Below, in pieces: positions 1-64,000 of a stretch of DNA of 64,000 nucleotides. How positions within the stretch are numbered: the first letter of the stretch is position 1; each line of letters begins with the position of its first letter. Origin of the DNA: Malacoraja senta (taxonomy: Eukaryota); assembly GCA_038087875.1 (NCBI GenBank), contig CM075989.1, positions 20,586,001-20,650,000 of the forward strand, written 5' to 3'. Below the pieces are notes generated by a model that worked only from the letters and a program-made list of their open reading frames with translations, ran no database searches and was not told the DNA's origin. The position numbers and the translations under genes are program-made.

Positions 1-566
1 TCAAATTTCAAGCTAGAAAGATGCATCTTTGTGGGCTTAATTAAGTAAGTTTCCTGCAAATTGACGTGCCCAATTCTCCATCTTTGAAGAAGGGTCCCGA
101 CCCGAAATGCCATCTATTCATGTTCTCCAGAGATGCTGCCAGACAAGCTGAGTTACTCCAGCACTTTTATTTTTGTAAACCAGCATGTGCAGTTCCTTGT
201 TTCTCCATCTCTTGCGTCCGTTTGTAAAATTCCTCTTTGGAATGTGTCGCTTGCATGAGACTCTCAAATGAATTGCAAGATTCTTTAATGCATAATTGGA
301 TTTTCAGGTGCAAGTTAAAAGACTTTCTACCTATTACCACCTTTTGAATGTGCTAGCAAAAAGTTTGTGAATGGTCCGACCCAAAATGTTTGTCTGTTCA
401 TTTCCTCCACGGATGCTGCCTTATCCACCAAATTCCTCCAGCACTTTGCTCAAGATTCCAGCATCAACAGTTCCCGTGCAAAAATGAAAATAGTCCTTGT
501 GCCCAACCTCTACTTCAGCATGCGTTCACTCTTCAGTTTAACTGTTGTAGTGATGGTCCTTTCTAC

Positions 567-780
567 TTTAGAGATACAGCTTGGAAACAGGTCCTTCGGC
601 CCATTGAGTCCATACCGACCAGCGATCACCCCGTTCACTAGCACTATCCAACACACTACGGATAATTTAACAACTTGTTGAAGCCAATTAACCTACAAAC
701 CTGTACGTCCTTGGCGTGTGGGATAAAATGAGAGCACCTGGAAAAACCCAGGGTCACAGGGAGAAATACAAATACCGTAC
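567..780 (-). mobile_element. HE1-like SINE, 5'-truncated
   Basis: Homologous to 23140-23425. Confidence 0.7.
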
Positions 781-1709
781 TAAATGTTGGTAGTTTAGGG
801 TAGGGTTGGTGTGGAAATGGATTCTTAGCACCGTGAGACTAGGGCCCGATTCACAACTCTATATGTTGTTCCGTTAGACAGCCAGCATTCAGTTATGACC
901 ATATTTTACACTTTTTTGCAGTGCAAAATTCTGTTTAATAGGCCACAATCTTTATATTTGTAATCTCCTTTCTTTCTTGCTTTCTTTTTTTCTATTAGTT
1001 TATAGTTTCTCTTATCTCTTCCTTTCTTTATTTCTTCTCTTTAAAAAAAAAAAAAGTAAAAAAATTGAAGCTATGTAAGAACTCTGTAACCAATTTGTCA
1101 TTTAATACTATTTGTACATATGCTTTTAATAAAAATATAAAAAATAAAATAAATAATAGGCCCATGCCTTTGGTCACAGCGGCTTGTCTTTTGAGACTGG
1201 AATAGCATTTGAGTTGTCCTGTCCTAGGAATAATCATGGCAACTCTTCCTTGGGGAGTCAGATATAGAGGCATGACTGTCCAATTCCAGTTAGCTCCTGT
1301 TGAACATGATCCGGGCAAGTGCATTGGCACTTGCACACGGAACGCCGGCTGGAAGTATGCGGATTAAGTAGATCATGACATCATTCAGCACACAACACTG
1401 ATATGACACAGCTGCCATTTAGGAGCTAATTTTTCCAAATGAAACCTGGTCTTACGCATGCACGGAGGAATACATGTCCAGCAGCAGGAGAGAACTAGCA
1501 CCGGCCCGATGTAAAGGAATCCTCCATTTAAAAAGTTCTTTCAAATGTCAATTGGAATATTTATATTTCATGCTTGTTTCAAGTTGCACAATTGTACTGT
1601 GAGCGGTATGACTGGTGCTATTTTCTAGGTGTTTTCAGCAAGCACTTTTTATCTTAGCAAGGAAGAATGTGAGATGCAAGTGATTCTGTTTGAGAAAACT
1701 ACTAAACTT

Positions 1710-2035
1710 GAAGATAGACACAAAAGGCTGGAGTAACTCAGTGGGACAGGCAGCATCTCCAGAGGGAAGGAATGGGTGATGTTTCGGGTCGAGACACTTC
1801 TTCAGACTAGTTAGGGAAAAGGGAAATGAGAGATATCGACGTTGATGTCGAGAGATAAAGACCAATGAATGAGAGATATGCAAATAAGTAACGATGATAA
1901 AGGAAACGGGTTGTTAGCTGTTTGTTGGGTGAAAATGAGAAGCTGGTGCTACTTAGGTGGGGGAGGGATAGAGAGAGAGAGGGAGGGAACGCAGGGGTTA
2001 CTTGAAGTTAGAGAAATCAATATTCATACCTCTGG
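1710..2035 (-). mobile_element. Penelope-like element 3' fragment
   Basis: Reverse complement of the GIY-YIG C-terminus (ttacttgaagttagagaaatcaatattcatacc) plus the terminal repeat. Confidence 0.75.
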
Positions 2036-2899
2036 GTTGTTACTAAAATCGGTTTCCTGCTGCAGCCCAGAGCGGGGGAAAGCCAGGGCAGCAGTCTGAG
2101 CTTCAACGTCTCACAAGGAACTAACCGTTGACTTCAGAAAGAGGAGTCCAGTTTAGTTCTGGTATAGAGATACAGCGCGGAAACAGGCTCTTCGGCCCAT
2201 CGAGTCCACACTGACCAACACTCCCCGCACATTAACACACACTAGGGACAATATACACTTATACCAAGCCAATTAACCTACAAACATGTAGGTCTTTGGA
2301 ATTGGAGTTGAGGGGCCACGCATTTTCTTTTACACTATCTTGTATAATTTATGTACCATTCATGTTTTGTGTGCTGTCTGAGATGCTGCTACAAGCAAGA
2401 TTTTAATTTCATCTGCACCTCACCAAACTTGTGTAGATGACAATAAACTCAACTTGCCTTGACTGATTGTAGCAATGGTGTGTGGCCCTGGTGATACTCT
2501 GACATTTGGTGGCTGTTGCAAAAGCTATATTCATGCCAGAGATGTCAGCCTTCAATCATTGCATTGTGGCAATTTTTGTAAGTATCAAGTTGAGTTGGCC
2601 ACACTTAGCTTGCTGGAAAGATTGGGCTCCGAGCTCTTCACAAAGCCCTGTTCCCAATTGATCCACAACCCCTCTGTTCTGCTTGGCACAGATCACAGAC
2701 TTGCTGGCAGCATTCCCATTGCATCAAGCCTTTCATTGTCCTTGGCCTTTAACTGGAGCCTGCTCCTCCAAGGTCCTCCAGTGACATGCCGCATGAACCA
2801 GCCTTGGCTACTGCTCTGGCTGCGGGCCACATGTACCTAGTGTTTCATAGCTGACAGATTCCACTACTTCTGCGGTCCTGTCAATTGATTGAAAAATAC

Positions 2900-3180
2900 A
2901 TCATGGAAACAGGCCCTTCAGCCCGCCGAGTCCACGCCGACCATCGATCATCCATTAATGATTCAATGAGTTCTATGCTGTCCTATTTTCAGTACTCCCT
3001 GCACACTGGGGGCAATTTTGAGAGGTTAATTAACTTGCAAGCACGTGCATCTTTGGGGTGGGGAGGAAACCGCAGCACCCAGAAGGAACCCGCATCGTCA
3101 CAGGGAGAACGTGCAAGCTCTGCACAGACAGCACCCGAGGTCAGGATTGAGCCTGGGTCTCCGGCTGCTCTACCACTGGG
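2900..3180 (-). mobile_element. HE1-like SINE
   Basis: Homologous to 23140-23425. Confidence 0.7.
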
Positions 3181-3370
3181 GCAGCGCAGTGGTACAGTTG
3201 CTGCCGTACAGCGCCAGAAACCCCATTGAGATCTCAAAGGTTCTTTGATGTCACGTTTGCAGGCGCATAGTGAAATTATTTTTTTGCGTACATTTCAATA
3301 AAGCATCGCTGTTCCTGAGCAACAATCCCCGATTATTACAAAGTGTATAGAAATGGTCCATTGAGACACC

Positions 3371-3486
3371 TGAAAGGCTGCACTGCAAAAATGGCTGTTG
3401 TTGGTGGTGGTAACTGCTTTGAAAGGCTGCACTGCAAAAATGGCTGTTGTTGGTGGTGGTAACTGCTTTGAAAGGCTGCACTGCAA
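3371..3486. repeat. 49-bp tandem repeat, about 2.4 copies
   Basis: tgaaaggctgcactgcaaaaatggctgttgttggtggtggtaactgctt at 3371 and 3420, partial at 3469. Confidence 0.95.
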
Positions 3487-4115
3487 GGTGTTGCCGCTAC
3501 ATTCAAAGTCTAGTTCCACTTGCGAGATCAGTCCTCTGGAGCGCCGCCTGATCCAAGCGAGCCCCAGGCTGCTACAGGGCGTCGAGCCGTCACCTCCACC
3601 TGGATCGTCCAGCAAACCGGCGTTCCTCTACTTGTCCGGCCACCTTGACCTTTGTACCCTGGGGGTACCTCCCTCGGCTTACGTTGGCCTGACTACATGT
3701 GCACCTTCTGTAGTATGCCCACCTGCCCTCTATACATCGGCCACCTCTCACCACAAAGGCTAATAGTGCAGCATCTTGACACTTGGAAGTTGTTCCCTTC
3801 TGTGTTACACTTGTTTTGTTGTCAACCTCACGCACTGGATGGTTGCCAGCACGAGGCAACAGCGATACCCTTTCCTTTCATTGACAGGTGCCACTGTGAC
3901 CTTTGTCATGCCAATATTTCCGGACAATCCTAAATTAGCAGCAGATGCAACAATCATAATCTTTATAATCTCCATGGATACTTCATACGTGCCCCTGACG
4001 TAGAGGGCGATGTTACTGAGTCCACGCCAGCTTGCAGAACCATTCTATTCCTCTACTGATGTTCTGCTCCCATCAGAACCTATTCTCCGCACATTCCCAT
4101 CAAGTCCCCCTTAAA

Positions 4116-4329
4116 GGTAGACAAAAGTGCTGGAGAAACTCAGCGGGTGCAGCAACATCTATGGAGTAAAGGAAATGGGTAACGTTTTGGGCTGAAACTC
4201 TTCTTCAGACGTTTCGGCCCGAAACGTTACCTATTTCCTTCGCTCCATAGATGCTACTGCACCCGCTGAGTTTCTCCAGCACTTTTGTCTACCTTTGATT
4301 TTCCAGCATCTGCAGTTCCTTCTTAAACT
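4116..4329. mobile_element. Penelope-derived fold-back hairpin insertion
   Basis: Inverted arms of the terminal repeat. TSD tcccccttaaa at 4105 and 4330. Confidence 0.8.
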
Positions 4330-4397
4330 TCCCCCTTAAAATCCTACCACTCATTGAAACACAAGGCTCCATTTACAGTGACCAATTGACAGAGCAT

Positions 4398-4925
4398 CGA
4401 AGATAGACACAATTGCTGGAGTAACTCAGCGGGTCAAGCAGCATCTCTGGAGAAAAGGAATAGGTGGCGTTTCAGGTTGAGACCCTTCATCAGATTAAAA
4501 GTAATGGGGAGGGAACTGGGGGTAGGAAAAGACCAGAACAAATCAGGGCAGACAACAGATGACAAATGTTGGTTTATACCAGAGATAGACACACAATTGC
4601 TGGAGTAACTCAGCGGGTCAGGCGGCATCTCTGGAGAAAAAGGATGGGTGATGTTTCGGGTCAGAACCCTTCTTCAGACTAAAAGTAAAGGGGAGGGAAT
4701 TGAAGGGATAGAAAGGCCAGAACAAATTGGGGTAGATGACAAGTGACCAATGAAGGGTGGAGCACATAATGGCCCACAGTTGACAGTTGACTGAGGAAGA
4801 GGTGATAACGAAGGGATGCATTGATATAAACAGCGGAACTAGTAGGATGACTAAGGTGGGGGTGGGTGGGGGAGGAGGGGGGGGGGAAGAGAGGGACTGC
4901 AGAGGTTACTTGAAATTGGAGAAAG
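4398..4925 (-). mobile_element. Tandem Penelope-like 3' fragments
   Basis: Two head-to-tail terminal repeats plus the reverse complement of the endonuclease C-terminus (ttacttgaaattggagaa). Confidence 0.7.
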
Positions 4926-6261
4926 CAGGCAGACATTGTGGAAGGAATACGGGTGGGGACCGTCCTTCAGACATCTTGTAGTGAGGTGAGATTCCATGGA
5001 TTGATCAATTATTTATTTGTCTTTAAGATATAAATGTATCTAAGTAATGGTTATCATTGGGGCACAGCATGCTCTTTGCTCAAACAATTTTTTGTATTCA
5101 TGAACGACAGGATTACATGAATACAATGTCGTTCATGAATACAAAGTTTTGAATGGTTCAGTTGGACATATTTGAAGACTTCAAAATTCTTATTTTAATG
5201 TTTCTTTGATGGAGGTGAGGTGTTGGCCTTGTAGCTCCAGTCATAAGCAGATACCTTGGTGTTGGCCTTCAGGCCATGACACATTGAGGGGTTCAAATGA
5301 CGTTGACAAACCACGAGAGGAAGCCTCAACCAGCATATCAATATTATCTAAGCCTGGGGTTGTGTTGCTACCTGGAAACACATTGGTGTTTGTTGTGTAT
5401 GATGCACTGTAGAAATCTGCAGCAATAACCGAGTTAATAGTGAAAGAACAGGCCTGTTGTCGGTCGCATCCTTGCACCCCAGTTGTTATCAGGCCTACAC
5501 CCAGCCTGCAGTGGGCCATTGTGGCATCTATCATTCCTGTTGCCGGCCCAGATTTGTTCTGGCCTTATCTCTCCTCCAGTTTATTCCCTTCCCCATCTCC
5601 TCGTTCAGTCTGTAGAATAGTTCCAGTCCGATACCTCACCTGTTCTTTTTCTCCAGAGACACCGCCTGACCCGCTGAGTTACTCCGGCGTTTCGTGTCTA
5701 TCTTCGACAAAAACCAGCATCTGTAGTTCCTTCCTACGCACCCGTTGCTCCCCAGCCTCTGTTCTGGTGATAGGAAAACATTTCTAGTTAACCTGAACTA
5801 TTTGCAACATAGGAACAGAATAAAGATAGAACAATAGAAATTGAATTACTGAGCACACAAAGCCCATTTCAGTATTTTGTCAGATGTGTATTGTGAGCCG
5901 TTTGTTCACATGGTACCTTTTTAAAACTTTTTTTATTGTTCTGCATTGTGGAAAATTGACCTCAAGTTTGGTCTTTGGAGGGGAAAATCCTGTGCTTTGC
6001 TCTCACATTCTAATCATGTATCTGACTGCCAAGGAAACATGGACACAGCAATTAAGACAGGCTAGTATTTGGAGCCCAGAACTGGTATTCTGGAATCTCT
6101 GGTTCTAATTCCATAATTTAAATTAAAAAAATTAAATAAATACAAAGTAAAAATATTAGAGCCATGAAAATGCTGGTATTCCACAAAACCCATGTTTCTG
6201 GGAAGGAAACCTACCATCCAGGTCTGACCGATGTGACTCCAGATCAACCTAGATGGTTAAT

Positions 6262-6577
6262 CCTGTCCCACGGTACGAGTTCATTCCAAGGGCTCCCCCG
6301 AGTTTAAAAAAAATCAAACTCGTGGTAAGCACGGAGAAGGAAATTAGCGAGTACGTCGGAGCTCGGGGACGTCTCTTAGCGGCTCGTAGCGCTAACGGCA
6401 GGTACTCGGGAAGACTCGCTAACGGCAGGTAAGCTCGGGAAGACTCGGGAAGATTTTTCAACATGTTGAAAAATGTCCACGAGAGCCCTGAGTACCGACG
6501 AGCGGCCATTACCGTAAATCTCCGAGTTCGAATCAGTTCGAATCGACTCTTGGAATGAACTCGTACCGTGGGACAGG
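6262..6577. mobile_element. MITE, probably Harbinger/PIF-related
   Basis: 29-bp perfect TIRs cctgtcccacggtacgagttcattccaag (6262-6290 / 6549-6577). CpG-rich interior. TIR start shared with the 32560 element. Confidence 0.8.
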
Positions 6578-8834
6578 GCCATAACTCCTAATTGTCCTCT
6601 GAACTGGGTGTGCAAGCTACCTAATTCGAGGAGTGATTAGGAAGCGATTGACTAAGTAAAGGATGCTTGGGTAAAGCCTCTGTGTTATGCACAAAAATTA
6701 CACTTAAAAAACAAAAATCGCGGGTGTACCTTTTCCCAAGCTTTAGACAAACCCCCTGCGTGGGTTTTCTCCAGGATCCACAGTTTTCTCCCACACTCCA
6801 AAGACAGACAGGTTTATAGGTTTATTGGCTTGGTATCATTGTAAATTGTCCCTAGTGTGTATAGGATAGTGTTAGTGTGCGGGGATCGCTGCTCAGCGTG
6901 GACTTGGTGGGCCGAATGGCCTGTTTCCACGCTGTATCTCCTAACTAAACTAAACAAATATATAAAGTTTAGGTTTCTGCAATGAATTGCAACTGAATTG
7001 GGAATGGAGTGCTGGAGGGAATTCAGCATCTGTGGGTGGAATAGACAGACGTCATCTCAGGTCGAGACCCTTTCTTCAGACTGATTGTAGTCAGTGGAGT
7101 CAAGCTGGGAAAGGGGAGTGGGGGAGGGACAAAGCCTGGCAAGTGATAGGTGGATAGTGGCGAAGGGGGATTGCTTTGCAGGCGGGTGGAGTAGGTGCCA
7201 AAGGCCAAGGCGAAAAGGAGATAAAATGGTGTCATATAATCTCTGTATTTAAATTCTTCATTACCACCCATTTTGTTTTACACTTTTGAATTCTGTTATT
7301 TGCCCCTGAGTTACCACAGAGGTCAAACATTTGTACATTGAGTTGTGTGACCATAAATGGGATCAGTCAGGAATCTGTGCGAAATCCACATTGTAAAAAC
7401 TGTGGTCTGACAGTCAATGGGGAATGAGAACAACATTACGCATTTTCATCAATTATTTTTAAACTATCCCTCATAAAGTTTGAGTTGTAGTAATTCTTGC
7501 ATTTACACATTTTAAGAAGAACCTAATCTTGCAACAGGATTTCTGTCACTTAGAATTTGTTTTTGAGAAAGTTTGGCTTAGCAAATTTAAAAAAATATAT
7601 ATTTGCTGAAGTGTGTCCTGGAATTTGAATGCAGATGAGTGTGTGCTTGCTAAATTGTTCTGTTTGTTGAATTACAAAACCGTGGAATATAATAACTGCT
7701 GTCAACATAGTAATACCGCACGGAAACAGGACGTTCGGCCCAACTCATCCATGCTGCTCAAGATGCCCCATCTAAGCTAGTTCTATTTGCCTGCGTTTGG
7801 TCCATATCTTCCTAGCTGTTTCCGACGCATGCACCTGTCCGAATATCTTTTAGATGTGATTATTGTACCTGCCTCAACTACCTCCTTTGGCAACTAGTTC
7901 CATATATCCGGTGTGAAAAAGTTGCCCTTTAGTTTCCTGTTAAATCTTTTCCCTCTCACCTTAAATCTGTGCCCTCTTGTTCTTGGTTCCACTATTGTGG
8001 GAAATGCATTGCATTCACCCTATCAATTCCCCTTATAATTTTATACATTGCCATAAGATTATCCCTCAGGCACCCACCTCTAAGGATTAAAGTTCCAGTC
8101 TGTGGCTCAGGCTTTGGAGTCCTGGCAACATCGTTGTAAACCTTCTTTGCGCTCTTTCCAGCTTAAGACTTGTTAGGAGGTTTCCCCTCCATTTTTAATA
8201 CCGTCTAAAGGATCACTAATTCTAATGTTAACATTTAGTCTGAATGGTTGCATGTTTGTATTGTACAAGAATTAGTATTCTTAAACTTTGCGATTTATGT
8301 CTCATTGGACAATATCTTCCCAACATTTCACAACAATTGCATTTTGAGTAGTAATTCTCAGAAGTGAAACTACTCCTCCTTGCCCTTTGCCTTTCAACTG
8401 CTGCTTTGAACTGTTCATTAGGTTCTTGCATAACTGTAGGAATCCCATTGTTAAATCATTAAGTTTCAGTTGAAATAACTTTGTTCGAGAGATACCAAAA
8501 TATCTTGGCTTGGTTTTATGTTTGAAAAAACTTGGGTGTACAGATAACAGTTCCACAATTCTTGTGGGCCAGGATATGAAATGTTAAGATTGAAGGGAAG
8601 TAGTGTGATGTCAGTCTTGTCTTATGGTGGGGAAAAGTACAGCTCATTTTTGTGGCACCCTGCATATTTTGGAAGAAATAATTGATTCTTTCAGAAAGCA
8701 ATAATGCATTTGCATTGTAGAATGTAGCCCTGGGTCTATAATCATTAATGTCCTGATATACCAAACTATTTGAGCAAGGATTTGAAAATGCATATCAGTT
8801 GAGTTTAGTTTCAGTTTAGTTTATTGTCGCGAAG

Positions 8835-9390
8835 AATGAGGGGGGTCCTCATTGAAACGTACTGAATAGTGAAAGGCTTGGATAGAGTGGATGTGGAGAG
8901 GATGTTTCCACTAGTGGGAGAGTCTAGGACTAGAGGCCATAGCCTCAGAATTAAAGAATGTTCCTTTTGGAAGGAGATGAGGAGGATTTTTTTTAGTCAG
9001 AAGGTGGTGAGTACAGTGTGATACAGTGTGGAAACAGGCCTTTTGGCTCAACTTGCCCACACCGGCCAGCAATGTCCCAGCTACACTAGTCCCACGTGCG
9101 TGCACTTTGTCCATATCCCACCAAACCTGTCCTGTCCATGTACCTGTCTACTGTTTCTTAAACGATGGTATAGTCTGAATCTGTGGAAATTTTTGCCACA
9201 GAAGGCTACGGAGGCTGTCAATGGATATTGTTAAGGCAGAGATAGATAGATTCTGGATTAGTACGGTGTCAGGGGTTATAGGGAGAAGGCAGGAGAATGC
9301 GGTTAGGAAGGAGAGATAGATCAGTCATGATTGAATGGCGGAGTAGACTTGATGGGTTCAATGGCCTAATTCTGCTCTTTATGACCTTAT
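8835..9390 (+). mobile_element. CR1-clade fragment interrupted by an oppositely oriented LINE tail (about 9012-9175)
   Basis: CR1 ORF2 C-terminal sequence resumes after the insert at ...gtggtga|...|atctgtgg. Confidence 0.75.
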
Positions 9391-9889
9391 GACATGTACC
9401 GAGGTACAGTGGAAAGCTTTTTGGTGCTAACCAGTCAGCGGAAAGACAATAAATAATACAGAGGTACACAAAAATGCTGGAGAAACACAGCGGGTGCAAC
9501 AGCATCTATGGAGCGAAGGAAATAATACAGAGTGTGCATATTTTATATTCTTTCCCCCACACATCTAGGGCACTGGTGGACATTTGAAATAAGTGAATAA
9601 ACATTAAAATAGGAACCCATATTAACACAGGCAACAGCTGTACATTAATGCCTCAGGTGATAAAAACCTATAGAGGTCCAGGAAACTACATGTGCTGGAA
9701 TCTGGAGCAAAATAGTAACTGCTGGAGGAATTCAGTCGGTCTGTGAAGGGAATGGAGGGGCAACGTTTTGGGTCAGGACCCTTCTTAACTCTGAAGAAGT
9801 GTCCCCAACCTGAAACATTGTCTGCCCATTCCATTTTTCAATATTTACTTGATTTGCATAATTTAACATTTTAACCTACAGATAAAACA

Positions 9890-10125
9890 GGCAACACAGT
9901 TGCACAGCGGTAGATTTGCTGCCTTACAGCGCCAGAGACCCAGGCTCAATTCTGACTATGGGTGCTGTCTGTACAAAGTTTGTACGTTCTCCCTGTGACC
10001 ATGTGGGGTCCGAGTTTTCTCCCACACTCCAAAGACGTACAGGTTTGTAGGTTAATTGGCTTCTGTAAATTGTCCCTTGTGTTGGAACTAACAGATTAGG
10101 GCCTGTTTCCATGACATATCACTGA
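9890..10125 (+). mobile_element. HE1-like SINE
   Basis: gctgccttacagcgccagagacccaggctcaattctgact head and V-domain-like core. Confidence 0.7.
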
Positions 10126-11477
10126 AGCAAACAAGGGGAAAGATCTTAACTAGTGTTTGTGATAGCTTCCACTAATGAGGGAAGGGTGGATGCTCATGTT
10201 CTTGCTGAGGCAAGTGCAAAACAATGGACAGAGTAAACATAGTAAAAGCAGAAGTATTATCTTTGGAAACTGACTTGGGTGAAATATATCCACGGTTTTA
10301 AAATAGTAAGGGTGGAAAATAGCATTGACGGCAATTTTTCCAATTCTTTATGGCTAACCTTCTACTGGGGTTTACTCCGAAATAAATAATTTACTTTTCA
10401 AGAGGGTGTTAGATATATAGGTCTTAGGGCTAACGGAATCAAGGGATATGGGGAGAAAGCAGGAACTGGATACTGATTTTCCATGATCATATTCATATTG
10501 AATGGTGGTGCTGGCTTGAAGGCCTGAATGGCCTTCACCTGCTCTTATTTTCTATGTTTCTATGGATCGGTGGAATTCATTCGTGGGTATTGCATACATC
10601 TTCATTTATAAAGATACTGATATATTTATAAAGATACTCAAGGCCAGGAAAGCTGGAGAGCTCTATTTTCCTCCATAGCCATGGACTGAACAACCTTCCA
10701 TGTTGATAATTGGAACTTTTGGATCTTGATGTGTTGGCAGGGGGAGCAACGTAGATTGATTTGGAATGCAGTGGAACCCAGGGATTAACAGAGCTGCACC
10801 CTCACCCTCTGAAGAAGTGACTGAGAGAAGTATGGAAGGCAGTGAAGAGGCAACTGTAAACTGATGATTAGATTTCACCAAGGACAGATTTACAACAACA
10901 AAATAAAGATCACTGGTTGAACATCTCAATGTGGAAACAAGGAAATGCAGATGCTGGTTTCCAACACAAAGACGCAGAGATCTGAAGTAACTCAGTGGGT
11001 CAGGCAGCATCCCTGGGGAATGTGGATAGGTAGAGTGTAGAAAGGAACTGCAGATGCTAGTTTATACCGAAGATGGAAACAAAATGCTGGAGTAACTCAG
11101 TGGGTCAATCAGCATCTCTGGAGAAAAGGAACAGGTGACGCTTTGGGTCGGAACCCTTCTTCAGACTACTTCTGAAGTCTTCAGTCTGAAGAAGGATTCT
11201 GTCCTGAAACGTCACCCATTCCTGTTCTCCAGAGATGCTGCCTGACTCCAGCATTTTGAGTCTATCTTCATGGATAGGTCAAGGTTTTTTTTGACAGGCA
11301 GATTGTTGGACTAAAGCCAGATATGGAAAATCAAGATGCAAGGCAAAAGTTCGACATCTCCATATTGGACAGATACGTGGATTGGAAGGGTTTAGTGGGC
11401 CAAATGCAGGCAAATGGGACTAGCCCAGTATGTCAACTTGGTCGGCCTGGACTAGGTGGTCCGAAGGGCCTGTTTAT

Positions 11478-11890
11478 AAGTTCTAGCAGCAGAATTAGGC
11501 AAGTCGGCACATCAAGTCTACTCTGCCATTCAATCATGGCTGATCTATCTTCCCTTCTCAACCCCCTTTTCCTGCCTTCTCCTCTTAACCCCTGTCACCT
11601 GTGCTAATCAAGAATCTGCCAATCTCCGCTCTAAAAATATCCATTGACTTGGCCTCCACAGCCGTCTGTGGCAATGACTGCCACAGATTCACCACCCTCT
11701 GACTAAAGAAATTCCCCCTCATCTCCATTCTAAAAGTACGTCCTTTTATTCTGAGGCTGTGGCCTCTAGTCCTAGACTCTCCCACTACTTGAAACACGCT
11801 CCCCACATTCATTCTGTCCAGGCCTTTCATTATTCGATAAGTTTCAATGAGGTCCTTCCTCATCCTTCTAAACTCCGGTGAGTACTGGCA
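11478..11890 (-). mobile_element. CR1-clade LINE 3' fragment
   Basis: EFRRMRKDLIETYRIMKGLDR...SRTRGHSLRIKG...FFSQRVVNLW. Confidence 0.85.
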
Positions 11891-13119
11891 GAGTACGGGA
11901 GTTTCTGGACTCTTGATATTTAAAGAACTTAAAAGCAGTTGGTGCCGCATCAGCGAACTGTAGGGTGTGAGTGCACGGAAGGGTGGAGTAGTTGGTGAGA
12001 AAGAACTCGGCGTATATTTAGTTCAGTACATGGCCTCTCACTGCCTCTTAAACTGATCAAAGGCTTTGTCACTGGATGTAGCAATGCGAATGCTGTTCAT
12101 GGAAAGAATGCTTCGGAGCTCCATGCAATGGCCAAGTGGCTGATTTTGAATGATGGAAAAGGGTTGGTTGTGGTGGAAAAGGCAAGAATATTAAAGTTTG
12201 CTCGATTACTTTTCGGCGCTCGTGTACTCGATAAATTGTTCCATTGGGCGATTTTAAAATAGGTGTGAAAGGCTCCGTGGCTTTACGTCAGCGTGAAGCA
12301 TTTTGACTATGCATCAGAGTGAAAGTTGTAATCTAACTCGGGTCAGGTTACGGTCTGACTGTGGACATGGTAACGCTGAGAAGAAGCATGCCTCGGCTCC
12401 GGAAGATGGCAAGTCATTCCAACGTGCTTAGGTCATTGAAATGATCTCCCCTCCAACTTATGTGCTTAGTACTGAGCTTTCTGAGCCCAGCTGCCTATCA
12501 AACAAGCCTCCCTCACCTGTATCCACCTATCACTCTCCAGGCTTTGTCCTGCTGATCCTTTCTTCCAGCTTTCTCTCCCTCTCCACCCCCCACCACAATC
12601 AGCCTGAAGAAGGGTCCCCACCTATCTATGTTCTCCAGAGATGCTGCCTGACGTGCTGAGTTACTCCAGCACATGGTGTCTTTTTTTGTAAACAAGCGCA
12701 TGCAGTTCCTTTTTTTTCCCTTGCCAGCAATGTTGTTTTGTGTAAGGGTAGAATTTTAGTAGCAGTGGCCCGACTTATAATTGAGTCTCGCTGGTTACAG
12801 TTCTTCAGACTGCCATTCATGCTCTTAGACTACCAACATAACACAATGCAACTGGCACGAACACGCATTGTTACAGGAAAAATATCAAAAGCTGAAGCAA
12901 GGTATTTGTTTCCTCATGAGCCAACGTTACATTTCAAAGGATTTGGCAATGGTCTGTGAAAATACCGTAAATGGTTTAAAGTATAAATTCATAGGAATGT
13001 CTTGTGCCAAATTATGAATTTATTGGTAACCAACTTGGATTGAGTTATAGGTATCAGTACAAATTAAATATAATTTGCAGTTTTTACTGGCAACACCCAA
13101 TAAACACAGTTGCCCGGGC

Positions 13120-13497
13120 AGCTTATAACTCAGCGGTATGAACGTTGATTTCTCTAATTTCAAGTAACCCTTGCAGTCCCTTTCTCCCACCTCTCCACCC
13201 TCCCTAGTCGTCGTTAACAGTTCCACTGTTTGCATCCCTGTGTTATCACCTCTACCCCAGCCTACAATGGACCATTGTGGGCTCCACCCTTCCTTGGTCA
13301 TCTGTTGTCAGCCCTGATTTGTTCTGGCCTTTTCCTGCCTCTAGTTACCCTCCCACCTCAGTCTGAAGAAGGGTTCTGACCCGAAATGTCACCCATCCCA
13401 TCCTTTTTCTCCAGAGATGCTGCCTGACTTGCTGAGTTACTCTAGCACTTTGTGTCTATCTTTGGCATAAACCAGCATCTGTAGTTCCTTCCTACAC
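13120..13497 (+). mobile_element. Penelope-like element 3' fragment
   Basis: SGMNVDFSNFK* followed by the 3' region and terminal repeat with CTGAAGA...GAAA core. Confidence 0.75.
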
Positions 13498-14179
13498 AAC
13501 ATAGTTGCTGTTATGCATCCAAATGAAGAACTGTTATTTTACAAAGAATCTAGAATTTAGGTTGAAATTGTGGAATTTGCCAAAGAACATCGTCCATTCT
13601 GTATAACGGAAACCAGGTCTTACTTGGTTCTTGGAAATCCACTGAAGGTAACTAAAATGTGAAAGGAGATTTTTTTTTTTTTTTTTTTTGTATGAACACA
13701 TTGGCAGGGTCATTGATTGTAATACTTTTGGACTTTGTCAAACCAGATGGTGTGTTAGTCCTGAATTTCAAGGAGGAAAATTTCCGCTTCACTGAGACGG
13801 AGGTGGAGAAAGGAGGTGGTGCGCATAGTTTATCACCAAGATCAGTGTAATTGTTAGCTGCCAAGTGTTCCATCTCCTCAAATAGCGATATTTATTTGTA
13901 CGTTGTTCTAACAGAAACAACTAATCAATTAGTACATTGATTTTGCAATATGGTTGAATTTTTAGCAAGTTATTTTTTTGTGTTGGAATAGGAAAATTAA
14001 ATATAAATTTGCCTATGAATAAATCATCACATTAAAGGCTGGAATTATATGATTAATTATGTATCGTCATCAGAATCCCATGTCCAGCTGGAATCCAGGG
14101 TTTTTCATCAATGGAACTCAAATTGTCATGAGGTAAATTGATGAATGTAATGCGGTTCTCAGAGAGTGGCTTTAGTGGG

Positions 14180-14420
14180 ACACTGGGACTGGAAGAGTTT
14201 AGAAGGATGAGGAGGGCCCTCATTGAAACTACCGAATAGTGAAAGACCTGGATAGAGTGGATGTGGAGAGGATGTTTCCACTAGTGGGAGAGTCGAGGAC
14301 CAGAGGCCATAGCCTCAGAATAAAAGGACTTGCCTTTGGGAAGGAGATGAGGAGGAAATTCTATAGTCAGAGGGTGGTGAATCCGTGGAATTCATTGCAA
14401 CAGAAGACTGTGGAGGCTGG
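14180..14420 (+). mobile_element. CR1-clade fragment
   Basis: DLDRVDVERMFPLVGESRTRGHSLRIKG. Confidence 0.8.
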
Positions 14421-15126
14421 ATGAACTCGGCAGGTCAGGCACCATCTGTGGAGGGAATAGACACAATGTTTCTGGATGGGACCCTTGGCTCCTGACCCGA
14501 AATGTCACCTGTCCATTCCCTCTACAGAAGCTGCCTGACCTGCAAGTTCCTTCAGCCGTTTGTCTTTTGCATGTTACCCGAGGTTTGGCAGACATGAATC
14601 ACTGGAAGAGATGAAACAGAAAAGTTGACACCCTTTTAAATATTACTTGCAAACGCCATAAAAGAAGTTTAACTCATGCATTGTGCAATATAGATTGGAA
14701 TATTTTCATCGGAGGTCCTTTTGCCAATGAAACATTTACTGGTTTAGTGTCTATCCCTGAATATTCTGATATCTAACTCCACAAGCACATAGAAACAAAA
14801 ATGTCGTGATTTCTTGTTAACTGGCAGTGTTTGAATGAGCATGGAATTGTTCTACTTCCTGATAGAGACATCAGAGCATCTTTCAAAATGATTCTACTTA
14901 AGTTATGGGAAAGGCCAGTTGTAATCCTGCTTGTTGATGATTATGGAGTGTGTAAGTTCTGTTATCAGAGCAAAAGCAGTTTTTATGTTCAAAAACCGGT
15001 AATCTCACATAGAATGATTATTGATGCATTGTACGGTCATGTTAAGTTGAGAGTTGCTGACTTAAATAAAGGATTCTCCGGATTCATAGTTCTATTCATT
15101 TGCTGACACAAGCAGCAACATGGTAT

Positions 15127-15308
15127 TTAAGAAGGAATTGCAGATGCTGCAAAATCGAAGGTAGACAAAAATGCTGGAGAAACTCAGCGGGTGCAGCAGC
15201 ATCTATGGAGCGAAGGAAATAGGCAACGTTTCCCAGGAAACGTTGCCTATTTCCTTCGCTCCATAGATGCTGCTGCACCCGCTGAGTTTCTCCAGCACTT
15301 TTGTCTAC
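15127..15308. mobile_element. Penelope-derived fold-back hairpin insertion
   Basis: Near-perfect inverted arms of about 74 bp with a 2-nt loop. TSD cagcaacatggtat at 15113 and 15309. Confidence 0.88.
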
Positions 15309-15929
15309 CAGCAACATGGTATCTAGATGATCGAATGTACTGCAGTCTTATAGTGAGCAGGGTTGGGGTCTATTTCCTCACTGTCCTCCAATTTTCACAG
15401 GGATGTTGTTTTACTTCTGCTGTGATGCTGATGGTATATTTAATTGAAGGTAGCTGCTGGCCTAATTAACAGAATCATTGAGAAGGTCACGAGTGCATTG
15501 GTGCAGGTGCTGAGCCTTTCAGCACATAGTAATCTTCCTACCGAATGTCAAAACTAAAATCTCTTTTATTTGAATTACTTCTGTCCATTTACACAACACA
15601 ATGGGGGATAAAATGCTCTCCATACAACAAGGTAATGTCCCTATGTTTACGTTTTAAACCTTCACTCTTTCACATCAGTGCCTATTGTAATTTAGCCGCA
15701 ATTGTAGTGGTAGCTTATATTGATAAACCTGTAAGTAGACAAAATGATCTGTGTAATCCCAATAATCCATTGGTAATTTTATTGCATGATCCCTTTTATT
15801 TGTTCTCTTCCTTGAATAAGTTGCGCCACACTTGCTGAAATAACACCAGCAAATAAAGAGAATGTCTGAAAGAAATTAAAAAAACATTGGCTTTTTTTCC
15901 CCCCTTACAATATTATGCTGTTTCTAAGT

Positions 15930-16405
15930 TGTAGGAGCAGAATTAGGCCATTCAGCTCATTATGTCTACTCCGCCATTTCATCGTGGCTGATCTATCTCT
16001 CCCTCTCAACCCTATTCTCCTGCCCTCTCCCCATAATCCCTGACACTCATACTAATCAAGAATCTGTTTAATGTGTTGCAATGGCAATCCACATTTCGCT
16101 ACCCCAATTGGTGTATGTGTCAAATAAAGAACCTTTGAACCTTTGACTCTATCAATCTCCACCTTAAAAAGATATCCATTTACATGGCCTCCACATGGCA
16201 ATGAATTCCACAGATTCACTGCCTTTTGACTGAAGAAATTCCTCCTCATCTCCTTTCTAAAGGTACTTCCTTTTATTCTGAGGCTATTGCCTCTGGTTCT
16301 AGACTCTCCCACTAGTGGAAACATCCTCGCCACATTCACTCTAACCAGGCCTTTCACTGTTTGGTAAGTTTCAATGAGGTTCCCCCTCATCCTTCTAACC
16401 TCCAG
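15930..16405 (-). mobile_element. CR1-clade fragment
   Basis: MRGNLIETY...MFPLVGESRTRGNSLRIKG...NFFSQ. Confidence 0.8.
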
Positions 16406-17412
16406 CCGCTGTATTGAGCTTCAGTGCATGCACCGTGCAGTTTCTGTGCAAGGTGATGTGATTGTACATTGTGACTCATCGTAGTCCTGATCTCTTCATG
16501 CTGCCGATGGTGCCACTGTTCTTGAGCCAGTGCAGGGCAAAGCAATCAAGTTTATTTCTATTTCTCATTGTCTGAAACATTGAAGATAGAACAATACAGC
16601 ACAGGAGCAGGCCACTGTCTATGACAATAGGTGCAGGAGTAGGCCATTCGGCCCCTCGAGCCAGCACCGCCATTCAATGTGATGATGGCGGATCATCCCC
16701 ACTCAATGCTGAGCACGATGCCAGGTTGAACTAATTTCTGATTCCACATCAATGCTATTGAATTAAATAACATTTTTAATCTTGCAATGGCTGTGACATG
16801 TTGATGGGATTCTGAAAAAAAGTGGTTATAGGAAGATTTGGATAATTTAAACACCTAATGACTCTTGGAGTCTAATAGCATTTATGTTGTTCCAATCAGT
16901 TGTTGTATAGCAATAACTGACCTAAAGGTTACAGGGAGAAGACAGGCGAATGGGGTTGACAGGGAAAGATAGATTGGCCATGATCGAATGGCAGAGCAAA
17001 CTCGATGGGCCGAATGGCCTAATTCTGCTCCGATGTCTTATGTTCTAAATGATAGTTAAATACATAAGCTGGTAATATTTGTTCATGTACTTGGAATATT
17101 TTTTTCAGAATAAGTTTAAAACTTTGAATGATATCAAAACTAAAATTAATGAAGTCGAGTCATTTTCCATAACATTGGGCTTGTTAACATGGCACTTTAT
17201 CCAGCTGGATTGTGAAGTGTTCACTGATTAATCAGCTTATTGTCATGGCAGATTAAAGGAGAATAGGATGAAGAAAGATGTCCTGGTTTCTGGATGTGAC
17301 TGAAGGTCAGTTTATTTACCAGGGACAGATAAGAGGGTCAGTTTTAAAGCGTTGTGGACAGGGAGAGATGGATTTAAAAAAAAACAGAATTAAATAATCT
17401 AGACTTGATGTT

Positions 17413-17612
17413 NNNNNNNNNNNNNNNNNNNNNNNNNNNNNNNNNNNNNNNNNNNNNNNNNNNNNNNNNNNNNNNNNNNNNNNNNNNNNNNNNNNNNNNN
17501 NNNNNNNNNNNNNNNNNNNNNNNNNNNNNNNNNNNNNNNNNNNNNNNNNNNNNNNNNNNNNNNNNNNNNNNNNNNNNNNNNNNNNNNNNNNNNNNNNNNN
17601 NNNNNNNNNNNN
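17413..17612. other. Assembly gap
   Basis: Exactly 200 N. Confidence 1.
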
Positions 17613-17721
17613 TCATGGCTGATCATCCCCAATCAGTACCCCGCTCCTGCCTTCCCCCCAAATCCCCTGACTCCGCTATTTTTAAGAGCCCTGTGTAGCT
17701 CTCTCTTGAAAGCTCTCTTGA

Positions 17722-18130
17722 CTCCATTTATACATCACGTTGCCTCGGCAAGGCCAGCAGCACAATCAAGGATGAGTCGCACCCTGGCCACTCCCTCTTC
17801 TCCCCTCTCCCATCAGGCAAAAGGTATAGAAATGTGAAAACGCACACCTCCAGATTCACGGACAGTTTCTTCCCAGCTGTTATCAGGCAACTGAATCATC
17901 CTACCACAACCAGAGAGCGGTCATGAACTACTATCTACCTCATTGGTGACCCTCGGACTATCTTTGATCGGACTTTACTGGCTTTACCTTGCACTAAACG
18001 TTAATCCCTTACCATGTATACACTGTAAACGGCTCGATTGTGATCTTGTGTTGTCTTTCCGCTGACTGGATAGCACGCAACAAAAGCTTTTCACTGTACC
18101 TCGGTACACGTGACAATAAACTAAACTAAC
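17722..18130 (+). mobile_element. Rex1/Babar-type LINE 3' fragment
   Basis: ...HPGHSLFSPLPSGKRYR...RFTDSFFPAVIRQLN-like translation and tail tgacaataaactaaac. Confidence 0.75.
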
Positions 18131-19474
18131 TGTGATAAAGATTAACTGGAAATGAAAATAAATAAATGCTGTGACAGGTTGTATTTGTCTGTGTCGCATG
18201 TGATATATTTGACCAACAACTCTGACATGTTATTGGGTTTATCTGAATATAACTTAATTTCAATTGATTAACCATCTGAACCGACCTACTCTTGTACCGT
18301 GTGTGTACTTATGATCAGGGCTTGGTTGCTTTTGTGAGGTATTTGATTTGTAATTGAGGACAATAGTAGAACAATATAAAATTGTTCATCAATTATTTAC
18401 TTACGTTGGGAAAAATGCCCAAACCAATTAAATAACCTGTTTCTGGCTCTGTGTCCACATTGTTGCTTGTGCCAAAATCAATTTCCAGTTTAGAAAAATG
18501 CCTTTCCTTGTATATTAAGTTTCTGTTCCCCTTCCAGCTATTCTGTCACTTTTATTTTAACCCTGCCCATATTCTCTGATGTACATTTTCTTTTCTCACA
18601 ATAAGTGAGTGTTAGGATTGAACAAAATGTGCCCTAGTATCATTCCAAACCTCTCTCATTAAAATAAATTTAATTTGTCTTTTTTTTTTTAACCATTTAT
18701 TTTTTACACTAGAAAAAGAAAAGATTGAAAGAAAGAAGAAAGTGAAGGAAAAAGTGAAAGTGTAGAAAATGTGACAACAAAAAAGGACGAAGACCCTATA
18801 AGAGCAAAATTAAAAAACAAAAGAAAAAGAGTTAAGAGATAGACCCTAGAAAAGAAAGAGAAAGAGAAATTTGAACTGAAATTCAACAAAATCAATCACC
18901 AAACGGAGAATAAGTAGAAATACTTACAAAGCCATGAAATCTTTTGGAAACGCAAGGACGTTCTGAGCAAAACACAAAGTGCTGGAGAAACTCAGCGACC
19001 CTCTGAGTTCCACCAGAACTTTGTGTTTTGCTGTAAATCCTTTGGGCTGTTCTTCACAAGTTCACAAGTTATCGGAGTAGAATTAGGCCATTCGGCCCAT
19101 CGAGTCTACGCCATTCAATTATGGCTGATCTCCTCCTAATCCCAGTTTTCTGCCTTTTCCCAGAACCATTGACATGGGTTCTAATCAAGAATTTGGCTAT
19201 GCCTTAACAATATTCACTGACTTGGTCTCCACAGCCCTCTGTGGCAATGAGTTCCACAGATTAACTACCTTCTGACTAAAGATGTTCCTTCTCAACTCCT
19301 TTATAAAAAATGTGCCCTATAATTCTGAGGTTATGACCTCTGGGTCCTAGACTCTCTCACCGGTTCTTGAACGGTCTGTGGAGCAGTATTCAATTCTGTT
19401 GCCCAAATAAAAACTTGGTATTTCTACTTTGTTCTTTTTGAGCAGTTTGGACTTGCGCCCATATTTCTTCTTCA

Positions 19475-19602
19475 TGTTTAAGAAGGAACTGCAGATGCTG
19501 GAAAAAAATCAAAGGTAGACAGAAATGCTGGAGAAACTCAGCGGGTGAGGCAGCATCTATGGAGCGAAGGAATAGGTGACGTCTCGACCCGAAACGTCAC
19601 CT
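19475..19602 (-). mobile_element. Short Penelope-derived insertion with small fold-back
   Basis: TSD atatttcttcttca at 19461 and 19603. Confidence 0.8.
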
Positions 19603-21149
19603 ATATTTCTTCTTCACCTCATCTAACTTTTGAGCATTTTTTTGCATTGTGATCGACTAACTGCCCAAAACTGCCATCCTTCTAAATTAGGTTCTGGGTC
19701 ACTTTGCCACCTTGCAGAGAGTTTAGATAAAGTGAATGCTCAGTCTTTTACCCAGGGTGGAGGATTAAAAAAACTAGAGGGCATAGGCTGAAGGTGACAG
19801 GGGAGAGGTTTAAGAGGAACCTTTTCACTCAGAGGGTAGACTGTATCTGGGATGAGCTGGCAGAGTAAGCAATATAATTACCATTTTTGAAAGACATTTG
19901 AACAGATACATGAATAGGAAGGGTTTAAAGGGCTGGGGGCCAAATGCAGGCAAATGGCATTAGCCCAATAGGCCAACTTGGTCAGCATGGCCCTGTGTCT
20001 GCATTCTCTCTGGCAAAAGGGAAGTCGGGTCAAAGGTTTGCTTTGCATCTTGACCTGGACTCCTACATAGAATGTATCTTGTCTGTTACATTGACAGTTG
20101 TTCACAATTCCATTATGCTACAGTTTATTAACATCACAGAAATGTGGTGTTGCAAGCGTGCCGTTGAGATCGACAGCAGTGAAGAAGTCCCTGTGAGATG
20201 TAATTATTTTTTGTTGCTGGTTGTTAATAAATGTTAGTTGAACTTGCTTTGGCTGAAGAAGCTGATGAACAGTGAACAATAAAAACGGCCATTGGGTTCC
20301 TCGTCAGTGATGTAGAAACAAGGAACCGCAGATGCTGGTTTACACGGGAAAGACAGAAACGGCTGGAGTAACTCAGCGGGTCAGGCAACATCCCTGGAGA
20401 TCCTGGGTGGGTGACATTTAGGATTGGGACCCGAAACGACTTGTTTGGTAGGGTCCCGACCTGAATCATCACCTATCCATAGGCAGACACAAAATGCTGG
20501 AGTAACTCAGTGGGTCAGGCAGCACCTCTGGAGAAAAGGAATGGGTGGCGTTTTGGGTCGAGACCCTTCTTCGTACCGAGGGTCAGGGGAGAGGGAAGCT
20601 TGAGGTATGAAAAGATGCAAAAAACAAATAAATGAAAAGAATAAATCAAAGCCACCACTGATGATCTTTGACCTTTGATTGAAGGAATAGGCGACGTTTC
20701 GGGTCGAGACCTTTCAGAAGGGTCTCGACCCGAAACGTCACCCATTCCTTCGCTCCATAGATGCTGCCTCACCCGTTGAGTTTCTCCAGCATTTTAGTCT
20801 ACCTTTGATTTTTCCAGCATCTGCAGTTCTTTCTTAAACATTTGTTCTTTGATTTGTTGTTTTCATACCTTTCATTCATTGGTTCTCCAGTCTTTTTTGT
20901 CTTCTCTTCAGTGTTGCTTTTTAATTGGAAGTCCCACTAGTTATCCTTTTGGATATGTACTTTTTTAAAAACATAGATGTAGTTAGTGCATATTGAGAAT
21001 GTCCAAACATCAGGGGGAGGTTTCAGCTGTGGTAGAGTTACACCAAATGCTCAGGAGTAGAGAAGAAAATCAGGTAAGTTTACAAGGTTTGGCCGCTCCA
21101 GTACTACCCAAGTTTGCACTGTGTGTTAGTACTCGATTACAGTGTATAT

Positions 21150-21550
21150 CCCCTTCCATCGAGGGGATCTATCGCAGTCGCTGCCTCAAAAAGGCTGGCA
21201 GTATCATCAAGGACCCACACCATCCTGGCCATACACTCATCTCCCTGCTACCTTCAGGTAGAAGGTACAGGAGCCTGAAGACTGCAACGACCAGGTTCAG
21301 GAATAGCTACTTCCCCACAGCCATCAGGCTATTAAACTTGGCTCGGACAAAACTCTGAACATTAATAGCCCATTATCTGTTATTTGCACTTTATCAGTTT
21401 ATTTATTCATGTGTGTATATATTTATATAAGGGTATATGGACACACTGATCTGTTTTGTAGTCAATGCCTACTATGTTCTGTTGTGTTGAAGCAAAGCAA
21501 GAATTTCATTGTCCTATCAGGGACACATGACAATAAACTCTCTTGAATCT
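21150..21550 (+). mobile_element. Rex1/Babar-type LINE 3' fragment
   Basis: PSIEGIYRSRCLKKAGSIIKDPHHPGHTLISLLPSGRRYRSLKTATTRFRNSYFPTAIRLLN, then 3' UTR ending tgacaataaactctcttgaa. Confidence 0.85.
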
Positions 21551-23139
21551 TAAATGTGGGTAGGAAGGAACTGCAGATGCTGGTTTACACCAAAGATAGA
21601 CACAAAATGCTGGAGTAACTCAGCGGGACAGGCAGCATCTCTGGAGAGACGGAATGGGTGACGTTTCGGGTCGAGACCCTTCTTCACATCTCCATCCGAA
21701 ACATCACCCATTCCTTCTCTCCACAGATGCTGCCTGTCCTGCTGAGTTACTCCAGTTTTTTGTGTCTGCAGCGTATAAATAATCAGCTCCACAAATGCCA
21801 TTCAGAAACCCACTGATTTTTTTTTTTAAACATGAACTTATTTTTGGAAGCCAAGTAATCTGGATCAGTTTATTGAAGTGAAGGCTAAACTGAACTCTGA
21901 ATGGAGGCAGCGGGGGTGTGAGAGTGGAACACTTTCTGCTGTGTCAAAAGTTCAGGGCTTTTCCTCGCACTTTAAAGATTAGAGCTAAATCTCAAGTTGA
22001 TGTTTTTTTTCCTAAGAGGCTTTAAGTTTACGCTCTTTTGCTCTGCAGGCAGGTGTAACAGATTCTGTGGGACTGTTTTGAGGGGAAATCTGACGGAAGT
22101 AGATGAAATTATGAGAGGCACAGATAGGGTGGACAGTCAGAACCTTTCTCCCAGGATGGAAATATCAAATACGACAGAGCATAGATTTAAGATGGGAGGG
22201 GAACAGTTTAAAGGAGATGTGCAGGGTAAGGTTTTTTTTTAAAGAGAGGGTGATGGGTGGCTGGAGTGTATGGTGGCAGGGTGGTGGTAGAGGCACTTGA
22301 TATGGTGGCATTTATGAGACTTTTAGATAGGCATATGAATGAATATGCAGGGAATGGTGGGATATGGGTTATGTATAGGTAGATAAAGAGTTGGTCTTGG
22401 CATCATGTTCAGAACAGACATTGTGGGCCGAATGGCCCGTTCCTGCGCTCAATGTTCTAAGACCAGCAGAGTAGCCAAAGTGTCCTGACCAATCTAATAA
22501 CAAGGAACTGCAGATAGAAACAAAATGCTGGAGTAACTCAGCGGGACAGGCAGCATCTCTGGAGAGAAAGAATGGGTGACGTTTCGGGTCGAGACCCTTC
22601 TTCAGACTGATCAAGGAACTGCAGATACTGGTTTATACCAAAGATAGACGCAAAATGCTGGAGTAACTCGGCGGGTCAGGCAACATCTCTAATGCTGAAA
22701 GTAGATAGGTAAAGTTTTAGGTCAGTCTTAAGAAGGATCCCGACCTGAAACATCATCTATCCAAGTTCTCAAAGGATGCTGCCTGACCCGTTGAGATACT
22801 CCAGCATTTTGTGTCTATCGCTGGTGTCCTACCCTATATTTATTATACAATCGACATCTAGTTCTTTCTGACATCTGCAGCTTTTTATTTTTGCTTTTCA
22901 CTTTCTGACTCGGACTTCTCCTTTTGCAATGCTGTTTGCTGGCAGAAGTCGGATCTAGGAAAAGCCCTGATGCTCAGCAGCTTTGGTGTCATGAATCATA
23001 CTGAGCAGGTGCATTAAATAATCCTGATACACCATGCCGGGAAGATCTAAATGAATGCTCCCAACTTTTTACAGGGTGCAAAGAAGAGATTGAAATGGCC
23101 ACACATGAAAAAAACGGAAATATCAGAAAACTGCGATTT

Positions 23140-23425
23140 AGTTTAGAGATACAGCGTGGAAACAGGCCCTTCGGCCCACCGAGTCGCCACCGACCAGCGA
23201 TCCCTGCACACTAACACGATCCTACATGCACTAGGGACAATTTTTACAATTTTAACAAGGCCGATTAACCTGTACGTCTTTGGAGTGTGGGAGGAAACAG
23301 GAGCTCCCGGAGAATGCCCACGCAGGTCGCAGGGAGGACGTACAAACTCCGTACAGACAGCACCCTTAGTCAGGATTGAACCAAGGTCTCTGGCGCTGTG
23401 AGGCAGCGACTCTACCACTACGCTT
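23140..23425 (-). mobile_element. HE1-like V-SINE (tRNA head, CR1-derived tail)
   Basis: Reverse complement has gctgcctcacagcgccagagacc..ggttcaatcc head, V-domain-like gtttcctcccacactccaaagacg and tail gggccgaagggcctgtttccacgctgtatctctaaac. Confidence 0.8.
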
Positions 23426-24289
23426 CCGTTCCTTCTGTTCCCATCTTCATTCAGTTATTTGCCTTAAAATCACATAAAATATGCTTATGGAACTAATGTT
23501 TGGTATAAAGGTATACTAACTAAGACAATAGAAGGTTGTACTCCCTCACAGCATCAATGATGTCAGTATTCCACAGTCTTTAACTCCTTATTGATGAAAT
23601 GTTGTCAAGGTTCACGGAAAAAGATCATGGAAAAAGAACCCTTAATAAAATGCACTTTTGGTAAAAGGCAGCAATATTTCGTGCCAATATATTTTCAATC
23701 AACTTTCAAACATTAACATTTCCTAAATGTTGATACTGTTTTTGCTTTAGTTACTTCCTCTGTTTGGAGATGAAAGGAGATGAGGGAGAACGGCTTTAGT
23801 CGGAGGGCGGTGAATCTATAGAATTTATTGCTACAGAAGGTTGTGGAGGACAAGTCAGTAGACATTGTTACGGTGGAGATAGATAGATTCTTGATTAGTA
23901 AGGGTGTTGGGGTTATGGGGAGAAGGCAGTCAGAGAAGGAGAATGGGGTTGAGAGGGAAAGATAGATCAGCCATGATTGAATGGCGGAGTAGACTTGATG
24001 GTCTATTTGTGCTCCTATAACTTATGAACTTATGAATTTCATACCTTTTGTTTAAAAAAAAAAAGCAAACTTCTTAAGCTTTATATCCTAAGTCTTCCAA
24101 GGCTTCAATCCCCTCATTTGGCACTTCCCAACATCCAAACAGATTTGTTTCCAAATACTTTGTAACAATGTTTTTATAATATAAATTATCTTAAAATCTT
24201 CTCTGCTGCAATCTAACACCTTCAGTTATTTTATTGATTGTGTTCCATCAAATCAATCCTCCCGCATCTGCGTCACCTCAATACCAAAA

Positions 24290-25160
24290 CATCAAAGCAA
24301 TCATAAAGAAAGCTCGTCAATACTGCTTTTCTCTTCTTGAGGAGATCTGGTATGTTGCCAAACACACTATTGAGTGTCTACTGGTGTCTGGGAGGCAGGG
24401 AGCATACTGACTGGTTGCATCACGGCCTAGTTCGGTTACTTGAAAGCCCAGAACAAAGAAGGCTGCAAAACTTGGTCAACATTGCCCGGTCCATCGCACA
24501 TACTGTCCTCCTCGCTATCCAAGGGATCTACAGGAAGGCAGCTTATATCATCACAGACCCACATCACCCAGGCCATGCTCTCATCTTGCTGCCTGAGAAC
24601 CGTTCCTACAGCTTCAAGAACAGCTTTCCAGCAACGATCAGCCACTTGAACGTAGCCCAACACTAACCATAAACCTATCCCAGCATCTAGTCAAGTCAAG
24701 TCAAGTCAAGTCACATTTATTTATATAGCACATTTAAAAAACAACTCTCGTTTGGCAAAGTGCTTTACATTTGTTATAAGAATAGCACAACAAAACAAAC
24801 TACATACATATATACATGTAGCCCTCACTCAGAGGACGTCAGGAAAGGCTTGGGAGTATAGATAAGTCTTTAGTCTTGACTTAAAAGAGTCGATGGAGGG
24901 GGCGGTTCTGATGGGAAAGGGGATGCTGTTCCACAGTCTAGGTCTACTGTGGACTTTGTTTTCAGTTGCTCTATGGATTTAATTTTTACTTTGCGCTATT
25001 ATGGTCTGGTTACCTTGTATTACTGATTATTAACTTATTATATTATTGATTATTGTATCTTTAATGTGTGTGAATGTCCCTGTAAAGCTGCAGCAAGTGA
25101 GAATTTAATTGTTGCATTGTTGGTGAATGTAACAATTAAACACTCTTGAATCTCTTGACT
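24290..25160 (+). mobile_element. Degraded Rex1/Babar-type LINE fragment with nested L2 tail
   Basis: IITDPHHPGHAL...SFKNSFPATISHLN. The 3' UTR resumes after 24942. Confidence 0.7.
24689..24942 (-). mobile_element. L2-clade LINE 3' end
   Basis: Minus-strand PRLWNSIPFPIRTAPSIDSFKSRLKTYLYSQAF..*, tail tgtaaagcac...gtgctatataaataaa and (CTTGA)n. Confidence 0.8.
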
Positions 25161-25365
25161 TGTGTTTAAAGCAGGTTTATTTTCTCTGCCACTGAGCATT
25201 CATTTCAGATTTAATTTGTTCTGTTGTCCATAAGATTAATAGAAAGGGCTGTGAAGTTTCTTGAAGTAAGTTGGCACTGTAAATATTTGTTAGTAAGTCA
25301 GCATTGTAAATATCTTTTCAGGTGAATGCATGCATCATCATTGTTATTCTTGTTATTTACACTAG

Positions 25366-25500
25366 GCTTTAAAAGAGGAAATAAGCTGAGCACGCCTGAA
25401 GGAAGATAGTTGAGGAGAGAAGGTTCTACCATGCACTAGAACATTAAGTACTGACAAAGCTACAATTCCACGCTGATATATTGGAAAAGGAACGGTGAAG
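25366..25500 (+). other. MEF2A: 5' UTR portion of the ATG-containing MEF2 exon
   Basis: Acceptor-like ttgttattcttgttatttacactag| ending at 25365, followed by purine-rich exon-like sequence up to the ATG. Confidence 0.6.
25431..25439 (+). promoter_or_regulatory. Minimal upstream ORF (ATG CAC TAG) in the MEF2 5' UTR
   Basis: ctaccATGcactag with A at -3, 70 nt upstream of the main ATG. Confidence 0.55.
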
Positions 25501-25554
25501 ATGGGGCGGAAAAAGATTCAGATTACAAGGATCATGGACGAACGCAACAGACAG
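25501..25554 (+). CDS. MEF2A: MEF2-family transcription factor, first coding exon (MGRKKIQITRIMDERNRQ)
   Basis: Translation gives the canonical MEF2A/C N-terminus. The 54-nt phase-0 exon ends CAG|gtaaga. Start context gtgaagATGG. Confidence 0.95.
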
Positions 25555-25662
25555 GTAAGAGCACGGGTTGTGGAACTGTGTGGAATGGGTGTCCGTATCC
25601 TTCACACCTCGTCTTCCAAGTCACCCAACATCCAAACTTGAGCACACATTGTTGTCACTTCA

Positions 25663-25870
25663 GTTGCACAAAACACAAAGTGCTGGAGGAACTCAGCGGT
25701 TCAGGCAGCATCTGTGGAGGGAATGGACAGATGATGCTTTGGGTCGGGGTCTGAAGAAGGGTCCCAACCCGAAATGTTATCTGCCCGATCCCTCCGCAGA
25801 TGCTGCCTGACCTACTGAGTTCCTCCAGCACTTTTTTGTTTTGCTCAGCATCTGCAGTTCCTTGTGTCTC
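25663..25870. mobile_element. Penelope-derived inverted-arm insertion about 110 nt downstream of the ATG exon
   Basis: TSD tgttgtcacttca at 25650 and 25871, with a core-like motif at 25751. Confidence 0.8.
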
Positions 25871-26871
25871 TGTTGTCACTTCATTGTTGGTTCAACCTGC
25901 TGGAACTCTAAAAGTAATGGCTAAACTCACGGAGAGTTGCAGGGGGTTTCTGAAGGCGGCTCACCAACACATCCCAAGAGCATTTAGGGATGAACAACAA
26001 ATGCTGGCCTTGTCGACGTGGATCCAATGCCATGAATGAACTTTAAAAAATGAAAAGGTGATACTGGGCTGGTAAATGTGGCTCTGATATCATCAGTGGG
26101 TTCATATTCATGTTTACCATGCCACCACACCTAGCAACCAGAGGAAATATTTCCACTGATCTTTTAATAGCTGAAATTCAATATGGTGTGCGTCGCTAAT
26201 GATAACAAATTGATATTGCGTTATGCCTTATTCCTACCGGTAGCTGGATTTAGAGTCAGGCTTGCTGCGTTTTGCTCCTATGTACACAATCTTAAATATA
26301 CACAAAATGCTGGAGTAACTCAGCAGGACAGGCAGCATTTCTGGAGAGAAGGAATGGATGACATATCGAGTCTCGACCGGAAACGTCACCCATTCATTCC
26401 TTCTCTCCAGAGATACTGACTGTCCCGCAGAGTTACTCCAGCATTTTGTGTCTACCCTCGGTGTAAACCGGCATCTGCAGTTCCTTCCTATACAAAATCT
26501 TAATTCTGGTTTCTGAAGTGGCCTCAATTTCAAATTCATAGTTCAAATCTGATTTGTGACTGCAGTGCGAGTGCCACTCCATAAGTACGTTTTTTTTTGC
26601 CATTAATTTGATTAAATATATATTCATGTTTTTGTAATAGAAAGCTGTCCAGGGGAGGTGTGCACCAATAATTTGCAGAATTAACTCTGTAAATCCTCTT
26701 ATTCTGCCAGTGCACAATTTAATATAAAAGCACAGAACTTCTTAATTCTTTAAATATGGGGCTGCAACAGTACATCATTACTTTTATTCCTCTGCTGGAA
26801 TAGCTGTACAAACAACACTGAGTTTGTGTACCTTTCATCTTTCCTTCACCAGCTTTGTGTTGTGAACTGTT

Positions 26872-27045
26872 CAAGAAGAAACTACAGATGCTGGAGAATC
26901 GAAGGTATGACAAAATTGCTGGAGAAACTCAGCGGGTGCGGCAGCATCTATGGAGCGAAGGAAATAGACCCGAAACGTTGCCTATTTCCTTCGCTCCATA
27001 GATGCTGCCGCACCCGCTGAGTTTCTCCAGCAATTTTGTCATACC
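26872..27045. mobile_element. Penelope-derived fold-back hairpin insertion
   Basis: Identical inverted arms. TSD ttgt(g/a)ttgtgaactgtt at 26855 and 27046. Confidence 0.88.
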
Positions 27046-28551
27046 TTGTATTGTGAACTGTTATGAGTTGCACCGCTGAACATTTAATTAAAAAAAATTT
27101 AATTATCTATTTTGAAAATAAAGTACTCCAAATGTTCCAAATTGTATTAACCTTCCCTGATAGATTGGCACATGTCACACACTGCACCAAAGTTGCATTC
27201 CTTTGAAATCTGTGTTGGGTTGATTGATTTTGTGTCACACGCACCAAGTTACTTTTTCTCCAGAAATGCTGCCCGACCTGCTGAGTTACAACTGCACTTT
27301 GTGTCTATCTTTGATATAAACCAACATCTGCGGTTCTTTGTTTTGAATGTAAAATCTTTTGTTTGGCTGCTATCCAATTAAATCAGATCGTACAATGGCA
27401 TCGTACAGAAGTAAAACACTTCGTCGAGAGTCATACAGCGTGGAAACAGGCCCTTCGGCCCAACTTGCCCTCGTCAACCAACAGGTCCCATCTACACTAG
27501 TCCCACCTGCCTACGTTTGGCTCATTTCCCTCTATCTGTCCACATATATTTGAAGCATAGTGATACTACCTGCTTCAACTGGCCAGTTCATTGGCCAGTT
27601 CATTGGCTATATTTAAGAGGGAGTTAGATGTGGCCCTTGTGGCTAAAGGGATCAGGGGGTATGGAGAGAAGGCAGGTACAGGATACTGAGTTGGATGATC
27701 AGCCATGATCATATTGAATGGCGGTGCAGGCTCGAAGGGCCGAATGGCCTACTCCTGCACCTATTTTCTATGTTTCTAACTACTTCATCCAGCAGTTCAT
27801 ACCCAATACCTACCACTCTTATTATTTTTTTTTTAATTTGCTCCTCGGGTTGTTATTAAATCCTTTCCCATCCCCCTCACCTTAAACCTATGTCCTCTGG
27901 TTCTTGAACTAGGATTCAAGAACCATACTCAAGAGTAGTAGTGCTCAAGTGACAAATAACAGAGTATGGAGATTATGGAATGGAGATTTAGAAGAGTGGA
28001 GTGATTGTATTAGAGGATAGCAGATCCTAATGTGGGATCAGCACATAGAGTTGCCACACTCAGGCAGGCAGCAAGTCCTCTATTGGGACCTGTGTAGGAA
28101 AGAACTGCAAATGTTGGTTTAAATCGAAGGTAGACACAAAATGCTGGAGTAACACAGCGGGACAGGCAGCATCTCTGGAGAGAAGGAATGGGTGATGTTT
28201 TGGGCCGAGACCCTTCTTCAGACTGAATTGGGATGTGTCCTATTCTCTGACATGTTGTTTGAACCTGCATTCTACATTTCTTCCTCATTACACCTCAGCT
28301 GCTACATACAGTAGGCAATTCTGCTGCTTCAGCTGGGAAATCCTTCTTATCCTGGCCGTTTTGTAGCTTTCTGCAGTCTCCTATGCTGGAGTTCCTGGGG
28401 TGAAATTTTGTTGGCCCACAGTTGCCTCTTGTCTGAGATGGACAATTTAGGATTTTCTCCATACGGTACCAAACCCTAATGGCATCTGTTTCAGAAGGAT
28501 GCTGAATCACAACATAGGGACATTGTTCTGTAGGTGAAATTAAATCTGAAT

Positions 28552-28684
28552 TAAGTCTGAAGAAGGGTTCCGACCCGAAACGTCAACCATCCCTTTTCTC
28601 CGGAGATGCTGCCTGACCCGCTGAGCTACACAGCACTTTGTGTCTATCTTTGGTATAAACCAACATCTGCAGTTACTTTCCTCT
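28552..28684 (+). mobile_element. Short Penelope-derived insertion with intact hammerhead-like core
   Basis: CTGAAGAAGGGTTCCGACCCGAAACGTC at 28557-28584, flanked by aaattaaat(c/t)tgaat duplications. Confidence 0.75.
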
Positions 28685-30211
28685 AAATTAAATTTGAATC
28701 CTGACAGTGGAACTTGGTTTAGGAGCTCAGGATTCTGAAGCTAGAGTCAGAGGTGTCCTTTAACATCATTGATAAAAGTAACGTTGAAATACAGATTTAT
28801 CTATTTAGAGTTGATAGAAGCAATCAGGATACCAGCTGCAAAATCAATGGTGTTCAAAGGGATCTTGTGTTCTTGTGATGATCAGAAAATGACTTTCAAC
28901 GGCTGACTATTTAGTTGTAAATAACTGTCACAACGAAGCTACTACAAAAAGCTGAAAATGTTTTGTATTTTTGAATCCCGAGTTCCACTGTATTTTGTAC
29001 TTTGAGCAAGCAGAATTAGGGAGGCGCAAGAAACTGCAGATTGAGCAGAAAACAAAAGACTGGAGCTGGACACAAAGCTGGAGTAACTCAGTGGGACAGG
29101 CAGCATCTCTGGATGGAAGGAATTGCCGTTGTATCGATTCCAGACCCTTCTTCAGATTGAAAAAGGGTCTCGACCTGAAACATCACCCGTTTCTTCTATC
29201 CAGAGATGCTGCCCGTCCCGCTGAATTACTCCAGCATTTTGTGTATCTTCCATGTAAACCAGCATCTGCAGTTCCTTCCTACACAAAAGGCTGGAGCTAT
29301 TCAGCAGGTCAGGCAGCATCAGTGGGGGGAATGGACAGACAATGATTCGGGTCAAGTTCCTGATGGTGTAGGAGGGAGAAAGCTGGAATAGTGAGTGTCT
29401 TTGGTGTGTTACACTGGCTTCGTTACTACTAACCAAACAATGTTTTTAATACATAGTTTCTTCAAAGACTATTTCAGCAAAGATTAATGTCCGTCTGAAC
29501 CCAATAGCTAGTTTGATGAAAGTGGAGTCTGAAGAAGGGTCCCGACCTGAAATGTCGCCTATCCACTTTCACCAAAGATGCTGCCTGACCCGCTGAGTTA
29601 CTCCAGCACTTTGTGTCTATCTGTGGAGACTGGAAACTTGAGCTTGCATCTTGGTGATGCAGCGGCATGACTTTCAAGGGGCAGTGGCACAGAATGAGAG
29701 GGAGATTGGGAGGGTGGCCTTTTTTTTTTTACTATAGAGCACGATATCTATGGGACAGCATTACAGAATGTCTAGAAAGTGAAAGGAGACTTGTGGAGAC
29801 AGCTAGGCCCCAAAAGTACCCAGGCAGTGCCATTTTTAAAGGTGCAAGGAGCAGATGATACAACTCTGCACTTGTTATTTGTTGACGTAAAGGAAACGTC
29901 AGCAGCTCTGCAGATTGACTGCTGGCCAAGTCTAGCTCAGATCACGAACGTGGGCGTGAAGGGACTGACAGTGTGCCTGGCTCGCCTCCATTTTTTTTCC
30001 CTCTTTCTTAAAATAAACTAAGGCGGGGGAATTCCCATTGGGAAATCCAGAGACCGAACAAGATGGACATTCCTATGGCAGATCAATAACCATATGCCAG
30101 AAATAACAAATTAAAGCAAAATAGTTGGGAACAAGTTTGGATATGTGTAGGATGCTGAATGAGCAGAAACCTGACCAATTCATAAAATGGACAACATATG
30201 ACAATGAATTA

Positions 30212-30386
30212 TGTGTAAGAAGGAACTGCAGATGCTGGTCTACACTGAAGATGGACACCAAATGCTGAGTGACTCAGCGGGTCAGGAGCTCAGTCTGATG
30301 AAGGTTCTTGACCCGAAACGTCACCTATTCCTTTTCCCCAGAGATGCTGCCTGACCCACTGAATTACTCCAGCATTTTGTGTCTAT
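30212..30386. mobile_element. Penelope-derived inverted-arm insertion with CTGATGA core
   Basis: TSD tgacaat(g/a)aatta at 30199 and 30387. Core at 30295-30322. Confidence 0.78.
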
Positions 30387-31478
30387 TGACAATAAATTAA
30401 ACTACTTTATCCTATTGAGAGGAAAAATTGGTTTCCAGAATAATATGATTAATCAACCTGTTTTGGGGAAAAATAGATTAAATGATAGTTGAAGTGAGGG
30501 AAATGGAGCCTTTACTTCTGACTGAGACACAAAGAACTGCAGATGAATCTTGAGCAAAACTCAACAGGTAAGGCAGCAGAGACACAAAAAGCTGGTTTAA
30601 CTCAGCAGGACAGGCAGCATCTATGGAGAGAAGGAATGGGTGACGTATTGGGTCAAGACCCTTCTTCATTCATGCAGCATCTCTGGAGAACATGGATAGG
30701 CGACATTTTGGGTTGGGACCCTTCTTGTGACCTTGGTACCAACCTGAAACGTCGCCTATCCATGTCCTCCTGAGATGTTGCCTGACCCGCTGACTTACTC
30801 CAACACTTTGTGATTTTTTTTCTATATTCATGACTTTTCTGTTTTGTGACTTTTATTTCAAGAAGGGATTTTTTTTTCTTAACCACAAATAAAATTTGGA
30901 AAGGGTTAACTAAATGCCAGTGAGATCCCGATGACAATGCTATGATGAAGTGTCAAAACTGGTTGAAACCATGTCCTGACTACAACAGGATAAGTCAGGC
31001 TTAGGTTGGACCTGAAATTCAAATTCAAAGATTAGTATTATCGGACTTGCGATGGTTTCCTGTGAGCTCCCACAGCAGGAGACTTGAAACTCTTCATTTA
31101 CACTCGCTATGTTACGGGCTGGTTCGCCCACCAGTCTGGATAAACCATGTGATGTCTGTACAAATATAATTGCATCCATTACATTTTGTTATTCTTAACA
31201 TATTTTGAAGTTATATTTATTGACTGGATTAATTGGTTTAATTCATAAGGGATGCAGTGGTGTAATTTTCCTGCAGATGATTTTTGACCATCTGGCCAAG
31301 CTGACACGACGGAGTGAGATTTATGCTGATCTGCCAAATTTTATTTAAAATATCTATGCGTTTGCAGTTTGCTCAGTTTTATGCCTGTTTTAACCTGCTT
31401 ATTGCAATTTGTTGGTCTACAAGAGTTCCAAAATGAGCGTAACACCAGGAGTTGGGTGAATTGTGGAATTTGTTAATT

Positions 31479-31876
31479 AGTGTGTGTGTGTCTGAGTGTG
31501 TGTGTGTCTGAGTGTGTGTCTGTCAGAGTGTGTGTCTGTGTCTGAGTGTGTGTCTGTGTCTGAGTCTGTGTCTGAGTGTGTGTCTGTGTCTGTGTCTGTC
31601 TGAGTGTGTGTGTCTGAGTGTGTGTGCTCGAGTGTGTGCGTGTGTGTGTGTCTGAGTGTGTCCGAGTGTGTGTCTGTGTCAGAGTGTGTGTCTGTGTCTG
31701 AGTGTGTGTGTCTGAGTGTGTGTGCTCGAGTGTGTGCGTGTGTGTGTGTGTCCAAGTGTGTCTGTGTGTGTGTGTCTGAGTGTGTGCGTGTGTGAGCGTG
31801 CTTGTGAGTGTGCGTCTGAGTGCCGGAGACTGAGTGTGTGTCTGCATATGCGTGTGTGTGCATGCCTGAGTGTGTC
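31479..31876. repeat. Compound (TG)n/(TCTGAGTG) microsatellite
   Basis: Seen directly. It generates the low-complexity TH/CV ORFs. Confidence 0.95.
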
Positions 31877-32559
31877 AGTGTTTCAGGGCTGCTGAGTACC
31901 TGGTTGCATTACCTGAGTGCTTGTGATCAGACACAGAAACAACCATAACTGTGCTCGCTCTGGAAACAAGGGCTTTGCACATTTCTTGGCCAACTTGCCC
32001 CTTCTTTTCAAAGCACTTGTTGCTATTTAAGTAAATGAGTCATGTTCTTATTTTTTTTAAATCCACATGACCTAATGGAACATTTCAAAATTTTGATGAA
32101 ACTGGATAAACGTGATCTAGAAAAAATATCTCAAAAGCTCAAAGCTTAGCTTGGATATTAGGAATGCAGCAACTAATTAGATTTAGACAGATGGACCATT
32201 TCATACAAAATTTAATCGACATATTAGACACTATTGATAAGGCTGATCAATCAAAAATGTTGTCTAGTTCAGCTTATATATTTCTGCAGAAAGAGGTGAC
32301 CATAGATATGTTAAGGAAAACATTGAAACCCTTAATTAGCAGATTGATAGTTGGGAGTGATGGAAATTACTGCAGAATTTATTTTGCTTTTTAGATTTGT
32401 TTTAGATAATTTATGTACTTATGGCTGATGTATTTTTCTAATGATGTTATCCAAAACCAAATGCGGATTAAATTTTAAAACAATTAGTTTCATCTATAGC
32501 AACATTTATTCTTACAGATGGCAAGGAATAGTTTTTGTAAGGCAGTACTTAAATTCTTA

Positions 32560-33151
<592 letters not shown>

Positions 33152-34179
33152 TAGCTATAATTTAATTTGAGTTTTGTGCAAGGCATTGATCATTTGTTTG
33201 CAGCATGTGTCCATTTATTTGGTGGTAAAAGTAATTTTATCAGATATAGATCTTAACAAAATATTCAACAATGGCAAATATTACAGAATTAAAATTCTGA
33301 TACTTATTGAGATGTTGCTACAGCTGGCTGTAGCTCTAACGTCAGGTTTTATAAAGAAAACAATTAGGTGTAGTTAACCCTGGGACTGATGTGGGTGTTA
33401 TACGTGAAAGTTGAGGCTGTTTAGTGTTCTACTTCTAGCAAGCGGAGAGGTTCAATCTGTTAATCTAGGTGGTGTTGTTCACTCACTGGCCCTTATGCAC
33501 TCTCCCTAAACACTAGGGAAGTTATGACAACCAATAAACAGCAGTATACACCATGACTTTGAAATAACAGGAGTGTTGTAATATTGGAACTACAGTGTAC
33601 TGAGACCCTCGGGCAAATGTTACAGAAGTTCTTCTTGACTGAATGTGGTCGGAGTCTGTGATGAGGAAATACCTTTATGAAATGTGAAAAGTATAGATTT
33701 ACAAGCTATTTAAGTCCACCACATCTATTATACTCTGTCGAAGATCACTGCTGATCTGTGGTGTGACTCCACATATCCGTCTTCAAGAGTGTTTAGAAAT
33801 GTATATCTTTGGTGAATAATACCATTCTCGGGTTCCAAATGAGCAATGGGCTTGGTATTAGTTGTTATTTATGAAAGAGAATTCCACAAAGGTGGGGAGA
33901 GGAAGGAAGCTTGAATATTTAAACTCATTGAAATCGATAGAAATGGGAATCATCTCCCCTTTACCATCTTGGACATCTCAATAAGACCACATCTTCTTTC
34001 CCCTCACAAATTCTAGAGAATACATTCTTGCTTGTGTAACTGCTCCCTGGGGTCCAGGAGTCATTCTGATAATTCTGTTCTATACTCCCATTTATAGCTG
34101 ATAAACCACCAAGGATCTGGCGCCCAGAATATTTGTGATACTCTTGTTGTGCTGACATCAAGACCCTATTAACATAACA

Positions 34180-34512
34180 CCATAAGACATAGGAGCAGAA
34201 TTAGGCCATTCAACCCATCGAGTCTACTCTGCCAATTCAATCATGGCTGATCTATTTTTCCCTCTCAACCCCATTCTGCCGCCTTCCCCCCATAACCTTC
34301 CTAATCAAGCACCTATCAATCTCAGCCTTAAAAATACCCCTTGTCTTAAACATAGACCCTGCAGCCGTCTGTGTTAATAAATTCCACAGATTCACCACCC
34401 ACTGGCTATAGAAAATCCTCATCTCCAATTTGGAGGTACGTCCTTTTATTCTGAGGCTGTGCTCTCTGGTTCTGGACTCTCCCATTACTGGAAACATCTT
34501 TTCAACGTCCAC
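34180..34512 (-). mobile_element. CR1-clade fragment
   Basis: DVEKMFPVMGESRTREHSLRIKG plus 3' UTR. Confidence 0.8.
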
Positions 34513-34904
34513 CTAGCTTTCATGAATCAGGCCCTCACTGATCTGTTGAAAACATTCAAGGTGTTCGATTGCTCAATTCTAATTTATAAGCACTCCAATT
34601 CCTGACCACAGATGCAATCTCTAAACATTCCAAGTTTCCATACCCTAAATGTTGGGGACGAATTTAGGGCATTTGGGGAACGCAAGATATCGGGTATATT
34701 ATCTTTGTATCAGTGAATAGGCAACAGAAAGGAAATACTTTAGATGACCTGTGCTTATTTTAAATGGAAACTTGGCTATGAAACTGGATGAGCTTGTGTG
34801 GGAATCAGGGGCATGGCAGTCCTGTAGCTGAATGATATTTTAATGGTGTGTGTGTGTGTGTGTGTGTAAACATAAATAAATTGTGCAAAGAAGCTTTGTT
34901 TCTG

Positions 34905-35320
34905 TGGCTCGTGTAGCATAGTGCTGCAGTTGGCGGAGCTGCTGTCTCTCAGCACCAGAGACCAGGGGTTTATTCCTGACTTTGGGTGCTGTCTGTGCAG
35001 AGATTGCACGTACTCCTTGTGACTGTATTGGTCACAAGGAGTACGTGCTCCGATTTCCTCCAACATCTCAAGAGCATGAGGGTGGTTGTGTTAATTGGCA
35101 ACTGTAAATGGCCTCTAGTTTGTAAGGGAGTGGTAGAATCTAGAATCGTTGTATGTGGGGGATGGGATGTAGGCCGGGGGGGAGGGGGTCAGTTGATAGG
35201 GGTTTGAAGATAGTGTGCGGAGAATAGATGAAACATGGTTAATGCAGGATTGATGTAAATTTGGTAATTGATGGTCAGTCTGGAGCCGATGTTTCCATGT
35301 AATGTCTCTCCGAGTCTGTG
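34905..35320 (+). mobile_element. Diverged HE1-like SINE
   Basis: Degenerate head and core homologous to the other copies. Confidence 0.6.
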
Positions 35321-37907
35321 ACATAAAATGTGAAAGTATGTGTTATTCTGTCTGCATCTTTTCTCCTTGGGAGAACCCAAGGAAAAAAAGAACTGACCAA
35401 CGTTCTAGAATGCATTGAAAACAGATTTTTTTATTCTTGTAATAATATTGTTGACAATCCGGGTTTTGACAATATCAATTTACACCTCCACAAGAAATCG
35501 TCAGCACGAAACAATGCCTTTTGCGTCAGAAACAAATGTTATGATTGTGTTGTAGGGATGATCTGTCAGGAGGAATGCTGCTGGTTAGAAAACTTCTCGG
35601 AGAATGTGTGATATTATCTCGTAAAAGGACAAGTTGGTCCTTTCACAAAGCGAACTGTGTCATCGGGGTATCTGTTTGGAAACAGAACTTCAGAACTGCA
35701 AAACAACTTTCCAGTGGCGTAGCTTATTGTACTAAGATTCAGACCACCGAATCTGGTTTGCTTGCGTCAGTGTTATCTGCTGCCACCAGTTTCTAAAAAT
35801 ACACGGAAAACAAACAAACTGCGGACGCCAGTCAGTAGTAAGCATCCACCAAAATTATTTAACATGATGCACAGAAGGTTTATTCCTCATTACCCTCAAC
35901 TCCCTAGTTATCTTGTTGAATTTAAATAAATGTTTGGTGTAGAACATTGCAATTAAAAGAACCGTGTGACTTATTTTTCAATTATCTGGACTGTAATTCT
36001 ACTGCATCCTCTTCCAGCCTGAGGATATTGTTTTTATTTTGTTTTAAATGGCTGTGTCTTTCTCCATTTGAAGTGTTTTTGTCTCTGGACCTTGCTGTAG
36101 TGAGATAGAAAACCATTTTGCCCAGTTCAAGGTTCTTCCTAAGTTAGCCCAACTAGAGAGCGGTCCTGACCTACCATCTACCTCATTGGAGACCCTTGGA
36201 CTATCTTTAATCGGACTTTATCGTGCGCTGAACGTTATTCCCCTTTGTCCTGTATCTGCTTACTGTGCGATCGTAATCATGTATAGTCTTTTGGCTGACT
36301 GGATAGCACGCAACAAAAAGCTTTTCATTGTACCTTGGTACACGTACCATAAATTAACCTAAACTCCTTCAGAGACGAAAGAGGTGGAAAGGAGTAAGTT
36401 GTAGCAAATCCCTGGTTTATTTATCAATCCCTTTTTTGTGTTTTTATCCATCTCACTGGTTCTGGCTCTTAAGGGTGTAACTGAAAATGTAAACTTGTCA
36501 TAAGACGTTTTTTGTACAATCCCTTTCCTATGAGACGCATGGATAGGTAGACAGTCGGAACTTTTACCCCAGCATTGAAATGTCAAAAACTAGAGGGAAT
36601 AGTTCAAGGTGAGAGGGGTATGGTTCAAAGGAGATGTACGAGACAAGTGGGGTTTTTTTGCACAAAAGGTGTGGGTGCCTGAAATGGGTTGCAAGGGGGT
36701 GGTGGTAGAGGCAGATAAGATAAGCATTTAACAGGCTTTTACATAGGCTCATGGATATGTAAAGGAATGTAGGAATATGGATCACGTGTAGGCAGAGGAG
36801 CTTAGTTTCACTTGGCATCATTGTTCGGCACGGACATTGTGGGCCAAAGTCTGCTCTGTTCCTGTGCATTATTTTTCCATGTTCATCCTATCATAAATTG
36901 CATTACATATGCTGTATACATTTTACCTCAGCTGTATACATTAAAAAAAAAATTCCAAATGAATTTGTATGACAAGCTTGAGTTTAAAAAATGCTTGCAG
37001 AAATTGAGCCAAAAATATTGACCATTGATTTTTTAAAATTCAATTTTTTATTGACTCATGCTCTTCCTTAGTTTGAATTCTTTTAACAAACGTTCAAGAT
37101 TCCCTTTGGGGAAGTTTTTTTTTTAAATCTACGTTAAAGAGAGACAACACAAGACCTGACGATATTTCAGGTAACCAGCCTTTGAACTTTGTCTTCGAAG
37201 ATGCTTCTCTTGTGAAGAAAACAAATGTAAAAAAAACCCACGTGTGTTGAAAACGTAAAAATAGAAACAGAAGATGCTGTAAACTCTCTGCAGATTGGGC
37301 AACATCCATGGGTGTAGGGAAACCGAGCCAATGTTTCAGGTTGAAGATCCTTCATGAGAAATGTAAAGAAACATATTAGTTTTAATTTGCAGAGAGGTGG
37401 ATAGGACAAAGAGATGGATAGGACAAAGGAAAACTTCTGAAAGGGTGAAGGCAGGATTGCTATAGAGTTGAACTTTTGAATTTGATGGATTGATAAGTGA
37501 CGTTGGAGAGAGAAAACCTTTGCTTCCTTTGGGAAATCTCTACCTTCTGCATTTTCCTTATTCCTCAGAATTGTTTAACCACATTTATCTGTTTCTGACC
37601 TTAACTTCATTGGAGGTTTCCCACCTTAACCACAATGGAGAACGAGGAGTCATGAAGATCAACGTTTAGTTTAGTTTGGAGATAATATTGACGGACGGCA
37701 CAGTGGTGCTGAGATAGAGGTTCCTGCCTCACAGCGCCATAGACCTGGGTTTGATCCTGACTGGAGTTTGTACATTCTCCCTGTGGCCGCGTGGCTTTTG
37801 TCTGGGTGAAGGGCCTGTTTCCACGCTGTATCTCTAAACTAAGTTATAGCATTCGAAACAGGGTGTTAGGCCCACTGAATCCCCAACATGGATTCACACA
37901 AAGTCTA

Positions 37908-38093
37908 AGGTAGACAAAAGTGCTGGAGAAACTCAGCGGGTGCAGCAGCATTTATGGAGCGAAGGAAATAGGCAACGCTTCGGCCCGAGACGTTGCCTAT
38001 TTCCTTCGCTCCATAGATGCTGCTGCACCCGCTGAGTTTCTCCAGCACTTTTGTCTACCTTCGATTTTCCAGCATCTGCAGTTCCTTCTTAAA
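37908..38093. mobile_element. Penelope-derived hairpin nested in a minus-strand HE1-like SINE
   Basis: TSD cacacaaagtcta at 37895 and 38094, with inverted arms. Confidence 0.85.
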
Positions 38094-39209
38094 CACACAA
38101 AGTCTATGTGATTCCACTTTCGTATCCACTCCCTACACACTAGGAGCAATTTACAGAGGCCAATTAACCGGACATCTTTGGGATATGGGAAGAAACCATA
38201 GGAAACCCACGCAACCATGAGGAGAATGTGCAAACTCCGCACCCGAGGTCAAGATCGAACTTGGGTCTCTGGCGCTGTGAGGCTGTGGCTCTACCAGCTG
38301 TGCCACCGTGCCGCTGATGTATTGATTGAATTATTTTCTTTACAGACCCTTCACTTAACTTGCCTGCTTTGCAAGTAACTCCGGGGTAATACCTCTCCCA
38401 TTCCTTCCGACGATGAACTTATTGGTATTGTCGTCCTCCACTAATTTCCTCTGTTCTGGGCCTACCATGTGGAGCCTTTAAAAAGCTTTATACCGCATGT
38501 TCCTTAAATCAAATCTTCTGTTCCGTTTTTCAAGCCGCCCACGTTAGTTCAGTGCCTGTTCTTTGCTTCTCTCTGTCAATTAGCAGCTGCAGTATAAATA
38601 CAATTTGATGCCTCCGTATTGCCAGAGAAATTTGCACAGACTCCGTGCTTGGGCAGCATCCAAAATCTAAGTGTGGCAAGATCACTAGCTCCACTGCTCC
38701 AGGACATAGGTTTCAGGTGGGAGGGGGGTGGTGGGGGAGAGAAGAGATTTAATAGGAATCTGAGGGCCAGGTTTTTTTACACAAAGGGTGATGGAAGTAT
38801 GGAAGGAACTGCCAGAGGAGGTAGTTGAGGCACGTACTATCAAAACATTCTAAAGGAATGAGTGGGTTAGCATATGATGAGTGTTTGACAGCACTGGGCC
38901 TCTACTGGCTGGAGTTTAGAAGGTTGAGGGGTGACCTCATTGAAACGATTAGAACGGGTGTAGAGGGTTATGGGGAGTAGGCAGGAAAATGGGATTCGGA
39001 GGCAGAGATCAGCCATGATTTGAATGGCGGAGTAGACTCGATGGGCCGAATGGCCTAATTCTACTCCAATAACTTGTGAGGTGAAAAGACATTTGGACAA
39101 GTACATGGATAGGATAGGTTGAGAAGGATGGGTCAGATACAGGCAGGTTGGAACTGGGTAGATGGGGCATGTTGGTTAGCATGGGTGAGTTGGGCCAAAA
39201 GGCCAGTTT

Positions 39210-39278
39210 CTATGACGCTATGACTCTATGGCTCTATGACGCTATGACTCTATGACTCTTTGTCTCTATGTCTCTATA
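39210..39278 (+). repeat. 8-mer (ctatgact-like) tail expansion of a CR1-type element
   Basis: Directly follows a gggccaaaaggcc..tttc LINE terminus. Confidence 0.7.
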
Positions 39279-41369
39279 TGGTGATTGCTGCTCTAATATT
39301 CATTGTGGTGATTTTTGTACGACTTGTTATTGAGTGGGCGAGTCAAATGGCGTACTTCCTAGTTCTTATGCTGAAGAGCAAACGACCTTTTTGAGAATTA
39401 ATTAAATTCCATGGATCTCAAGAGGCAGGTTTTCTTATCAACGTGCCCGTTGAACCTCCCCATCACCTGTTGTGAAAGACAGGACTTAAACGATATTGTA
39501 TTTAGTTAATAAAAACAACATGTTGGAAACATCGCAACGAGTCGGCAGCTTCTGTGGGAAGATGAGCAGAGATAATATTCCCAGTCAAAAACCCTGGAAA
39601 CATTTCGAGTTTGCAGTTGCAGTTTTTAATTTTTAATCAAGGTCTTTTGAAGAAAAGTGTCCTGGTTAGAATGAGCTCTCATCATGTTCTTCAAAGTTCA
39701 TTCAAAGGTTTCAGGCTGTTGTGACTCACTACATACCAGTCTAGATCTGCTCTAATCAAATCCTTATTGATATTATTGTTCAGTATCCTTGCTGAGATGC
39801 TAAATAAAACTGGGTATCATCAGCTTTCCAGACCAAGGCTTTGGTTCAGATCTTCCATTTGAAAGCTGAGAGCTTAACCCTCTTAATTGGCATCAAACTC
39901 TGGATCCCCATGGATGGACTGAAGTACCACCCTCCACTTTATAGGTGTTGGCATCTTGAATGCTTTCACCAAAGAGTTCTTCGTGCAGTTGAAAGGAGAG
40001 GCACCAAGTACCTCAGATTTCCCATCTGAAATGGTGTTCATTGAATCTTTTGCCAGGTTTGGTGGCCATGTGATACTTAGAGAGGCCCTGTGCAGAAGAT
40101 CCATACATTGTCCAGCAGCACACAACTCACATTAACCCTCGACAAGGTCCGTACTGACGAACAATAAAGTGACTTCTCAAGCACATTTTCAGGAGTTAAT
40201 AAACGTAATTTATCCTTTGGTCGTGGAGTCATACAGCACGGCAACAGGCCCTTCGGCCCAACTAGCCCATGCTGGCCATGATGCCCCCATCAGTTGCAAA
40301 GTGGTTTATTAGACAGTCAGATCCTTTTTTTCCCCAGGGTGAAAATATCAAAGACTGGAGGGCATATCTTTAAGGTGATTCAAGAGAGTTTATTGTCATG
40401 TGTCCCAGATAGGACAATGAAATTCTTGCTTTGCTTCAGCACAACAGAATATAGCAGGCATAAATAAATACAGAACAGATCAGCGTGTCCATATACCATT
40501 ATATAAATATATACACACATGAATAAATAAACAGATGGTAAGAGAGGCAAAGTTTAAAGGAGATGTGTTGGACAAGTTTACACAGAGAATGGTGGGTGCC
40601 TGGAAGATACTGTCATACAGCAGGTGGTGGTGGAGGCAGATACAATAGTGGTATTTAAGAGGCCTTTAGCCTGGCACATGGATTTGCAGGGTATGAGGGA
40701 TATGGACCACCTGCAGGCAAAGGAGCATAGTTGATCGTAGTATCTTGCCATTACGTTTGGCAATGGCATTGTGGGCCGAAGGGCCTGTTCCAGTGCTGTA
40801 CTGTTCTATATTGTAATACTGAATTTCAAGGAATGGTGACATTGTGGAAGCTGGTGCCGATCACAAAGAGCTGGGGTAACTCAACGGCTCAGGCAGCATC
40901 TCTAGAGGACATTGATATGAGACGTTTTGGAACAGGAACCTGAAAGCTGTATGTTTTAGTTAGAATACGATGGAAATTGCAATTAGCCATCCAAAAAGTG
41001 CTCCAGGTGCATTATCATGACTGACAGTATCAGACCAAGCATCACTCGATGGGGTCCATCATCATATTCCATTACCTTATTTTTCTGGAATCTCTCACCT
41101 GAGCATTTGGGCAGCTGATGGGGTGAATTTGCACGGAATTGTGAAGAGCAGTCATTTGTGACTCATCCAATCGAGAAAGGCAAATTGAATAAATTTGCAA
41201 TATAAGTGATTAAGAGCAAGAGGAATTCATGTACTGACATAACTAAAAGCCTGTGACACCCCCACAAGGAGTAATAGAAAATCTAATTAATGTTGATCTT
41301 TATCTTAAAGCAACAATTGGAATTCAGATCCTTTGGTAATGCAAACACCTTGTCAAAGTCTGGTGTACT

Positions 41370-41668
41370 TTAGTTTAACTTAGAGATACTGCGCGGATAC
41401 AAGCCCTTCAGCCCACCGGGTCCGCGCAGATCAGCGATCCCCGCACACTAACATACACACACTAGGGACAATTCACATTCTTACCAAGCCGATTAGCCTA
41501 CAAACCTGTATGACTTTGAAGAGTGGGAGGAAACCAGAGATCCTGGAGAAATCCCACGCAGGTCACTGGGAGAAGGTACAAACTCCGTACAGACAGCACC
41601 CGTACTCAGGATCGAACCTGGGTCTCTGGCGCTGTGAGGCAGCAACTCTACCGCTATGCCACCATGCC
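41370..41668 (-). mobile_element. HE1-like SINE, near full length
   Basis: Homologous to 23140-23425 over its length. Confidence 0.8.
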
Positions 41669-42692
41669 ACTTCTCTTTGTTACGGGCATAAAGTAACAAC
41701 AGAGAAATAATGGCCTTGGGGATGGGGGGATATAGTTCAGATTGAACAGAATGGAGCTGGAATTGAAGAAGATGAGATTCATAAATCCATTAGTTTAAAC
41801 GTCCGAGGGGAAGGTTGTTGAAAGTAATAAGGAGATTTGACAGAACATTTATAGGGACAATTTGTCCTCTCGAAGGAATTCGGAACAAAGTGGCGCAATC
41901 CTAAAGTTCCTTTGGCAGCAAAATTTGCTCACACTTTGATTACACAACTATAGTGGAAATCTGAAATACGGTTCTCCTAAAGTCATGGATTTTGGGTTAA
42001 ATGATTTGGAATTTTGGAATTTGGATTTGATGGATGTTTAGTTTATTGTCACGTATACTGAGGTACAGTGGAAAGCTTTTGATGCGTGAAAACCAGTCAG
42101 TGGAAAGACAATACATGATAACAATCGAGTCATCCACAATGTGCAGTTACATGATAAAGGGAATAACGTTAAGTGGAAAATAAAGCCTGTAAAGTCTTAT
42201 CTCTTTCTATTGTAACAAGGCTCTTCGGCCCAATTTCCCCGCGCCGACCAACATGCCCCATCTACACTAGTAGATCTTTAACGAGGCAGATAGTAGAATA
42301 GATCAGGTCTTTAATGAGGTAGATGGTAGCTCAGGGCTGCTCTATAGTTGTTGGTAGGATGGTTCAGTTGCCTGATAAAGAGCTGGGAAGAAACTGTCCC
42401 TGCATCTGGAGGTGTCAAAGAGGAAGGCAAGAACTGGGAGCAGGACTAGGACATTTGGCTCTGCCATTCAATATCATATTGTACAAAGATCACTGCATAA
42501 TGAATACCAAGGAAGCACCAATTGCCACCATTCAGGGGGATTTACACCAATGTATCATATTGAGGCAGAGAGGAACCGTGATATCAGTGCGTGTCTATTC
42601 AAGTTTAAAAGGGTCCAACCCTTCTCTTGCATGTATCTTCACATTATGTTAGAATACAGGGAAAATGTTTGAGATGCAGAGCTAGATATTTC

Positions 42693-42927
42693 TGTGCAGG
42701 AAGGAACTGCAGATGCTGGTTAATACCGAAGATAGAGACAAAATACTGGAGCAACTCAGCGGGACAGGCAGCATCTCTGGAGAAAAGGAATAGGTGACGT
42801 TTTGGGTCGGAACCCTCCTTCATACTTAGTCTGAGTCTGCAGAATGGGTCCCGACCCAAAACGTCACCTATTTATTTTCTCCAGGGATGCTGCCTGTCCC
42901 GCTGAGTTGCTCCAGCATTTTGTGTCC
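42693..42927. mobile_element. Penelope-derived fold-back hairpin insertion
   Basis: TSD agctaga(t/c)att at 42680 and 42928, with inverted arms. Confidence 0.8.
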
Positions 42928-45055
42928 AGCTAGACATTCCTTCTTGATTGATATCAGAGCAGATAAATCGAGGCGGAAACTGCTCTGCCAGAATTGTTGT
43001 GTTTTATTTACGAACACAATGTCATAATTTTGTCCTGATTTAATTAATTTCATATTTAGTCATCTGCAACCATGTAAATCAGCTAACTCAGCAAAAGCAA
43101 CTTGAAGAACAAGGGTCTCGACCCGAAATGTCGCCCATTCCTTCTCTCCAGAGATGCTGCCTCACCCGCTGAGTTACTCCAGCATTTTGTGTCTACCTTT
43201 GAAGAACAACGAGGTGATTATATCTAGAGGTTGGAGAAAGAAGAGAGAGAGAGAGAGAGAGCATGTTAAGCAGAGGCTAAACATGCTAAATAAACTGTTT
43301 TTATTGTTAATGCAGTTCAAAACCAGAGTCTGAGGAAGGGTCCTCACCTGATATGTTGCCTGTCCCTTCACTCCCCAGAAGCTGCCTGACCCGCTGTGTT
43401 TCACCAGCACTTTGTGTTTTGCTCAAGACCGCCCTGTTTTCCCCAGTTTCCCCCTGGCCTCAGAGCAGGTGTGATTATTATTATTTTTTCCGAAGGGGTG
43501 CAAAAACAATATATTCCCAGGCATCATCGTGCAGCCAGAATCCACATCGTTTGGGTAATTGTTCTCTTGTTGATCTCCGTCCCCTATGAGGAAGCACCTG
43601 ACCTCTGCTCTGGGTTTTCTACGGAGCACAGTGAGAAGTCAGCAAGTCACCCAGAAACTTGGGGCTCTCGAATGTCGAAGCCACATCCTGCCATTCCGCG
43701 GTGTTACAAGAAGGTGTTTCACAGTGCCTGCTGTGTCATCTGCTTCGCCAACATACATTTTTTAAATTACATTTAAGGTGTATTCTATCATCTCTGCCTC
43801 CAAGGAGCAGGATAAATTCTGTTCGAGAAGTCGTACCACCTGCTCTAACCCAGCTGTTTACAGCTGTCTCCACATCAGCTGGAGATGCGATAATGAGACT
43901 AAGGCATCTGCTGTCCCAGTGGCAAATGGAGATGCAAGACATGTTCTGAATGGGTGATATTGTGAATCTACAGAAACGAGATCTGTTTGTGTTTAAAATG
44001 GCTGCTCACACCTCGGAGTTTATTTTCAGAGGTGAGCTAAACACAAAGTGCTGGAGGAACCCAGCAGGTCAGGCAGCATCTGTACAAGGAGCGGACAGGT
44101 GTTGTGTCGAGTTGGGGGCCATTATAGAGTCATACGGTGCAGAAACAGGCTCTTCGGCCCACTTCGCCCGTGCCGACCAACATGCCCCATCTACACTAGT
44201 CCCACCTGTCTGCGTTTGGTCCATATCCCTCCAAACCCATCCTATTCATGCACCTATTTAAATACCTGCCTCAATTACCTCCTCTGGCAGCTGGTTCCCT
44301 CTTTGTGTTTAAAAAAGAAGTAACCCCTCAGGTTCCTATCAAATCTTTCCAAACCCATGTCCTCTGCTTCTCGATTCCCCTACTCTGGACAATAGACAAT
44401 AAACAATAGGTGCAGGAATAGGCCATTTGGCCATTCAATGTGATCATGGCTGATCATCCCCAATCAGTACCCGCCGTTCCTGCCTTCTCCCCATATCCCC
44501 TGACTCCGCTATTTTTAAGAGCCCTATCTAGCTCTCTCTTGAAAGCATCCAGAGAACCTGCCTCCACCGCCCTCTGAGGCAGAGAATTCCACAGACTCAC
44601 CACTCTCTGTGAGAAAAAGTGTTTCCTCGTCTCCGTTCTAAATGGACAAAGACTTCTTCAGACTGCTCCTCCAGCACTTCATGTTTTGCTCATTATTCCA
44701 GCATCTATCTGTGTCTCTGGACTTATAAAGTTTCATTCTTCACCAGCCAGTTGATGATTTAAGGTTCTTCTACCACGGCAAGTGAAGGATTGGGTGTTTC
44801 CGCACATGGCTGCCCACCTTGCAAGGTTTTGCTGCCACAGGGAGCCACGCAACAAAGACCAGACACTTCCTTGCAGATGGGGTAAAGCAAAACACAGGGT
44901 TCCTCTCAGCCATTCATGTAGATGACTTGCCCGCTAAACCAGTCTGTTGTAGGTGGCACTTAAGAAGCTAGAACACAGTCCTTGCAAAAATACAAAAATC
45001 TTTCAAGAAAGTCTTTCTTGAATAATGGAGAAAGCAATTTAGTTAAAACTATTGT

Positions 45056-45260
45056 GTTTAAGAAGGAACTGCAGATGCTGGAAAATCGAAGGTAGACAAA
45101 AATGCTGCAGAAACTCAGCGGGTGTAGCAGCATCTATGGAGCGAAGGAAATAGGCAACGTTTCGGGCTGAAACCCGAAAGGGAAGGAAATAGGCAACTAT
45201 TTCCTTCGCTCCATAGATGCTGCTACACCCGCTGAGTTTCTCCAGCACTTTTGTCTACCT
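45056..45260. mobile_element. Penelope-derived fold-back hairpin insertion
   Basis: Inverted arms flanked by ttagtt(a/t)aaactat duplications. Confidence 0.78.
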
Positions 45261-45559
45261 TAGTTTAAACTATGTCGGGAGGAACTGCAGATGCTGGTTT
45301 ACACTGCAGACACAAAATGCCAGTGTGACTCAGGCAACATCTCTGGAGAGAAGGAACGGAGTGGCGTTTCGGGTCGAGACCCTTCTTCCGACTGAGAGTC
45401 AGGAGAGAGGGAGACAGAGGTATGGAAGAGTAAGGTGTGAAAATGACAGATCAAAAGACGATGATCAAGGAAGTGTTGAATGGTTCATTGTGAGCTGAGG
45501 GGAAGGTGACAACTAGGCCTCCAATCAGTCAAGATTTAAATTTATAGTTAAAGTTCTGC

Positions 45560-46140
45560 AGCTCTGGTGAGACCACATCTGGTGTGTTGTGTACAGTTTT
45601 GGTCTCCTAATTTGAGGAAGGACATCCTTGTGATTGAGGCAGTGCAGCGTAGGTTCACGAGATTGATCCCTGGGATGGCGGGACTGTCATATGAGGAAAG
45701 ATTGAAAAGACTAGGCTTGTATTCACTGGAGTTTAGAAGGATGAGGGGGCATCTTATAGAAACATATAAAATTATAATAGGACTGGACAAGCTAGATGCA
45801 GGAAAAAAGTTCCCTATGTTGGGCGAGTCCAGAACCAGGGGCCACAGTCTTAGAATAAAGGGGAGGTCATTTAAGACTGTTGAGAAAAAAAAAATTCACC
45901 CAGAGAGTTGTGAATTTATGGAATTCCCAGCCACAGAGGGCAGTGGAGGCCAAGTCACTGGATGGATTTAAGAGAGAGAGTTAGATAGAGCTCTAGGGTC
46001 TAGTGGAGTCAAGGGATATGGGTAGAAGGCAGGCACAGTTATTGATAGGGGACGATCAGCCATGATCACAATGAATGGCGGTGCTGGCTCGAAGGGCCGA
46101 ATGGCCTCCTCCTGCACCTATTTTCTATGTTTCTATGTTT
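45560..46140 (+). mobile_element. CR1-clade (HER1-like) LINE 3' fragment
   Basis: RPHL..CVQFWSP..RKDI..IEAVQRRFTRLIPGM.GLSYEERLKRLGLYSLEFRRMRG, then 3' UTR and (tttctatg)n tail. Confidence 0.9.
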
Positions 46141-46658
46141 GTATGGTACAGATATTGACTGGACACATTTGACAGAATAAGTAATTCCTTGTAGTGCCGC
46201 TCTGATGCTTTAAGTTGTTATATTTAAAGCAGACTTTGCGTGAAGACTGCACAAAAACTGCTTTGACAAACAGTGTTTTCCGTGATGGTTGAGAACTGAT
46301 GAGATATTATTCTGGGATTTATCTCCATTGCTCCCTTGCTTCCAAAAATAGCAAGTGGCAATAACACGACACCCACATTTGTTCAGCAGTCGGGTTGGAA
46401 CATATTGTATACTGTGGGATGTTACTTACAATAGTTGTCGAATGCTCGTCTTTGATAAAAGCTGCTTAGTTTAATTCATGTGGAACTTTCACACGGCTTC
46501 AGTGGATGTTAAATAAACAAAATAAGATTTTGGTTTGGGAAAAAAAATGGAGAAAAATTATTGCTTGACTTTAATAAAAGAGAGAGAAATATTGTCCCAG
46601 TGTGAGATGCATGGGAGTCATTGTGACTGTATGATGGTTTAAAATGGAGAAAAGCATA

Positions 46659-47449
46659 CAGCATATAATCCTCCAACATTTTCACCACCTCCAACGGGAT
46701 CCCACTACTGGCCACATCTTCCCATCTCCACCCCTTTCTGCTTTCCACAGAGACCGTCCCCACCGCAACTCCCTGGTCAACTCGTCCCTTTCCCACCCAA
46801 ACCACCCCCTCCCCAGGTACTTACCCCTGCAACTGCAGGAGGTGCAACACCTGTCCCTTTACCTCCCCCCTCGACTCCATCCAAGGACCCCGACAGTCTT
46901 TTCAGGTGAGGCAGAGGTTCACTTGCACCTCCTCCAACCTCATCTATTGTATCCGCTGTTCCAGGTGTCAACTCCTGTACATCGGCGAGACCAAGCGCAG
47001 GCTCGGCGATCGTTTCGCTGAACACCTCCGCTCAGTCCGCCTTAACCTACCTGATCTCCCGGTTGCTCAGCACTTCAACTCTCCCTCCCATTCCCAATCT
47101 GACCTGGGCCTCCTCCATTGTCAGAGTGAGGCACAGCGCACATTGGAGGAACAGCACCTCATATTTCGCTTGGGCAGCTTACACCCCAGCGGTATGAACC
47201 TTGACTTCTCTAACTTCAAATAGCCCTTGCTTTCCCTCTCTCTCCATCCCCTCTCTCTCCATCCCCTCCCCCTCCCAAGTTCTCCCATCAGTCTTACTGT
47301 CTCCGATTACATTCTATCTTTGTTCCGCCCACTCCCCTGACATCAGTCTGCAGAAGGGTCTCGACCCGAAACATCACCCATTCCTCTCCAGAGATGCTGC
47401 CTGTTCCGCCGAGTTACTCCAGCATTTTGTGTCTACCTTTGATTTACAC
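46659..47449 (+). mobile_element. Penelope-like element 3' fragment with Cys-rich linker, GIY-YIG endonuclease and 3' terminal repeat
   Basis: Frame 46801-47223 reads PGTYPCNCRRCNTC...NLIYCIRCSRCQLLYIGETKRRLGDRFAEH...HFN...GMNLDFSNFK. Frameshifted relative to the upstream segment. Ends in the same terminal sequence as the short repeats. Possible TSD aaagcata (46651/47450). Confidence 0.88.
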
Positions 47450-48009
47450 AAAGCATATTGCGAGCCTGTTATACAACGCTTCTAATTCTATGATATTCTA
47501 TCACTAACAATCAGCATTATGTCATCCAAATATATTTGAGGCAAAGTTGGCTTAGTGGTTCTTTTGGTTTGTGACCAATAACCTCTTTCACAAAGACTTG
47601 ATCATTATTTCTCTTAGAATTATTTTTATATGTTTTTAAAAGTGAAGGGCTTGGTTTGCAAAGGTAATCTTTTCATATGCTGATTTAATTTTATAAACAT
47701 TTCAGTCAGTGAATTGCCATTGGGAATTTGTCCCTTATTTTGACCTTTTGTCCCTTATTTGGGAGTGAGAAAGTTGGCAACCCCATGGGAGAGTGAGCTG
47801 GGGTGGGTAGAGAAAGGGTCACTGACTCAACGAGTCAGTCTGCTCAGCACTCCCAGCTCCGCTCCGCTCCACCCTTCGCTGATTGTTGCAGCCCTGGGTG
47901 GGAGGTGCGGTGACTGAAGGCATGAGGAAATGCCATGTTCAAACCGGGCAGAAGTGCCCCTAGCAGCCAGCAAATCCACCTGCTGGTCTCCCAAATGCTT
48001 GTTCATGTG

Positions 48010-48282
48010 TAGTTTGGAGATAGTGTGGAAACAGGCCCCTTCGTGCCAACTAGTGCTCACACATACTTTAGTTCTATCCTGCACACTAGGGAGAATTTTA
48101 CAGAAACCAATTAACCTACAAATATGCACGTCTTTGGAGAAAACTTGAGCATCCAGAGAAAGATATTGCGGTCACAGGGAGAACGTACAAACTCTGTGCA
48201 GTCAGCACCTGTAGTCAGCCTTAAACCCAGGTCTCTGGCGCTGTGAGGCAGCAACTCTACCGCTGCGCCACCATGCCGCCCT
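48010..48282 (-). mobile_element. HE1-like SINE
   Basis: Ends (5' end) in gggcggcatggtggcgcagcggtagag on the minus strand. Confidence 0.8.
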
Positions 48283-49679
48283 TAAATTGGCAATAGTAAC
48301 ACGGAGAGGCTCTTTCACTGGATATTGCTAGCAAACATCTGTTGAAAAGATGAGTGTAAGGTTGGTTAATAACCGGCAGTGAAGATAAAGCCCAGCCACT
48401 TTCTGCTCTGTATATCCCAAGAACAATCTGTAGCTTTGACCCCAACCATCGATTCCTGAAGAAGGGTCCCAACTCAAAAGGCCACTTATCTACCTCCTCC
48501 ACAGATGCTGCCTGACCCACTGTCCCCCCCAGCATTTTGTGCTTTTCTCAAGATTCCAGCATGTGCAGTTCCTTGCTCCTTTCCCCCCCTTTAAAAAAAA
48601 AACTCTTGACCTGTAGAATTAACTCTGGTTTTCCGATCTCCGCAGTTGCTGCCTGAACTGCTGGGTATTTCCAGTACTTGTTCTAGTGTATTGGGGGGGC
48701 CTCTCTGAGCAAGTGAACGAGATGTCCATGTTCATTATTTGTAGGCCTCGGCAAATGGAAAGTTTACTCAAAGGGTAGGCAGAAGGAGCTGTCACCTGCT
48801 TTGTACGTCAAGTTTAGCTTCAAAATGCTGGAGTAACTCAGCGGGCCAGACAGCATCCCTGGAGAGAAGGAATGGGTGACGTTTCGGGTCGAGACCCTTC
48901 TTCTGAAGTAGATGATTCAGAATGCTTCTCTCCAGAGATGCTGCCTGTCCCACTGAGTTACTCCAGCATTTTGTGTCTATCTTCGGTTTAAACCAACATC
49001 TGCAGTTCCTTCCTAAACATCAAGTATAAGATTCATGCTCCAAGCTTTGAAAATGGACTTTTATGGTCTATTATCACCAGGCTAACTGCTGAAGTAAGTG
49101 CCAGCAAGATTTTTGAGAGTTTGGGTAATGCTTTCCAAAGTCCAATTTCTCATGTTTGTTCAAATTATAGATAAAATTGCTGACGTTTCAAATCTCTGGC
49201 AGTGTGGCACATGGAGTGTGTACAGACTTCTGTGGTCTCTTGTACGAATGCACAAAATGGTGGCTCATCCAAGTCTCTGAACTTTAATTGACCATTTATT
49301 TCGTGTGAATAGTTTAAAAAAAAATATTTGCACATCACTTTAAAATGTAATTTTGTTTTTGGTTACTATCCCTAGTTTTAACTTTCGAACACCAAAATTA
49401 CTTTATTGCAGTGTCTGTGTAACTAAGGCGTGATTGAATTTGCAGTTTCCGTATCTGTAAAGCCTCTGAATAGTCGAAGGTTTATTTTGCGCATCTGTAT
49501 TACTTTGTTACATGAACAGTTCCTAATGGCTCAGTCAGTAAATCTGCAACTGCTAAATGGCATCTGACGTTTCCTTCAGTAACCCTGTCATTTTTATACC
49601 CGAGATTTTTATGCACCATGTGAGCTTGTCTCTGGAGTCTCCGTGTAACTATAGCAGGTGGGGAGCAATGTATAGTTTA

Positions 49680-50285
49680 GTTTTAGTATAGTTTAGAGAT
49701 GCAGCGTGGAAACAGGCTATTCGGCCCTCTGAGCCTGCGCTGACCAGCAATCCCCGCACACTAACACTATCCTACACACTAGGGACAATTTTACATTAAT
49801 ACCAAGCCAATTAACTTACAAACCTGTACGTCTTTGGGATGACATCAGCGATCATGGAGAAAACCCACGCAAGTCACGGGGAGAACGTACAAACTCCCTA
49901 CAGTCAGCACCCGTAGTCAGGATCGAACCCAGGTCCTTGGCGTTGCAAGGCAGCAACTCTACCATTGTGCCTCTGCACCGCCCGTTGTTGTGCTGCTTGC
50001 TCACAAAGCTCTCGAAGTGAATGGACTCCATGCCCTTATTTAGCTTTAGTTTTAGCGACACAGTGTGGAAACAGACCCTTCAGGCCACCAACCAGCCCAC
50101 ACACTAGTTCTATCCTACACACCAGGGGAAATTTACAGAAGCCAATTAACCTACAAAGCCGCACGTCTTTGGAATGTGGGTGGAAGGCACGCGATCACGG
50201 GGAGAACGTACGAATTCTGTGCACCCATAGTCAGGATGGAACCCGGGTCTCTGGTGCTGTGAGGCAGCAACTCTACAGCTCCACT
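49680..50285 (-). mobile_element. Two adjacent HE1-like SINEs
   Basis: Copies at about 49680-49982 and 50040-50285. Confidence 0.75.
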
Positions 50286-50624
50286 GATGGTGCCGATGTT
50301 TTCCTCTGATAGATCTTCACAATTACCAAGATACAGAAATGTCAGTCTTTCTTGTACTCAGCAGGACTGCTGTGCACCTATAACAATCTGAAGTGTAATT
50401 GGAGAATTAGAATCATGTTTATATTTTTGATTATATAAGGTCGCAGAATATCCTCTCCCACAATGGAGGCATTGGGTTCAGTATGTTGCCATGCAAATTT
50501 GTCATGTCCAAACATATATGCTGTATGCGATTTTCCTGTTTCAAGGTTGCAGAATAATTTATATTCTTGGTCTCTAGACTACAGTGGGGCCTGCATTGGT
50601 TAAGTCAAGACTATTTAATAGCCC

Positions 50625-51088
50625 ACGAGATTAATCCCTGGGATGGTGGGACTGTCATATGAGGAAAGATTGAAAAGACTAGGCTTGTATTCACTGGAGT
50701 TTAGAAGGATGAGGGGGTATCTTATAGAAACATATACAATTATAAAAGGACTAAGTTTCCCAATGTTGGGCGAGTCCAGAACCAGGTGCCACAGCCTTAG
50801 AATAAAGGGGAAGTCATTTAAGACTGAGGTGAGAAAAAACTTTTTCACCCAGAGAGTTGTGAATTTATGGAATTCCCTGCCACAGAGGGCAGTGGAGGCC
50901 AAGTCACTGGATGGATTTAAGAGAGAGTTAGATAGAGCTCTAGGGGCTAGTGGAGTCAAGGGATATGGGGAGAAGGCAGGCACGGGTTATTGATAGGGGA
51001 CGATCAGCCATGATCACAATGAATGGCGGTGCTGGCTCGAAGGGCCGAATGGCCTCCTCCTGCACCTATTTTCTATGTTTCTATGTTT
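50625..51088 (+). mobile_element. CR1-clade LINE 3' fragment (duplicate of part of 45560-46140)
   Basis: GLSYEERLKRLGLYSLEFRRMRG...NFFTQRVVNLWNSLPQ, with the same 3' UTR and tail. Confidence 0.9.
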
Positions 51089-52394
51089 GTATGGTACAAA
51101 TATTGACTGGACACATTTGGCGAATAAGTAATTCCTTGCAGTGCAGCTCTGATGCTTTAAGTTGTTATATTTAAAGCAGACTTTGCGTGAAGACTGCACA
51201 AAAACTGCTTTGACAAACAGCGTTTTCCGTGATGGTTGAGAACTGATGAGATATTATTCTGGGGACGATCAGCCATGATCTCAATGAATGGCGGTGCTGG
51301 CTCGAAGGGCCGAATGGCCTCCTCCTGCACCTATTTTCTATGTTTCTATGTTTCTGTTTCTATTTCATAAATTCATCAGTCATAGAAGCAGAATTAGGCC
51401 ATTCTGCCCATCAAGTCTACTCCGCCATTCAATCATGGCTGATCTATCTTTCCCTCTCAACCCCATTCTCCCCATAACCCCTGACGCCCTTACTAATAAA
51501 TCTGTACCAACAATGGAACATTAAAAGCATTTGAACGCGCCCTTAAACATAATCCAAACACACAAGTAAAATGATGATTTTAAAAAAATTAATAATCGTA
51601 ATACTAACACAAAAAAACAAACGAGGTCTGTAATCCCTCTCAGATGAAATGAATGAAGCAATTCCATTGCTGGAGTTTCTAACAGTATACTGTGCTTGTT
51701 TTTGAAGTGCTGCGTTATGTAGCTTTATTACACAGAAACAGATTGATATTTCATTCTTGGGAATACAAAATAGATCACAAGGCAAATATCAACCACCGAT
51801 TAATTACTCTCTGCTGTCTTTTCATAGAAATTTACAAGTACTGTGTCTATATTCATAATGTAGTCCAACCCACTCCTGGCTCGAGTCCAAAGTACTTGGA
51901 GCTTTCTAATATTAACCATCATTAAATCTCAAAGTGCTACACTACATCAAGAAAACTCCACATATTACACCTATGTGTGAGAGGCCTATTGAGTAAAATT
52001 GTGTGCAGTGTTTTTTGTAACTGGTACATTGGAAATTAAAGTGATCTGTGTAGTCAAATTTTTGTGTCGTCACATATTTAAGCCTAATTGAACAGATAAA
52101 GTATTAGGATAATTAATATTAACCTTGACCTTCATAACAATAAGGCGGAAAAAGTCTATGAGTGGGCCACTCCTATTTTAATATAAAGAGATTCAATTTT
52201 TTTAAATCATTTTGAACATGTCACTTTGAAAGCTACTAAACGTGTTTAAGGGATTATGTACGAATGATGGGAAAAACTAAAGGAAGGGCTTGCGTTCCGG
52301 TGTGAACAGCTTTACCCTTTAGTACAGGATACGGAGTTATGATTGCTGGTATCATCTATACACCAACACTGACACAGCAGCAGGAAATAGCAGA

Positions 52395-52840
52395 TGGGTT
52401 AACATATGATGAGTGTTTGAAGGCACTGGGCCTGTACTCGCTGGAGTTTAGAAGAATGAGGGGGGTGGTGGGGGACCTCATTGAAACTTACTGAATAGTG
52501 AAAGGCCTGGACAGAGTGGATGTGGGGAGAGTCTAGGACCAGAGGCCGTAGCCCCAGAATAAAAGTACGTACCTTTAGAAAGTGGATGAGAAGGAATTTC
52601 TTTAGTCAGAGGGTGGTGAATCTGTGGAATTCATTGGCACAGATGGCTGTGGAGGCCAAGTTGATGGATAATTTTAGGGAGGAGATTGACAGATTCTTGA
52701 TTAGTACGGGTGTCTGGGGTTATGGGGAGAAGGCAGGAGAATGGGGTTGAGGGGGAAAGATAGATAGATCAGCTAGGATTGAATGGTGGAGTAGACTTGA
52801 TGGGCAGAATATCCCAATTCTGCTCTTAAAACGTATGAAC
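52395..52840 (+). mobile_element. CR1-clade fragment
   Basis: GESRTRG...RRNFFSQRVVNLWNSL plus 3' UTR. Confidence 0.8.
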
Positions 52841-53201
52841 CCATGAACGATGCAAACTTTAAAGACAGATGGATTCTGTCTGCCATGGGAGGTTTGTAGG
52901 TTTATTCTAACATTGCAGGTCAAACTGGTTTTAGAACATCTTTGACATTCATCCCAAGTATGCTTTAGCAGTGTCGGAGAAGGTAATCTTCATCCAGGCC
53001 CCTCCTTACATTGTTGAGCATTGTTTAGCGTGGATTCTGCGATGGGCAAGTTGTGGGCATTTGGCAATGGTGATGTTTGTCGTCATTGCACGCACCACTT
53101 TCAGATGGCATTGGATCATGCAGAGCCATCTGTTAGTCTTATTCCCATGCTTTGCAAAAGGTCCTAGGCAGGTTCCCAAGCATACGTCTGTTTATCTATA
53201 G

Positions 53202-53559
53202 CAGGAGTCGGCAACCTTGTTCTGCATAGGGGCCAGGACCCATGTCTGTAAGCGGATGGCTGGCCACATCTATTGCTGTAGTGTGACACTTGGTGTTGTT
53301 TTTCGCATTAGTTTTCACGTGTTTTTCAATTAGTTTTCTGCATTTCCCAGGTCCCTCGCATGCCCCGGAACTGGCTGCAGTTCCCAGGTCGGCTCGCCTG
53401 CCCCGGGACGAGCTGCAGTTCCCAGATCAGCTCGCGTCCCCGGGACTGGCTGCATTTCCCAGGTCGCGAAAACTAATTGAAAAAAAACCCGCCTGCGGGC
53501 CGGATGATTTTGGGTTACGGGCCGGATCCGGCCCCTGGGCCGTAGGTTGCCGACCCCTG
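53202..53559. mobile_element. hAT (Charlie-like) MITE
   Basis: TIRs CAGGAGTCGGCAACCT / AGGTTGCCGACCCCTG. Perfect 8-bp TSD atctatag at 53194 and 53560. Confidence 0.9.
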
Positions 53560-54767
53560 ATCTATAGCCTTGGTATGTTCTATGCTTCTCACCATTGGCA
53601 GCACAGCACTTTTGAAGAAAACATAATTGTGATAAATCAATCAGAGAAGGACTAATAAAATGCCAAATGCCGTATGTAGCAGAGTTCTGCCCATTTTATT
53701 TCAATGTTGACACAAGGAATTACCAATAATAAAAAAAATACAAAATGCTAACTCAGCAGGTCAGGCAGCATCTCTGGAGGATATGGATAGGCACATTTCA
53801 GGTTGGGATCCTACTTCAGTCTGATGAAAGGTCCCGATCTGAAACATCATCTTTCCATGTCCTCCAGAGATGCTGCCTGACCTGCGGAGTTACTCCAGCA
53901 CTTTGTGTCTTTTTGTTGTCGCTATGATGCTTGGGGCCTGTTATTTAGTTCAGCCTATGAAGCTTGGGAACCCAATGCCAACGAAAATCAATTGATGCAG
54001 ATATTAGATGCCAAATTATTTTGTGTAGTTGCTGAATACTTTCTGCCAACTAATAGATCTTTGGCTGCCAGTCATGGTTTAAACCTGCAGTGCTTTTCTG
54101 TGTGTTCCCTCTCCATCATCTTGCAAGCTGTCAGAACCAATTGGATTGATTGCTTCAGCAAAACACAACATGCTGTAGCAATTCAGCAGGTCAGGTGGTA
54201 TCTGTAGATGGAATGGGCAGATGCTGGTCGGCACGTGACGAATGCTTTTTACTGGACCTTGGTTCATTTGATAATAAGCTAAACTGAAACGGAAACATTT
54301 CAATTCGGGACACTTCACTCAATCAAAAGGTCCTGACCCGAAACATTATCTGAACATTCCATCCACAGATGCTGCCTGACCTGCTGATTTCTTCCAACAC
54401 TTTGTGTTTTGCTCACGATTGCAGCATCAGCAGTTCCTTCTGTCACCGTGATTTGATTGCTTGCTTGTTTGAGAAGCAGATTTTGTAGCTCTGCCATGAT
54501 TCCTACAAGCCTCTGCTGATGGAATGATTCATATTAGTTGGAAGAAATTAGCACAGTTGGTTTGTTGGCCTGTTCAGTAATGTGGTATAATTATTTTCCA
54601 TGAGTAAACCAATATCTGTTCTCGTGGAATGTTTAATTTAGTACCATTTATGTGCATCAGTTGTATTTCATGACATGCTGGGTTTGGTGGAACACCATTC
54701 CTTGCTCTTCATAGGGCAAGAGTGTTTCATTATCCAATGTACTGGCAGCAGAACAGTGAAACCCTTA

Positions 54768-54945
54768 AGGGCCTGACCCACTTACGCGATTTATTTCGGC
54801 GACTTGCCGGCTCCCGTCATAGTCGCAGCTGGTCGCCGAATATTTTCAAAATGTTGAAAATCCAGACGCAACTAGAAAAGGGTACGACTCTTTGGGCGAC
54901 TACTCACGACCATACGGGCGTCACCCCGCGATGTCGCGGTTGCGG
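54768..54945 (+). mobile_element. Left-arm-only copy of the 32560 MITE family
   Basis: TTA followed by agggcctgacccacttacgcgatttatttcggcgacttgccgg..., homologous to 32560-32710. No right TIR. Confidence 0.8.
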
Positions 54946-55507
54946 TTAGTGTTGTGCATTCCATGCATTCTGAAAACTAAATGATACAGGACCAGATCTA
55001 AATCCCTGGACAGTGATGTCAACCATGCTATTTATTAGTGGCAATGTGTTACATTTTGTCTCTGAAATTCCATTCCCCTGACTCCAATGTTGAGCTAGCT
55101 CTAAGAAGCGTGTTCAGAACCACTGATGAATTTTGGGCAAACATATATTGTTTCTTGAAGATCTCATTTTGATCCAATGCAAAATAGCATCATGCATCCC
55201 ACAGAACTAACTGCTTATATTTTTAAGAGGGCGATTAATTTTCCGCAGGTAGTGTAATCACTCAGCACAATAATCATCTTCACCTTTCTATGATTTGTTC
55301 AACTCCAATAAAAATTGGACCAATTAGCATCCACTTATTGTGTGGGAGAAAGAATTGATTTTAACTCCATGTAAACAGCTAGCTGTCGTTTCTTAGTGAA
55401 ATTGCATCTTCGCTAAATCGGAGGCCCTGTTCAAGTTTGTGCTCTGTTCAAGTCAGTGAGGCTGATGTGTACCAAGTGTCAGATATCAGTTACCTATTGA
55501 GGACAGT

Positions 55508-55795
55508 AGTTTTAGAGATACAGCACCCCGTAGCCCACCAAGCCCTTGCTAACCATTGATCGTCCATTCATCCTGGTTCTACATTATCCCATTATCCATT
55601 ATCCCATTATCCACTCCCTACGCACTAGGGGGAAATTTCCAGAGGCCAATTAACCTACAAATCTATACGTCTTTGGGATGTGGGAGGAAAACCGGAGCAC
55701 CCGGAGGAAACCCACGCAGTCACAGGGAGAACCTACAAACTCCACACAGATAGTACCCGAGGTCAGGATCGAATCCGGTGGTCTGGCGCTACGAG
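55508..55795 (-). mobile_element. HE1-like SINE
   Basis: Homologous to the other copies. Confidence 0.7.
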
Positions 55796-56384
55796 ACACT
55801 CTAGATGGGGAAAATAGTTTTACTACTGATGCAACACCCTTGCATAAATTGGAGCTCTAGGTGCAAACCTATAATCTGACTACTAGAACACTTTGCCTTA
55901 TCACTGGCTCTACAACTTGTAACTCCTGTGACACTGGCAGTCCAATCAGGAACACAATTCACTGCTCTGCTGCAATTATCATTACTTAAAGAGACATCAT
56001 GCTGACATTGAGAGAACTGACAGGGTAGTTTTTTAATGCATTACAAGTCGTTCAAATACCAAAATTCACAGTATGTCAAAATTAATAGCATTTGTTCTCT
56101 CCAGCCTTTAGCTGCTGACGCACCACTCATTCCACGGAAGATAGACACAAAATGCTGGAGTAACTCAGCGGGACCTTTGAGTCTGAAGAAGGGTCTCGCC
56201 ACGAAATGTCACCCATTCCTTCTCTCCAGAGATGGTGCCTGACCCGCAGAGTTACTCCAGCATTTTGTGTCTATCTTCGGTGTAAACCTGCATCTGCACA
56301 GTTCCTTCCTACACATACTCATTCTATGGTTGTCCCAGTGTTGACACGTCGTTAGCAGTTTCTCCAAGTGTCAGTTTTGCGTTC

Positions 56385-57050
56385 AGTTGTGTTCAGTTTT
56401 GATGTCCATGGAATGGGAAAGATGTTGTGAAGCTGGAAAGGGTGCAGAGAAGATTCACCAGGTTCACAAGATGCCAGGACTCGAGAGCCTCAGTTCTAGG
56501 GAGGGGTTGAGCAGGCTAGGACTTTATTCCTTGGAGCGCAGGAGGATGAGGGATGATCTTATAGAAGCGTACAAAACCATGAGGGGAATAGATCAGGTAA
56601 ATGCACTGTCTTTTTCCCCAGATTAGGTGAATCGAGAACCAGAGGACATAGATTTAAGGTGAGGTGTGGAAAGATTTAATAGGGACCTGAGGGGTAACTT
56701 TTTTTACACAAAGGGTTGTGTGTGTATGGCACGAGATGCCGGAGCAGGTAGTTGAGGCAGGTGCAATCGCAATGTCTATCAAGCCTGGCGTGCAGTCAGA
56801 GGAGATTAGTTCAACTTGGCAATTTCCTTAGCTCCATAGATGCTGCAAATCAGTCTGAAGAAGGGTTTCGGCCCGAAACGTTGCCTATTTCCTTCGCTCC
56901 ATAGATGCTGCTGCACCCGCTGAGTTTCTCCAGCACTTTTGTCTACCTTCGATTTTCCAGCATCTGCAGTTCCTTCTTAAACAGTTCAACTTGGCATCAT
57001 GTTCAGCACCGTCATTGTGGGCTGAAGGGTCTTTACACTGTTCTATGTTA
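56385..57050 (+). mobile_element. CR1-clade fragment, second subfamily, with nested Penelope-derived insert
   Basis: GLSRLGLYSLERRRMRDDLIEAYK. Confidence 0.75.
56822..56982 (+). mobile_element. Penelope-derived partial-tandem insertion with intact hammerhead-like core, nested in a CR1 tail
   Basis: TSD agttcaacttggca at 56808 and 56983. CTGAAGAAGGGTTTCGGCCCGAAACGTT at 56855-56882. Confidence 0.85.
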
Positions 57051-57833
57051 TTTGCCAGATATGTTATCTTTATATCTTGAATTTCCAGGATTATGAATTT
57101 ATTTTTTTCCACATACGACTCTGTTTATAAGCATGTCGTTGACCAGTAATGGCACAGAAAAAGCTGATACAGAAATAACGAAGTTACTTTATTTGTCAGC
57201 TGGATAATGCCATCATGCATTAGTTCTTAGCAAATAAATGCTTGGTGCAATTGAATATGAACCCGAGTATGTAATGTTTATGAATATCATTAACGCTGCC
57301 ACTTCACATTTTGGTAATGAATGCAAATGGGACACAGCTGCAATTACAAGCCGGCTACACAAAACTTCTTATTACTTTGATTGATGATATACAAGCCTGA
57401 ACTTGATATGAATAAGAATTAGATTTGGGCATCTGACAAGTTGCTGAGCTCAGCAAAGGAATTTTACAGACTATCTTCTTCCCAACAAGTGCCCAATGAG
57501 GATTGGTAAAAGTGCACCTTGTGAAAGGATTGCATGGACGGTTGAAATGGTGCAACGTGTCAGAATTGCCACACGTACTTACGGACTTGTGCTGCCGGCT
57601 GGCCAGGGGGACAAGCGGCTATGGAGGTTGAGTGATGCCTCTTGATATTTGGGAAAAGCCTGGCACGGAGAGAGAGAGTTAACACTAGATGGACACAAAA
57701 TGCTGGAGTAACTCAGCGGGACAGGCAGCATCTCCGGAGAGAAGGAATGGGTGACGTTTCGGGCCGAGATGCCGCTAGTCAACACTAGCCTATGTCATGT
57801 AACTAGCCTTCGCTTTGATGGTATATTATAGTA

Positions 57834-58285
57834 CAGGCACTCCCTGACTTGCGTTATAGGCGACATATGTACACCCGCACTTGCGTAAGCAATTCTTTAC
57901 GGCCACTGCTTCATTTCTGTTGCATGCCTCCGTAGCAGTACGCCACTGTTTCCACGTATGCGACTGTTTCCGCAAGCTAGTCAGCTGTTCTCATGGATGC
58001 TGCCTCCTAGTCTCCACGCTGGAGCTCCACCCTGGTCTCCACCTTGGAGCTCCCCCCGTGTTCTCCATGCTGGGCCTCCCCCCTGATCTCCACCTCGGAG
58101 TTCCCCCCTGGTCTCCACCTCGGAGATTTTCCCGTGGTCTTTACCTCTGAGCTCCCCCCCGTGGTCTCCGCGTCGAATAGCAAAGTTACACGTGCGCAGC
58201 AGCACTTCAGTCTCCAACTTGCGTAACATCTGACTTGCGCGAGGCTCTATGGGACCCAACCCTTACATAAGTCGTGGAACGTCTA
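57834..58285. mobile_element. Tc1/mariner (Tigger/pogo-like) MITE with internal minisatellite
   Basis: TA-flanked degenerate TIRs CAGGCACTCCCTGACTTGCG / CATAAGTCGTGGAACGTCTA, with internal repeats of about 24 bp at roughly 58008-58172. Confidence 0.6.
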
Positions 58286-59891
58286 TATTAAATGTTCTCT
58301 TTCTCTTGACAACAACAATCTCCAATGGTTGCATCCGTCTTGGTCATTGTTAAAATGTCAATAGTTATTTTCTTTGCCTTTCCCTCTAAACTGGAATTGG
58401 AATCCAAAATTCATCCATGTCATAAACTTGCCCCCTTTTAATGCATTGAATGTATTTAACGTCTGCTCTGTCAGGGATAGTCAAGACTAGAATAGTCTTG
58501 AACGCTTTGATCTGAAGAGGCTCAACCAACACTTGTGTCTAAATCAAGGTCAGGACACGAGAACAAATCAAGTCGTCGAGTTTCCTGTCATATGCACAAG
58601 TGTGGTGATGTAGAGCTGCAATGAAAATCTTGCTTGCAGCAGCATCACTGTCAGTTCGATTCAGACAAACGAATAAATTATAAAAAATTCTGCAAGACGA
58701 CCGACAAAGACTGTGCAAAAAAAACAAGACATTAGTTCAAAAAACAACTCTGAAAAGAAGTCCATGGTGGTGCAAGAGTTGGGCTGTGGTATTCCATTAT
58801 TCAGGTAAAATTAGGATTGTTTCAAGAACCCGATAATTGTAGGAAAGGGATTGTTCCTGAATCTGGTGGTATGTGTCTTCACTCCACCCAGCTGCCATTT
58901 CTTGTCTTTCTGTTGTTGGAATTGCCGTACCAAGCCACAACGCTGTTTCTAATGCACAACTTTGTTTTACCTCTTGGATTTGCAGTTCCATCAATCGATT
59001 TCATTGCAAAATTCTTGTCATTCATCTATTCGGCCGTGGTCGATGCCCCTCGAACCTCTTCACCTCATTCCAAAGTTTTACTCTGCAACCAATTGTGAAT
59101 GGAGCGATCGTAAATCATGTGCTGTCTTTCCGCTGACTGGTCAGCAAAAGCTTTTCACTGTACCTCGGTACACGTGACATTAAACTAATTCTCTTTGTTA
59201 TGATATTCTCACTGTTGATGTTCACACTCCTCACATTGTTCTCACTCTCATCCGCGATGGGATCTGTTCAACTCGTTCGGGTCTCGACCCAAAACGTCAC
59301 CCGTTCCTTCTCTCCAGAGACGCTGCCTCACCCGCTGAGTTACTCCAGCATTTTGTCTCGTTTCCTCATTACATTAGCATTCTTCTCCAAGCCTTGCTTT
59401 CAAAGCCAAAGCTTGGCATCGCTTCCTGGTTCAGTGCCTTTGTTCTTTCTCTCGAGCGGTGCTGGAGATGACTGGATCAGAGCAGAGATGAAAATGTGGG
59501 AACAGAATTTCCATAAGAGAATTAAGAAGCCATAGTTTTAAGCTTTGGCTGTAGATTTCATACTGCTGACTAGATGTGCGTTTGCGATTTTTTAAAGGAG
59601 GAAATAATTTATTGATTGCATGCAGATTTTAAAACCCGACAACCCTTCGACTGATACCTTGGTTTTCAGTGCTGTAGGTAAGTGATATCAATATATTTTC
59701 TTGAGCAAAGTGCAGGAGGAGTGCAGCGGGTCAGGCAGCATCTGTGGAGGGGATGGACAAGTGATGTTTCAGGCCATGGCTTTTCATCAGACTGATTAAT
59801 CTTTGGGCCAACATGTCTCATCTACACTGGTCCCACCTGCCTGCGTTTGGCACATATCCCTCCAAACCTGTCCTTTCCATGTACCATGTTC

Positions 59892-60251
59892 GGGACGACA
59901 GATGGCGCAATGGGCTAAGTGTTCGGCTGGCAACCGGAAGGTAGCCGGTTCGAATCCCGCTTGGAGTGCATACTGTCGTTGTTTCCTTGGGCAAGACACT
60001 TCACCCACCTTTGCCTGCGTGTGAATGTGTGTGAATGTGTGTGAATGTGTGTGAGTGATTGGTGGTGGTCGGAGGGGCCGTAGGCGCAGATTAGCAGCCA
60101 CGCTTCCGTCAGTCTGCCCCAGGGCAGCTGTGGCTACAGAAGTAGCTCACCACCACCGAGTGTGACTGAGGAGTGAATGAATAATGCGATGTAAAGCGCC
60201 TTGAGTATTAGAAAGGCGCTATATAAATCCCATCCATTATTATTATTATTA
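59892..60251 (+). mobile_element. Intact tRNA-derived CORE-type SINE with L2-like tail
   Basis: A box TGGCGCAATGG (59903), B box GGTTCGAATCCC (59947), CORE-like tccttgggcaagacacttcaccc, tail tgtaaagcgccttgag...gaaaggcgctatataaat and (TTA)n. Confidence 0.85.
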
Positions 60252-60561
60252 CCTGTCTAGTTGTTCCTTAAACGTTGCCTCAACTACCTCCTCTGGCAGC
60301 TCGTTCTATCCATAACCCGCCCGCCACCTCTTGGAACGTACACCATTGCATCTAGTGACATCTATCACTGCTTCCCAGGTCAGAGTCATATGTAGAGTGA
60401 CTCCCAGCGTCTGCTCGAGGATCATTTGGATGCAGGTGAGATTTCAATGAAGGTGGACATTAACACTGTTAGATCCTGCTTTGATATGGAACCGATCAAC
60501 ACAACATTTAGCAGCTGTCTATTGAATTTATTTCAATAAGTAGGCGGCATTAACACAAAGT

Positions 60562-60990
60562 GACACAAAGGGCTGGAGTAAGTCAGCGGGTCAGGCAGCA
60601 TCTCTGGGGAACATGGATAGCTGACGTTTCTGGTGGGGCACTTCTTCAGACCAAATGTGGGGGTGGAGGGAAAAACTGGAAGAGAGGAGAGGCAGGACAA
60701 AGTGTGGCAGGTAATGGGTAGACACCGACGAGGGGGGGGGGGGGGGTGGTTGATAGGCAGCTGGTTGGAACAAAGGCCAGATATTAAAGTAGAAGGTGTG
60801 AGAGAAGGATTGAAAGTCGCAAATTGTGAAGCTAGAGGAAGGAATGTACGAGTGGGTGAGGGGGGGGGGGGAAGATAGTGGTGTGAGTCCAGGTGGTGGA
60901 CAGGGGAGGGGGGGATGAAAGGGGAGGGAGTGTGGTGGAGAAAATGGAGGGCAAGGTTCGGAGGAGGTTACCTAAAATGGGAGCATTAAC
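60562..60990 (-). mobile_element. Penelope-like element 3' fragment (G-rich on + strand)
   Basis: Reverse-complement terminal repeat followed by G-rich 3' region homologous to 7025-7230 and 12490-12710. Confidence 0.6.
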
Positions 60991-61497
60991 TCTGAGTGCC
61001 ATCTGCAGTGCACTCGGGAGGCATGGACTGTTATTCTCACATTGTTTTTATGGCTGACTAGTCATGATTACACAATGTAACCGTAAAGGTCCTCTTTGTT
61101 GGTATAATTAGTGTTATTATACTTTATAATACATTATCATGTCCATACCTTGATAAGAAAATGTGTTATTCTTGGTGTGTTGACATGATATTAAAATGTC
61201 TCTATGGGTAAAGAGGCGGTGAAAGGTTTTACTCAAACTTGGGTTTCTCGTGCATGGATCGCTGGTCAGTTTAAAATAAATCCAAGTGTTGGAGTTCCGG
61301 CCCTACCCATCTAGCGCTGAAACTGTTTTCTATCACCTGTGGACTCTGCCATTCCAGTGCCATCCTGACCACTATTAAAAGTACTGAGATCAAAGTTCTG
61401 TCTCCAGTGTTGCAATCCTCACCATCCACGCTCATTCATCTTACACCTGCTTACTGATCTGTATTACATTTGAGTGTGCCAGAACCTCGGTTAGTGT

Positions 61498-61964
61498 GTT
61501 TAAGAAGGAACTGCAGATGCTGGAAAATCGAAGGTAGACAAAAATGCTGGAGAAACTCAGCGGGTGCGGCAGCATCTATGGAGCGAAGGAAATAGGCAAC
61601 GTTTCGGGCCGAAACGTTGCCTATTTCCTTCGCTCCATAGATGCTGCTGCACCCGCTGAATTTCCCTTGGGTTTCGGGCCGAAACGTTGCCTATTTCCTT
61701 CGCTCCATAGATGCTGCTGCACCCGCTGAATTTCCCTTGGGTTTCGGCCCGATACGTTGCCTATTTCCTTCGCTCCATAGATGCTGCTGCACCCGCTGAG
61801 TTTCCCTTGGGTTTCGGCCCGATACGTTGCCTATTTCCTTCGCTCCATAGATGCTGCTGCACCCGCTGAGTTTCCCTTGGGTTTCGGCCCGAAACGTTGC
61901 CTATTTCCTTCGCTCCATAGATGCTGCTGCACCCGCTGAGTTTCTCCAGCATTTTTGTCTACCT
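61498..61964. mobile_element. Penelope-derived hairpin insertion with internal tandem expansion
   Basis: One minus arm followed by five plus-arm units. Flanking duplication acctcggtta(g/a)tgt at 61484 and 61961. Confidence 0.85.
61601..61943 (+). repeat. 70-bp tandem array, about 4.9 units
   Basis: Units start at 61601, 61671, 61741, 61811 and 61881 (gtttcgg(g/c)ccga(a/t)acgttgcc...tttcccttgg). Confidence 0.95.
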
Positions 61965-62139
61965 CGGTTAATGTCCCTGACCACATGGACAAACGCCTCC
62001 ATGGCCTCTGCTTTCTCTTACTCTGCAACTTCTTCCGGTCCTTAAAGTCGCCTAGGATGACGGTACATTTGAGAAAATTATTCTCGTGTACTATCAGCTT
62101 TCGTTGGCATTGTGCAGGTGTGTTTTAAGGCTTTGCATT

Positions 62140-62642
62140 AGGGTGGTGCAGCTGGTAGAGCTGCTGCCTCACAGCGCCAGAGACCCGGGTTCGATCACGA
62201 TCTCGGGTGCTGTCTGTGTGTGTGGAACTTGCATGTTCTCCCAGTGACCGCGTGGGTTTGCTCCAGGTGCTCTGGTTCCCTTTCACATCCCAAAGATGTG
62301 CGGGTTTGTAGGTTAATTGTCCTCTGTAAATTGCCCCACGTTTGTGGGGAGTTGGTACGAAAACGTGATATTGTACTTTGCTGGCTTTACCTTGCACTAA
62401 AAGTTATTCCCTTATCGTGTATCTGTAGACTGGAAATGGCTAGATTGTAATCATGTCTTGTCTTTCCGCTGACTGGATAGCATGCAACAAAAGCGCTTCA
62501 CTCTACCTCGGTATTCGCGACAATAAACTAAAACAAGGACTAAAGACTAACTGGCAAGAACAGGGGATTGACGGTCGGCACGAACTCGGTGGGCCGAAGG
62601 GCTTGTTTTCATGCCGTATTTCTAAAACTAAAACTAAACTAA
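62140..62642 (+). mobile_element. HE1-like SINE interrupted by a Rex1-type 3' tail (about 62380-62535)
   Basis: Head ggtggtgcagctggtagagctgctgcctcacagcgcc, B box ggttcgatc, tail gggccgaagggc...(ctaaa)n. Confidence 0.7.
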
Positions 62643-62924
62643 TTGCTGCCTACAACAACACCTTTCCTGGTGGGATTTTTAAAAATAGTTCTGATATACC
62701 ACACTGAAGTGTAATATCCCCAGGAACATTCAGTTCATAAGCAGATTCTTGCCAAGGCACACACTTCAGTAAAATGTGCAATTTAGCCAACTTAAAAATA
62801 GATGATTAAAATCAGTGTGCATTGCAGTTGGTAAAGCAGAAACAGAAAACATTTTTTTCCAGTTGTACTGTAAAGTTAACCTCTCTTCAATGAACTTAAA
62901 TTAATTTTATACATGGTCTTCCCT

Positions 62925-63262
62925 CACTCTCTCTCTCTCTCTCTCCATCCCTCCCCCATCCTGGTACCCTGACTAGTTTGACTGTCCTCCTGATTACATT
63001 TTACTTTATTTGCCTCGTTGTTTACTTCCCCCAGCTAACAATGATCCATTCTACATTTTCCTTGATCTTCATCACCTTTGATCTCTCGTTTTCGCACCTT
63101 ACCCTTCCATTTCTCTCCTTTCCCTCTCTCCTGAGTCATAATCTGAAGAAGGGTCTCGACCCGAAACGTCGCCCATGCCAGCGTTGCTGCTTGTCCTGCT
63201 GTTACTCCAGCGTTTTGTGTCAATCTTCGTGTAAACCAGCATCTACAGTTCCTTCCCACACA
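62925..63262 (+). mobile_element. Penelope-like element 3' fragment with intact hammerhead-like core
   Basis: Pyrimidine-rich 3' region, then CTGAAGAAGGGTCTCGACCCGAAACGTC at 63143-63170 and the terminal repeat. Confidence 0.75.
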
Positions 63263-64000
63263 CTTAAGATCCATTAGTTCTGTGATGTTTCCTGTTGCTC
63301 TTAAATCACAATTACTGATTTATTAAGTGCAGCAGCTACTGAAGGTTCTGTAATAATTGAATTATGTGGCCTGCTGTTATTATTTCTGATTCATTTATGT
63401 ATCCGTTTGATGTAGATGAGTCTTGAGACTGAATTGTTCTGTATTTGATCGTCGTTCAAATATCAAAAATGGTGCAAATTGATCTGAGTGTGCAAGGGAT
63501 AAATTGGTTGTTAAGTCTAATTTAAACTCCCTTCCCTGCCATCGTTTGATTGAATCTTCCATTGATTTAATAAACGAGGAATTTTGAATTGTAAAATTAA
63601 ATATAGGATTGGTTTCCTTTCCCATCTAAGCCAAACAGTTGGCAATAGTTGTTGATTAAAAGCTTGATATGCTCTCAACTTTTATTTTTCGTTGTATTTT
63701 TCATTTATTTTGTGGGAAAGCACATGTGATTCAGTAAACCAATTAGTCAAAGTCATGGAGAACCAATTAAGAAATAATCAGGATGGTTAATTCAATTGAA
63801 GAGTAGAAATTGCATCATAATTGAGATAATTTTGAGTTGATTTATTTTCTCTTCAGCTTTGTGCCACTGTGTCCCCGAGTGGATTAACTCCTTCCGCGTT
63901 AACGGTGGAATGACCGGGATTCGTTGCCGGGAATCTTGGCTGCCTGACCATGGATCACTAGAACTGAGTCTGGGATCTGTGTTCTGGGCTGCTAAAGTGT

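Follow-up and report, generated by a model that had tools for sequence, protein, structure and literature searches.

The TSD-flanked hairpins of a 64-kb window (the whole stretch of DNA analysed) are, by the features tested, inverted-plus-tail insertions of a Penelope-like element (PLE), and the two arms of each were probably made at insertion from one source. The repeat that forms the arms is roughly 95–140 nt long and has about 74 matches in the window. Read from its sequence, it is the pLTR (3′ end) of a PLE with a C-terminal endonuclease and a Neptune-type linker. This assignment comes from a 5′-truncated, Neptune-type PLE open reading frame (ORF) end at 46669–47223 (+ strand), in which a C-X2-C-X2-C linker stands upstream of a GIY-YIG endonuclease (EN) and the ORF terminates after the EN. 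Its translation holds two cysteines between GIY and YIG and two downstream histidines (CCHH); the match to PF01541 (E 3.8e-4, 21.1 bits) falls just under the cut-off of 22.6, and Atlas matches it at 0.96 to GIY-YIG clusters. The definitions of these motifs (CCHH, the CX2-5CxxC linker and the C-terminal EN of PLEs) follow the parts of PMC8557442 drawn on. The 3′ UTR and pLTR of the same copy (47224–47445, +) contain the repeat in sense, beginning about 120 bp past the stop and ending near the tail-less terminus described below, with a hammerhead motif at about 47345–47385. A minimal type I hammerhead descriptor, built around the hammerhead core, gave nine matches in the window, all inside the repeat, against a mean of 0.02 in 50 shuffles; the descriptor is of our own design, with short helices as in the portion of PMC4209133 consulted. 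Rfam returned no hammerhead in the window, either at the gathering score or at E ≤ 10, the MFE fold of the repeat differs from the ribozyme fold, and the single-strand folding z-score was not significant. The 64-kb window holds no RT domain from which phylogeny could settle the clade.

The insertion at 26855–27062 (hereafter 26872) illustrates the architecture. From left to right, the 17-bp TSD is followed by an arm of 96 nt, a loop of 14 nt and the inverted arm of 64 nt, after which the TSD recurs. The left TSD (26855–26871, +) is followed by an unpaired 32-nt ‘tail’ (26872–26903, −), which corresponds to the 3′ end of the PLE RNA and differs at 4 of 32 nt from the copy at 56849. The paired part of this tail-bearing arm (26904–26967, −) ends 3 nt downstream of where the hammerhead is inferred to cut. 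The loop (26968–26981, +), part of the hammerhead helix II/III region, reads in the direction of the tail-less arm, whose paired part (26982–27045, +) is identical to its sister at 64 of 64 positions and whose outer end is the family’s fixed tail-less terminus, sharing 2 nt of microhomology with the TSD. The right TSD (27046–27062, +) carries one mismatch. The first-pass annotation had proposed looking for an empty orthologous site in relatives, and this locus has one. Contigs from four public runs were compared with 14900–30600; among the 32 rows listed of about 780,000, single contigs of runs X11 (record 15, organism D) and X2 (record 22, organism B), from related organisms whose flanks diverge by about 5%, join 26854 to 27046 and hold a single copy of the TSD. 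The 191 bp absent from them equal the 174-bp element plus one 17-bp TSD copy; 26872 is therefore a true single insertion. A gap row at 26908 is uninformative on the frequency of this insertion, because older subfamilies align there without a gap.

Seven TSD-flanked hairpins with TSDs of 11–17 bp had been claimed for the window, and all seven lie where they were placed, with TSDs of the lengths given. Their TSD scores of 7.5–14 compare with a 95th percentile of 6.5 in a null of 986 mismatched flank pairs. All seven have the long arm and inverted shorter arm ascribed to them, although the right-hand arm is the longer of the two at 4116 and 37908. Besides 26872, they are the hairpins at 4116–4329 (tail right; TSD 4105–4115/4330–4340, 11 bp, no mismatch), with arms matching at 79 of 86 positions and a tail-less arm that extends 12 nt further in; at 15127–15308 (tail left; TSD 15113–15126/15309–15322, 14 bp, no mismatch), where the arms match at 72 of 73 positions and the sole difference falls at a site segregating in the family; and at 37908–38093 (tail right; TSD 37895–37907/38094–38106, 13 bp, no mismatch), with its apex at the helix II near-palindrome. 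The older hairpin at 42691–42927 (named 42693; tail left; TSD 42680–42690/42928–42938, 11 bp, one mismatch) has a rare allele common to both arms. So does that at 45053–45259 (named 45056; tail left; TSD 45039–45052/45260–45273, 14 bp, one mismatch), but its arms differ at a segregating C/T site; its apex is complex, with a repeated antisense piece. The hairpin at 61498–61960 (tail left; TSD 61484–61497/61961–61974, 14 bp, one mismatch) carries four extra 70-bp partial repeats on its tail-less side (a 4.9 × 70-bp tandem; array 61601–61944).

More hairpins than the seven first named are flanked in this way: examination of 21 adjacent head-to-head pairs gave a TSD (p ≤ 0.04) in 15, with lengths of 8, 9, 11, 13, 14, 15, 16 and 17 bp. 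The additional ones include three older hairpins, at 11032–11270 (tail left, 9-bp TSD), 26296–26490 (tail right, 13-bp TSD) and 29068–29282 (tail right, 16-bp TSD), and an old one at 25665–25870 (start also given as 25673; tail right, 15-bp TSD), in which the tail arm is 14 nt longer inward. At 19475–19602 (14-bp TSD) the tail-less arm measures only about 21 nt and the loop reads in its direction; at 20681–20846 (tail right, weak 8-bp TSD) the short arm is 35 nt. At 30212–30386 (tail left, 13-bp TSD) the tail-less arm outreaches the tail arm by about 60 nt inward, and at 56133–56316 (start also given as 56134; tail right, 8-bp TSD) the tail arm is about 60 nt longer inward. Inserts measure 128–240 bp and have no ORF; that at 61498 is 463 bp. 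Excluded from the 15 were six adjacent pairs at which the TSD test failed (14416, 21561, 22613, 30671, 48821 and 53740) and three wider intervals at which it also failed. Single copies occur as well: tail-less solos at 9464–9519 (−, 13-bp TSD, no hairpin), 22517–22611 (−, 16-bp TSD, inside the tail of another copy) and 43113–43198 (+, start also given as 43105, 11-bp TSD), and a tail-bearing copy at 56822–56982 (+, also named 56849, 14-bp TSD) with an intact hammerhead motif and a short direct piece before it. Tandem pieces were seen only at 61498 and 56822, and the 70-bp unit of 61498 is without the CUGA core. Pattern scans for further copies gave no matches in some cases; 23 loci that they did return were chance matches, alike over at most 29 nt and with little beyond the pattern.

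With 15 hairpins in 64 kb, arm pairs can be compared statistically. The arms pair by locus, as had been proposed: sister arms in the window are closer than arms paired at random (mean distance 0.108 versus 0.207 permuted; none of 2,000 permutations as low). This test used those pairs, 16 of 21, in which both arms cover 45 core columns or more, among them five of the six TSD-failing pairs (all but 30671). A rare allele, defined as one found in at most one other locus, is shared in 4 of 16 sister pairs versus 77 of 2,262 non-sister pairs (Fisher p 0.002). Much of the closeness of sister arms is subfamily concordance; the sharing of rare alleles goes beyond it. In a tree of 68 arms over 70 columns, the 26872 arms group at 99/92 and the 42693 arms at 94/89, with most others unresolved. 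Pairing by nearest neighbour fails for most old hairpins, whose sister arms are 12–23% different and often not mutual nearest neighbours, as expected because arms decay separately. The non-consensus variants that had been quoted as shared by both arms stand in part. Four of the six (gtaTgac, aaaTtgct, gtgTagc and ggagCaactc) occur within the window only in both arms of their own locus, and both arms hold such locus-private alleles at 26872, 42693 and 45056. The other two are common alleles: gtgcGgc occurs also at 61562, and acgttttggg, a CpG change, also at 4182, 9763 and 59288.

The outer ends of the arms are of two kinds. Counted from the inferred ribozyme cut, their positions are bimodal, at +57 to +72 and at +95 to +105; three tail-less arms (19475, 20681 and 30671) are much shorter than either mode. 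In six young hairpins and the solo at 9464 the tail-less end is constant to about 1 nt and shows 1–4 nt of microhomology to the TSD (7/7). Exactly one arm bears a tail in all 15 TSD-flanked hairpins, and the tail is 32–38 nt long in the six young copies. Solos, whose ends are set by BLAST limits and some of which may be unrecognised arms, are tail-less in 15 of 31 cases and tail-bearing in 14; nine of the 31 have a TSD at p < 0.05. Those with a TSD end at the tail-less terminus at 9464, 22517, 43105 and 57687 and at the tail-bearing one at 85, 28546 and 56849, two more being set aside (4563, with an intermediate end, and 10936, where the match is a neighbour’s tail). Because solos without a partner arm end at the tail-less terminus, this end behaves as a first-strand start. 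Pairs without a tail number 3 of 21, versus about half of solos (binomial p about 3e-4 at p = 0.53), and this one-tail excess over solo frequencies implies coordinated use of the two ends.

Apexes vary more. As had been proposed, they differ between copies, with at least 14 apexes among the 15 hairpins; the exceptions, 37908 and 61498, share a near-palindrome apex. With arm boundaries at apexes placed by hand in one 64-kb window, 4 of 15 hairpins (4116, 19475, 26872 and 30212) have a tail-less arm that extends deeper into the element by 12–60 nt, the tail arm runs further in at four (25673, 26296, 45056 and 56134), and five are near-symmetric or unclear. At 37908 and 61498 a single central base is informative, and it reads in the direction of the tail (long) arm. 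As the main apex rule, the hammerhead cut site finds no support: of 73 aligned copies, 6 start between +1 and +10 and most at about −27 to −39, limits that are partly set by the BLAST queries. In the young copies, two sites segregating in the family account for 3 of 13 arm–arm differences (p about 0.005). One of these sites is a CpG and the other, beside a T run, has three alleles.

These features match what is described for PLEs. In the parts of PMC8557442 and PMC3846280 drawn on, PLE insertions generally comprise an inverted 5′-truncated copy and a 30–40-bp tail, and Pen2a_Av has an inverted pLTR, a 31-bp tail and a 9-bp TSD. The hairpins share with EN+ PLE insertions, as those parts describe them, the head-to-head inverted pLTR, a tail on one side only (32–38 nt here), a TSD of variable length (8–17 bp here), palindromes at the inverted junction, a hammerhead in the pLTR and a GIY-YIG at the C terminus; unlike them, they are made only of pLTR ends and stand densely. 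Two other classes were considered. MITEs and fold-back DNA transposons are likewise short, non-coding, hairpin-forming, TSD-flanked and abundant; the assignment was rejected on the 32–38-nt tail outside the inverted repeat on one side and the TSDs of 8–17 bp, and the hairpins differ from MITEs in their asymmetric termini, variable centre and derivation from a retroelement 3′ end. Non-LTR retrozymes, in the portion of bioRxiv 10.64898/2026.07.22.740005 drawn on, resemble them as non-coding, hammerhead-bearing PLE derivatives and are reported there in one chondrichthyan genome; this assignment was rejected as well, the pairs being head-to-head rather than head-to-tail tandem, and the array at 61601–61944 being without a match to the hammerhead descriptor. 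The host, judged from the repeat and from the first-pass annotation's wording, appears to be a cartilaginous fish; a literature search for these repeats in cartilaginous fish found no relevant report.

As to how the arms arose, we favour twin priming at two known RT start sites over self-primed fold-back, with confidence that is evenly divided. Each hairpin would be one insertion of an EN-bearing, Neptune-type PLE, 5′-truncated so severely that only the pLTR end was copied. The GIY-YIG endonuclease would nick both target strands 8–17 bp apart, and each nick would prime reverse transcription, one at the tail-end start site and the other, we infer, about 35 nt inside. A single RNA could serve both primings as template, or else one source locus could supply two RNAs or tandem pLTRs; both arms would carry the private variants of that source because both primings copy it. 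The two cDNAs would stop independently after 20–140 nt. Head-to-head joining would follow, often at places that give them complementary 3′ ends, such as the near-palindromes of hammerhead helix II and of the stretch immediately upstream of the core; the second strands would then be filled in by host repair. The fixed tail-less end, its microhomology to the TSD and the use of the same end by solos suggest that target-primed first-strand synthesis produced the tail-less arm. Consistent with two independent cDNAs, either arm can be the longer one (each in 4 of 15 hairpins), and the differences of young copies at segregating sites fit two separate RT passes, although such sites may be mutation hot spots. 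The model has a parallel in L1 5′ inversion, for which twin priming was reportedly put forward by Ostertag and Kazazian in 2001. The two segments of an L1 inversion come from neighbouring stretches of the RNA that do not overlap, and the second site varies. In both cases RT would extend both target ends and leave head-to-head cDNAs inside one TSD; here, unlike in L1, the overlap of the arms is complete and the second site is constant. L1 twin-priming intermediates are described in the part of bioRxiv 10.1101/2024.12.14.628481 drawn on. Closer to the present family, PMC11167929 describes, in the parts drawn on, a Poseidon PLE that in vitro cleaves and extends both target strands, with two start sites on the RNA, one at each border of the tail, and a predicted dimer. 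That element (PAc, from Anolis carolinensis) resembles the window’s repeat in its two fixed 3′ termini bounding the tail, its AT-rich targets and its short junction microhomology; it is a Penelope/Poseidon element without the CX2-5CxxC linker that the window’s ORF has. In the mostly open-access literature searched, twin priming was not applied to PLEs.

The main rival, which we consider rather unlikely, is that a tail-primed cDNA folds at a short inverted match and copies itself, after which the hairpin, either cut or halted some 35 nt short of its start, joins the other target end, with later deletions reshaping the apex. The first-pass annotation had favoured such a fold-back at insertion over a palindromic master. 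Formation at insertion is supported, but shared variants do not single out fold-back from twin priming, because copying one source twice yields them either way. Nor is the idea new: the part of PMC3846280 drawn on already reads head-to-head palindromic junctions of PLEs as self-priming, and the model is close both to that and to the ‘EN-mediated resolution’ of PMC8557442, as far as the portion drawn on describes it. Fold-back explains the shared private alleles, the single tail in every TSD-flanked hairpin and the clustering of apexes at the element’s own near-palindromes, and the identical arms of 26872 agree with it. Four further hairpins have the loop on the tail arm. The central base at 37908 and 61498 reads exactly as snap-back of a tail-primed cDNA predicts, and 45056 holds a few bases resembling a short snap-back, both of which count against twin priming. 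However, folding back from a tail-primed cDNA should make the short arm a subset of the long arm, so an extra deletion of 12–60 nt in the tail arm is needed in the 4 of 15 hairpins whose tail-less arm is longer, including the young 26872 and 4116. The second strand would also have to stop by coincidence at the very base where solos begin, about half of the pairs should lack a tail if half of first strands start tail-less (3 of 21 do), and at both 15127 and 45056 a segregating site reads T in the tail arm but C in the short one. Deletions at palindrome centres after insertion could be two-sided and could thus give the two-sided asymmetry from a fold-back product; fold-back with apex deletions keeps its share of probability because of this and because some apexes read as snap-backs. 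Twin priming has burdens of its own. Overlapping arms demand that strand displacement or a second template be presumed, and since all 15 hairpins have one tail-bearing and one tail-less arm, the two primings would have to be coordinated. The data of PMC11167929 concern another PLE clade and, in the parts drawn on, report no difference in start site between strands; these in vitro data therefore leave the one-sided tail unexplained.

Two further accounts fare worse. It is improbable that, in general, some hairpins were transcribed whole and retrotransposed as non-autonomous units that inherited the hairpin. Such palindromic masters would fit the apex common to 37908 and 61498 and the same T/C pattern in 15127 and 45056, and copying of the whole would give a fixed tail-less end. 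Against such masters, none of the alignment columns tells tail-bearing arms from tail-less ones (best p 0.09), and in 18.5 of 32 cases an arm’s nearest non-sister shares its role. The apexes, moreover, are spread over at least four subfamilies, and private alleles occur in both arms at the three loci named above. Given the shared apex and the shared C/T difference, a minority of hairpins may nevertheless be inherited. Gene conversion or cruciform repair, copying new mutations from arm to arm after insertion whatever the origin of the hairpin, is equally doubtful. It draws on 26872, where the arms have three shared and no unshared differences, compared with 4 of 32 in the tail and 1 of 17 in the TSD, and at that locus alone gene conversion may have acted. 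Arm–arm differences number 14 of 442 in the young copies versus 3 of 83 between TSDs (p 0.74; six copies, low power), 69 of 506 versus 5 of 85 in seven older copies, and 87 of 996 versus 8 of 190 in all copies, with TSD values biased low by detection. The arms are thus no more alike than the TSDs, so gene conversion is not needed, and the divergence of old sister arms also speaks against it; it is not generally the cause of arm likeness. A test of sums (1.6% shared plus 1.5% unshared versus 3.4% in the tail) fits conversion and no conversion equally.

The hairpin structure is already known, as is the proposal of its formation at insertion, and the repeat falls within the known PLE pattern. The window adds a small quantitative case for one source per event, with hints that suggest a target-primed short arm. 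The origin of the inverted copy and one-sided tail has been put down to self-priming (PMC3846280) and to EN-mediated resolution (PMC8557442), and PMC11167929 leaves later insertion steps unvalidated and does not tie its two start sites to inverted insertions, in each case in the parts drawn on. Returning to twin priming, we tentatively read the inverted copy and one-sided tail of PLE insertions as a record of coordinated twin priming by a dimeric RT-endonuclease, a proposal that we rate a little below even; with the same reserve, the two start sites would be fixed about 35 nt apart and the same RNA stretch copied twice. Both arms, both ends and the TSD can be read within 200 bp, which makes the mechanism countable in an assembled genome, and structure-based annotation would misfile such inserts as MITEs. 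If coordinated twin priming is true, the dense, purely pLTR hairpins of these fish genomes would form a large natural data set of paired RT passes on single RNAs: it would show where RT starts and stops, how the cDNAs are joined and where RT errors concentrate, and would supply an LTR-like insertion clock.

The 5′ ends of the copies of the PLE repeat, the hammerhead-bearing pLTR of a Penelope-like element, were located relative to the inferred ribozyme cleavage site, with limits partly set by the BLAST queries. Most copies start about 27–39 nt upstream of the cut, where the ribozyme motif has its 5′ boundary, and a smaller group starts 1–10 nt downstream of the cut. These starts may mark a reverse transcriptase stop and the ends of cleaved RNA. 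At 4116–4210, the tail-less arm carries six private differences, compared with one in the paired part of the tail-bearing arm, and several of these lie at CpG sites. This imbalance reflects either the copying of a different template or decay on one side only.

A palindromic element at 32550–32889, with 149-nt arms that are 93% complementary and separated by 42 nt, has no relation to the PLE repeat. With symmetric ends in AT-rich flanks, it appears to be a genuine MITE or fold-back DNA element. The window also holds four reading frames (45552–45971, 50622–50993, 11585–12022 and 16052–16420) that presumably resemble the C-terminal end of a CR1/L2-type LINE ORF2; the only one scanned against Pfam, 45552–45971, gave no match. 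A second 3′ UTR and pLTR, with a tail and without an ORF, occupies 62937–63263, and an assembly gap (a run of 200 N) lies at about 17412–17611.

At 22501–22627, one tail-less copy is inserted, with a perfect 16-bp TSD, within the tail of another copy, and tail-adjacent stacking recurs at 10936/11034, 29069/29281 and 45056/45277, hinting that the element prefers to insert into or beside its own tail. Within the hairpin at 61498 lies a tandem array of 4.9 copies of a 70-bp unit (61601–61944). Neighbouring units share variants (units 1 and 2; units 3 and 4), which suggests that the array grew by stepwise tandem duplication; it is possibly the seed of a PLE-derived minisatellite.
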